This document shows, piece by piece, positions 1 to 43,282 of a stretch of 43,282 nt of DNA. This DNA is from Psammoneis japonica. Taxonomy: Eukaryota. The translations under genes were made by a program, and so were the position numbers. The stretch lies in the NCBI GenBank assembly GCA_008632985.1, contig QPGO01000229.1, forward strand, positions 62,001 through 105,282, in the 5' to 3' direction. Under the pieces are notes generated by a model. The model saw only the letters and a program-made list of their open reading frames with translations, did no database searches and was not told the origin of the DNA. Numbering within the stretch: the stretch's first letter is position 1; every line of letters begins with the position of its first letter.

Positions 1-413
1 AATGGTGTCTTGATCGGGCCAAGGACCTTTCCAACTTGTTCGTTGAAGACCACCTCATCAAACTCCTCCACCATGTTTCCGGGCCCAAACTCTCCGAGGC
101 TCCCACCGTCCGCGGCGGATGGACACTGACTGAACTTGGTTGCTGCAATCGCAAAGATCTCTGGATCCTCGTGAATTTCCTCCTTGAGGATTTGCAGCTT
201 ATTGTATGCTTCGTCCTCATCGGCGCCCGTCATGATGAGAATGTGGCTGGCGGTTGCCTTGGCGGTCGACTGCGGTTTTCGTGATTCCAATTCATCAAAA
301 AAGCTACCACACACAAAAATGAAGCGTTGCTGCTGATGCGTCCTTTGCGGTGCGGTAAAAGCCGTGGTTGAACCGATGAACGCCAAGAATGCAAGTGCAA
401 TTATCAATCTCAT
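1..413 (-). CDS. Parvulin/PpiC-type peptidyl-prolyl cis-trans isomerase, probably plastid-targeted (3' end beyond window start)
   Basis: Not in the ORF track. Manual translation from ATG 413: MRLIIALAFLAFIGSTTAF (signal + AF motif)...ATASHILI...KFSQCPSAADGGSLGEFGPGNMVEEFDEVVFNEQVGKVLGPIKTP, matching the rotamase motifs HIL, S-x-CPS-x-x-x-GG-x-LG-x-F-x-x-G-x-MV-x-x-FD. Confidence 0.9.
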   Translation of the reverse strand, partial: MRLIIALAFLAFIGSTTAFTAPQRTHQQQRFIFVCGSFFDELESRKPQSTAKATASHILIMTGADEDEAYNKLQILKEEIHEDPEIFAIAATKFSQCPSAADGGSLGEFGPGNMVEEFDEVVFNEQVGKVLGPIKTP

Positions 414-693
414 TCTACCGGTCTGGATGAGAATGCTTGTGGTATGGAGATGAATGGGGCTGGCAGGAAATGTTATGTCGTGTCTTTCACAAAAAAAGCG
501 AAGTGTCGGTCGCGGCTACTTACTGTCGGTCGCTTTCGCTGTGAGCGTGTCTGCGACTTCTTGTCAACGCAAACAACAAGGGCGTTTTACGATAACATAT
601 GAAACAGCATCTCTACTTTACAAGGCGGACGACGACTACCGCACAGAGTCTTGCAAACTTCCGCAGATGGTCTACATTGATATATTTATCAAT

Positions 694-1312
694 TTAATCA
701 AAAGATCCGGACGGTGGTCGAATACCACAAGGATCGTCTCCGTCGAAAATGCCGTGCAAAAAATGATCCCATGATATCCATTCCTTGGTTCCTCTGTAGT
801 ACTCCTCGGGCCGTTTGGGTATATACGGCGTACGCAAATTTCCATTGGCTACCAAATCATTAAATTCTTCTTTTGTGTTGGGACCAAGGTTGGCCTGGAT
901 CCATTTTCTCGCATCTTCGTACGGGAGCTTTCTAGGTATCGATGAAAGTGTTTGGGTTTTGTGTAACAAAGAGGAGAAAAAGTTAGCATGCGAAAACGAA
1001 GCTACTGCACTTTATTGACAAGCAATGTCTTTTCCTTACTTACAGTGGTTTTCTTTTCAAGAACGATCTTCGATTCTCTTCTTCGAGACGAATTCTCTCT
1101 GCCCTCCACCCGAGGTCGTCCATTAGTTTCTTTTCGTCTGATGAAGAATCTGCAGCATTGTCAGCCGACAACAGCAAGGGAATACGACTTGTTGGTGTTT
1201 CAAAATTGTAAAATACAGGATTCTCGCCGCTGATGGGTCTCGCGACAAAGGCACAGCACCGTGTCATCACGGTCGCGAGCCCAACAAGAGCAGCCATCGG
1301 ACCAAAGAGCAT
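694..1312 (-). CDS. Two-exon hypothetical protein, possibly plastid-targeted, with a C-terminal 'PYEEAR...IPKRPEEYY...W.SW..FL' repeat-type domain
   Basis: Intron 932-1043 (GTAAGT...CTAG on minus strand) joins ...FLKRKPL to KLPYEDARKW... in frame. Hydrophobic N-terminus ends in CCAF. Start uncertain (1312 or 1330). Confidence 0.7.
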
Positions 1313-1774
1313 TGCTCTTTGTTTTCCCATCACCACTGCAAAACAGGTCAAAAGCAAACTCTCCAGTGGGGGCGCAGACGGGGTGTCTCGAGTCTTCGAA
1401 ACGTTCGTTGAATGCAAGTTCTGGGGTCAATAGAAGCACACAACGTGATGACACGATGAATTGTGAATTCTCATTGGAAGCAAAACGATGCACAACAAAT
1501 GCAGAAATGATGATGTGGCAAAAATTCCAAAAAATGGCGCGAAATCTTTTATCTTTTATACAAACATAGAGGTTTTTATTTTCGTCGGTCGGCGGACAGA
1601 ATGACATCAACATTCAGTACTGATCGCCCGTAGGATTCTACGTGGGTTGTTCCCAGCCGCGAAGTTGAAGAAGCGAGCTTTGTGTTCGACATCCGACGAC
1701 AATAACACAAACCGAGAAAGGAGAGGAGTTGTTGCTGTTGTAATTGATTTCTGGCGTTGAATACATCAGACACA

Positions 1775-2672
1775 ATGATGGAATTCTCACAAAAACGGCT
1801 GATTTTGGTGGTGGTGGCAAGCCTGATCTCTGTCTCAACCTCGTTCCATGCTTCTCTGTCTCCACGGCTTCACGTAAATAATGTTCCCGTTCGACGAACC
1901 GCCTTGTTCATGTCGTCGGGCAAGGGATTTGGTTCAGCTCCTCCGCCACCACCCGAGTCAGAGACAACGACTGAAAACGAAGAATCAACAACCCCTGTCA
2001 CCTCTACTAGTCCGCCAACACCCATGAACCAGGGACAAATCTCTCTGGAAAAGTTGCGTCGTGAAAAGGCCGAACAACGTGATGCCGAGCTTCGCCGAGT
2101 ACGTGAGGTCCGTTCCATGGATGATCTCGTCAAGGAGGACAGAGAAGCGGCTGCAATTCCTGAGAAAGTGGCAATGAGAATGGGAAAACGCATGCTGCCC
2201 TTTGTTGGTATTCCGCTGATTGGAGGAATGGGTGCCTTTGTTGCTTTTTGGTACCTTGCAACGTACAAGGATATGGAGTTCCAACCTGCCGTCGTTGCGG
2301 GTAGTACTATTGCTGTGTTGGTTGTTGGACTACTGGTACGTTTGATATACATTGTCTTTTTTTATCTATGAACATGATTAAACTTACAGTTCTGTTTTTT
2401 GAACGCAGGGCATTACGTATTCCGTCATGAGCGCATCCTGGGATCCCGAACGAGAGGGATCGACGTTTGGTATTGACGAGTTTTCCAAAAATGTAGAAAA
2501 CTTGCAGGATGGGTTGAAACGATCGCGAGAGAATGCAATTATTCGAGAAAAAATGGCAGGCATGCCTGAAGCTGAAATTGAAGCTGCGATTCGCGATTTG
2601 GATAAAAGGGATGCGCAACAAACAAAGAAGCGCCAGTCGTTGGGTTCAAAGCTCGAAGAAGACCTGGAGTAG
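1775..2672 (+). CDS. PAM68: PAM68 (DUF3464) photosystem II assembly factor, plastid-targeted, two exons
   Basis: IPEKVAMRMGKRMLPFVGIP, two TM helices, then GLL|GITYSVMSASWDPEREGSTFGIDEF. Intron 2336-2408 (GTACGT...GCAG). Signal peptide ends STSF. Confidence 0.9.
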
Positions 2673-2885
2673 ATGGTTGTGTATCAATGAATAAAACAAC
2701 GAAGAATTAACTGGATCACACTAGAACATTCTGACCACCAAAATAAAATGGCGAGGCGCTACCGGTTCGAAATATGGGCGCCAGAAATATCGAGAGGACG
2801 CTACAAGTTAAACTAAAGAAGTGCATGTGATGACTTATGTTATGAGACGATAAGAGGAACCGATGATGTCGCAGTGACATCACAA

Positions 2886-4265
2886 TCACGGTGAAGAGAA
2901 AAATTTACCGATAAGCTGCCGACGAGACGGCGAGTTGGGCGTCGAATTCGAAGGCGTCGTATCATCGTTGATTTTCAGCAGCATGTCGATCTTGAACATC
3001 AAAGAGATCATTTTCAAAAGCTTATCTTTTACGCGACCCATGCGTATTTCTAAAATATCTTGGCAAAGAAAGATGATGCCTTGCTGTCGAAGGACCTGGT
3101 TCGTTTCTTCTGTAACTAGAGTGCGCATCCGATTTACAATAGCGACAGTCGAAGAAATTCGTGTGCGCAAAAACACAACGGTCAGTTGCACAATCGTCAT
3201 GACGTATACTTCCGCTACAACCCCGAGCGGGAGTGGCCACGCCATACTCATTGAAGTCATAATGTCTTCTGATAGTGCAGCATTGTCCGCTTTATTCTTG
3301 CCCAAAGCCATAACGTCAGCGAGGGCAGAGGCAACCTTGGCCATTAACTTATTGTCCATTAGAACTGACGAAGTACCGTTCTTCCCACTATACTCGAGAT
3401 CGAGATAGGTAAGGAGTCCAACAAACCCTAGCACATGCAATAAGGCAGAAACGATAAGCACGATGTTTATCTCTCGGCTTTGATACAGTTCCGGAGAACG
3501 CAGGCGCTTCGGAATCCAAGGTGTGACCGGAATGATTTCCTCCACAAGACGAACGCTCTCCCCAATTTCTCCCTTGGCTCCATCTAGCTCTGAAACAACG
3601 CTGTTTGGATCAGGAACGACAATAGTTGGGTCCATTTCTTTTAGAACTTTTTCTTGTTCGGAGGCCTTTTCCAGCTTTGGGCGCATCGCTATCACCACAT
3701 CACACAGCTTCATTTTGACAAGATCAACTTTCGACGCCACTGAGGTAGCTACATCCTCGACGGCTTTAATGGCAATTTCTTTTAGTGATGTCGAAAATAA
3801 TCGTTTTGACTGTTTTGAATACATCCTTTGGATAAAGTAGACGCTCAGTGAAATGCCGACGAGTACTGTCGCATATTCGAATGGGCCGACGAGTTCACCA
3901 TTCGTGGGCAAAAGAGCGAAACCAGCAATGACCATGAAACACAGGCTTGGACACAGAATCAAATATATAAAGTCAAGAAATTTTGCTTCACCCTCAAAAT
4001 CATAAGCTGTGGCTGGCGGAAGCTTCACAGTGACCGACGAATCCTGTATGAATTCATCCAGCAAACCAAGGAGCTCGGCCTCTTCGGGGTTTGCTTCTGG
4101 ATACCGGTCCTGCGGAGAAATTGCTTCACAATCAGCTTCTGGAAGCTGTTCATAATCGTTTCTATCTTTCATGCTCCCTCGCGGCGACATCGGCAAGCGG
4201 TCACCTCCATTAGCGTTGTCGTCGCGAAAGCATGTTTTTGCGTTTTCGACAAAGGAACAAGACAT
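2886..4265 (-). CDS. Hypothetical multi-pass membrane protein (about 4 hydrophobic segments separated by helical regions)
   Basis: 459-aa open frame with normal codon usage; a possible splice acceptor (TTTTCTTGCAG) just upstream suggests an extra 5' exon or UTR intron. Confidence 0.65.
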   Translation of the reverse strand: MSCSFVENAKTCFRDDNANGGDRLPMSPRGSMKDRNDYEQLPEADCEAISPQDRYPEANPEEAELLGLLDEFIQDSSVTVKLPPATAYDFEGEAKFLDFIYLILCPSLCFMVIAGFALLPTNGELVGPFEYATVLVGISLSVYFIQRMYSKQSKRLFSTSLKEIAIKAVEDVATSVASKVDLVKMKLCDVVIAMRPKLEKASEQEKVLKEMDPTIVVPDPNSVVSELDGAKGEIGESVRLVEEIIPVTPWIPKRLRSPELYQSREINIVLIVSALLHVLGFVGLLTYLDLEYSGKNGTSSVLMDNKLMAKVASALADVMALGKNKADNAALSEDIMTSMSMAWPLPLGVVAEVYVMTIVQLTVVFLRTRISSTVAIVNRMRTLVTEETNQVLRQQGIIFLCQDILEIRMGRVKDKLLKMISLMFKIDMLLKINDDTTPSNSTPNSPSRRQLIGKFFSSP

Positions 4266-4710
4266 CAGGCCTGCAAGAAAAACACGACTGAGTTATATAA
4301 TTTATCTTCATACTTTAATACTCTATGATTTTAAAATCATTTGAAATTTTTCATCCAACGCCCAACGAAGCGATCAATGCAACCGGGGTACGTGTCGACT
4401 AAAGTGAAACCTACTCTCTACTCTCTCTAGCTAGAGCTAGAGTAGCTGGGCCCTGCGACGTACGGTATGTGTTGCTGCGCTATGACTTCACAAACATTTC
4501 CACAGTCCTCGGGGTGTACAAGTACCAGTCATGGATTTGAGTCGTGGACATTTCAAAATTTCAAATAGCCGGGACTTCACTGACTTACGTCGGTGCGCCA
4601 AAGTCCCGGATGGTGGGCGCATCAGTCCCACAACCCACAACATTTTTGTGATAAGCAGGAAGAGCAACTCTCTTAAGCATTGAACTCTCAACCTACTACT
4701 GTTTGCTGAC

Positions 4711-6333
4711 ATGACGCACTCTACCATACATCAAGAAGGAGACAGTAGTGTTCCAACGAAGTTGCCCGGGTCGCCTCCTACATTCTCCTCCGAAGAATTT
4801 CTCGACGAGGATGGAGATATTGAGAATGGTACGAGACGAGTGACCGTCTCTCAAGTACCAAGGTCTCCATCCGTGGGCGATTGTTATGATGACAATGATG
4901 AACCGGTTCCTCATACACCAGGAGGTTCTAGCGGCATGGCGTCCTCAACACGTAACTCTTCAAGCAAAAGAAATTCGAAAGCGAGTAAAAAGCCAAAGTC
5001 GCAACAGTCGCCAATGTCTCCAAACTCTACGGCGACGGCTCTAACGGTTGAGACCGATGGCTCTCAAAGCCCGCGTAACAATAATGTTGTCACGGTGGAG
5101 CATAGAGTGAAACAAAGTGGCTCATCCAGCAAGGTCAAGCTTTCAAAGCTGAAGAAGCCCGCCATTGCGCTTGTTTTTCTCTTATTATCGGGTTCAGCAA
5201 CATATCTTTTTTCGCAGTGGCTAACAATTCCTGGACTGAACGATCAGATCGAGAGACTGACCAATCAAGTTGACGAACTCGAGAAGCAAGTGGACCGACT
5301 AGAGGCCGAGGTAGACCGACTCACAGTACAGGTTGATAGATTAGATTCAGAGGTTGATCGATTGTCTGATGAGAATGACCGCTTTGCGCAACTGAATGAG
5401 GAGTTGGAAGCTAACAATGCCGAGTACGCTGCTCTCAACGAACAGTTGAAGAATACGACAGAGCGGTATGAGAAGTTGAATAATCAGTTGAACGCGTCGA
5501 ATGTAGAACTCGAGCGACTCAACGGAGAGTTGGAGACTCGGAACGAAGACTATGCAGAATTAAATGTACAACTCAACACAACGGTAGAGGCACTGACACT
5601 TGAAGTTGGTGTGCTGCGGAACGCAACCATAAACCTGTCAGCGACCAACATTGCTCTCCGACAGTCGGTGATTCTTCTCACGGGTCGAGTTGACACCCTG
5701 AAGAGTGAAAATGAGTTCTTGAACAACACCGTCTTTGCACTTGACCAAGAGGTTGAAACTCTTACGAACGAAACGGAGAGACTGGCAGAGTTGAATGCGA
5801 ACCTCGGTAGCATCGTATCCTTCCTCAACGAAACTGCCGCGGGCATTGATGAGTCCTACAATGCGATATCTGAATTTTTGGCCGAACAAATTACAGCTTA
5901 TCGAGGTTACGTACTTGACACCCTCAAGAATCTCTATATGCAACGTGTGACGAACTGGGATTGCGACTTCCGATCATTCTTCTTGACGCAACCCTTCGTC
6001 CGAGATCCGTCAACGCCAGTCGGCTCAGCAGCATATCCAGAAGTACGAGATTATGTAGAAGAACGTATCCTATCAGAGTTTTGTCTGGACACGTCAGACT
6101 TTGAACAGTTTCTCAGAGTCGAATTTGTACAGGATGGGCAAAACCTGCCGGTGAATGTCACGACAAACCAACTCAAGCGCTCGGTCCAGCGGTACACAAG
6201 AGACGCCATGGCTCATTACTTTCCAAACTCCAACGAACCCCCGGATAATCAACCAAACGACACTGATTGGGCAGCAGCGGACTACAACTGCGAAAATCTC
6301 CCATCCAACAAAAGATTCCTGGCCTATTCGTAG
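4711..6333 (+). CDS. Type II single-pass membrane protein with long heptad coiled coil and Cys-containing C-terminal domain
   Basis: 540-aa ORF: S/P-rich N-terminus, one TM (AIALVFLLLSGSATYLF), LxxQVDR/LxxEVDR heptads, many N-x-S/T sequons after the TM. Confidence 0.8.
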   Translation: MTHSTIHQEGDSSVPTKLPGSPPTFSSEEFLDEDGDIENGTRRVTVSQVPRSPSVGDCYDDNDEPVPHTPGGSSGMASSTRNSSSKRNSKASKKPKSQQSPMSPNSTATALTVETDGSQSPRNNNVVTVEHRVKQSGSSSKVKLSKLKKPAIALVFLLLSGSATYLFSQWLTIPGLNDQIERLTNQVDELEKQVDRLEAEVDRLTVQVDRLDSEVDRLSDENDRFAQLNEELEANNAEYAALNEQLKNTTERYEKLNNQLNASNVELERLNGELETRNEDYAELNVQLNTTVEALTLEVGVLRNATINLSATNIALRQSVILLTGRVDTLKSENEFLNNTVFALDQEVETLTNETERLAELNANLGSIVSFLNETAAGIDESYNAISEFLAEQITAYRGYVLDTLKNLYMQRVTNWDCDFRSFFLTQPFVRDPSTPVGSAAYPEVRDYVEERILSEFCLDTSDFEQFLRVEFVQDGQNLPVNVTTNQLKRSVQRYTRDAMAHYFPNSNEPPDNQPNDTDWAAADYNCENLPSNKRFLAYS

Positions 6334-7042
6334 AAAACGTCGTGACTACTCAAACCGTAAACTCTCACTTATCTCAGATATTCCATTCATTTTCATGCGG
6401 TTCATGGTGTGAAATCTCTGCTCCAGAGAGTGACAATAAACCTGTGGGTCAGTTATGGTTCATAGCACACATATGTATAATATTCATTTACAAAACTAAA
6501 AAAAATGTGCCGCTTTTTCACTGGGCTACTCGCTCTGTCCTTCGAGTACACGTCTCATCTAGAGCAAGTGAAAAATGTGCCGGCATGTTCTTCTTGCCCG
6601 TAACAATAATCGTTACCCAGTCATTCCAGTGAACGTCTGGATGTCCTAGGTTCTAGCAGGGCCAACCAAAGATGGTGTGTCAAACCGCAAAAGACGAGCG
6701 TACCTCTTGAAACATTGGCAACGGGTGCCGGCAAAGTGTCATGGTCATGGTGAAATCGACGAAAAATGAGTTCGAGTTGGTGCGTCCGCCCGCCCGTCAC
6801 AAGAAGCTTTTTCGACGGAATCGGGAATTATGCATTCCCCTAAGTAAAGTGCAACCTCGTACTCATGCGTCGTAGAATGCTACTGTGTCGGCGGCAAGTT
6901 TTGGGCATGAAAATCCATATCAGAAAATAATTCTGATGTCAAGATCCAAGATTCTTCGTGCCACTCACTTAGATTGTTGCAATCTGCAATGCCGCTCTCA
7001 TAATCTCAGCAAGTTCCGTGTCTGCGCTTACCTCTCTCTCCT

Positions 7043-7797
7043 ATGGCTACCATGTCGTCTTCATACTCCTTTCCAGAAGCTCTTCCTCATGGTGAAATGA
7101 CGGAGGTGTTTCCTGGTGTGTTCTTCGTCAAGGGCTCCGTGAAGATGTCCATGGGGCTTGTCACCATGTCATTTAGCAGAAACATGACGATTGTTCGTCA
7201 ACAAGGATCTTATTTTGATTAATTCCGTTCGTCTCGACGAAGATGGGCTAAAGGAACTTGATAAGCTCGGAAAAGTCAAGCACGTATTCGCCTAGCAGGA
7301 TTTCATGGCATGGACGATCCATTTACAAAGATCGTTACGACTGCACCGTTTGGGGTCCCAAGGGAGGCACGTACTTTTCGGGTTTCGAAAAGGATGCTGA
7401 ACCTTATTTTCAACAAGACAAGGACATCAGCAGCAACACTGTGTTGCCAATCAAGGACAGCAAGGCCATTCTCATTGATTCAGCCGAACCTTCTGAAGCA
7501 CTCGTGTTGATGAATCGTCCTGACGGAAAAAGGATTCTTGTTTCTGGAGATTGTCTCCAGAATTATGTGAAAGCAGATGAGTATTTTAGTTTTTTGTCAT
7601 CCATCATGATGCGGCTCATGGGTTTTATAAAGCCCTACAACGTTGGCCCCGCCTGGTACAAGACGACGAAACCTGACAAATCTCAAATCGAAAGCCTCCT
7701 CGACCTCGAATTCGATCACGTTCTTCCTTCTCACGGCGAACCCTGTGTTGGAGAAGCCTGTTCAAAGTATGAACCCGTCATAAAAGGTCTCAACTAG
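7043..7797 (+). CDS. Metallo-beta-lactamase-fold-like protein with three apparent frameshifts (pseudogene or consensus errors)
   Basis: Frames join to MATMSSSYSFPEALPHGEMTEVFPGVFFVKG...FSRNMTIVR...LINSVRLDEDGLKELDKLGKVKHV/RLAGFHGMDDPF/YKDRY...LVSGDCLQN...FDHVLPSHGEP. Shifts near 7210, 7286 and 7324. Confidence 0.7.
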
Positions 7798-8213
7798 GCT
7801 GTTTCTTGCCGCATGGATAATAATTGTGTTCGGGCCGGTGGTATCGTGTGATCCTTTCTTCTGAACTTTCAAAGGCGGAATGGGTTTTGCCTGATTATTT
7901 TCATCTCTATCTAACAAAATCCTTCAATAGCATTACAAATCTCAAGCGTTTCCAGAATTGCGCGCAAATTTCGGATAGCTAGGGCCCTACAGTATTGGCT
8001 TGTGCGTCCCACTTGTGCGCAAATTTCAGTCGTGTGATGATTCTCGCGATCAAGTGTTTTTTGTTTTTTGAATTCGATCGATCCCGATTCGTGCATCGTG
8101 CATGTTGCAATCGCGAGGATAGTCGAAGTCGCTCATGTTGCTACCTTCAAAAAATTACTCCTACATACTTTAAATGCATTCTTTGAAAGCGGTCCACTGA
8201 AGCCGGAGGCACT

Positions 8214-9143
8214 ATGGAGAGTGCTCAAGAATCAGTGTTGCTTGCGATGCGTCTTGAAGCGGAGGAAAGACAAGCCCAAGCTGATTATGAACTTGCACTC
8301 ATGCTGGCTGGACAGGACGAAACGAGCAAACCATCCCCCCAGACGCGTTCGCAGAGTCACTCTCAAGAACACGAAACAGTTGAAGACTACACCCAAACCG
8401 ATTACGCACTTGCCCTCAAGATGCAGAAACAGGACGAAGAAGAGACAGCGCTAATGCTATCCAGTGCAACTGGACGGGCGTGGAAGCTTGTTCAGAGTGT
8501 TGTAAGTGCAGTCCAAGGCTCAGAACTTGTCTCTCCAGTGGCAATTGACGATATGGTGTACACTGCCGAACGCTTCATTGTCGCTCACGACCACTTCCGT
8601 AAGAATCGCAAGCCTAGTCTCGTCGACATTGGGTACCATTACACTCGACGAGAGAATCTAGAACGCATCCGTACCGATGGACTTCTCACAAAAGCAGAAC
8701 GAGATGCAGAGAACATCAAGTCTCACTACAACGGTTCGAGCTATGGTGACGGCATATATTCCGCCCACAATCCCATGACTTACCAGAACAGCTACGGCGA
8801 GACGGGCCTTCTGGTCGGTCGTTTACCGGGTGTCATGGGCTCAACGGGTTTGGGAAACTGTGACACACGAGATTGTGGCTCTTTCTGGGTGCTCAAGACA
8901 TCACAGCAATGCCTTCCGCTTGTGCGGTTCAATGTTCGCGCCGTTCAGGAAAATCCAGCCCAGTTGTACGAGATCCATTTGATCATTCACGACATTCTCG
9001 ACGAAGCCTTCAACAGCGGTCCTACGCAGCCTTGCGGCTTTCCTGGAATACCTCAGAGAAACACGGCAAGACAAACACCAACACTTGCAGCTCCTTCAGG
9101 GAACACCCAAAACGCCACTCAAGGTAGTTGCATAATTCAGTAA
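8214..9143 (+). CDS. Protein with N-terminal MIU/UIM-like ubiquitin-binding helices, a PARP/ADP-ribosyltransferase-like domain and a C-terminal CaaX
   Basis: ADYELALML and TDYALALKMQ; DIGYHYT...N...I...GL...GSSYGDGIYSA (PARP-type H and Y strands); ends CIIQ-stop. Confidence 0.65.
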   Translation: MESAQESVLLAMRLEAEERQAQADYELALMLAGQDETSKPSPQTRSQSHSQEHETVEDYTQTDYALALKMQKQDEEETALMLSSATGRAWKLVQSVVSAVQGSELVSPVAIDDMVYTAERFIVAHDHFRKNRKPSLVDIGYHYTRRENLERIRTDGLLTKAERDAENIKSHYNGSSYGDGIYSAHNPMTYQNSYGETGLLVGRLPGVMGSTGLGNCDTRDCGSFWVLKTSQQCLPLVRFNVRAVQENPAQLYEIHLIIHDILDEAFNSGPTQPCGFPGIPQRNTARQTPTLAAPSGNTQNATQGSCIIQ

Positions 9144-9199
9144 GAAACATAGAAGTATGTGCTGGTTGCAGTGGGCAGTGATGGGCTGGTGTTTTGTTA

Positions 9200-9604
9200 T
9201 TAAGGGGGGGTCATCCCCGCGTTTATCCTAAAATTACCGTTGCATTTGAATAAGGTTTTTTATAGTGTTTATTTTTGAATACAAGAATTATTCATAGTCA
9301 CACCCGATCGCGCACGAAAACGAGAACCATCAGCACCGCGATCGAAGCACGACGATGATGACAATCATCGATATTTCTCAAAAAACGTAGATTGCCGTCT
9401 ACCAACTTTTCATGTATATACAATCTTTGATACATAACAAGCATAAAATAAATGAGAGTTGGTAGACGGACCACCTCCGTCACAGACTTATGGCTTGTTG
9501 TTTTCACCACGGTGAAGCACGGTGAAATTCAGGAAAAATCATGCAAAACACGAGCTATTCGGCCGAATTCGAGCTAAAAAAAGTAGCAACCGACCACCCT
9601 TAAG
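9200..9604. mobile_element. Possible ~400-bp non-autonomous DNA transposon (MITE) with TTAA flanks
   Basis: Left TTAA-GGGGGGGTC and right GACCACCC-TTAA form a short imperfect inverted repeat; AT-rich non-coding interior. Confidence 0.35.
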
Positions 9605-10799
9605 TGGGCGTACCACAGTTCTCGGCCCGTTCATTTTCTACGTGGCCTGGTACAACCCAAATCTGTGTAGATTCAGTACATTTCGCCCTGTAGAACAGTT
9701 TTTGGGTGTGTTTTCTGGCTCGCGACGCAAAATAACACGCAAAATAACACGGACAATGGCGTTTCGCCGATTTCAAAAATACGGTTGTTTCTGAGGTACT
9801 TTGTAGTGTACTCTCAACGGAATATCACACGTCATAGCATAAGGTGTGTGATGAGCTCGAGAGCACACAGGTTCACATGGGTAGATCATGGTGAAATTTT
9901 GAACTGAAGATTGGTGTTGACACCGCCGATTTTGTTGCATCAACACGCAACTTATGCATCACCATTCATGCTGTGCATTTCGTTGAGTACTCACATGCTC
10001 ACATTCTTTCAACTTACACATGCATTGTCTTTCCTCATTGTTGTTTTGTTCTGTAGGGTCTCCCTTGCCATGGGCCATCCCTGAGAGAGAAATGCTTGCT
10101 TTGAATGTCACTTCTACCTTGCAACGGCCACGGCAGTCTGACGACAAGTCCAAGTCACAGATGCAGCATCCGGATGACTTCATGATAAATGTAGAAGCTT
10201 GGGTCTTTGGTGTCTGAAGATGTTCAAGCTCTCAGCAGCTCAGATTTGTCGTCGAGCAATTTTGATGCGCATTTGACGTGCCTCCAGAAGGTGATGCGCA
10301 GTTTCACTCGACAGAGAAACGAGCCATGGCGATTATGATGGCTTACATTGAGTCTTACAGATACAAGGTAGTTTATAACACAGAAACATGTGACTCATTT
10401 GCCTCATCTGCTAAGCCTGTGCAACACATTTAGATGTTAAAGTCGGGGCAAATTGTGCACAATGCCAAGTCTCCAAAAACAGCACAAGAGTGCAAGCCCA
10501 AAAGAAGAATTAGCTTCACAACTTATCATGGGAGTGTAGAGCTTGTTTTTCTGGGGCATCATGTCTCTGTTGTTTTCATGGAGTGGACATTCACTGGTGT
10601 TGTTGCCGCCAACGTGCGAGTTCGCCTTGACAACATGTTGCACTGTATTCTGAGAGTTTGGAATGAAAAAACAACTTGCATTTACATCATTCCATCACAA
10701 CAGAAATGTGTGAGCTGTCCCTGGCCCTTTTGGAGAAATGGGGCAAGTGAAAGAGGAGCTACAGAAAGATGCGGACGATGCCATTTTGATGGATTGTCG

Positions 10800-13340
10800 T
10801 CAGGTGGTGTGTCGAGAGGAGTCGTGATGGAGTGCCGCTTTGTGTTTTTGTGCTGCGTCCATGCAGGAATGTACGTGCTTGGCTCTCGTGTAGTTTCCAT
10901 GTAAAAAGTGTGCCAGGCGATCTCTGGACCGCCCTCTTAATTGAGGTGTCCATGGGGTTGGCAGTTGTTGTGGTGGGGAAATGGGTGGTGGAGGAGGCGC
11001 GCGTAGAGCGCTGGGAGAGGGAGAGAAAAAGGGTTGGCCGAGGGTGCGGACAGACGGTCGTGAGGAGGAGTTGGTGATGGTGGGATGGCGGAGGAGGAAA
11101 GCTTGACATGCAGAGAGATGGTTGGAGAGAGCAAAGCCAAAATTGAGACTGAGGATTTGGGAAGCCCAGAGCAGGGGTGTTGCTGCATGACAGGAGGAGC
11201 CGAAGTGATCGGGTGAAAGTTGTTTCCAGGCCGCGTTGGATTGGGCGAGGAGGTTGGAAGGAGCCAAAAGGGAGTTGGTGCAGGCGGAGAAGGATGCTTG
11301 CGAGTTGGACAAAGAGGATGGGCTGGACCAGGGCAGTTTGGGAGGGAGGGGCAGGATGGAGGAAGAGGCAGTGGTGGAGGCGCCAAAGAAAAAGACATGG
11401 AAGTGATGTCCAATGCCTCCGAGGTGGTCGAAGGCAAAAGGGAGGAGGAAGAGGCCTGCTTGGTTGATGGCGTCAATGACATCAGAGCCATGAGCAGAGG
11501 ATGTAGAACGGCTGAGGAGCTTGTCCCGAGTGCTGCTGAGGCGAGCCTTGTTGAGCGGGTTTTCAGGGGTGGGCAAACCAGGTGCAGGAGGCGGGGGAGC
11601 GGGCGGTGCGGTGATGTCAATTGCCAGGAATTGGTGGGTGGATGGGGCGTTTGGTGGTGTGGAGCCGGGAGCAAGTTGGACGCCGACGTCGGCGGGGCGT
11701 TTTAGAGGGTGGTTGGGCAGGAGTCTGGCAGGGTCGAGGTGGACTTGTTGGCGAGACCGGCAGAGACCGCACATGGGGCCGAGGGTTTCGATGACAGTGT
11801 GGACAGTGTCACGGATGTGGTTGGACAGAGGGCCTTTGTGCATTTTGGAGCAGGCAAAGGCGTGATTGCCGCACAGGTCGGGGCGGGCGTGGCCGCATGG
11901 GCAGTTGTGTTGGGAGAGGGTGGGTGGGACAATGGGCAGGCGGAGCTTGCGTGGGGGAGGAGGATTGTGAAGAGGTGTGGCGGAAGGCGGTTGGAAGTGG
12001 GGGTGCGGGATGGGGAGTGAAGGCACAGGCTTGTGAGTGGGGACAACAAGGATGGGAGCACCGGTTGGATGGAAGGATCAGCGAGGAGCAGGGGAAGGGT
12101 GTTGTGCGTGTGATGGTGGAGGTGAGGGCGCTGTGAGAGACCGCGTAGGGTGTGGTGTTTGACAGCGTGTGGAAGGGAGGTGAAAGAGGAAGAATCAAGT
12201 TTGAGAAGGGTGGGAGCGCAGTGGCGGAAGATTTGGTAGAGGGAGAGAGCAGAGCGAGGGTTGGACCATGAACCAAGAGCAGCAGAGCAGCTTGAGGGAA
12301 GGTGGAAGATGGCACCACCGGTGAGTGGGATGCCATGTTTGGTGCAGCGGACAGATCGGAGGAGGGAGGTGATTAGAGCGGGGACGGCGACTGCGGAGAT
12401 GTCTCGACATCCGATGCCGCCTGAGGAGACGGGCAGGGTGGCAATGAGTTTGGAGGCAGATGGGAGTGGGTTGGCATGTTGGGTGAGGCAGGTGAGGAAT
12501 CGGAGGGAGTGGCCGATGATTTGGTCGGTGAAGGGGGATGCCCATTGAAAGGGGGGTGGGAAGTCGTCAGAGCGCAGAAGATTGCAGCGTGCATCAGCGG
12601 ACAGCAGGTGGTTGATGGAAGGGATGGAGCACTTGCGGAAGAGGGTGCTTTGTGTTTGTTTGTCAGTGAGGCGGACGGTGAGGTGATGAAGGTCGGCGGC
12701 AAAGGAGGTGGCCTTGTTGTGAAGGAAATCGAGGGTGAAAGCGGGCGAGCCGATGGGTCGACCGAGGAAGCGGGTGCCAGTGGTGATCTCGGGTGTGACA
12801 TGGGGCTGTTGTGGGGATTTAGGAAGGCCAAGGCTTTGGAGAGTGCGGCGGCGTCAGCAGGTGGGAGGCGGTTGATGGGAGAAGAGCCGGCAATGGATGT
12901 GAGAATTTGAGTCTTGGAGGTGTTGAGCTTGATGCCAAATTGGGGGCCGCAGGTGGAGAGTCATTTTGAGGAACCAAGGGAGCTGGGAGAAGGGAAGGAA
13001 GACATGGGTGTCATCAATGTACGAAGAGGCAGCAGATTTGGAACAGGGAGGGAGTTGATGACACATTTTGTCATTGATGGGGTGGAATGCGCGAGCAAAA
13101 ACAAGGCAGGAAAAGGCAGGTTTGAGGGGGCAGCCTTGAGCAAATCCCTCGGGTTGAGAGAAGGAGGGCCATTGTGAGCGGTGGTCACGGCACTGGCAGG
13201 TGTTAGGGTCTTGGCAGAGCAAGTCGAAGAAAGGCACAAGAGGGCGGCACTCATCGGAGTTGTCGAGGGTGTGGTGACAGGCATCACGGGAGCATTCGTT
13301 CTTGATCTCCGTTCTGCAGTGCAGTGCAGCCAGGGCCCTG
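10800..13340 (-). mobile_element. Decayed non-LTR retrotransposon ORF: reverse transcriptase + zinc knuckle + restriction-like endonuclease (CRE/Ambal-like)
   Basis: RT motifs EGFAQGCPL, SYIDD, GIKLNTSKTQIL (12.9-13.3 kb). C-terminal CPCG...DLCGNHAFAC...NHIRD, KRPADVG, LAIDIT, LLPFAFDHLGGIG (10800-12026 ORF). Many frameshifts and strong purine skew on the + strand. Confidence 0.8.
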
Positions 13341-16140
13341 TGGCGTGGCTCCAACAGAGTTTTTTTCAGATGATTGTGTCAAATCTGGGGAGGTTGTGTG
13401 CAAGATTCTTGCACACAACAGACAGCCCCATGTTCCACAGACATCCACAGAGATCAAGTGCCACATGCAAGCACTCCACAATGTTTCAGTGCTGTGGCAA
13501 CATTTGTTTGATCATCCCCTTGAATTGGCACCAAAGATTGTTCAAACCTTTTGGACTTTGTGCCTGCCGGCATTGTGCGGCCAACACAGAAGAAAGAAAA
13601 TGGCACCACAGTGAACATTGTCACAATTGATCTGTCCTTGTGTGGGGTTTTGAACAAATTGAAGATCTGCCCAATGCATTTTGTCCAAGCTGCACAAAAC
13701 TCATGGTGTCATCTGCCTCACTTTGTGCAAGCTTTTCTCTCTCAGATGCAAATGAGATGCAGGTGCCCATTGGAGGATTCTTTGCATTTTGTTGACTGTG
13801 GTTGTTGTTTTCCACACAGAGTGATGTTGCTCCTGAAACACCAGCTAAGAAACACAGGGCAGGAGCACATTTTTTCAACCACAGGTGTCCCTGCCTCTGT
13901 GAGCCCCCATGCTGTCATGCTGGTCAAGCGCTGTCAAAAATCAATGACAAGAAGGCACGGCCAACACCGCGTGACAACAAATGTCGTCATGAGCACAGAT
14001 GCTGTGCCTTTGGGTGTGCATTTGCTCAACACCTCTTTTGCTGCTCTTGCTCCTGTTGTTTGCCCATTTGAGGGTGCTGTCAACTTGTCAAATGATGTGT
14101 TGGTGCACACTCTGATCAAAGCTGATGTGAGCGCATTGAAGAGATCATCATTTTGGTGGCATTCTTCTCAATGTGTTGCAGCCTGGTTGAGCCAAGTGTG
14201 AAATTGTTGAATGAGATGCCATTGGCCTTTTGCTGTGCAGATTGCTGATCAACAGTTTCTTGAAGACTTGCTGTGTGCAAGAGGCAAGAGTTTCTCCACT
14301 GCCTGTTGATGTCTGCTTGTCAAATGACCCACTCTGCAGTGTGCATCACAGTTCGTGGGTGATCTGGGGATGAGTCTGGACAGCTGCTGTTCAAACAATC
14401 TTGTGCAGAATTTGCACTGGAACAGTCAGTCAATCAGTGCAATTGGGGTGTTCGGAACACTGTGTTCAAAAAGCACGTGTGAACATTGGAAAGACTCTAC
14501 ATCTTTTTCATCAGTTGATTGAAGTCAGCACTGACAAATGCCCCAAACACACAGATGGACAGAATTTATTCAAACAGCATTTGGCAGCTGTCCAGACACA
14601 TCTGGGGGACGTCTTTGGAAGTGAGACCAGCAAAAAGGTCTGCATGCCAGTGCGTTTGGGGCACTCAGCTGTGTGGCAAAAAAACAAAAATCACAGTCAT
14701 GGCAGAACTTGCTGCCAACAATGACAGCAAAGGAGACGGCTGCGACGTAAACTCCAGTTCACCACAATGTGTGTAAGACCTGTCATTCATGCCACCGCAC
14801 CAATTGCAAGTGATGACGAGAGTGCCTTGTCTCGCCATGTGAGCAACGTGCTTCAAACAATCCATGCAACGGCAGCATGCTTCCACCACTTTCCGCCAGT
14901 GGCAACATCCCGATTCCGTTGACAAAACTTTGTGGTGTCAAGGTGCTTGTTGACAAATCCATGCTCAACAGCAAGCCAAAGCAAAATGGAAATCATTGGA
15001 CAGATTCAAATCTTCAGGCTGTGATGCTGGGTCTCTCCAAGACAAGCTCATTTCAGTCAACTGGTGGTTTGGTCTTTCCGTTGAAGAGAAGCAGAGGGAA
15101 TTTGAAAGGCTCAAGGGTGTCCATCAGCATCCAACGGCATCAAACCAACATTTTCCCAAGAAGAAGAAGGTTGTTTTGTGCACCGATTCTCAAGATTTGT
15201 TGGGCGAGCATGTTGAGAACAGTGCAAGCGGCCAAAAGCTTTCTGGAAAGCACTGTCTCACAACAGGGATGATGTGATTGAGAAGGTGCAGCATGCAATG
15301 GGAAAACCAGTTCCAAATGCTGCAGCCTGCATGGAGAGGACTGTTGCTGACACCATGGAGTTGGTGTGCAACGTGACGGTTGCCTGCAACATGTCACTTG
15401 TTTTGGAGCATCAGGTTGGAGCTCCCCACAAATCTGGGGTTGCCCCATTGGATGAAGCTCTTCTGCCATGCCCAAAGAGAATTGTCATGGTGCCAAACAG
15501 TGAGAGGCTGCCATTCGATGAAGAAACAATTGGCTGCATGAAAACAGACAAGAACACGGAAAATGATCTTTGATGGCATCAACGAAAGCACCTGATGATC
15601 ATTGCAAGCAATTGCTTGAGCTCCTCATGCTGTTCTCACTCATCACACCCCTGCAGTGCTGCTGTCTAAAGATTCAGCTGTCATTGAAAGGAGCAATGTG
15701 ATGCAAGCCATCATCTGCTCTCTGCAGTGTGTGCCAGTGCCAGTCAAGACATGGCTGTTTCTGCAACAAAAACCATTGGAATTCAACAAGAAGCATCTGA
15801 TGTGTGCAATGCAACACATGCCTTAGATTGTTTCAACCACACTGGATCTTTTCTTAGAGCATGGAATGAATCCATGCGAGCGGGGCACTCCCTCCATGCA
15901 CAAAACTTGTCACTTGGTGTTGCTTTGTGCCTCTCTCGTGATGCACTCAAATCCCCTGCTTCCTGCCTTGAACCTTCATTCAAAGTCACAAGAACTTCTG
16001 GTCAGCAACTGAACAGTGTCTTCCTCAACTGAACCATGTTGTTGACCAACCAGCTCTTGTTGACTCCTTTCAGCTTTGAAGGTGTCTCAACTCCATGATT
16101 GCTTTTGCTTGTTTCTTTTGACTGCGGCTTGGATTGGGCT

Positions 16141-16174
16141 CAACAATGGAGAATTCTCAACAATGGAGAATTCT
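16141..16174. repeat. 17-bp tandem duplication CAACAATGGAGAATTCT x2
   Basis: Read directly. Confidence 0.85.
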
Positions 16175-19100
16175 TCAAACATCTCCACTTTGGTCCCACT
16201 CTTTTTCAACTCCTCCTCAATGTCAGTGGACGTCCTCCTGGCTTGGAACCTCTCAATGTTGTCTGCAACTTTCTGGCCAGTTGCCGAAATCTGATCCATG
16301 CCAAGGTGCCTGTGTCAGCATCGCAGTCTGTTCAGTTGAGCCACCCTCACTGTCCTTGAAGTTGACATTGTCTCCAGAATTCATCAGAGGCATGTGAGTT
16401 CCAAGGTCTGCTCTCTGAGATGTTGCCTCTGCCGTCCTTCTAGAAACATCAAGCAAAAGCGTGTCATGAGACTTGGTCAATCTCATGCATGACAGAAGTT
16501 CACAAAGTTGTGTTGGTTGGCTTCCTTCTGCTTGGAACGAGAGAACATTTGCCATGTGTCCAATGTCCTTCCTTGGATCAACTGAATGAACAATCAAATC
16601 TTGACAGATGGCAGCAACAAACACCTGGGATTGATGTCCAGCATTTTTTAAGTGATGTTTTGAAACAGAACGTGACCCGCACTCACAGCAAACAATCCTC
16701 TTTCCCAAGCATGCACGAATCAACTTTCGCCATGTGATGCAGCAGATCATTTGGAGTCTGCACTTCTGCAGGCACATTTTTGTCAGTCTCCACTGGCATG
16801 TGCGGCAATGGTGTCACTGCTGAATGCAACCACAAATTCGCATCAATGCAATTCTTTTCATCTGTTGACATGGGGGAAAGAACTTGGCATCAGCTGACAA
16901 GGTGCACTGGAGCTTTTCCACTGTAAGTTGCTGATTTGAGCTGTCACCCAGGAGCGACACTTTGAACATTGTGTTTGCCAGCAATCCCTTTCCCACCCAG
17001 TCTTTTTGGTCTTGGAGATCCACATCTTGCAAGTTCGTTGGCCAAACCTGAAATGCATCGAGTGCCTCATGACGAGACATCATTGTGCTGAATTTCAACT
17101 GGCTCCAGCCAACTTCTCTCTCTCTTTCTGTCATTGCACGTGCATCTCACTTCAAGTGGTGGTCACCAAATTTGTTGACTGCTGACGGTGCGGTCACACA
17201 GAGAGCACTGAAGCAGGCGTTTTCCTCTTTCCACCCCCAATTCTGACAGACAGCAAAGGCACAAAATGTGGTCGCAAGGCTTCAGTTCAACACGCAAGGA
17301 CTTGTTGTCGTCAGACACATCCAGCGAACATCATTGACAGCGCACAATTGCCTCCGTGATTGTCAAAGAGACACCGGCAGATTTCCATGGTGTGATGTGG
17401 GATCAAGATTCAAGATGTCAAATCTGGCGCCAGCTGAATGCCCCAAATGCACTTGCACACAGAGTGGGGCCCTGCAGACTTTTTTCATTGGCATCACTTC
17501 CAGAAGGCTCAGACAAATGTCAAGCACATCGTCAACCAGATTGGCTCCACAACAGTTTCATCAAAAGAAGGAATGGATTGGCCATGAGCGAAAGAGAAAA
17601 ACCTCCTGGGGGAGGTGTGTTGAAGACCAAGACAAGAGGACGATGGAGCTTTCATTGACATGGCAGACTTTGAGGAAATTGGACAGGCAGATGGAGTCAA
17701 TGACACGGGAATGAACTGTGTGTGTTCCAGATCCAGGAGATGTCGAAAAGAGGTGACTGTTTTGCTTCGACAATGCATGTTCAAATGCCGTCAGTCCAGA
17801 TCAACCAAAACAATTGGGGTGATTCTGCCCCACAATTTGCCAAAGCAATGCCCCGGATTTCATGAGAAACCACAAACCCAGGGATCCGGGGAATCCAGTG
17901 AATTCGTTGCCTCACGCCAAGGAGCAGTGGATTCTCAAACCAGCATTGGACAGACTCAATCAACGGTGAGTGACGATTTGATTCCGGTCGATGCATTTGG
18001 ACAAGCGACCAAACACCGCCACAGGACAGTGCAGCCACCAAAGGAACTGACAAAGCTCATCCACTTCCAAAAGCGAGGGACAACACTCTTGCTTGGAATC
18101 ATCCGGCAGCTTCAATTCTGTCCGGAGTGAATTTGCCAACAAGGCAATTCTGGGTTGCATCAAAAGAGCACGGGAAGGTGGCGATGAAATGACAGCGCGC
18201 TTTCCCGGAATCAGGAATTTGCTTTGCAACATCGTGCACATGACCAGTCAACAAAGTCTGTTTGATCGGAACCCTCGTGTTTTTGTTTTTCCTGCACTTG
18301 ACATTGATGGCATGCATGAGTGGGAAGGCACAGGAGATGTGATGCTGTCATGTTGTGCAAAGATGGCTGGCATCAAAGAAAAATTGGCTTGACTGGAGTT
18401 TGTCAGCCAAAGCCAAAAAAGCAACTTGACAAAATGTGATTGATGCGATGAACACACCGCCTCTTTGGTTTGCAAATTCCTTGAGCATGGCATCCTTCAG
18501 AAGTCTGCAACTGAAGTGAATCAGCATCAAAAAACTTGTGCAGAAAAGCAAGCTCATGCAAGATTTTGGGCAGAAAAAAAGGTTCCATCGCTCCTCGGGC
18601 TTTTTGATGACAGCATTGGACCACTGCTCAAGATCTCCTTTGGAGCACACGGCAGTGACAATCAGCGCCTTCACCCCACGGTCAACCCAATGCTTCTTTC
18701 ATTTGAGCAGGCAACAATGTGATGCGAAAAAGACTCGGCTTCAGAGCGGCAGCTGGCGCTGAACCGCTTGAACTTGATGACCTGTCAGAAGAGGGCAAGC
18801 AAAATTTACGAGCTTGTCTTCAACACCAGGCTCTTGAGGAGAAGGAGGTGTGTCCTCTCCAACCTTTGTGTGCATGCGTGCATTGACAAGCTTGTCTTTG
18901 TGCAATCCTTGCAAAATCTTGGCTCGTTTGCACATCTGTCTTTTTCCTCAGCATGTGTTCTGTCTTCAGAGGCTTGTTGTGCACGTGTTTGGCTTGGCTT
19001 GTGAACTCTTCATGTTTGGCCATGGGTGCCATCTCTGCCAGTGTCACGATTGCGTTTGTTGCAGCACACTGTCCTCAGCCAAAGAGTTGTCAGGATTCTG

Positions 19101-19204
19101 TCCTTCCTTGGATGTGGTGGCTTCTTCATCAGTGGGTCATTTTCCTTGTCATCAGAGCTGTCATTGTCACAACATTTGCTTGTGAACAAATCCATTTCTG
19201 GCTG

Positions 19205-19336
19205 GTGCAAAAAAGCCAAAGCCTTTTTCAATCTTGCCCATTGAGGCCATTGATGTTCAAAGCATTGCCAGTGCAAAAAAGCCAAAGCCTTTTTCAGTCT
19301 TGCCCATTGAGGCCATTGACGTTCAAAGCATTGCCA
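19205..19336. repeat. 66-bp tandem duplication (2 copies, 2 mismatches)
   Basis: GTGCAAAAAAGCCAAAGCC...AAAGCATTGCCA at 19205 and 19271; differences CAATCT/CAGTCT and GATGTT/GACGTT. Confidence 0.9.
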
Positions 19337-20855
19337 AGCATTTGTTGTTGTGCTTCCTTGGCTGGATGTTGCTCTGGAAAGCAGAGAGAACACCCAATTT
19401 CTTGATTGAGCCTGGCAACCTCCTGTCTGCTTTTCAGGTTGCTTCTGTTCACAACTGGGAAAAGATTGGGTCCTTCATGACAAATGGAAGCTTGCCATGG
19501 AACTGCCAGACTTGAGAGTTTGTGAGCACAGGAAGCTTTTGAAGGAGCAAGAGGCTGGGATGAGTCAGCCAGTGTTGCTGCCCCCAGCAAAAGCGCTGTG
19601 TGCAGTGGATCCTTTTAGTGTTGTCAAAAAGAACTGCTGGGCTGATGCATGGCTGTCAAAAAAGTTCAAATCCTGCCTGAGACAAGTGTCAGTGGGGGCA
19701 GCATTGAGTGTCGCAGGGCCCTGTCTTTGTTTAAATTTCAACACAACACCACCTGGTGTCCATTTCTGGACTTGCTGTGTGCTCTTTTCATTTCCTTTGG
19801 TTGTTTGTGCTCAGGAATTGCATCAATTCTTGATGTGGAGCACTTTTGTTTTGGGACTTTTTTGGAAAACCAAGAGCCCCAAACTTTTTGATGGAAGGAA
19901 GCAGCATCAGAAGGCATGGCAAAATTGTTTCTTTTCAATGCAGTGCAAAGTCAAACGATCGTTTTTGTTGTTGCCAACATGTCAACTCTGTGTTGTGACC
20001 AATTGCCACACCACAAGCTGGTGTGCTCTTGCCACCCACAAAGTTGATGGGCTTTTCAATGTTGCACAACAGAATGCCCCCATTGTGCACAACAATGGAG
20101 CATCTCCAAGTCAGGCATGAAGTCCAGTGCATCAGATCCAATCTTCATCAGCAATCCAAAGTTGGTTTTGTGATGTGGCATCAGTGCTGGCTGCGCTGAC
20201 AAAGGCGCTGAGCGCGCCACATTGTGTCATCATTTTCTTTCTCAATTCTTCTCAGCAGTGTGACCAAAAATGTGGAATGTGATGCATCAGCACATGTGTG
20301 GCTGACCTTCAAGTTTGGCTGAACTGTGAGACTTGGTTGTAGAGGATGATGCAGCAAATTGGCATTTTGCCATTGTTTTCACTCTTTCAAACACCCCAAG
20401 CAAACAAAAAAGCAAAAGATGAAAAAATGAGCAGCCCAGCTGCCAGCCAAATCTTTGCAAGCTCCAAAATTTGTGTCTTGTTTGGATTTTAACACTTCAA
20501 CCACCAGGGAGCAAATCTCCACCTTGTGATGTTGATGTGCCATCCATTTGTGTGACAGTGCAATGAACACCACACAAAAATGTTGCGCCATGTGCAGTCT
20601 GCACAAAGTGTGAAATCTCCACCAACTCACCGAGATTTGTGCGGTTGAAGGATGACAGCTCCTCTCCATCATCCACAGACAAAGCATGCAAAAAAAAAAA
20701 TGGCACTAAAAGTTGACGTTGAACTTTCTCAATTGCAAAAATGGGGCTGGCTCCCCAGATTTTTTGGTGAATGTGCACTCCAAAACACAAATTGCTCCAA
20801 TTTTCTGTTGCTCATGTGTCTGGGGGCATTTTGTTCAACACATTTGCAACACAAG

Positions 20856-20887
20856 TGAGCAAATCTCCACCCATGGAGATTTGCTCA
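20856..20887. repeat. Perfect 14-bp inverted repeat with 4-nt loop
   Basis: TGAGCAAATCTCCA-CCCA-TGGAGATTTGCTCA. Confidence 0.9.
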
Positions 20888-22193
20888 AGTCTGGTGGTTG
20901 AAGGGTTAAAATGAGCTGTGTGTTGGGAGTGTTTCTGCCTGATGTTGGTGCCACAGATTTGCTCATGTTTGCAGTTGTGAGCCAGAAGGTTGCTCATGTT
21001 GCTGCAACATGACACCTTCCACACTGTGGCTGTGCATCGCTCACCATGGTGCCTCATGCAATGGTGCAAACAAAAGCAGCTGTTGCAGTTGCATGGCTTG
21101 GTGCACACTCCATGAGGACCCAATCATGGATTTTCTGAGCTGCAGCCTTTCCCAGTGCTGCGTGGACTTCTGGTTTCGTCAAATGGAGAAAAAACAATCT
21201 CTTGGAGACTTGGCTCTTTTTTTCATGTTGCGCAGCCTGGCTTGACCTGGCTGGCTGGTCAGCAACAATCAATCTTGCCTTTCCTCTCTTTGTTGGCTGA
21301 GTCATGGGTGGTGTGGCTGCGCTTGGTGTGTGACTTGGTGATGAGATGCCAGCCAGCACAACAGGCTCTGACTGATTTTGGAAAATGCTCAAGCAATGCT
21401 GAGTTGATTTGGAGGAACTCTTGTGAGCTCCATTGCTGCTGATGGTGTTTGCTTGCTTCAACAAGGGGTTTCAGCCCAGCAACCACAAGCCAGGCATCAC
21501 CTCCTGAAAGATCCAGTGACACAAATCTGATGGATGACAAACACCTTTCTTTCTGCACTCTTGCTGCATGCAAACAGAGCTGCCCCCCCCCTCCCCCCTG
21601 TGCTCACATGTGGAGAGACTCTCTCTCTCAATGGCTGAAACACTGCCAGGTGGTCACAAGCAGAAAACACTGACTTGGCTCAGTTTGGCTTGAGCCCATG
21701 GCTTGGCAAGCAGCACCACATTTGATGGCACCCGGTGGATGTGGGCCAAAATCCACAACCTTGGATTGCATGGCATGGTGAGCAGTGCAAGCATCAGACT
21801 CAATGAAGCCTTGTGTGCCAGGACCATTTTTGTCATCTTTGTCATCTGAGCCAGCATCTTTTGGCTCTGAAGCAGGAATCTCACCATTGGTGTTTTTGTC
21901 TTCAGGATCTTGAGTGGTGCCTGGCATGGCTGTGTGATCTTTCTTTGACCAAGACTTTGTCAATGCAGCATCTGTGGGTGAGACACTTTTTCATGGTCTG
22001 GGTGGCTTGCACAAATGACCACAGAGAGATCCTTTCACACCTTCAACAGAGGTTGACACCATCCTTTGGAGGATGTCCCTTGTGGCAGCTGCTGGTTGTG
22101 ACATTTTCCATGAGCAGCTTCAACAACAACATGGGGAGCTTGACAAAAAAACTGCAGAGAAGCTTGGGAAGGTTGCTGCATGACAGAGGTGAA

Positions 22194-22217
22194 GCAGCAG
22201 CAGCAGCAGCAGCAGCA
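22194..22217. repeat. (GCA)8 microsatellite
   Basis: Read directly. Confidence 0.9.
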
Positions 22218-22803
22218 ACAACATCCAGAGGAGCAGGGAAGACAGCACCAGCTGTCTCCACTTCTCATGCTTCCACCATGGTCTGAACCGGATGGCATCA
22301 ATGGAAAACAGAGGTGAGAATGCACGTGCAATGTCAGGCCTGGGCGGGGCGAAGCTGAGCTTGCTGACAACAAACCGGAGCCCCGCATGGCCGGCGGTTG
22401 TGCGCCAGCATGCCACTGTGGTTTGAGTGATGAGAGGGGGGTTAGAGAGATGTGGCTTCAAATGGATGTCATCAACAAAGATGAGTGCAACTCATGAGTT
22501 GGAAAAAAAATGCCGCCGTTGACGAGGAAGAGAACCTCGCCCACTCAGTTTGAGAGAAAGCACTGGAAAGTGCAGAAGAAAGATTCCGCCAGACAGCTGG
22601 GTTGTCTTGGTGAGGTGGCTGGGCAGGGCACACACCCATCTCTCGGATGAGGGGGGCCGCACAGGTGTGGACAGGAGTTGAAATGATGCGTTGAATGTGT
22701 GTTGCTCTCTGGCACAATAAAAAAAAGGAAAAAGTGGAGATTTTATGTTGTCATTTCATTGACCACTCAGTGGTTGGTGATTGCAGACTTTTTCGTGTCG
22801 GTC

Positions 22804-22853
22804 CGGCAGTCGGGGGGTCGGGCAGTCGGGGGTCGGGCAGTCGGGCAGTCGGG
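22804..22853. repeat. G-rich tandem repeat (GGGCAGTC interspersed with GGGGGTC) near the right edge of the mutated block
   Basis: CGGCAGTCGGGGGGTCGGGCAGTCGGGGGTCGGGCAGTCGGGCAGTCGGG. Confidence 0.85.
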
Positions 22854-23641
22854 TTGTCCGTCTGAATTTGAAAGTGTGTCCCTCGGATTTTGGAACGGGA
22901 TGGGTTGTTTAGTACAGATGAACTCTTCGGATTCGTAGAATGATCATTGAGGACATGAGAGGTCGTGGGGACATCCTAAAAAATCGATAAATTCCCTACG
23001 ACGGGTACGTGGCACGGTTTTTCAGGAGAGCTCGAAAGTGCTGTAAAATTGGGATTGCCGGCGTGGCATGTTGAAAAATGTATACAGTTATAAACAAAGA
23101 TAATTTATCGTGAATTCTACACGAAACAGTCATATTTGGGAAAACATATCGAACAATAAGTGAGTTTGTGCGATGCGCTATTATGGCGATAAATTGGAAA
23201 AAAAAGAGTGTCCGTGCACCTCGCTACAGCCCCAAAAATGGCATGAGACATCAAATATAACGGTCATCCGCGTCACCGGTGCGGTGGCCACGCCACTCAG
23301 CCGCCACAATGCCGGCCCCGGCGGTAGAGCCCTACGTACGTACAGGCAATACAGCATGCAACGGCACACACCCACACCCACAAAGAAAGACAAGTGGTCA
23401 ATGCTCCCCGCAGGCCTGGTTATTATTTGATGAAATGACAGAGACGACAGAGACGACTCAGACGACTAACTCTAAAGAAACCATGACTGAACTTTTGTCA
23501 ATCGATTCCGAAATTCTCGCTCGCTCTCCATTCCACTCGCTTTCGTTCTCGGATCAGAGACTATCTCTGATCCTCTCACAATATCTAGAACGCTCTTTTG
23601 TGCAAGGTATTGACTTCCTCTAGCATCAATTTTTGAAAGTC

Positions 23642-24756
23642 ATGGTTCGATCATCCTACATTCGCAGCGGTCAAATATCTCGATCATCGGACACCGCGGA
23701 AACACGGTATTCTGTGCGGCGGCTTGCCTTCGTGTTGGCTGCGTTTGCGATTTTCTTTGTATCAAACCCGGCCAATCATGGCGCGATACGGTCGTTGTCT
23801 AAAAACTTCAAATCTGATATTAAGGTTTTCAGCTACTTTTCGAAGCTACCGTCATTCTGCCCATCCGGCACAATGACAAATTACGCTCTTTTTTCGTTGG
23901 AAAAACGCAATATGGAGGGAGTTGACGTGCACATGCTAACTCATTCCTTCCCTCTGTGTCGATACGACTCAAACGGGCTTGATTCGATTTGTACTTCACT
24001 AGGTTAGTGCTGGCAATCTGTTTATGCTATCGCAAACCATTTCATCGCGCTAACGAAGTTTGTTCTTCTTTCATCACTACGCAAATCCAATGCTTAACAG
24101 CCGATAATTTCTGCCACGGCAAATCATTGCTTGACCCAAGTGATCGGCCCTTTACTTTCAGTCGAGTATTATGCGGAGTGCTCATTTGGTTTTGGATCCT
24201 ATCAATGGCAGAGACAACACCATGGGACAAATATTCAGTACGGGGTTTTCGAATTGTTGAACAGAGCAACATAGTGGTGGAGCTCATGACGTCTCTAACA
24301 CCAAAACCCGTCCCCGCCATGGACTTTTTGTTTGTCAACTTCTACCTTTATCCATCGTTGGTTTCCCTCGACAAGATTGTGTCATCATACAAATTTGGCG
24401 GCGACCCATCGTGGAACTTTTACTTTTGGGCTCTGGTGTTTGTCTTTGGGATTGGGGGATTGTCCAACGTGCTTGTCAGAAGAGCCTTTACACGAGAGCG
24501 CAGCTTCAATGGTTTAGGCTCTGTGGTTGGAGCTTGTTTGGGATTTCAACAAGCCATCAAAGGGAGGGACTTCTTGAGACTGTTTGGCACATCACAATCA
24601 CCTTCTACCATGTTTTGGCTACATGTTGCTATTTCCGCCGTCTCGTCATCACCTGGTAGTGTTGTGGCGTTGCTTTTTGGTGGCACAATGGGGTTTGCGC
24701 TAGGAAACCATCTGATCGATCAAAGTAGCCCGTGGAATCCGTTGTTGGGAAAATAA
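23642..24756 (+). CDS. Multi-pass membrane protein, rhomboid-like and probably catalytically inactive; two exons
   Basis: Intron 24003-24100 (GTTAGT...AACAG) joins the frames. TM pattern resembles rhomboid, with NGLGSVVG in place of GxSG and ALLFGG in place of AHLGG. Confidence 0.55.
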
Positions 24757-24830
24757 AACATGCTCGCTGCTTTCGTTTGTCCACTGCCACGCTAAAATAC
24801 CCAAAGTCAACATAGAGACTGTGTTGTTTG

Positions 24831-25811
24831 TCAGTCCACCACCTTTCGTGATATATGCCGCAGAAACTCATACGCGGAGCTAAGGACCGTGCCCCAAATG
24901 CCCATGTGCATAATGCGGGGTCCGAGGCCTCGAAAGAAACCGCGAAAACCACTTTCCTGCATGAGCTGTCGTGCCACGCTTGTCATTGAAGAGGACGATA
25001 AGCCGACCTGTAGACGTGTTTTCACCACATCTAGACCCTGTGTCATTGTCGATGCAACCAACGCAGCGCTCATTCCAGAAAAGACTTGTGTCGCCCCTCG
25101 TTGGAACAATTGTCCTTGGTCAATGTCTGTGTGAGAGTGAAGCCAGTGCTGGCATCCGCTGTACGTGGCCCACCAAATCGTTCCTGTAGGAAGGCTACTA
25201 ACCATTGATAGGCCAAATCCTTTGTATAGGCCGCGCCACCCCTCCTTCTGCAGTACCGATTGGATCACCGACAAGGCACTCCCCTCCCTTGCATACTGAG
25301 TAGAATTCATCACCATTTGCTTTTGAGAAACAACGTCCATTGGAACAACAAATAGCTGCGCAGAAACTGCAGCGATCCCTCCCGCAAGACCTCCAGAGAC
25401 CGATGACACCAATGGCAGAACAGCGTGAGCTTCCTCGGGTCCGGCATAAGCCTGAACGGCGACTCGAGTCAGAACTGTATTTAGATCTTGCCGACTGGAT
25501 TCAAGCACGCCAATGTACACCACTCTAGCAGGTATTGCCAATGACACAACTAGTCCCAAGCCACGATATAACCCACGGAATCCTGACGACTTTATTACTT
25601 CCTTCAGAGTGGCATTGAGAGACGCCTGATGTGTCAGTGAATCACCGGCATGCTTGACACCGCTACTGAGCGTTTGTTGCCGTATTTTCAATACAGTAAT
25701 GGGATGTAGGAGAACTGTCAGCGCCGAATACATACAAGTCCCAATGCCATAGAACTTGACTTTGTCAATATCCGACCATTGCAGCATCTCCGTCTTGGAC
25801 TTCGACGACAT
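24831..25811 (-). CDS. SLC25A44: Mitochondrial carrier (SLC25) protein, SLC25A44-like
   Basis: Three carrier repeats (HPITVLKIRQQ, VPMDVVSQKQM, QGLDVVKTRLQ), GFRGLYRG/GWRGLYKG/GFRGFFRG, N-terminal WSDIDKVKFY. Confidence 0.85.
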   Translation of the reverse strand: MSSKSKTEMLQWSDIDKVKFYGIGTCMYSALTVLLHPITVLKIRQQTLSSGVKHAGDSLTHQASLNATLKEVIKSSGFRGLYRGLGLVVSLAIPARVVYIGVLESSRQDLNTVLTRVAVQAYAGPEEAHAVLPLVSSVSGGLAGGIAAVSAQLFVVPMDVVSQKQMVMNSTQYAREGSALSVIQSVLQKEGWRGLYKGFGLSMVSSLPTGTIWWATYSGCQHWLHSHTDIDQGQLFQRGATQVFSGMSAALVASTMTQGLDVVKTRLQVGLSSSSMTSVARQLMQESGFRGFFRGLGPRIMHMGIWGTVLSSAYEFLRHISRKVVD

Positions 25812-26218
25812 GGTTACGCTGACCGAATCATTGACGTCATGGCGAAGTCAAAAGATGAGAGAGTGAGAAAAGAGAAGAGGTTTCGAAGTCGAAGTGCGTT
25901 GATAATCTGGCTGGAGCTCGTGGAGTTCGTACCGCGTACCGGTACCGGTTACCGGTAAACATCGTCAATGTGAGACAATCGACTGTGGGACGGTTGTAGG
26001 ATGGATGACAGCTAGAAGTAGCTAGGGCCCTATTAAGAGAGTAAAAGAGTAACTGACCAAATGGCTTTCAATGAACCACTAGTTTTTAAAACACTAACAC
26101 TTTTCAAATCGACAGGATGGAAGCACCTAAACGTCACCTGACGGTATCTTCAACTTGTCGATAGTAACCACAATAAGATTCTCCGGACCCCTCAAGCCGA
26201 GTAGCCTCAATCTACTTG

Positions 26219-28054
26219 TTAAAGTAGAGCGGCACCAAGAGAGGCAACGATCACGGCTACGGACAATGGCACGGCCTTCGTCCCGGCAGAAGAATCCGTG
26301 TCAACGGGCTTGTTAGCCTCGGGAATGACGTTGGGAGGAGGCGTAGGAGCACTGGTTGGCGCTTCGGAGGGCGGGTTCGTTGCCACAGGGGCCAAGGAAG
26401 GCTGCATACTCAAAGAGGGAGAAGCCGAGGGACGGAGACTAGGCTGCGACGACGGCATGCGAGTAGGTTCGGTCGAAGGGACATTGGTAGGGCTTTGCGA
26501 AGGGGTTTTCGAAGGCACATCACTTGGGACCATGGAGGGCGCATCACTCGGGGACTGAGACGGCGAAAGCTTGGGCTCTTCGACGGTGCCAACGAAGGGA
26601 AGTCGACGGCATTGCTGAAGGAGAAACAGAAGGAGCCAAAGATGGCATAGACGAGGGGCCGCGGAGGGACGAGGAGGCGCTTCCAAAACCTTGACAATTC
26701 CCGTGGATTCTCCATCAGTATCCAAGGAGCGAACGGAACCAGCTGCTAAGAGTTCTCCGTCGTAAGTCATCGACACGCTCAATAGACCAAATCCAAGACG
26801 ACTGTCAGCGTCTCCATCGATATCGGCACCAACTTGTGTCCAGTCATTCTCGATGTACTCGAACACCTTGACGTGACCACTACGGTCGTTGTGAAAGAAG
26901 GAGGAAGCAGCGATACGATCTCCATCCTTGGATACTGATACTGCGCGACCAAACTTGTCGTCCATGTCATTTCCTGCAATCTCGCGACCTTTACGGACCC
27001 AAGATCCCTCCATGAGCTCGTACATTGTCACCTTTCCCGAGTCCGGACTGTTCAAGTTACTGCCGGGCGACGCAACGATAAGGGTCGATCCATCACCACT
27101 CAAGTCCACCGAGAAACCAAACTTGACACCTGGAGAAGAGCCTGGAGGAACGTCGTCTACTTGAACCCACTCGTCATCTTGCGAAGAGTAGTCAAAGACG
27201 CGGACAGCGCCACGGTCGTTGTCAAAGTTCGGTGCAGAAACAGCGAGTCGATCTCCGGTGGATGAGACGGCCGTCATCCATCCAAAGCGTTCCTGAAAGT
27301 TCGTGCCACCAAGAGTGTGCTTGAGTTCCCACACGCCATTGACGTCTTCAAAGACCTGCACACGCCCAGTAAAGCCATCGTGACGGTCCGAGCTGACAAA
27401 AAGACGAGTGCCATCCGGCGAGAGAGTGACCGTGGTTGCGTCCTTTTCACCAGGAATAGAGCCCATAGGGGTAGGATCAAAGGTTGGAGTGATATCGTAA
27501 ATCTCAACCCGGTTGGTAGGTTTGTAACGGCGAACGGCGATGCGAGAGCCGTCTTCCGATACGGAGAAGCGGTCTCCAATCCTCTCGTCGGTGTCACCGG
27601 CAAGAAACCAGGTAAGATCCCACCCGTTGTTGACGCGGTCGTACAAGAAGACTCCACCACAGTGTTCCCTGACGTGATCCGCATCCATCGTAGGAGTGCT
27701 GTAGTCGTGGAAACGGGCACCAACAGCCAAGCGGGATCCACCAGCAGCGGAAAGCTCGACCGAGGTTCCAAACTCAGTGTCGCCCCGAAGAGACATGGGG
27801 GGAGCACCAAAGATGCTACCCAACAAGTTGAATCCATCAGGTGCAAGACGGCGGTCGTCAGAAGACTGCTTGACGGCTCCCTGCGAACAAACGAAAGCCG
27901 AGAGACGAAAGCAAGTTAGCCAAAACTTGCGGACAACCAAGAATTGCAATGCCAACAAACCAGGAGGCTTCGATAGAGATACACTTACAACGTTGGCTCC
28001 AGGCGACGCCATGGTGGCGACAAGAGAGGCGGAAAGAACAAGAAGACGGTTCAT
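26219..28054 (-). CDS. Secreted/cell-surface protein: FG-GAP-like beta-propeller repeats, Ser/Pro/Thr-rich stalk, probable GPI-anchor signal
   Basis: Likely start MNRLLVLSASL (28054). In-frame intron 27881-27988 (GTAAGT...CGCAG). Repeats FG.SV.LS.DG..LAV.A. PS.SPS tetrapeptides. C-terminal SSAG + hydrophobic tail. The ORF-track extension to 28432 is probably non-coding. Confidence 0.8.
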   Translation of the reverse strand: MNRLLVLSASLVATMASPGANVVSVSLSKPPGLLALQFLVVRKFWLTCFRLSAFVCSQGAVKQSSDDRRLAPDGFNLLGSIFGAPPMSLRGDTEFGTSVELSAAGGSRLAVGARFHDYSTPTMDADHVREHCGGVFLYDRVNNGWDLTWFLAGDTDERIGDRFSVSEDGSRIAVRRYKPTNRVEIYDITPTFDPTPMGSIPGEKDATTVTLSPDGTRLFVSSDRHDGFTGRVQVFEDVNGVWELKHTLGGTNFQERFGWMTAVSSTGDRLAVSAPNFDNDRGAVRVFDYSSQDDEWVQVDDVPPGSSPGVKFGFSVDLSGDGSTLIVASPGSNLNSPDSGKVTMYELMEGSWVRKGREIAGNDMDDKFGRAVSVSKDGDRIAASSFFHNDRSGHVKVFEYIENDWTQVGADIDGDADSRLGFGLLSVSMTYDGELLAAGSVRSLDTDGESTGIVKVLEAPPRPSAAPRLCHLWLLLFLLQQCRRLPFVGTVEEPKLSPSQSPSDAPSMVPSDVPSKTPSQSPTNVPSTEPTRMPSSQPSLRPSASPSLSMQPSLAPVATNPPSEAPTSAPTPPPNVIPEANKPVDTDSSAGTKAVPLSVAVIVASLGAALL

Positions 28055-28964
28055 GGTAGAGCTTATGCTTCTTCTCAGAGAGACTGCTTCACGGTCAGCT
28101 GAACTGAGAAATTGTGTGAACTCTGTCGACCGAGGAAAAGTGCGGTCCGATTGAGCGCTGTGCAAACGACCGTTGCTCCCCCATAGTAAGATCTGTACGT
28201 AGTAAGCACGTTGCTTCTTCAGCAACGGCTGGGAACGTTTCTCGTCAGCACGATTCTGCAACGGCTGTCCACGCGATCTTGTACTGGTTGCTACGTCTCC
28301 AGCAGAAACGGCTGGGAGCAATCGTGTCGAAGCCACAACTCTCGGCAGGTTTCTTCCAAAACATGCCATCGTCCCGGGATTACCCGCATGGTTCTCATTC
28401 CGACAAAACCTGGAAGATAATATTCTATCCACGTTAACGTTGAAGTAGTATAGAAACTGATATCCTCCCTCCGCATCTTAAGAACTCACTTTTAATTCAC
28501 ACCTGACGCTTGTTCTTGATTACAACGGGTTGAATCATCCGCGCACAACACAGCCACTTTGAAAATTCAATATCTACAGAATAGTCGTATGAAGCGCAGC
28601 GGCGATGACCTTGAGGTTGCAACGCCTCCGCCGGTTTCGTTCTCCGCCATCGTCCGTGTTTCTCAACTCTCAACTCCGGATTGGTTTGGACTTTGGGCGC
28701 CCTTGCTTTTCCGAAAAGCAACAAATATGTATTCGTTTACGTAGGTTATGATATTTTATCGTCACCCAACTATTTGTGCTAGAATGAATACTGGATGTCA
28801 CGTACAATGGACATTTCATTGCTTATTTCCCTCCAACGCAGTCCCAACGCATGCTTTCGCGATTGCCATTATTGCCATGTCGTGTGTTCAATGGCGTTCA
28901 AGCTAGCGACGAAAGGCACAAACCATTCACTAATTCAAAGTTCTACTAGAGGAAGAATAGTAAT

Positions 28965-30353
28965 ATGGCGAGCTCGGTAACTGCCGAGGACTGGATGAAA
29001 GGTATCGCCTTGTCGGTGATGGCATCCATTGTTGGCGGTGCTTCCAAGCTTGCAATTCGCAAGTCTTGGCTCATGGAACTAAAGGCAAGCGATACAGTAG
29101 AGGAAATGTCATCTGATGATGAGGAAGATAATGATGTGTTTTGTGAGAATGACACTCCGAGAGGATCGTCCGCGCCGTATAGACAAATCGCAGAGGACAC
29201 GCAGTCCAGTACAAGTAGTTCATCATCAAGCGGTGCCACGCAGTCTGAACAAGACGCGACAAAGTCATTGATTGTTCCCTATGCGCTTCGTTTGTCCGGA
29301 ATGATTGGAATGACATTTTTGAATCCACTGTGTTGTGTTGTGGCAATGAACTACGCATCGCCGAGTATCTTGGCACCATTCAGTGGGTTGACGCTTGTGT
29401 GGATTGTTCTCTTTTCGAATCCCGTGATTGGTGAGAAGCCTTCACAAGCGCAAGTGGTTGCTGCCTCATTAATTGTTATGGGTGAAGTCATTATAGCAAT
29501 GTTTGGAGATCATAAAAACGATGAAGATGTCACACTTAGCCAGCTGGTACGTTGTCACACAAATGTTTGGACTGTCTCTCAATATGGAACCTTTGCCGTC
29601 CGTTCACAATTGTTATCATTTGCTCCACGTCTCCTTTTGTACACCAGAGGAATTCATACCTGGACCCTGTGTTCATTTGTTACTTTGTTGGGATTGGGCT
29701 ATGAAATGAAATTCGGCACGTCTCCTATCCTGAAGCGTTTTGCTTGGGGTGTGTCGGGAGGCACTATTACCGGGGTACAGAACTTTCTAAAAGACTCACT
29801 TACGATTCTCAAGGCAGTGAGGGTGTCACATGAGGCACATTATCCCTGGTATCTATACGTTATGATTCTTCTTGCCATGTCTACGGCATTTGGTGGGCTC
29901 TTGCTTTTGACAGCTTGTATGAAACGCTACGACGCGACTTACTCCTCTGCCATGTTTGTTGGCTCGTTTGTGGTTTCCGCAAGCATCATGAGCGCTGTCC
30001 ATTACAACACATTTCAGAATTTGAAGCATTACTGGAACTATATTCTTTATCCTACCGGTTTGGTCGTTCTGATGGCTGGAGTTTTCACTCTTGTCCGTGA
30101 AACACCCAAGCGCGATGAAATTGCTGAACCCGATCATTCGTCAAACGTTTCGACCGACGCGGCAAAGGGCCAGACCAGTAGTAAGCAAGCGGAACTGGTA
30201 AGGCTAACTTGCAGCGTCCCAATTACGTATGGGGTTGCCTCTGTCTATGCACACTGAAAATTGATCTCACCGTGCTTTTCATTCATTCGGTAGAACGAGC
30301 CATTGGTCCAGATAGTGACAGGGCCTGGCGAAGGAGGAGACTTGGCATGGTGA
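28965..30353 (+). CDS. NIPA-like magnesium transporter (DMT superfamily), spliced
   Basis: AMNYASPSILAPFSGLTLVWIVLFS...GE, KRYDATY, about 9 TMs. Introns near 29547-29647 and 30198-30292. A frame problem near 29700 suggests a small deletion. Confidence 0.8.
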
Positions 30354-31548
30354 TCTCTGTCATCTTCGGTGGACTAATGCCTATCTTTGGGATAGGGCGT
30401 CAAATAAGGCGGTCCTGCTTATCCCTAGGCACATTATTTGCTTTGCTCAGCGCTGAGCTGCTTCCTGGCCGTTGAACACACAGCGATGCTCCATGTGAAT
30501 CTGGTGGTGACGACGCGTTCAACACGACAATTGATTCGACTATCATCAAAGCTACCACTACATTAGTCATTGCCGGTGCTGAAAGACACTGTGCGAGGAA
30601 GCATTTCTGCACTGATGCCGGGATAGAATGGGCTTTCCGCACGAATTTTGGTGTACTTTGAGATCAGCGCTCGAACCAAGTTCGGGGGTCTTGCGCTCAA
30701 CAACGCGTTTCTGTCGCCCGTTAGGGCGTACTCTCCAAATCAGTAGAGCGTTGTCGTTGTCAGTAATATGAGAAAACTTGTTGCACTTCTAACTGTGCTG
30801 CCACCGCAACAGGATGCGTCCGCCATCGTCATGCCGTAGTCTCAAGTCGTTTCTTGTCTGTGATCTCAATCATCGCGTTAGTACAATAACAACATACAGT
30901 ACTGTACAGTACATTTTCTATTAGGTAGTCATTATGCAATAAGTCATTCGTTGTGCTGCATTAACGAGTCATTATGTCTACTTATGGCCTGTAGTCGTAT
31001 TTAACACAGAGACATTCGATGATTGGTTCGCTTACAACAAGGAGGTTCGCGTTCTCGACCATTGGGATGCATCGCCCTTGCATGTTGCATGCCACAAACA
31101 GACCAAGACCCACAATCAAACAATCAAACTATTACTTAGTAGAGAGTAGTCGTACATACAGAGAAGCGAGGAGAACAGGTGAGACGTCTGTTGGCACAAT
31201 GTGAATGAGCACCGCGGTGACACAAAGGACGTCCGTGAATGACATTCTGTAATAAGCTGGAATTCATAGACTACAGAAGTTTCGTCTGGGACCATCGAGC
31301 AACCTGTCTAGCCTGTTCTTTCTGTTGATGGAAGTTCACGTTTGATGTCCCGGTGTCGATTTTTTGTTCTCGAAGTGACTCATGGATTTTAGGAACACAG
31401 CTGTTGTTGCTAGCTGATGCAGACACAAAAGTTGTCGACTTCTGAATATCGAAAACTCTTTGATCGTAAGATGACTGCTCCTGAAGGTGGCCCTCACTCT
31501 TTCATCTTTTAATTTTCTTTTACCGTATTATAAGAACGCGAACTAAAA

Positions 31549-33072
31549 ATGAGACGCAACATTCAAATATGTGCCCTTGGGTACGTTTTGATGATGACAG
31601 TAACGCAGCCCACATCGGCCGAATTGGAATCAGGTTGCGGACAAGGCCGAAGAAATCCCTGCAAGATTTTCACGTACAAAGATCTAAAGAATATCGAGAC
31701 TCATGGACTAAACCTGCACTATATCTTGGTGAATGATATCGATGCTGATCCCTCAGATAACTTTGATCCGATTGGGAACAAGACAAATCCGTTTCTCGGA
31801 TCCCTAAATGGCAATTTTCACACGATTCGCGGCCTCAACATTCATACCAATGGCGCAACCGAAACGGGATTCTTTGGTGCAGCTACAAAAAGAGCCTATA
31901 TTCGTCATCTTACTCTTGAGAGCCCACGAGTTCGTGGCGGGTCGTCTGTGGGTGCCCTACTTGGATATGCAAGTGGTGGAAATGTCCGTCTCCGAGATAT
32001 CCTGATTAAGAATCCTGCCGTGGTTGGCACCAGGTCGGTTGGTGGATTAGTAGGGAGAGCACGCCGTTTTGATAGCGTGACATGCAGCCACGTCCGTGGT
32101 GGCACTGTGAAAGGACGGGCTTTTGTTGGTGGTCTTGTTGGTTTCTCGGGTGCCGCCGGGAATCCATTCCAAGGCCATATTCATGTCGTGAGCTCAAGTG
32201 CTGATAAAGTTATTGTTACCGCCGATCATAGCTGTGGTGGTTTGATAGGATACGCCGACTCGCACACGTGGATCAGTGACACCTATGCTATTGAAAGTGT
32301 CACGGAATGTCACGATAAGTCTGGAGGGTTGGTTGGAGTTTTACAACGTGATGCCAGAATTTTCAGTAGTTATGCTGTGGGTAAAGTCAATCTACTTGGT
32401 AAACAGGGGAACAGTAGCGCCTTTGGTGGTGGCCTTGTCGGCATAGCTGAAAGCACAGATATTACTTTCGAGAGAAGTTTTGCCTCAGTTACAGTCTCAG
32501 GCGGCAAAATGGGAGTCGTTGGCGGCATCATTGGCAACGTGCCGGGTGTAGGTGCTAAGTTCGAGGACAATTTCTGTTTGATGAGCCCTCCAGTCGGCAA
32601 CTACACAGTACGAGACGACGAAGTAAAGGTAGTCGACAGCATAAGTCATTTTTGGAATCATAGCAATGAACCGATGAATACGTGGGGGTCCAATTGGTTG
32701 TTTGGGGAAAGCGAGTATCCAACATACAAATGTTTGATATTCAGCAGCATCGAAATCCCCAAGATCAAAAAGAAAATCCGGAGACAACTGAAAAGGATCA
32801 AGAGCCAGATAGAGGCAATACCAACCATCAAACGAAGCGAGGCCATGATCAAGAAAGTTGGCTTCGCAAAACGAAGTCTCGAAGTTAATCCACTTTCATA
32901 TCGCCGCTTTAGTGAAGCAGAGGAGTCGTTGGATGAGCTGGTTAAGCAGATAAACAGTAAGGTCTGGAAGAAAGAAATTTCCTTTGAAGAGCAATACTCT
33001 CTTGAGGATGCAGTACAGACTGTGCTGGGTCTCATGGAGGATCTCCGGAGTGTTGGTGCTTTAGTGGGGTGA
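31549..33072 (+). CDS. Secreted GLUG-motif beta-helical repeat protein with helical C-terminal domain
   Basis: Signal peptide, YILVNDID...FDPIG...F.GSLNGNFHTIRGLNI...GFFG, repeated VGGLVG/GGLIG/GGIIG; intronless. Confidence 0.8.
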   Translation: MRRNIQICALGYVLMMTVTQPTSAELESGCGQGRRNPCKIFTYKDLKNIETHGLNLHYILVNDIDADPSDNFDPIGNKTNPFLGSLNGNFHTIRGLNIHTNGATETGFFGAATKRAYIRHLTLESPRVRGGSSVGALLGYASGGNVRLRDILIKNPAVVGTRSVGGLVGRARRFDSVTCSHVRGGTVKGRAFVGGLVGFSGAAGNPFQGHIHVVSSSADKVIVTADHSCGGLIGYADSHTWISDTYAIESVTECHDKSGGLVGVLQRDARIFSSYAVGKVNLLGKQGNSSAFGGGLVGIAESTDITFERSFASVTVSGGKMGVVGGIIGNVPGVGAKFEDNFCLMSPPVGNYTVRDDEVKVVDSISHFWNHSNEPMNTWGSNWLFGESEYPTYKCLIFSSIEIPKIKKKIRRQLKRIKSQIEAIPTIKRSEAMIKKVGFAKRSLEVNPLSYRRFSEAEESLDELVKQINSKVWKKEISFEEQYSLEDAVQTVLGLMEDLRSVGALVG

Positions 33073-33205
33073 TACAAATTCAGACTCACACTTTCACGGC
33101 AATGAAGTCGCGTTCAACATGACAATTGATTATCAGTATTGTTATCACTTGCAAGCATGTCAGGTGCACAGCGGCGGTGTAAAATAAGCTTACAGCCTGG
33201 CAGGT

Positions 33206-34117
33206 TCAGCGAAACTCTGCAAAGTTTGTGTGTCCGGTTTCCGTTGCGTGTGTCTGAGCTTCCGCAGCTCCGAGCAAGGCCTTTTGGCAAACTGTGCAAC
33301 GAAGTGAGAAATTGCCGCTGCTGGTATCTGTGAAAGCATTTTTGCGGTGCTGCTCCGAGCAGACGGTCATCCCCATGTTTAGCGCGACTTGATCTCGCGG
33401 AGAAAATTGGGTGACATCCGCTTCTTCTGGTAGTGTGTCATCGAATGTAAACGCAAGCGCATCATAATGAATACCGTCATAAATGACAAAGACACGTTGT
33501 TGATAGTTCTCTTCCGTTCCATAAATGTCGACACGATCCCGGATGATGTCAAAAGCTGCAATCTCTGTTTTGAAAAGCCGACTGAAAATCAGCAATTCGA
33601 TTTGACCACCCCACGCTTTCGAATCGGTAATAAAGTTGACATAGTCCTCGGGAGGTCGCCCGAGAAAGGCTTCGGTGAATGTTACAGGGTCATCTCTAAC
33701 CGCTTTTGCTACCATTTGACGAAGAACGGGTGCTTCTTTTCGAGACTTGTTAAATAGAACATAGCCAATCGAATTAAACAAACAAGAGTTGTCGGCGGCA
33801 ATCACTCTCCGTACGACTTTCCCGTCAGCTTCGACCAGTGACGGCTCGTTGCACGCAGCCTCGTCTTCAAATGAAACGGTTGGAGGGTCTCGCTCCCCAG
33901 TAGAAGAGACATGTATCATATCAACATTGCTTGGGAATTTCTCTCCTGAAGTAGAGGCGGAGAATGGGCGAGGTGGGTATCCCGTCTTCCACACTTGTGA
34001 TCGCGGAGCGATTTCTGGCACCTGTTCTTCAATCAACCGAGAAACATCGCCCATGGAACTCCCACTCGGAACTTCGATTGTGGAGGATCCACCAGAGTGC
34101 CTTATCCTTACTCTCAT
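33206..34117 (-). CDS. OTU1: OTU1/YOD1 deubiquitinase (Ubl/UBX-like + OTU + C2H2 zinc finger)
   Basis: MRVRIRH...GYPPR, IAADNSCLFNSI, WGGQIEL, YDGIHYDAL, LRCTVCQKALLGAAEAQTHATETGHTNFAEF. Start probably 34117 (alternative 34189). Confidence 0.93.
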   Translation of the reverse strand: MRVRIRHSGGSSTIEVPSGSSMGDVSRLIEEQVPEIAPRSQVWKTGYPPRPFSASTSGEKFPSNVDMIHVSSTGERDPPTVSFEDEAACNEPSLVEADGKVVRRVIAADNSCLFNSIGYVLFNKSRKEAPVLRQMVAKAVRDDPVTFTEAFLGRPPEDYVNFITDSKAWGGQIELLIFSRLFKTEIAAFDIIRDRVDIYGTEENYQQRVFVIYDGIHYDALAFTFDDTLPEEADVTQFSPRDQVALNMGMTVCSEQHRKNAFTDTSSGNFSLRCTVCQKALLGAAEAQTHATETGHTNFAEFR

Positions 34118-34399
34118 GCTGTCGTCAAGTTTAAGGATGGATCGTTGTTTTGTGCCTGGGAACGTCGTCGGCCGCCTCCCATCTCCCATCGCTACTGTAT
34201 GGAACTTTCTGTCGTCTTCGGTTCCCTTCTGCCGCCCGGGCGGCGGTGCCGATTTTGAAATCAATGAAATATTAGATTTATATAGTTTTGAAAACAAAGA
34301 TAAGATTTTGCGTCTGTCCTCCTGTCGAAGATTTCACCCCTGCGCGAAGACGTCGCGCACCCAGCATTTGGTCGCGTCTGCTGATGTCAAGCCTTTCAG

Positions 34400-35950
34400 G
34401 CACGAAGAGCCATGGCCGCCATCCAACCAAGCACCAGCGTTTCACCACGACTCACGTAGATTCTCCGAGGATTCTGGCACACACGCAATCCGAGGCGGAA
34501 ATCAGTTCAGCTGATTCAAGTCCAGATGGTTGTTTGCTCTCAATTTTTTGGCTGGCGACTCAAACATCAAGCGCAGGCAAGTGCATTGCTTGTGTTTCTC
34601 TCTTGACCATGAGCTCAACAGACACTGTTTAGAGACAAGTGAACACAGGGTGAGTGTGTTGTTGAAATGACCGTGTTGTTTCTTTTGCTTTTTCCATGCC
34701 ACGCTTCTTCATCTCTGCTCTCCTCGCCACTCTCTTGTTGCTTTCTGACGCGTTCCAGCTCTGCCAGCTGCCAGGTGGGACCTCGCACTGCTGCGCTGTG
34801 ACATCAACAGTTTTTTGGATCACATCGCATGTCGCGCATGCACATTTCTGTGTGTTGCATTCTACGAAATTGTTTCATGCTCCCTGTTTTGCGAAGCCAA
34901 AGGCTTTCCATTTTCAACAGTTGTGAGAATGAAAATGCACTGGGTGTGTTCTTCAATGTCTGTAGAGTGTGCCCGGGCAAACTGTTGTTGATGTGCTCCA
35001 AGTGTGAAGGAGGAGATGCATTCATAAAATTGCCTCTTTTTCTGCTGGTGAGATCATTCACATTTTCATTGCAGTGCAAATTCACTGCGGAGCTCGCACG
35101 TGGAATTCTGCGGGCCCAATGTCACACGGAGTCCCACCTGGGACTGGAACCCGTCTTCTTTCACATTGACAGCATTGAGGTTTTGCACCAGCTGTGTTTG
35201 GGAAGAAGTCAAAACTGTTTTTCAAGACAGGTGGAAGAGAAAGATTGTGTTCAGGCCTGCAAGGGACATGCAAACATGTTCAGAGAAGATGGAAGCCATT
35301 TGGGAAGCTGGCTTTGTTGCTTTCACACCCAGTGCTTCAGACTTGCATCAGGAATGTGCAAGCAAGTTGATGCTGTTTTGGAAGCCTGCTGTCATGGAAT
35401 GCAGCCAAGACTGTTTGTCAAGATTGGTGGAAAAGAAGGGTTGAATTCAGGACCACATGTGATGCATGAATGTGCCCAGGCACAATTGAAGCCGGCTCAA
35501 AAGAAGTTGGTTTTGTTGTTTTGCCAGCAGAAGAGAAATTGACAACTCAGGCTCACATTGGGAATGTGCAAGTTGATGTCATTTTGGAAGCCAACATCAA
35601 CACCAGCAAAGCAAAAAGACAAACCAGCCAATGCACTGCACAGTTTGGAAACATCTGTGTCATCTCTTTGTTTTGCACATGCAAAAACTCACATGTCCAC
35701 ACCGTAGCAGCCATGGTGCGGGAACTGCTTTTGCCATGGATGCATTGTGAAACAGCATGCCACACAGTCCAACTGCTCTGCCTGCACTGGCCTGGCAACT
35801 CAAAAAAATGGAAGATTGTTTGTGGCTCTGCTTGCAGCACAACAAAGGTTGTGGTGTCAATTTCTGGATGAAACTAGATGTCACACAAATGACCATAGGA
35901 ATTCTTTCTCGATCTTTCTTAACAACTCTGGCAATCCACTTTCATGCACA
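34400..35950. mobile_element. ~1.5-kb decayed TpA/CpG-depleted insert, probable transposon remnant of unknown family
   Basis: Same compositional signature as 13.3-22.3 kb; lies between OTU1 and the Deg protease; no recognisable domain or ends. Confidence 0.5.
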
Positions 35951-36406
35951 CCTGTCACAATGTCATAACCTCCAATTAACTCGCCATTGACGTAGGGTTG
36001 TGGAATGGTCGCCGCGGGGGGCCACTTGCCGCTTTCGAGGGACTGCTTCTAAACACGCTGACGATTCTCCAGTTGAAAACGGGCAAGTAGACTCAAGGGG
36101 GTAGAGAGACTCTCGTTTTCACGGGTAAGCGTTAACTCCCCGAAAAAGCAAGTCGCAGCCGCTGAACGCGGGACGCTGTGCTGGCCCAAGAATTGTTTTT
36201 CATTTTTAAAAGATGGGCTACAGTGTGCGTTTACTGATTCGAAAGATGGCATACCGGTCCAAGCAGAGACGAGGACCGACTGCTAACGACCTGTTCTTCT
36301 CTTTCTTAACACCAAAACTCAAACCAGCTTAAACCCCACATTTCCCTTTATTTAAAAGCAACCGTTGTCGCCAACTTTTCTTTCAATGTTGTTCATCACA
36401 GCCTTT

Positions 36407-38127
36407 TCATTCCTCTCTCGATGATTCTGCATGTCCTTCCTTAAATAAGCTAGGGCTTATCGTATTACTGATGGCATGGGCGCTGCAAATCTCGGCATTC
36501 GCTGAAGCTATCTTGCTCCTTTGTAGCACAATGTCAGGAAGCTTTTGTCTTTTCGGTGAGTTGTTATTCAGTTCAGGTGGCCTCCGAAAGCAAATAAGAA
36601 CAAAGTCGCTCTCGCTCTTCTCTTTCTGCTCGTTGTTTTCCAAGGATTTAGCCACGGTGGCAAGATGCTGCAGGTTTGTGATTTTGACACCATTGACAGT
36701 CTCGAGCAGTTCGTCATCGATGTCATAGCCAATATTGATATCGTGCCTCAGAATGTTGACAAGCACAACCGGTTCCTGCGTCGGGTCTTTCTTGTACTTG
36801 TCGAGACACATGTAACACGGATATGTCCTAATTTTGGCAGCTAACGGGACAGACGCTCGGGAGAAAACGAGCCCACCAATCAAAACGTACTCGGGAACGA
36901 CATCAAAACCATGGAAACGAGGTGCCAATGGAGGTATGGGCGCCATGTTTACCGATAGACTCACGGTCTGCAGCTTTCCATTTTCGTCCTTTCGCAAGAG
37001 AGTGAACGTTGTCTTTCTCCTTTTGCTTTGCATGTAACAATAGCTCCAATATCAACATAAACACTCTGACCACTGATTGTCCTTGACACCTTGCCTTCGT
37101 TTGAAATGCAATGTGAGTCAATCTTAGTCAGAACGTCCCCCTCTTTGATTCCCTTTTCTTTCAAAGCACCGAGTGGTGCAACCTCTTCCACAATTACTCC
37201 GGTCGTAGTCTCGTCCATACCAAGATATGAGCGGTACGCATCCGACTCAAGCAAGCTATACGAAAGACCAAGTTCGCACACACCGGTCCACTTGCCCGTA
37301 TCCAGCACCTCGTTGAGAAAAAGGTGAACGATCGAAACCGGAATAACATATCCGATATTCTGTCCAGTGTCCATCCCAGATGACGCAACACCGATCACTC
37401 TCCCCTCCTTGTCGACCGCCGGTCCTCCACTGTTGCCGGGGTTGATAGCACTGTCAACCTGAAGAATAAAGACAGGACCCGGAGAGTTCTTCGAATCTTC
37501 AATAACACCCTCAATCGCAGGATGAGCATAAAGCTGCGCATCAAACCGTGATATCACTCCTTTTGTCACACACAGAGTGCTACCACCAGCAGGGAATCCA
37601 ATCGCATTCACCTCCGAGTATAACTCGACTGCGAGACTTGGAGGAGCTAGATCGGCCGTAACAGCCTCGGTCCAGAACTCATCATCATCCACCTCCACAA
37701 TTGCCAAATCAAGGTCTGGAGAAATAGTTGGAGCATGCGCACGCCACTTTTTCGGGTGGTCTTGACGCTGAACTTGAAGCACCGTGGCATTCTGGACGCA
37801 ATGAGCGTTCGTGACGATCCGTTTCTTGTCAATGCAAAAGCCAGAACCGGTCCAAGTCTCTTGGGCACTCACGGTCCACGGAGACGTGTAATCTGGTTTG
37901 ACGCCAGTGACGTAGAGCTGAACGACGCTTCCGACTGGAAGAGACACATCGTCATCAAGCTGGTCGATGAGATGTTCCACAGACACGTCCCGTTGAAGTC
38001 TCGGTCGTTGGTAATACGACCCACTCGTGGCAGCCTGAAGACTGGAGAAGGACAGTTCAAAATCTTGCTCAGCCGATTGAGAGCGTTCTGGGATTGGAGG
38101 AGGCGGTGGCATGGAACGGCCAGCCAT
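36407..38127 (-). CDS. Deg/HtrA serine protease with PDZ domains (plant DEG2/9/10 type); one apparent 1-nt deletion near 37015
   Basis: TGSGF, TNAHCV, DLAIV, AINPGNSGGP, PDZ, then PEYVLIGGLVF...HDINIGY in the next frame (KAKGE/KTTFTLLR). Confidence 0.9.
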
Positions 38128-39057
38128 TGTTTACGTTCGTTTTAAAAGACGGAGTTGAAAGTGGTGAGCGATGGGAAAGGAATACGGGGCCGAGGCACGA
38201 ACGCGACGTCGAACAACTCAGTCGATCGAATCTTTGAAGACGACTTTGAGACTGGAGACAAAAAATTTCTTGGATCTTGTCCCCGAACGAAAAATTGAAA
38301 TTTCGGTGTTCGCAGTGTCACGCGAGCGCCGCGTCAGCACCCTACAGGACTCCCACTGCTCGAGTGGGGGTGGGCCTAAGTAATTCTAAAAACCGTTAAC
38401 GGCCGTTACTATGTAATTTGGTAGTATTTTGGTACTCTATATATGAGGCATTTATGTAGAAATTACGTACGTACAATTAATACTACGAATTGCAAGACAA
38501 TTGCGCGATTCACGTGCCCGAAGGGTGATTGTTGAAATTCGAGCTTCGCGCACGTAGAGCCTGTAGAAAATGTATGAGGCTACGACTAGCATAAACGTAC
38601 CTGTTATACCGTTCAGACATTTTGTATTGGATTTTATGTACCCCTTTATTTAATGATAACGGTTCCTGCCAAAACAAATAGCAGTTTTTACATGTGTTAC
38701 ATATACAAATGTCTCACAAAAGTCAATACTTTTCAACTACTGTATTTAATGATTTGAAGATGTTCACATTCAACCGTCGATACTCCGTTTGTCAACTCCG
38801 TCTTTGAATACTACTTCATATATGCTCGAATGTTTGATTAAATGGCGTGGCGGGCGTGGGCATGACCTTCATTTGAATTCGTACTTAGGAAGAGTCATTC
38901 TATATATTGCCTCAGCATTTTGTTCGTTAAGTGCGTAGAACAGTACAAATCTTACACAAAAAGTCATATGCAGTCATTCAACATTCTTTTATATACGTCA
39001 TTAATAAATTATACTAATCTTTTTTATATGTCAATGATTATACCATATTGCATTTTA

Positions 39058-39265
39058 TGCCAGTCGTAGCCCCATACCAGCCAGCCCGAAGTGCAGTGTC
39101 TCGCACCTTATTTTTCTGATATATAGTATTAATGAACCTATTAGATATAACGGAAGCCGTTGTAACGGGCTTCGCTGAAAGCGACCCTCGTTACCTCGGT
39201 CTTTCGCTCACAATTTTGTTATCACTGAAGTCTTTATCTCGTTAAACCTTGCACTGTAATTACAG
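39058..39265 (+). repeat. Putative 5' LTR (boundaries uncertain)
   Basis: Starts with TG after AT-rich flank, contains TATATA, lies just upstream of the element ORFs. The second LTR is outside the window. Confidence 0.35.
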
Positions 39266-39282
39266 TCGATTCAAAGAACTGG

Positions 39283-39498
39283 ATGGAGACTAGGAATAAT
39301 ACAAACAAATTGACTAAACGTGAGAAAAGAGAACTGCGCGCAAGAGCAGCAGTTTGGGCTGTTGAGCACCAGAAACAAGTGCAACAACGCAAACGACACG
39401 AACAGAATTTGGCGAGCCGAGTGCATCATTTGGAGTCAAAGGTAGAGTCCCTGGAGAGGACCATTGAACAATTGCATTCCCTTTTTCATGATGAGTGA
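39283..39498 (+). CDS. Small coiled-coil ORF upstream of and overlapping the gag start
   Basis: 71 aa, ATG start, amphipathic LASRVHHLESKVESLERTIEQL. The stop lies within ATGATGAGTGA at the gag start. Confidence 0.45.
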   Translation: METRNNTNKLTKREKRELRARAAVWAVEHQKQVQQRKRHEQNLASRVHHLESKVESLERTIEQLHSLFHDE

Positions 39499-40330
39499 AT
39501 CGTTGAAGGAGCCTTGCATTGGCTGTGAAGCCAAATTTGAGCATTCTGACTTGGAGGAAGTGAAATTGACCCAATCGCATGATGACGGTAGCACTCGTAC
39601 AAAAAAGTGTCCGCGTTTTGATGGCACTCATGGCATTGAAGCATTGTTATTCGTTGAGGATCGTTTTCGTAAAATTGCTGTGAAATTGGAGCACACCACT
39701 GGCGAGGAATTGTTCGAAAATTTCGAGGAAGTGCTTGCGGACACTGCAGAGGACAAGTGGGCGAACTTGACCAATGCAATTGACGATGCCGATAAAACTG
39801 TCGAGCGTTTTGATCAGGAAATCAATCGTTTTTACTTGTCTCATTGTGACAATGAAGCGCGTGATGCAATGATTGAATGTTTGCTGGCTTTGAAAAAACC
39901 ATTCAAATCTGAAGTGCAGGCGCGTGCAGATCGCATGGAAACCTTGATTCGGCACTCCAACAAACTTCCAGGCAATGCTCCTCAAGTCAACGAAGCTCAG
40001 AAGAAAAAGATGACATTCGATGGCTTTCCTCGTCCGTGGCGTGAGATGCATGCTCGAGCAGGACGAGCGATGGCGAACGATGCTCTCGCTGAGATCATTG
40101 GTCACACGAACAACGAGAAATCTTTTGCTGACAAGAGCAGCAACAAAAAGCAGGACAAGAAGAGGAAAAGCAACAGTGCTTCGTCTCAAGCTTCAAGATG
40201 CTCTCGTGGCAACAGTGGTAGAACGGATCTAGAATCTAGATGCCCGGTGCATGCAAATCATGACCACAAGTGGAAGGATTGCATTTTGAATCCAGAAAGC
40301 CAAAACCTGTGCCAACCCCTAAAACTGTGA
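39488..40330 (+). pseudogene. gag: Gypsy gag (hypermutated)
   Basis: FDGTHGIEALL...LFENFEEVL...W, basic region, CPVHANHDHKWKDC zinc knuckle. Confidence 0.85.
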
Positions 40331-43282
40331 CTCCCAAACCATTGAATGTGGTGCCAACGACGTTGATGGCGGCGCGCACCATTCAAAATCAAGAGAGCAA
40401 GCGAGTGTCGCGAGTGCTGTTGGATTCAGGAGGTGCCAACACTCTCATTCATTCTCGAGTTTTGCCGAAGGGAGCGAATCCAACCATGAACGATGAAGGA
40501 CGGTTGAGCTTTCAGACGGCAGCCGGACGACATGAATCCTCCCGATGCGTTGTTATGAAGGACTTGACATTGCCAGAATTTGACAAGTCAAAACAAGTCG
40601 ACAGTGTTGCGGCTCAAGTTTTTGATGCCCCATGCAAGTGTGATTTAATTTTGGGACAAGACTTTTTGTCGAAAGCCGGAATCGTGCTTGATTTTCGATT
40701 TGGAACAATGAAGTGGTTGGAAACGTCGATCCCAATGAAGCAATCCAATCATTGGAACTCAGTTCAGAATTGGTTGGATGCACTGGAAGACGACGGAGAG
40801 GATGAAGACGATGAGGGAGCCTTCGGACAATCTTTTATGATGGACGCCAAATGCGAGAAAGCGTCATCCGCGAAAGTGGCGCAAGCTCAAACTCACTTGA
40901 CTCAAGAGCAACGTGATGAGCTACAAGCAGTGCTTGAAAAGCATGAAACCCTCTTTGATGGAACGCTTGGCAAAATGTCCACATGAGACTGTTCACTTGG
41001 AAGTTGATCCCAACACTGTTCCCTTCCATTCTAAGGCTTGCGAAGTGTCCAAGAGGGATGAAGCCGTTTTTAAGAAAGAACTACAACATCTGTGTAACAT
41101 TGGCGCACTGGAACCAGTGGGACCAACTGAATGGGCAGCCGGAACTTTTGCAACTCCCAAAAAGGATGGACGAGTTCGATGGGCATCCGATTTTCGAGAG
41201 TTGAACAAGGCACTCAAACGAAAGGTCTGTCCTCTGCCGATTGTTCAAGACGTCATTCACCGACGCTCGGGATGCAAGCACTTGACCAAGTTGGACCTCA
41301 CTGTGTTTTATTGTCACATCGAGCTTGACGAAGAATCCAAGGATTTGTGTGCCATTGTTGCTCCGTTTGGAAAATTTCGACATTGTCGATTGGCCATGGG
41401 TTTGAAAACCTCTCCGATATTGCTCAAGCCATCATTGAAAAAGTGGCAAAAGGAGTCAATGTTGAAACTTACATTGATGACATTGCTCAATTTGATGATT
41501 CGTTTGATGCTCACATGCGTCGACTCGATGAGCTGTCATCCAGACTAGAAGAGAACAATCAAAAATTAACCCACTCAAGTGCGAATGGTGTGTCCAAGAG
41601 ACGGATTTTTTAGGCCATTGGCTCATGCCTGCAGGAGTCCGACCGTGGAAGAAGAAAGTGGAAGCGGTGCTGCAAATGCAACCACCAAAAACTGTGACGC
41701 AACTACGATCGTTTGTTGGTGCGGTGACTCATTGCCGCAACATGTGGCCTCGTCGTTCACACGTGCTCGCTCCACTCACGAAGTTAACAGGCAAGAGCAA
41801 GTTGGAATGGACCCCTGAATGTCAACGAGCCTTTGAAGATGTGAAAACCTAATGCTGGACGACACCCTTTGGGTCTACCCGAATCACAACAAGCCATTCC
41901 ACATTCATGCTGACTCTTCGGACTGTCAGATGGGAGCCGCAATTGTGCAAGACGGGAAACCAGTGGCTTGCTGGTCCCGAAAACTCAGTGCAGCACAACA
42001 GAACTACTCTACGATTGAAAAAGAATTGTTGGCGGTGGTGATGTGTTTCAAAGAATTTTGAAGCATGTTGTTTGGAGCTGACTGTCACTGTTTTTACGGA
42101 TCATAAAAATCTCACCTTTCGTGTGCTCAATTCTCAACGAGTTCTTAGGTGGCGACTCTTCTTGGAAGATTTTGCCCCAACTTTTGAATGCGTTGATGGC
42201 AAAGACAATCTCTTGGCGGATTGTTTTTCAAGATTGCCACGCACGGACCCTCCTGCGGAAGGGAAGTGTGCTCCTGACAAGGGCAAACTGATTGATTTTA
42301 AAACCATCGACCCTGCCATGCTGCCGCATGAAGAAGAGCTGGACGACCAAAACAGTGTGTCTCATTTTTCCCATCGTCGTGAAGAACCATCTCCATTTTA
42401 CTCTTCCGTCGTGGACGACCCCGAATTGTGTGAATCATTTTTGAACTGTCCTTCTCTCGAGGAAATGCAAAACCCTACAACCATGCAACGAATTCAAGAA
42501 TGCCAATTCATCGACGTGGAGCTGAACAACATGCGACAACAATGTCCAGAACGCTTCATGGTGGAACATGTGAATCAGCGTCCTGTAATTTGTCATCGTG
42601 CTCGACCGAATGATCCTCCGACTGCATGGAAAATTTGTGTTCCAACGGCGTTGCTGCATGATGTCATGCAATGGCATCACAGAATTTTGGGACATGCAGG
42701 AGTGCACCGAATGCATTCCACTGTTGGCGCACATTTCTGTCATCCTGCCCTTCGTCAATCTTGTGAAAGATTTCATTGTGCCAATTGTCAACGTTTGAAA
42801 ACTTTGGGCCCTGGATGTGGGGACCTGCCTGAACGGGAAGCGCCTTCATTGCCATGGACAGAAGTTGCGGTTGACCTCATCGGTCCCTGGAAAATTGAAA
42901 TTCAAAACCATGAAATCGAGTTCAACGCTTTGACTTGCATTGATGCCGTTTGAATGTGACTGAACTCATTCGCATCGACAACAAAACCTCATCTCACATT
43001 GCTCAACAATTTGAAAATTGTTGGTTGTCTCGTCATCCTCGTCCAAACCGGTGCATCCATGACAATGGTGGAGAATTCATTGGAGAGGACTTTCAATTGT
43101 CATTGCAATGAGCAGGAGTGGAAGACGCTCCAACTACGTCGCGCAACCCACAAGCCAATGCGGCATGCGAGCGCATGCATCAAACTGTTGGAAATGTCTT
43201 ACGCACTTTGCTTCATGTTTGTCCTCCACAGAATGTTGAGCAGGCTAATCAACCAGTGGACAATGCATTGGCAACCGCCATG
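40270..43282 (+). pseudogene. pol: Gypsy pol (PR-RT-RH-IN) with frameshifts, stops and systematic Tyr->Cys/His changes
   Basis: [68 protein letters not shown]...C..C; VAVDLIGPW; IHDNGGEF; NPQANAACERMH. Confidence 0.95.

Follow-up and report, generated by a model that had tools for sequence, protein, structure and literature searches.

How does a stretch of some 12 kb in the genome of a diatom-like alga come to be almost free of the dinucleotide TpA (TA), when the genes flanking it keep theirs? The question arises in a window of 43,282 nucleotides, the whole stretch of DNA analysed here, to which all positions refer (o/e, observed over expected). A preliminary description of this DNA had drawn attention to a nearly TA-free block with sharp edges at 9850 and 22920, and had reported no TA between about 20909 and 22442 and scattered ones elsewhere. 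The TA-free stretch is exact, being a gap of 1536 bp bounded by TAs at 20907 and 22443, and it is exceeded by a gap of 1883 bp that extends from 16924 to 18807; with TA at its flank rate of 0.040 per base, the probability of such a gap would be 6e-28 for the shorter and 5e-34 for the longer. The remaining TAs are indeed few, 29 across about 10,940-22,900, with 7 at 11005-13200 (o/e 0.08) and 22 at 13201-22900, where TA o/e is 0.03, CG 0.30, CA 1.78 and TG 1.72. As also claimed, TA is far lower here than in the flanks, where its o/e is 0.55 (1-9800) and 0.61 (22950-34400) and that of CG 1.08 and 1.01, respectively; in the genes flanking the island TA o/e is 0.5-0.7. Maximum-likelihood change points of TA fall at 10940 and 22900. 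The right edge is sharp as described, with a final sparse TA at 22744 and dense TAs from 22910, whereas on the left strong depletion begins about 1.1 kb further right than had been stated. Between these limits the DNA consists of a transposon and non-coding sequence in which nearly every TA has been turned into TG or CA. The features are collected in Table 1.

Table 1. Features of the window that bear on the loss of TA
Feature	Position	Strand	Basis or remark
Intermediate zone	9850..10939	.	High-copy repeat, partly TA-depleted
5'-truncated non-LTR (LINE) retrotransposon fragment	10940..13690	-	Translation, tblastn of homologues, depth
Island core	13691..22900	.	Single- or low-copy, TA o/e 0.03, without detectable coding signal
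CpG-depleted sub-domain	13320..22320	.	Nested in the TA-depleted domain; CG change points
High-copy repeat across right edge	22754..23421	.	Loose contig ends at 22754 and 23421
Small TA-poor island, 1.4 kb	34460..35900	.	Between OTU1-like gene and Deg-type protease gene
Ty3/gypsy-type LTR retrotransposon	39445..43282	+	Pfam; cut by window end

The block combines two unlike sequence types, as had been proposed, namely a minus-strand LINE followed by an unrelated segment of about 9 kb, and the TA-poor state runs on across their junction. The LINE (TA o/e 0.08, CG 0.74; plus strand 45% G) translates into a reverse transcriptase (RT) with YIDD at about 13010-13025 and, downstream of it at the C-terminal end, a Cys/His knuckle (C..C..H..C) and a putative endonuclease-like region. 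It may thus be R2/NeSL/CRE-like, a kind of element in which an endonuclease-like PD..D/E motif comes after the knuckle. Although Pfam RVT_1 recognises it weakly (E 0.018), its read-through translation found 283 library matches at E<=1e-3, 27 of them at E<=1e-30 (best 2.9e-50), and tblastn places the homologues at 11001-13687 on the minus strand. RY 3-periodicity is present, and depth climbs from 821 to 4470 toward the 3' end, as expected for 5' truncation. The core, on the other hand, showed no RY 3-periodicity when this was looked for, its two longest ORFs had no usable match in the protein atlas, and none of the 92 ORFs (at least 70 aa) scanned, 80 of them overlapping 13000-23200, reached a curated Pfam cut-off. 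To the left of the LINE, the intermediate zone has a summed contig depth of 2678-4470 against a base of 55-60, and from 9850 to 11004 there are 28 TAs (o/e 0.34), with CG at 0.58, CA at 1.73 and TG at 1.48.

We then drew up a mass balance of 13301-22900 against the dinucleotide ratios of the flanks. It gave a loss of 368 TA and 414 CG and a gain of 362 CA and 380 TG, all remaining dinucleotides lying within ±129. Since the TA and CG deficits are balanced by the CA/TG excess, two transition processes are indicated. The CG deficit of the core, offset by TpG/CpA, has the form that decay of methylated CpG would leave. The likeness to such decay extends to the CpG o/e of 0.09-0.51 in the 1-kb windows of 13.3-22.3 kb, with TpG/CpA gain to match, and to the unmutated CG that survives in contigs of other copies or haplotypes, but decay accounts for only some half of the surplus TG/CA and does not explain the loss of TA at all. 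The CG change points (13320 and 22320) also differ from those of TA (10940 and 22900), and the gypsy element lost TA without CpG loss; the two processes are therefore separate, and the block cannot be treated, as it had been, as the work of one.

The direction of change is seen in differences between the window and Logan contigs of run X1. The comparison draws on 40 of 1087 differences, and 33 of the 40 lie inside 9850-22900. Among these 33, five have TA in other copies and TG/CA in the window, and 11 have CG elsewhere and TG/CA in the window; the window retains TA at 2 and CG at 1, and the other 14 are changes of other kinds. At position 12250 all 16 contigs have TA and the window is mutated. 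In the intermediate zone, TA in other copies stands opposite TG/CA of the window at 10184, 10233 and 10305, and the reverse holds at 10186 and 10193, with TA in the window and CA/TG in other copies; in the core, contigs have CG against TG/CA in the window at 14325, 14898, 16221, 16244 and 16489. Over all listed places transitions make up 876 of 1068 changes. The contigs otherwise reproduce the sequence (record 3, for example, differs at 9 of 1482 letters), which does not amount to independent support, because run X1 may be the sample behind the window assembly. An artefact of sequencing or assembly, e.g. systematic miscalls at modified bases, is hardly credible. Differences from run X1 are about twice as frequent in the core (22 in 3675 letters) as in the flanks (12 in 5550), and at 5 of the 6 listed core differences the contig has CG and the window TG/CA, as miscalls might produce; yet they concern about 0.6% of positions, too few for a 95% loss of TA, the TA-free sequence was recovered in the contigs of an independent assembler, genes flanking it on the same molecule are normal, and both the replacement of Tyr by Cys or His and the context rule described below are biological in kind.

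The earlier reading had not mentioned that the 1.4-kb island and the gypsy element are poor in TA as well. The 1.4-kb island has TA o/e 0.07, CG 0.36, CA 1.87 and TG 1.68, and a Pfam search of it gave no match. The gypsy element, with Pfam domains for protease, RT, RNase H and integrase zinc domain, has TA o/e 0.15 and near-normal CpG (0.87). As the preliminary description had noted for peptides of the large block, Tyr is almost absent: it makes up 0.4% of residues in the LINE frame against 2.4% in homologues, with Cys at 4.8 against 1.6% and His at 7.0 against 5.0%, these homologues being only about 35% identical, a distance at which a codon-path comparison carries no information. In the gypsy ORF at 42042-42953, compared with 39 homologues, Tyr stands at 0.3 against 3.7% and Cys at 5.9 against 2.5%. 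The 10 columns with at least 40% Tyr hold Cys in 3, His in 3, Phe in 3, Leu in 1 and Tyr in none, so that conserved tyrosines of this ORF appear, from the alignment, to have become Cys or His. The scarcity of Tyr and of stops other than TGA follows from the absence of TA. In 80 related gypsy loci from metagenomes, TA o/e was 0.44-1.01 (median 0.71); none of the 80 fell below 0.44 or came near the 0.15 of the window, which implies that the lack of TA is not characteristic of the family and that the process is not general among these relatives. Such comparisons make it very improbable that the DNA merely arrived TA-poor, or that selection acted against TA, e.g. to clear the DNA of stop codons or of sites targeted by nucleases or transposons. 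No homologue of the core could be recognised, and it may be foreign in origin, as that explanation would allow; however, four unrelated segments are depleted, including two retroelement families with TA- or Tyr-normal relatives, TA persists in other copies of this genome where the window is mutated, and selection would find no coding signal to act on in the core. Genomes with a TA o/e of about 0.03 are not known to us.

The bases that flank TA influence its survival. In 11005-22900 the residual TAs comprise 1 R-TA-Y, 12 mixed and 16 Y-TA-R, whereas the flanks hold 301, 554 and 168, respectively (chi-square p 1.3e-7). As a single R-TA-Y is left against 301 in 24.7 kb of flank, the suggestion that the mutator has run close to saturation is well founded. 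Contexts rank in the same order in the gypsy element and in the 1.4-kb island; R-TA-Y is again the most depleted in the intermediate zone, yet mixed sites survive better there than Y-TA-R (0.77 versus 0.64). AA is not depleted (o/e 1.29 versus 1.12-1.20). This bears on the idea that error-prone repair acted in methylated heterochromatin, T:G mismatches from 5mC deamination recruiting a polymerase-eta-like patch repair that mutates WA. WA is the hotspot of polymerase eta, A>G is frequent among its errors, and TA and CpG were lost together at 13.3-22.3 kb as well as in the 1.4-kb island. We regard this explanation as quite improbable nevertheless, since AA, the other WA dinucleotide, is intact, the lost TA is almost all recovered as TG/CA, which leaves little room for the transversions of such a polymerase, CpG is little reduced, if at all, in the two retroelements despite their loss of TA, and the boundaries of TA loss and CpG loss differ.

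The core is strand-symmetric, TG minus CA per kb lying inside the flank spread in every 1-kb window, as is more readily expected if the DNA was altered in place than if the replication intermediate of one element was the substrate. For the core, then, the earlier proposal that the mutator needed no such intermediate is supported; it may not extend to the retroelements, where TG exceeds CA on the sense strand (the excess per kb is 0.31-0.42 for the gypsy element, 0.23-0.45 for the LINE), and part of their TA loss could have taken place on RNA, cDNA or the non-template strand. We therefore weighed the possibility that A-to-I editing of RNA or cDNA during retrotransposition did all of it, the domain being a nest of pre-edited fragments in both orientations. 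Retroelements account for 2 of the 4 TA-poor blocks, both with the sense-strand excess of TG; against the family baseline the gypsy element lacks 178 TA, matched by +130 NTG and +9 NCA; and such editing would likewise give copy-specific changes. It is unlikely all the same. The 9-kb core is mostly single-copy and symmetric, with neither RT nor any other curated Pfam match among the scanned ORFs nor coding periodicity; Cys and His are equally frequent at the gypsy Tyr columns; the gypsy bias is only about 1.9 sd from the family mean (0.075, sd 0.125) and is reached by 4 of the 80 relatives; and the mass balance of the LINE is nearly symmetric (CA +41, TG +33). Among enzymes of this kind, ADAR hyper-editing and APOBEC3 in animals resemble the present case in that deaminases drive clustered transitions that inactivate retroelements. 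ADARs are metazoan enzymes and accept A at -1 too, whereas AA is undepleted here; APOBEC gives G>A/C>T, not A>G; and both leave a one-strand signature, unlike the symmetric core. Hyper-editing of dsRNA by an ADAR-type enzyme was accordingly rejected, the partial sense bias being limited to the two retroelements.

The loss of TA appears confined to non-genic or mobile DNA: the LINE and the gypsy element are mutated, the flanking genes are not depleted to this degree, and two adjacent high-copy repeats are spared. These very high-copy repeats, at 9335-9850 and 22910-23421, touch the island and have normal TA, which argues that targeting is not simply by copy number. The one at the right (22754-23421), which includes a GTCGGGCA microsatellite at 22800-22853, has a summed depth of 3108-11483. 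Core depth is 59-275, which we read as single or low copy at >=80% likeness, except for 1511 at 20674-21340, and no repeats were found within the window, even in purine/pyrimidine space. The term "repeat domain", used earlier for the block, does not suit it, most of the core being at single-copy depth. The same data separate this locus from RIP of Neurospora and other fungi, which it resembles as a defence-like transition hypermutation of non-genic and mobile DNA with sharp edges and destroyed ORFs. RIP converts CpA to TpA and raises TpA, the opposite of the erasure seen here, and it needs duplicated sequence, whereas the core is mostly single-copy. With TpA o/e at 0.03 and CpA at 1.78, the reverse of its signature, we rejected fungal RIP.

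On balance we think it probable that two distinct kinds of transition have altered transposon-derived and non-coding DNA where it lies in this genome, for which targeted adenine deamination of DNA, together with separate decay of methylated CpG, is the most likely cause. The first process would be fast, changing the A of either strand at TpA to G and so giving TpG or CpA; it would work best at R-TA-Y and worst at Y-TA-R, and would by now be almost exhausted. The second would be slower, changing CpG to TpG/CpA as expected from 5-methylcytosine deamination in silenced DNA. We infer that a DNA adenine deaminase would be the agent, that chromatin or RNA guides would direct it, and that the erasure of TpA would serve genome defence.

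To our knowledge, no cellular process was known for TpA-specific A:T to G:C mutation in chosen genome regions before a preprint of 2026, and we found no report in the literature of TpA-specific hypermutation in diatoms. According to that preprint, integrated viral and foreign DNA of Bigelowiella natans undergoes localised, TpA-only AT>GC hypermutation: in two viral regions 230 of 231 mutations were A>G/T>C, all at TpA; 124 clusters are TpA-poor and CpA+TpG-rich; RT and DDE domains are enriched in TpA-poor CDS, whose mean TpA frequency is 0.0018; and in mutation-accumulation lines the de novo rate is locally raised about 1000-fold (Mettrop et al., bioRxiv 10.64898/2026.01.13.699255). Its authors credit an adenine deaminase aimed at foreign DNA, with an ADAT2/TadA-like candidate, and the edited A tends to follow U/T, a preference akin to that of ADAR and ADAT substrates (10.64898/2026.01.13.699255). 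From its dinucleotides, the island described here appears to carry TpA-only transitions of either strand, as in B. natans. TpA is lost and CpA+TpG gained on both strands, with a TpA frequency of 0.0023 in the core (22 TA in 9699 dinucleotides) against the 0.0018 reported there; both genomes have multi-kb islands beside normal genes, with reverse-transcriptase sequences among the targets. By the TA and TG+CA thresholds taken from the same text (10.64898/2026.01.13.699255), the 1-kb windows of 13001-22500 (TA 0.00-0.06, TG+CA 1.61-1.93) and those of 34501-36000 would be classed with the B. natans clusters; the LINE and gypsy windows fall below the TA threshold, with TG+CA of just 1.36-1.47. There are differences too. 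The host is a diatom-like stramenopile here and a chlorarachniophyte there; de novo mutations were measured in B. natans, whereas the signature here is fossil; the NCLDV region there is given with TpA o/e still at 0.45, against near saturation over 12 kb here; and CpG decay is superimposed here, with flanking bases that favour R-TA-Y over Y-TA-R, while the words CpG, context and trinucleotide were not found in the main text of the preprint (10.64898/2026.01.13.699255).

The occurrence of this signature in a diatom-like alga besides B. natans suggests, by analogy, that the process may be wider than one lineage. We propose tentatively, and with rather less confidence than the rewriting itself, that diatoms, or this lineage at least, possess an active, targeted defence by DNA adenine deamination, which would remove TpA from DNA that is newly arrived or silenced, inside bounded chromatin domains, preferring R-TA-Y, faster than and independent of CpG decay, and which the rhizarian B. 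natans would share. If true, base-editing genome defence would either be ancestral in the SAR supergroup or recur within it, and would be open to dissection in genetically tractable diatoms. In this window the signature is saturated on retrotransposons and anonymous DNA, its dependence on the flanking bases can be measured, and the layer of CpG decay can be told apart from it. The R-TA-Y motif offers a handle for matching candidate deaminases, the sharp-edged islands are suited to overlay on chromatin maps, and partly mutated repeat families would show the process caught midway. Such islands also conceal transposons from homology searches, the LINE being barely visible to Pfam and the core wholly unrecognised; they may pass wrongly for horizontally acquired DNA, and, with TAA and TAG gone, they give rise to long ORFs that are spurious.

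TA depletion in this stretch is confirmed and is highly non-random. In a 1-kb sliding profile the observed/expected ratio (o/e) of TA stays at 0.00-0.06 throughout 12,501-22,500 and at 0.08-0.13 in 11,001-13,000, against 0.31-0.69 in the left flank and 0.44-0.84 in the adjoining 11 kb on the right. Over 13,201-22,900, where 22 TA are left, TA o/e is 0.03 (CG 0.30, CA 1.78, TG 1.72) at a G+C content of about 48%, like that of the flanks; a TA ratio below that of the flanks (0.31-0.84), the check named in the preliminary description, is thus borne out, and a deficit of this depth agrees with the saturating mutator proposed there. The stretch in which no TA had been seen by eye, about 20909-22442, is exact: the list of TA positions gives a 1,536-bp gap bounded by TAs at 20,907 and 22,443, and another TA-free gap, of 1,883 bp (16,924-18,807), exceeds it in length. 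With 0.040 TA per base, as in the flanks, gaps of these lengths would arise with probabilities of 6e-28 and 5e-34, respectively. Maximum likelihood placed the TA change points at 10,940 and 22,900, so that the right edge of the block first drawn at 9850-22920 held while its left edge did not; 9,850-10,940 is only partly depleted (TA o/e 0.34) and, because the change point lies at 10,940, we regard it as an intermediate zone outside the saturated island. Two additional TA-poor blocks were found in the window (see table), and the longer of them is a Ty3/gypsy element. The shorter one, 1.4 kb long, is poor in CpG as well, has no Pfam match and separates an OTU1-like gene from a Deg-protease gene, which implies that the process is able to mark very small intergenic blocks.

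Depleted blocks and copy depth along the window (o/e, observed/expected; depth, summed depth of X1 contigs)
Feature	Position	TA o/e	CG o/e	Depth
Additional TA-poor block, 1.4 kb	34,460-35,900	0.07	0.36	
Additional TA-poor block	39,445-43,282	0.15	0.87	
Ty3/gypsy element	39.4-43.3 kb (the block in the row above)			
LINE (- strand)	10,940-13,690	0.08	0.74	821 -> 4,470 (5' to 3')
Depth segment	9,335-10,001			11,670
Depth segment	13,337-20,673			59-275
Depth segment	20,674-21,340			1,511
Depth segment	21,341-22,674			59-65
Depth segment	22,675-24,008			3,108-11,483

As had been described, the block holds two unlike sequence types, a LINE on the minus strand and a core of about 9 kb of unassigned content. 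The G-rich part is the LINE, truncated at its 5' end, whose translation contains a reverse transcriptase (RT) with YIDD and a Cys/His knuckle downstream. Its read-through query had 283 relatives at E<=1e-3, 27 of them at E<=1e-30, in a full HMMER search, while its 383-aa ORF gave no match at E<=1e-3 in a word-indexed protein search (proteins of 210-671 residues). Since tblastn matches of the relatives span 11,001-13,687, the left TA change point coincides with the 3' end of the element. G-richness, high copy depth and near-normal CpG all end at about 13,300-13,340, short of the limit of homology at about 13,687; this LINE copy may have a chimeric 5' end, or the alignments in 13,300-13,690 may be over-extended. 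The LINE sense strand is 45% C. Its homologues are, like the LINE itself, rich in Pro, Ser, Thr, Leu and His and poor in Lys, Glu and Gly (2.7, 2.3 and 4.1%, respectively, in the 25 best), which makes the + strand's purine skew largely a family trait, the whole family seeming to be pyrimidine-rich on its coding strand. A mutator as the main cause of this G-richness was rejected, as the homologues have the same odd composition. In the core, no Pfam match was obtained at the curated cut-off (92 ORFs of at least 70 aa scanned, 80 of them overlapping 13,000-23,200), neither an Rfam RNA family nor a tRNA was detected, tblastn with all proteins retrieved gave no match, the two longest ORFs (19410-20117 and 13524-14198) had no usable protein-atlas match and a tandem-repeat scan was uninformative on identity. 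The core also lacks the purine/pyrimidine 3-periodicity of the LINE and the flanking genes. The flanking ORFs encode a PAM68-like protein, a mitochondrial carrier, an OTU1-like protease and a Deg-type protease. Among the 120 matches listed for the carrier, the best has 69% identity, the named relatives are diatoms at 43-51% (Odontella, Thalassiosira, Phaeodactylum, Cyclotella and others) and one plant match has 28%; the gypsy ORF, too, has diatoms, Cylindrotheca and Ditylum, as its named relatives. The host is accordingly placed with the diatoms or near them, and not with Bigelowiella.

The direction of change was examined at several levels. Mass balance of the core against flank dinucleotide ratios gave -368 TA and -414 CG, with +362 CA and +380 TG; all remaining dinucleotides lie within +/-129 of flank expectation, and AA is not depleted. 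The window was also compared with Logan contigs of X1, the one public DNA run that contains the stretch and possibly the window's own sample, and 40 of the 1,087 rows of difference were examined, 33 of them inside 9,850-22,900. Among these 33, TG/CA of the window stands against TA of the other copies in 5 (at position 12,250 all 16 contigs have TA and the window is mutated) and against CG in 11; the opposite direction, with the window retaining the dinucleotide and the others TG/CA, accounts for 2 at TA and 1 at CG, and 14 are changes of other kinds. Over all listed places, transitions make up 876 of 1,068 changes. At the protein level, the gypsy ORF has 0.3% Tyr and 5.9% Cys versus 3.7 and 2.5% in 39 homologues, and at the 10 columns with at least 40% Tyr it carries Cys, His and Phe three times each and Leu once. 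The LINE frame is similarly shifted from its homologues (Tyr 0.4 vs 2.4%, Cys 4.8 vs 1.6%, His 7.0 vs 5.0%); codon-path inference of its mutation spectrum was uninformative, with 25 of 48 differing columns needing more than one change and homologues about 35% identical. Furthermore, none of 80 related gypsy loci from metagenomes has a TA o/e near 0.15 (range 0.44-1.01, median 0.71). Combined together, mass balance, the other copies, the proteins and the gypsy family control show that TpA and, in a separate change, CpG were converted directionally to TpG/CpA, and they rule out inherited composition.

The two losses have separate boundaries. For CG the change points are 13,320 and 22,320, nested within those of TA, and the losses are unequal (TA and CG o/e are 0.03 and 0.30 in the core; for the LINE and gypsy element see table), which implies that loss of TA outpaced that of CpG and did not depend on it. 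The block had been attributed to a single mutator, but these boundaries, together with TA loss accompanied by little CpG loss in the gypsy element, record two processes. Against single-copy X1 contigs the window shows 22 differences in 3,675 letters of the core and 12 in 5,550 letters of the flanks, about twice as many; of six core differences examined, five are CG versus TG/CA and none lies at TA, which fits continuing CpG decay after exhaustion of the TA targets.

Survival of TA depends on the flanking bases. The 29 TA left in 11,005-22,900 comprise 1 R-TA-Y, 12 mixed and 16 Y-TA-R sites, and differ from the 301, 554 and 168 of the flanks (chi-square p 1.3e-7); relative to flank density, survival in the island is 0.007, 0.045 and 0.198, respectively. 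The 1.4-kb block (0, 0.155 and 0.204) shares this ranking with the gypsy element (0.043, 0.279 and 0.536). R-TA-Y is again lowest in the intermediate zone (0.284), where mixed sites (0.772) exceed Y-TA-R (0.636). If each adenine of a TA site is hit independently of the other, survival of the mixed class can be calculated from both extreme classes; this predicted 0.037 in the island, where 0.045 was observed, and 0.15 in the gypsy element, where 0.28 was observed. In terms of a single strand, 5'-TAY-3' is preferred, which on symmetric DNA amounts to 5'-RTA-3'. The loop of the natural TadA substrate is U33-A34-C35, which may serve as a lead.

In the core, CA and TG totals are equal, and TG minus CA per 1-kb window over 14-22 kb ranges from -0.25 to +0.16, within the flank spread (sd 0.16). 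This symmetry favours a process that acts on resident DNA and on both of its strands. The retroelements have an excess of TG over CA on their sense strands (LINE, 0.23-0.45; gypsy element, 0.31-0.42), and in the gypsy element the TA deficit against the family baseline is matched chiefly by NTG (+130; NCA +9). A transcript, cDNA or non-template-strand component may therefore have contributed to the TA loss of the retroelements. However, gypsy relatives also have TG above CA (mean 0.075, sd 0.125), and the Tyr columns are split evenly between Cys and His, three each. As 4 of 80 relatives stand at 0.31 or more and so reach the value of the window, RNA editing was not taken to be demonstrated by the bias of the gypsy element.

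Copy depth was taken as the summed depth of X1 contigs matched at a likeness of at least 80%, single-copy depth being 55-60 (see table). The gradient along the LINE is as expected from 5' truncation, and the depths indicate single or low copy number for most of the saturated core. High-copy repeats at 9,335-9,850 and 22,910-23,421, of about 200-fold summed depth, abut the island with normal TA and CpG; targeting of the mutator thus spares both. The earlier proposal, that the mutator acts on a chromatin or repeat domain and not on one element's replication intermediate, is supported in part: TA loss crosses unlike sequences, probably as resident DNA, but it does not follow the copy number of repeats, and chromatin would be a possible link. 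The edge repeats share no mutual similarity in either orientation, and neither LTR nor TIR pairs turned up in the window when it was compared with itself by BLAST and by a seed search in purine/pyrimidine space. The sole internal repeat from these searches is a 66-bp tandem duplication in the core (19205-19336), whose copies differ at two sites, both transitions (ATG vs ACG, a CpG site, and AAT vs AGT). At the right edge of the island, a high-copy repeat contains a GTCGGGCA microsatellite of about 6.8 copies (22800-22853).

A comparable pattern is known from Bigelowiella natans. According to the main text of a preprint (Mettrop et al., bioRxiv 10.64898/2026.01.13.699255), two integrated viral regions in mutation-accumulation lines mutate about 1,000-fold faster than the remaining genome, with A>G/T>C in 230 of 231 changes, all at TpA; 124 clusters of the genome are TpA-poor and CpA+TpG-rich, TpA-poor CDS are enriched in RT and DDE domains at a mean TpA frequency of 0.0018, and an ADAT2-like DNA adenine deaminase is proposed. 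By the compositional thresholds of the preprint our island is of the same type, with a TpA frequency of 0.0023. The words CpG, diatom, trinucleotide and context are absent from the main text, and the supplementary tables might carry a flanking-base analysis; full-text literature searches found no report of such TpA depletion in diatoms. Other known systems agree less well. Fungal RIP runs in the reverse direction; ADAR does not fit the sparing of AA in the island and the strand symmetry of the core; and a polymerase-eta-type WA mutator does not fit the sparing of AA and the little room for transversions. The best explanation, to which we give a fair degree of confidence, is that adenine at TpA would be deaminated in a targeted manner, by a process of the type described for B. 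natans, with methylated CpG undergoing ordinary decay alongside; the enzyme and its targeting are what we infer here. The kind of process is thus known, though described very recently, and the present case stands out by its new lineage, its saturation and the context rule.

Tyr-poor relatives (at least 200 aa, Tyr at most 0.8%) were found for both elements: 8 among the 150 LINE representatives listed (P0143, P0145, P0152, P0154, P0205, P0241, P0261 and P0262), mostly with raised Cys and His, and 2 among the 120 gypsy matches listed (P0332 and P0341, JGI), to which the same applies. At Tyr columns of ordinary relatives, Cys or His occupies 11 of 12 aligned positions in the two gypsy proteins and 17 of 27 in the eight LINE proteins, against about 7-8% of positions in the reference rows, so that the same damage is present in other public sequences, some maybe of the same species.

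Follow-up and report, generated by a model that had tools for sequence, protein, structure and literature searches.

TpA depletion in a Ty3/Gypsy element of Psammoneis japonica suggests A:T to G:C hypermutation confined to mobile or foreign DNA

Why has a retrotransposon in the genome of an apparently diatom-like stramenopile lost most of its TpA dinucleotides and most of its conserved tyrosines, when the genes next to it are normal in both? We addressed this question in a 43,282-nucleotide stretch of Psammoneis japonica contig QPGO01000229.1 (hereafter the window), for which an initial annotation had proposed that A becomes G when preceded by T, on both strands of one Gypsy element. We combined compositional analysis, comparison with homologues and comparison with other copies in public run X1.

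The element and the TpA-poor blocks

Judged by its predicted coding content, 39316-43282 (block C, Table 1) belongs to a multicopy family of Ty3/Gypsy retrotransposons, of which it is a dead copy. Its Pfam matches along 40264-43282 follow the order expected for Ty3/Gypsy (Metaviridae-like) elements, namely protease, reverse transcriptase, RNase H and integrase, and its homologues carry the same domains. Homologues of the 42042..43282 region are 35-57% identical to it, and those with names are diatoms. The element contains six reading-frame changes and three in-frame stops. Frame shifts lie near 40972, 41430 and 41547 in the reverse transcriptase, and one-base indels were found in other copies (run X1) at 40972, 41413/41415 and 41561. 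Neither an LTR pair nor a second copy of the element was found inside the window, which stops within the integrase. In run X1, 1529 contig pieces match 38500-43282 at 80% likeness or more (325 of them at least 99% alike to the window), which indicates that the element family is multicopy.

Table 1. Coordinates of the TpA-poor blocks, the upstream stretch and the predicted coding features of the element (O/E, observed/expected ratio)
Feature	Position	Strand	Remarks
Block A1, TpA-poor, strongly G-rich on + strand	10440..13400	-	TpA O/E 0.14
Block A2, 9.5 kb	13400..22900		21 TpA; TpA O/E 0.03, CpG 0.29, TpG 1.74, CpA 1.77
Block B, 1.6 kb between host genes	34300..35875		7 TpA; TpA O/E 0.07, CpG 0.47, TpG 1.63, CpA 1.80
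Multicopy stretch, possible LTR or leader, not TpA-depleted	38574..39315	+	73 TpA; TpA O/E 0.98, GC 0.36
Block C, TpA-depleted internal part of decayed Ty3/Gypsy element	39316..43282	+	leaves the window at its end
Predicted gag-like ORF	from ~39489	+	followed by protease, reverse transcriptase, RNase H, integrase
Predicted Asp protease ORF	40264..40986	+	PF13650, E=4.4e-5
Predicted reverse transcriptase (RVT_1), across three frames	40901..41613	+	PF00078, E=1.1e-7
Predicted RNase H ORF (RT_RNaseH)	41837..42061	+	PF17919, E=9e-20
Predicted RNase H end and integrase (zinc-binding, core start), two frames	42042..43282	+	PF17921 (Integrase_H2C2), E=7.3e-6; truncated by window end

The TA-poor block begins near 39316 and not at 39488, where the initial annotation had placed its start. 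The spared stretch immediately upstream has a summed X1 contig depth of 865-4878, with loose contig ends at 38571-38574 and 39090, and one X1 contig connects 39267 with 39491, thereby tying this stretch to gag in another copy. It is rich in ATAT-type sites, elsewhere the most depleted context. That it is untouched, although multicopy, counts against a simple model in which the whole repeat is targeted; likewise, a RIP-like dependence on duplication would suit the multicopy block C but not the sparing of this equally multicopy neighbour.

Across 86 segments of 500 bp, TpA O/E correlated inversely with the mean O/E of TpG and CpA (r = -0.81). TpA O/E was 0.30 or lower in 36 segments, 33 of which lie wholly inside three blocks (A, B and C); the other three are 1-500, 1001-1500 and 22501-23000, the last spanning the right edge of block A. 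All blocks have sharp edges, and the nine host ORFs contain 109 Tyr among 4145 residues (2.6%) with TpA O/E of 0.43-0.65. TpA loss is confined to sharp-edged blocks, and the host genes are normal in composition, as had been claimed for the flanking genes. The earlier view that one element is depleted was right about the Gypsy element but too narrow, since the same kind of depletion is seen at 10440-22900 and 34300-35875. Block A1 possibly carries a reverse-transcriptase remnant on the minus strand (RVT_1, E=0.018, 15.2 bits, under the Pfam cutoff). No Pfam family exceeded the cutoff in the stop-to-stop ORFs tested from A2, and no domain marking mobile DNA was found in A2 or B.

Relative to the non-block density, A2 and B together lack 431 TpA and 439 CpG and have gained 469 TpG and 365 CpA, so that a TpA+CpG loss of 870 nearly matches a TpG+CpA gain of 834. 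The best explanation is that A2 and B are older blocks, in which the TpA process is almost complete and ordinary CpG decay is superimposed. In block C the loss concerns TpA and not CpG (O/E 0.88), which sets the TpA process apart from CpG decay and indicates that it was the faster of the two for the Gypsy element.

Loss of TpA and of tyrosine in block C

Block C contains 41 TpA versus 277 expected (O/E 0.15), the expectation being the mean of 2000 mononucleotide shuffles (sd 12, minimum 237). Chunks of equal size from the non-block part of the window contain 133-186 TpA each, and TpA O/E in the window outside the blocks is 0.60. The depletion has no gradient along the block, with values per 500 bp of 0.16, 0.13, 0.11, 0.19, 0.23, 0.21 and 0.03. 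In 80 related Gypsy loci from metagenomes TpA O/E ranges from 0.45 to 0.95 (median 0.72), which places block C at z = -4.6. TpA is the sole strong outlier among the dinucleotides in this comparison, with TG at z +2.5 and CA at z +1.4. AA (O/E 1.27, z = +2.5), CA and GA are not depleted, and TC, CC, GA and GG deviate from the relatives by less than 2 sd. Because AG (O/E 0.79, z -0.8), GG (z -1.7) and CG (z -0.2) do not rise, the change is specific to TpA and is not a general A>G shift. The G fraction is 0.246 (0.214 in the relatives), and CpG O/E is 0.88 versus 0.91. Compared with the non-block density, block C lacks 123 TpA and 38 CpG and has gained 107 TpG and 36 CpA. The changes fall on TpA, as the initial annotation had proposed; this restriction of A>G and T>C to TpA was tested indirectly, through composition and polarised codons. 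The TpA that survive show a flanking-base bias, the ATAT-type context being otherwise the most depleted.

The initial annotation had also reported that Tyr positions of Gypsy pol read Cys or His. We aligned 307 homologues by tblastn over 980 codons, of which 373 columns reached a consensus of 60% or more. Tyr is retained in only 4 of the 19 conserved Tyr columns (Cys in 10, His in 4 and Phe in 1), whereas the conserved residue is retained in 314 of the 354 other columns (Fisher p = 1.4e-10). Where 40% or more of the homologues have Tyr (27 columns), the window has Cys in 13, His in 8, Tyr in 4 and Phe in 2; both strands have thus been changed as proposed, and the difference between 13 and 8 is not significant. 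Tyr>Cys changes within the protease ORF lie at 40639, 40852 and 40976. Conserved Arg is retained in 19 of 22 columns, which indicates that these Cys and His were not derived from CGY codons. By our reading of the column table, the TpA rule fits 23 of the 55 changes seen in conserved columns. Among other residues, a GTA>GCA change is present at 41105, and Thr>Ala at 41351, 41360 and 41909, each time behind a codon whose last base is T; the same T-before-A rule applies to Ile>Val or Met>Val after T (41243, 42723 and 41303). Two of the original examples proved not to be diagnostic, namely FLGHWL (column 41616; homologues Tyr 28, His 26 and Phe 9 of 63) and the Ala of RWASDF (column 41183; Ile 64, Val 61 and Cys 18 of 152).

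Part of the TpA changes is private to the window copy. At 41906, 42040 and 39886, where CA or TG stands in the window, other X1 copies have TA; nearly all of them retain TA at the first two, and 15 other contigs, with 2525 of 2668 depth, have TAT in place of the window His codon at 41906. Other copies have CA or TG where the window retains TA at 40230 and 41083. Among the 26 best-supported variable sites in block C, 20 are interchanges among TA, TG, CA and CG, and at 7 of the 26 the window has TG or CA versus CG in other copies. In total, 745 places vary between copies, and their transitions run both ways (162 are A>G, 128 T>C, 155 C>T and 135 G>A), which counts against the favoured reading. 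Of the 745, 40 were inspected one by one, and a polarity for the family as a whole would be tentative.

Mutational process and alternative explanations

A TpA-specific mutational process restricted to the three blocks very probably underlies these patterns. Our full reading, which we regard as probable though far from certain, is TpA-specific A:T>G:C hypermutation confined to mobile or foreign DNA, acting on the chromosome through probable adenine deamination. In it, an ADAT2/TadA-type or other deaminase would be directed to silenced DNA and would deaminate the adenine following T. Inosine would be read as G, and A>G on the sense strand would turn TpA into TpG, while A>G on the opposite strand would turn it into CpA. 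As a result, Tyr codons would disappear and the element would be permanently inactivated. By analogy with Bigelowiella natans, in which action on chromosomal DNA after insertion was measured directly (10.64898/2026.01.13.699255), the process would probably act on integrated DNA. As for the enzyme, we put the chances that a deaminase is responsible at about even.

Alternatively, the element may have been edited before integration, by a TpA-preferring adenine deaminase acting during retrotransposition on genomic RNA (TA>TG on the sense strand) and on single-stranded minus cDNA (TA>CA), with the hypermutated copy then inserted. Such editing would be an adenine-based analogue of restriction by APOBEC3 or ADAR. 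The target is indeed a retroelement, and its upstream LTR/leader-like stretch is spared; in HIV, APOBEC3G gradients arise in a setting where plus-strand strong-stop synthesis covers the LTR quickly. Pre-integration or RNA-level editing would also suit block C, whose sense strand gained TpG in excess of CpA, and in A1, with its weak reverse-transcriptase match on the minus strand, TpG again outnumbers CpA on that strand. But the relatives already have TG at 1.24 and CA at 1.14, and the Tyr>Cys and Tyr>His counts do not differ significantly. Further, two separate substrates would be required for both-strand changes, TpA O/E shows no gradient along the element, and A2 and B are symmetric in TpG and CpA with no retroelement domain. 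In B. natans, integrated DNA that is single-copy and non-retroviral acquires the signature in situ (10.64898/2026.01.13.699255). We consider editing before integration unlikely.

In place of a deaminase, the same A>G outcome could come from error-prone repair synthesis of the Pol-eta type (WA>WG) within silenced chromatin, or from a modified adenine that decays, both of which the initial annotation had suggested; restriction to silenced blocks would suit chromatin-dependent repair. The signature of Pol-eta includes AA as well as TA, but in block C AA is not depleted and AG is not raised. Near-complete TpA loss (O/E down to 0.03) with strict TpA specificity also suits the site preference of an enzyme better, and repair or decay appears very unlikely.

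It is still less credible, and in our assessment highly improbable, that TpA in silenced DNA carries a modified base which was systematically misread as G or C during sequencing or polishing. Run X1 may be the window's own assembly data and would then not be independent. Yet X1 contigs carry the element, and their word depths (near 65) and greatest length (315 kb) suggest accurate reads; private one-base indels and stops are present in the copy as well, as is typical of decayed elements. The same Tyr loss occurs in 6 of 213 homologues from other data sets, and the de novo mutations of B. natans were called from Illumina data (10.64898/2026.01.13.699255).

Intrinsic composition, whether family-wide UpA avoidance by selection (RNA stability, codon usage) or CpG-methylation decay alone, can be practically dismissed: UpA is under-represented in most coding sequence, the host ORFs included, and CpG decay does occur in A2 and B and is in line with the 7 variable sites that are CG in other copies, but this reading is already contradicted by the 80 relatives (none near 0.15), the dinucleotide z-scores and the Tyr columns, where functionally important Tyr are missing from a copy whose frame changes six times, and CpG decay is unable to remove TpA and has left both the CpG and the conserved Arg of block C nearly intact.

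The hypermutation of chromosomal DNA favoured here may extend beyond this genome. Nearly Tyr-free proteins occur in the same 6 of 213 homologues, which represent at least 4 other Gypsy lineages in public data. More tentatively, and with some doubt, we envisage an old and widespread TpA-directed adenine-deamination defence on chromosomal DNA in the SAR supergroup, a counterpart of RIP that erases Tyr codons, has an extended site preference and spares the LTR/leader. It would inactivate invading DNA, retrotransposons included, in diatom-like stramenopiles and chlorarachniophytes. TpA with a 5' A or a 3' T would be lost first and YTAA/TTAR last, and the Tyr-free Gypsy ORFs of several unrelated lineages would be its footprints. 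Under such a SAR-wide defence, the spared LTR/leader would point to guidance by internal-region transcripts or small RNAs rather than by repetition itself.

The occurrence in an apparently different algal lineage, together with these nearly Tyr-free proteins, suggests that a RIP-like defence of the genome is general among marine protists and not a one-strain curiosity. Because TAA and TAG are gone, long spurious ORFs arise and such elements escape domain-based annotation; low TpA combined with high TpG+CpA and missing Tyr can serve as a genome-wide marker for further cases. Comparison of hosts offers a route to the responsible deaminase, which, if the reading is true, would be a natural DNA adenine editor with TA preference.

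Comparison with known systems

Fungal RIP, as in Neurospora, changes C>T mainly at CpA, and thereby creates TpA and AT-rich DNA. It resembles the window in that one transition in one dinucleotide context is concentrated in sharp-edged mobile or duplicated DNA and destroys its coding capacity. The direction is different: the window loses TpA (0.03-0.15), gains CpA and TpG and gains G+C, on which grounds we reject RIP. Decay of 5-methylcytosine at CpG in methylated transposons yields TpG and CpA and co-occurs in A2 and B, but unlike the TpA process it leaves TpA in place. APOBEC3 and AID deaminate cytosine in retroviral cDNA and retroelements, giving G>A or C>T in TC, CC or WRC context. As proposed for the window, a host deaminase restricts invaders mutagenically with a dinucleotide context; in the window, however, it is adenine that changes. 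This candidate was rejected, since the polarised changes are A>G and T>C and the relevant dinucleotides (TC, CC, GA, GG, AG and CpG) are normal in block C. The initial annotation had likewise set RIP, CpG decay and APOBEC-type editing aside, and lowered TpA, raised CpA and TpG and normal CpG agree with it.

ADAR hyper-editing, which in animals affects repeat-derived dsRNA, viruses and retroelements, shares the A>G outcome and the preference for U/T before the edited A. ADARs act on RNA with a 5' neighbour preference of U>A>C>G, tolerating A and C, and to our knowledge are regarded as metazoan-specific. Editing of one RNA is not expected to give heritable changes on both strands, and ADAR-type hyper-editing was rejected for the window because both strands are changed and AA, CA and GA are not depleted. 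The Pol-eta signature, A>G at both TA and AA, was also not found in block C. In the TadA/ADAT2-ADAT3 family the natural substrate A34 follows U33, so that a preference for T/U before A is built into the fold and makes this family the most plausible enzyme source. Side activities of the same family include A-to-I editing of fungal mRNAs, in which U occupies position -1, and the DNA base editors engineered from TadA. We hypothesize that an ADAT-type activity may act on DNA in algal chromatin.

The initial annotation knew of no described pathway, which is now out of date. In the literature searched, TpA-specific hypermutation of foreign DNA has been described once, in the chlorarachniophyte B. 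natans, where Mettrop et al. (2026, bioRxiv 10.64898/2026.01.13.699255) show the exact signature, TpA>TpG/CpA, arising de novo in integrated viral DNA. Apparently, then, a diatom-like lineage carries a signature previously described, in that literature, from B. natans only. In the mutation-accumulation lines, according to the main text of the preprint, two integrated viral regions acquired 231 new mutations, of which 230 were A>G or T>C changes, every one of these at TpA. The main target was single-copy, and reverse transcriptase, endonuclease-RT and DDE domains were overrepresented among low-TpA coding sequences genome-wide. An ADAT2-like adenine deaminase was proposed, with no enzyme identified; amphioxus and trypanosome ADAT2 acting on DNA are cited there, and RIP, ADAR and APOBEC-type deamination are discussed as well (10.64898/2026.01.13.699255).

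Going by the same text, the two hosts share TpA>TpG and TpA>CpA changes on both strands, the restriction to foreign or mobile DNA with normal genes, and, as the long-term trace, clustered TpA depletion coupled to a gain of CpA+TpG. They differ in several respects. B. natans is a rhizarian and the window apparently comes from a diatom-like stramenopile, a group (diatoms) that the main text of the preprint does not mention. The best-defined target is a multicopy LTR retrotransposon in the window versus a giant-virus or virophage insertion in B. natans, and depletion is deeper in the window (O/E 0.03-0.15 versus a Rho of 0.45 in the B. natans NCLDV region). Unlike in B. natans as described, CpG decay lies on top in the older blocks of the window. 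A flanking-base bias of surviving TpA is seen in the window, whereas the words "trinucleotide" and "context" are absent from the main text of the preprint. Lastly, B. natans offers de novo mutations, in some lines only, and the window offers a signature read from composition and codons (10.64898/2026.01.13.699255).

TpA loss and tyrosine replacement in the Gypsy element

Block C is internal sequence of a Ty3/Gypsy element that the end of the window truncates. Its ORFs carry Pfam domains in the order aspartic protease, RVT_1, RT_RNaseH and integrase zinc-binding, and the gag-like ORF on their 5' side is without a Pfam match (see table). This copy is dead, because alignment to homologues reveals six frame changes (near 40972, 41430, 41547, 41865, 42068 and 42950) and three in-frame stops. 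One of these stops is a TGA where homologues read Arg, which fits CGA>TGA and suggests that CpG decay also helps to inactivate the element. Relatives in public protein data share 35-57% identity with the element, and the named ones are from diatoms (Cylindrotheca closterium and Ditylum brightwellii). No close paralogue was found in the protein collection (best matches 47-57% identity, to a single ORF), and a repeat search found neither an LTR pair nor a paralogue within the window, where repeats are limited to a tandem duplication of 66 bp and short matches due to chance.

The element holds 41 TpA against 277 expected by shuffling (sd 12), whereas same-size chunks from the remainder of the window hold 133-186. 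Its observed/expected ratio (O/E) of 0.15 lies below the range of 80 related Gypsy loci from metagenomes (0.45-0.95, median 0.72). Compared with these relatives, TpA is the sole strong dinucleotide outlier (z = -4.6); TG (z = +2.5) and CA (z = +1.4) are increased, and AG (-0.8), GG (-1.7) and CG (-0.2) show no rise. A>G change in the element is therefore not general but tied to a T in the preceding position, as the initial annotation had claimed from the sequence, and both strands were hit. That annotation had placed the affected region at 39488-43282; the depletion is real, but it starts near 39316 and two further blocks share it.

Polarity was read from 307 homologues aligned to the element, which gave 980 aligned codons and 373 conserved columns. 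Where Tyr is conserved, the element keeps it in 4 of 19 columns and otherwise reads Cys (10), His (4) or Phe (1), whereas residues at the other conserved columns are kept in 314 of 354 (Fisher p = 1.4e-10). These Cys and His codons were not derived from CGY codons via CpG decay, since Arg is conserved in 19 of 22 columns. Across the aligned codons the element has 0.5% Tyr versus 3.4% in homologues, 4.1% versus 2.0% Cys, and 3.6% versus 6.5% Ile. The conserved columns contain 55 changes, of which 23 fit TpA>TpG/CpA by reading of the alignment table; these 23 include Thr>Ala, Ile>Val and Met>Val after T as well as ATA>ATG and GTA>GCA. The replacement of Tyr by Cys or His proposed earlier is thus upheld, together with the Thr>Ala and GTA>GCA changes; among the motifs cited for it, FLGHWL and RWASDF turned out to be non-diagnostic.

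Neighbouring genes had been described as normal in Tyr and TA, and the host ORFs of the window indeed contain 2.6% Tyr with a TpA O/E of 0.43-0.65. They are long, uninterrupted and intron-poor; no near-identical public protein was found for them, and the closest match to the DegP-like ORF is an MMETSP marine-protist transcript (68% identity). The parvulin-like ORF begins with a hydrophobic signal, after which comes an Ala-Phe-Thr-Ala-Pro-like junction; we take this presequence to resemble the diatom plastid-targeting 'ASAFAP' motif. Two genic segments have low TpA with only mildly raised TpG/CpA, which is probably due to coding composition.

Coordinates and composition of features in the window
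Feature	Position (strand)	TpA	TpA O/E	CpG O/E	Remarks
Parvulin-like ORF	3-515 (-)
Genic segments low in TpA	1-500; 1001-1500		0.25-0.26	normal	TpG/CpA 1.24-1.28
Block A	10440-22900		0.05 overall
Block A1	10440-13400
Strand-asymmetric segment	11001-13000				GC 0.59-0.60; GC skew +0.51 to +0.55 on + strand
RVT_1 match, sub-threshold	12854-13378 (-)				E=0.018; in A1
Block A2 (9.5 kb)	13400-22900	21	0.03	0.29
66-bp tandem duplication	19205-19336				inside A2
G-rich short tandem repeat	22800-22853				right-hand edge of A; 8-, 15-16- and 23-base units, GGTCGGGCAGTCGGG-like
Block B	34300-35875	7	0.07	0.47
Spared upstream stretch	38574-39315	73	0.98		GC 0.36
Segment skipped in one contig of another copy	39268-39490
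72-codon ORF	39283-39498 (+)				sub-threshold BLOC1_2, E=0.0011
Block C (Gypsy element)	39316-43282 (+)	41	0.15
gag-like ORF	from ~39489
Domain-bearing ORFs	40264-43282
ORF with best protein matches	42042-42953
In-frame stop (TGA)	42059

Further depleted blocks and dinucleotide balance

Blocks A and B are sharp-edged and show the same TpA loss in stronger form. Over 86 windows of 500 bp, TpA O/E and TpG/CpA O/E are inversely related (r = -0.81). Relative to non-block density, blocks A2 and B together lack 431 TpA and 439 CpG and have gained 469 TpG and 365 CpA, while block C is short of 123 TpA and 38 CpG, with a gain of 107 TpG and 36 CpA. The losses balance the gains, which indicates that TpA was turned into TpG or CpA. 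In the old blocks A2 and B, this bookkeeping combined with low CpG indicates that ordinary CpG decay fed the same TpG/CpA pool. In block C most TpA is gone with CpG nearly intact, and the TpA process is therefore separate from CpG decay and, for the element, faster. CpG decay alone is rejected on this ground and on that of the retained Arg columns.

The content of blocks A1, A2 and B gives few clues to their origin. None of their ORFs of at least 90 aa reached the cutoff of any Pfam family, their 106 ORFs of at least 50 aa gave only sub-threshold Cys-rich zinc-finger-type matches, and a Pfam search at E up to 10 gave only the sub-threshold RVT_1 match. Likewise, in a tblastn search of the window with the 307 Gypsy homologues, none of 753 HSPs fell outside 39.2-43.3 kb. 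Because of its skew, the strand-asymmetric segment reads on the - strand as very long Pro/Ser/Thr-rich ORFs; TpA>TpG by itself is insufficient to produce this skew. The two copies of the 66-bp duplication differ at two positions, both transitions (one A/G, the other T/C at a TG/CG site).

The 88 TpA surviving in the three blocks are non-random by flanking context. ATAT, ATAC/GTAT and ATAG/CTAT together account for 2 of them versus about 27 expected from host or relatives, and CTAA/TTAG, TTAA and CTAC/GTAG are enriched (chi-square p ~1e-10 against either background), with the same context ordering in block C as in A2 and B. Lost N-TA-N and gained N-TG-N contexts are not correlated (r = -0.09 and -0.04), so the flanking-base preference is based on the survivors only. 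The bias may be a site preference of the mutator and may in part come from TpA recreated by back-mutation.

Family copies, the upstream stretch and Tyr-poor homologues

Other copies of the family were compared in X1, a sequencing run of the one public sample listed for the stretch; coverage by two further runs of this sample (X2 and X3) is very thin, and among the matches listed in public data no RNA run carries 36000-43282. X1 has 1529 contig pieces that match 38500-43282 at 80% likeness or more, and the Gypsy family is therefore multicopy. They define 745 variable places (580 transitions). Site-level reading covered the 40 best-supported of these, too few to polarise the whole family, and they represent 26 sites in the block. 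At 20 of the 26, copies interchange among TA, TG, CA and CG. Of these 20, three read TG or CA in the window and TA in nearly all other copies, two read TA in the window and TG or CA in others, five differ by CA versus TG, and 10 involve CpG. At 41906, one of the first three, a His codon in the window is a Tyr codon in other copies. The one-base indels at the window's frame changes are also not shared by other copies. Some of the damage is thus private to the window copy, in indels as well as in TpA changes.

Directly 5' of the element lies an AT-rich stretch without TpA loss, in which many ATAT-type sites remain. It is multicopy in X1 and is joined to gag in one other contig; loose contig ends hint at repeat boundaries at ~38573 and ~39090. 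Its sparing has three possible explanations: recombination or nesting may have made the stretch younger; the process may be guided exclusively to the internal region; or editing may have preceded integration. A short ORF with its ATG just 5' of gag overlaps the first ATG codons of gag. A basic stretch in it precedes leucines at heptad-like spacing, which gives it a bZIP-like look by eye; its Pfam matches are only sub-threshold ones of coiled-coil type.

Among 213 homologues covering at least five conserved Tyr columns, six show Cys or His in no fewer than 40% of these columns. Tyr is absent from all 699 residues of P0314, a public protein. A family of three at 74-80% identity comprises P0062 and P0071, both likewise without Tyr, and P0013, in which Tyr makes up 0.9%; P0416, P0333 and P0355 are similarly Tyr-poor. 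The four Tyr-poor groups share 30-50% identity with one another and with the window. The 80 loci from metagenomes lack the DNA of the Tyr-free homologues (best identity 35-60%), and it was not found in viral_contigs either. Judged by their residues, these Gypsy-like proteins of at least four lineages probably record the same process at work in other elements or hosts. Without TAA and TAG only one of the three stop codons is left, which would help Tyr-poor ORFs to stay open and hence to be predicted as proteins, as P0314 and its like.

Origin of the hypermutation and comparison with Bigelowiella natans

The initial annotation had assumed that no such pathway was described. This did not hold: a full-text literature search on the signature, on diatoms and on retrotransposon A-to-G hypermutation returned one relevant description, a preprint on TpA hypermutation of integrated viral DNA in B. 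natans (10.64898/2026.01.13.699255). According to this preprint, 231 of 302 new single-nucleotide mutations in mutation-accumulation lines fell in two integrated viral regions, and 230 of the 231 were A>G or T>C, every one at TpA. The rate there was ~1000 times background, in some lines only, and the larger of the two regions, present in single copy, is transcriptionally silent. Its authors propose an ADAT2-like DNA adenine deaminase (10.64898/2026.01.13.699255).

We consider it reasonably likely that the same kind of process acted here, with adenine after T being deaminated in integrated, probably silenced, mobile DNA. Such a deaminase would act at the DNA level, and the resulting inosine would be read as G, so that TpG or CpA results depending on which strand was deaminated. 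The main rival, editing of RNA and cDNA before integration, appears rather improbable. It would agree with the larger gain of TpG on the sense strand and with the untouched stretch upstream, but blocks A2 and B are symmetric, there is no gradient along the element, and the B. natans mutations arose in situ (10.64898/2026.01.13.699255). Repair of Pol-eta type (WA>WG), one of the candidates named earlier, is unlikely and was rejected, as AG is not raised and AA is not depleted. RIP, which would raise TpA, and APOBEC, which acts on cytosine, were rejected too. Intrinsic composition in the form of UpA avoidance is also unlikely and was rejected, given the TpA O/E of the 80 relatives. A sequencing artefact is unlikely as well. 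The initial observation is confirmed, and its interpretation is partly supported.

TpA hypermutation of this kind was first described in 2026. The preprint's main text also reports 124 clusters of TpA-poor, CpA+TpG-rich windows in the B. natans genome and an enrichment of reverse transcriptase, endonuclease-RT and DDE domains in low-TpA coding sequences; a term search of that text gave no mention of diatoms (10.64898/2026.01.13.699255). TpA makes up ~4.1% of dinucleotides outside the blocks here (1048/25278), in contrast to 6.0% given in the same text for B. natans. Psammoneis japonica apparently presents the B. natans kind of hypermutation in a second major lineage, on retrotransposons.
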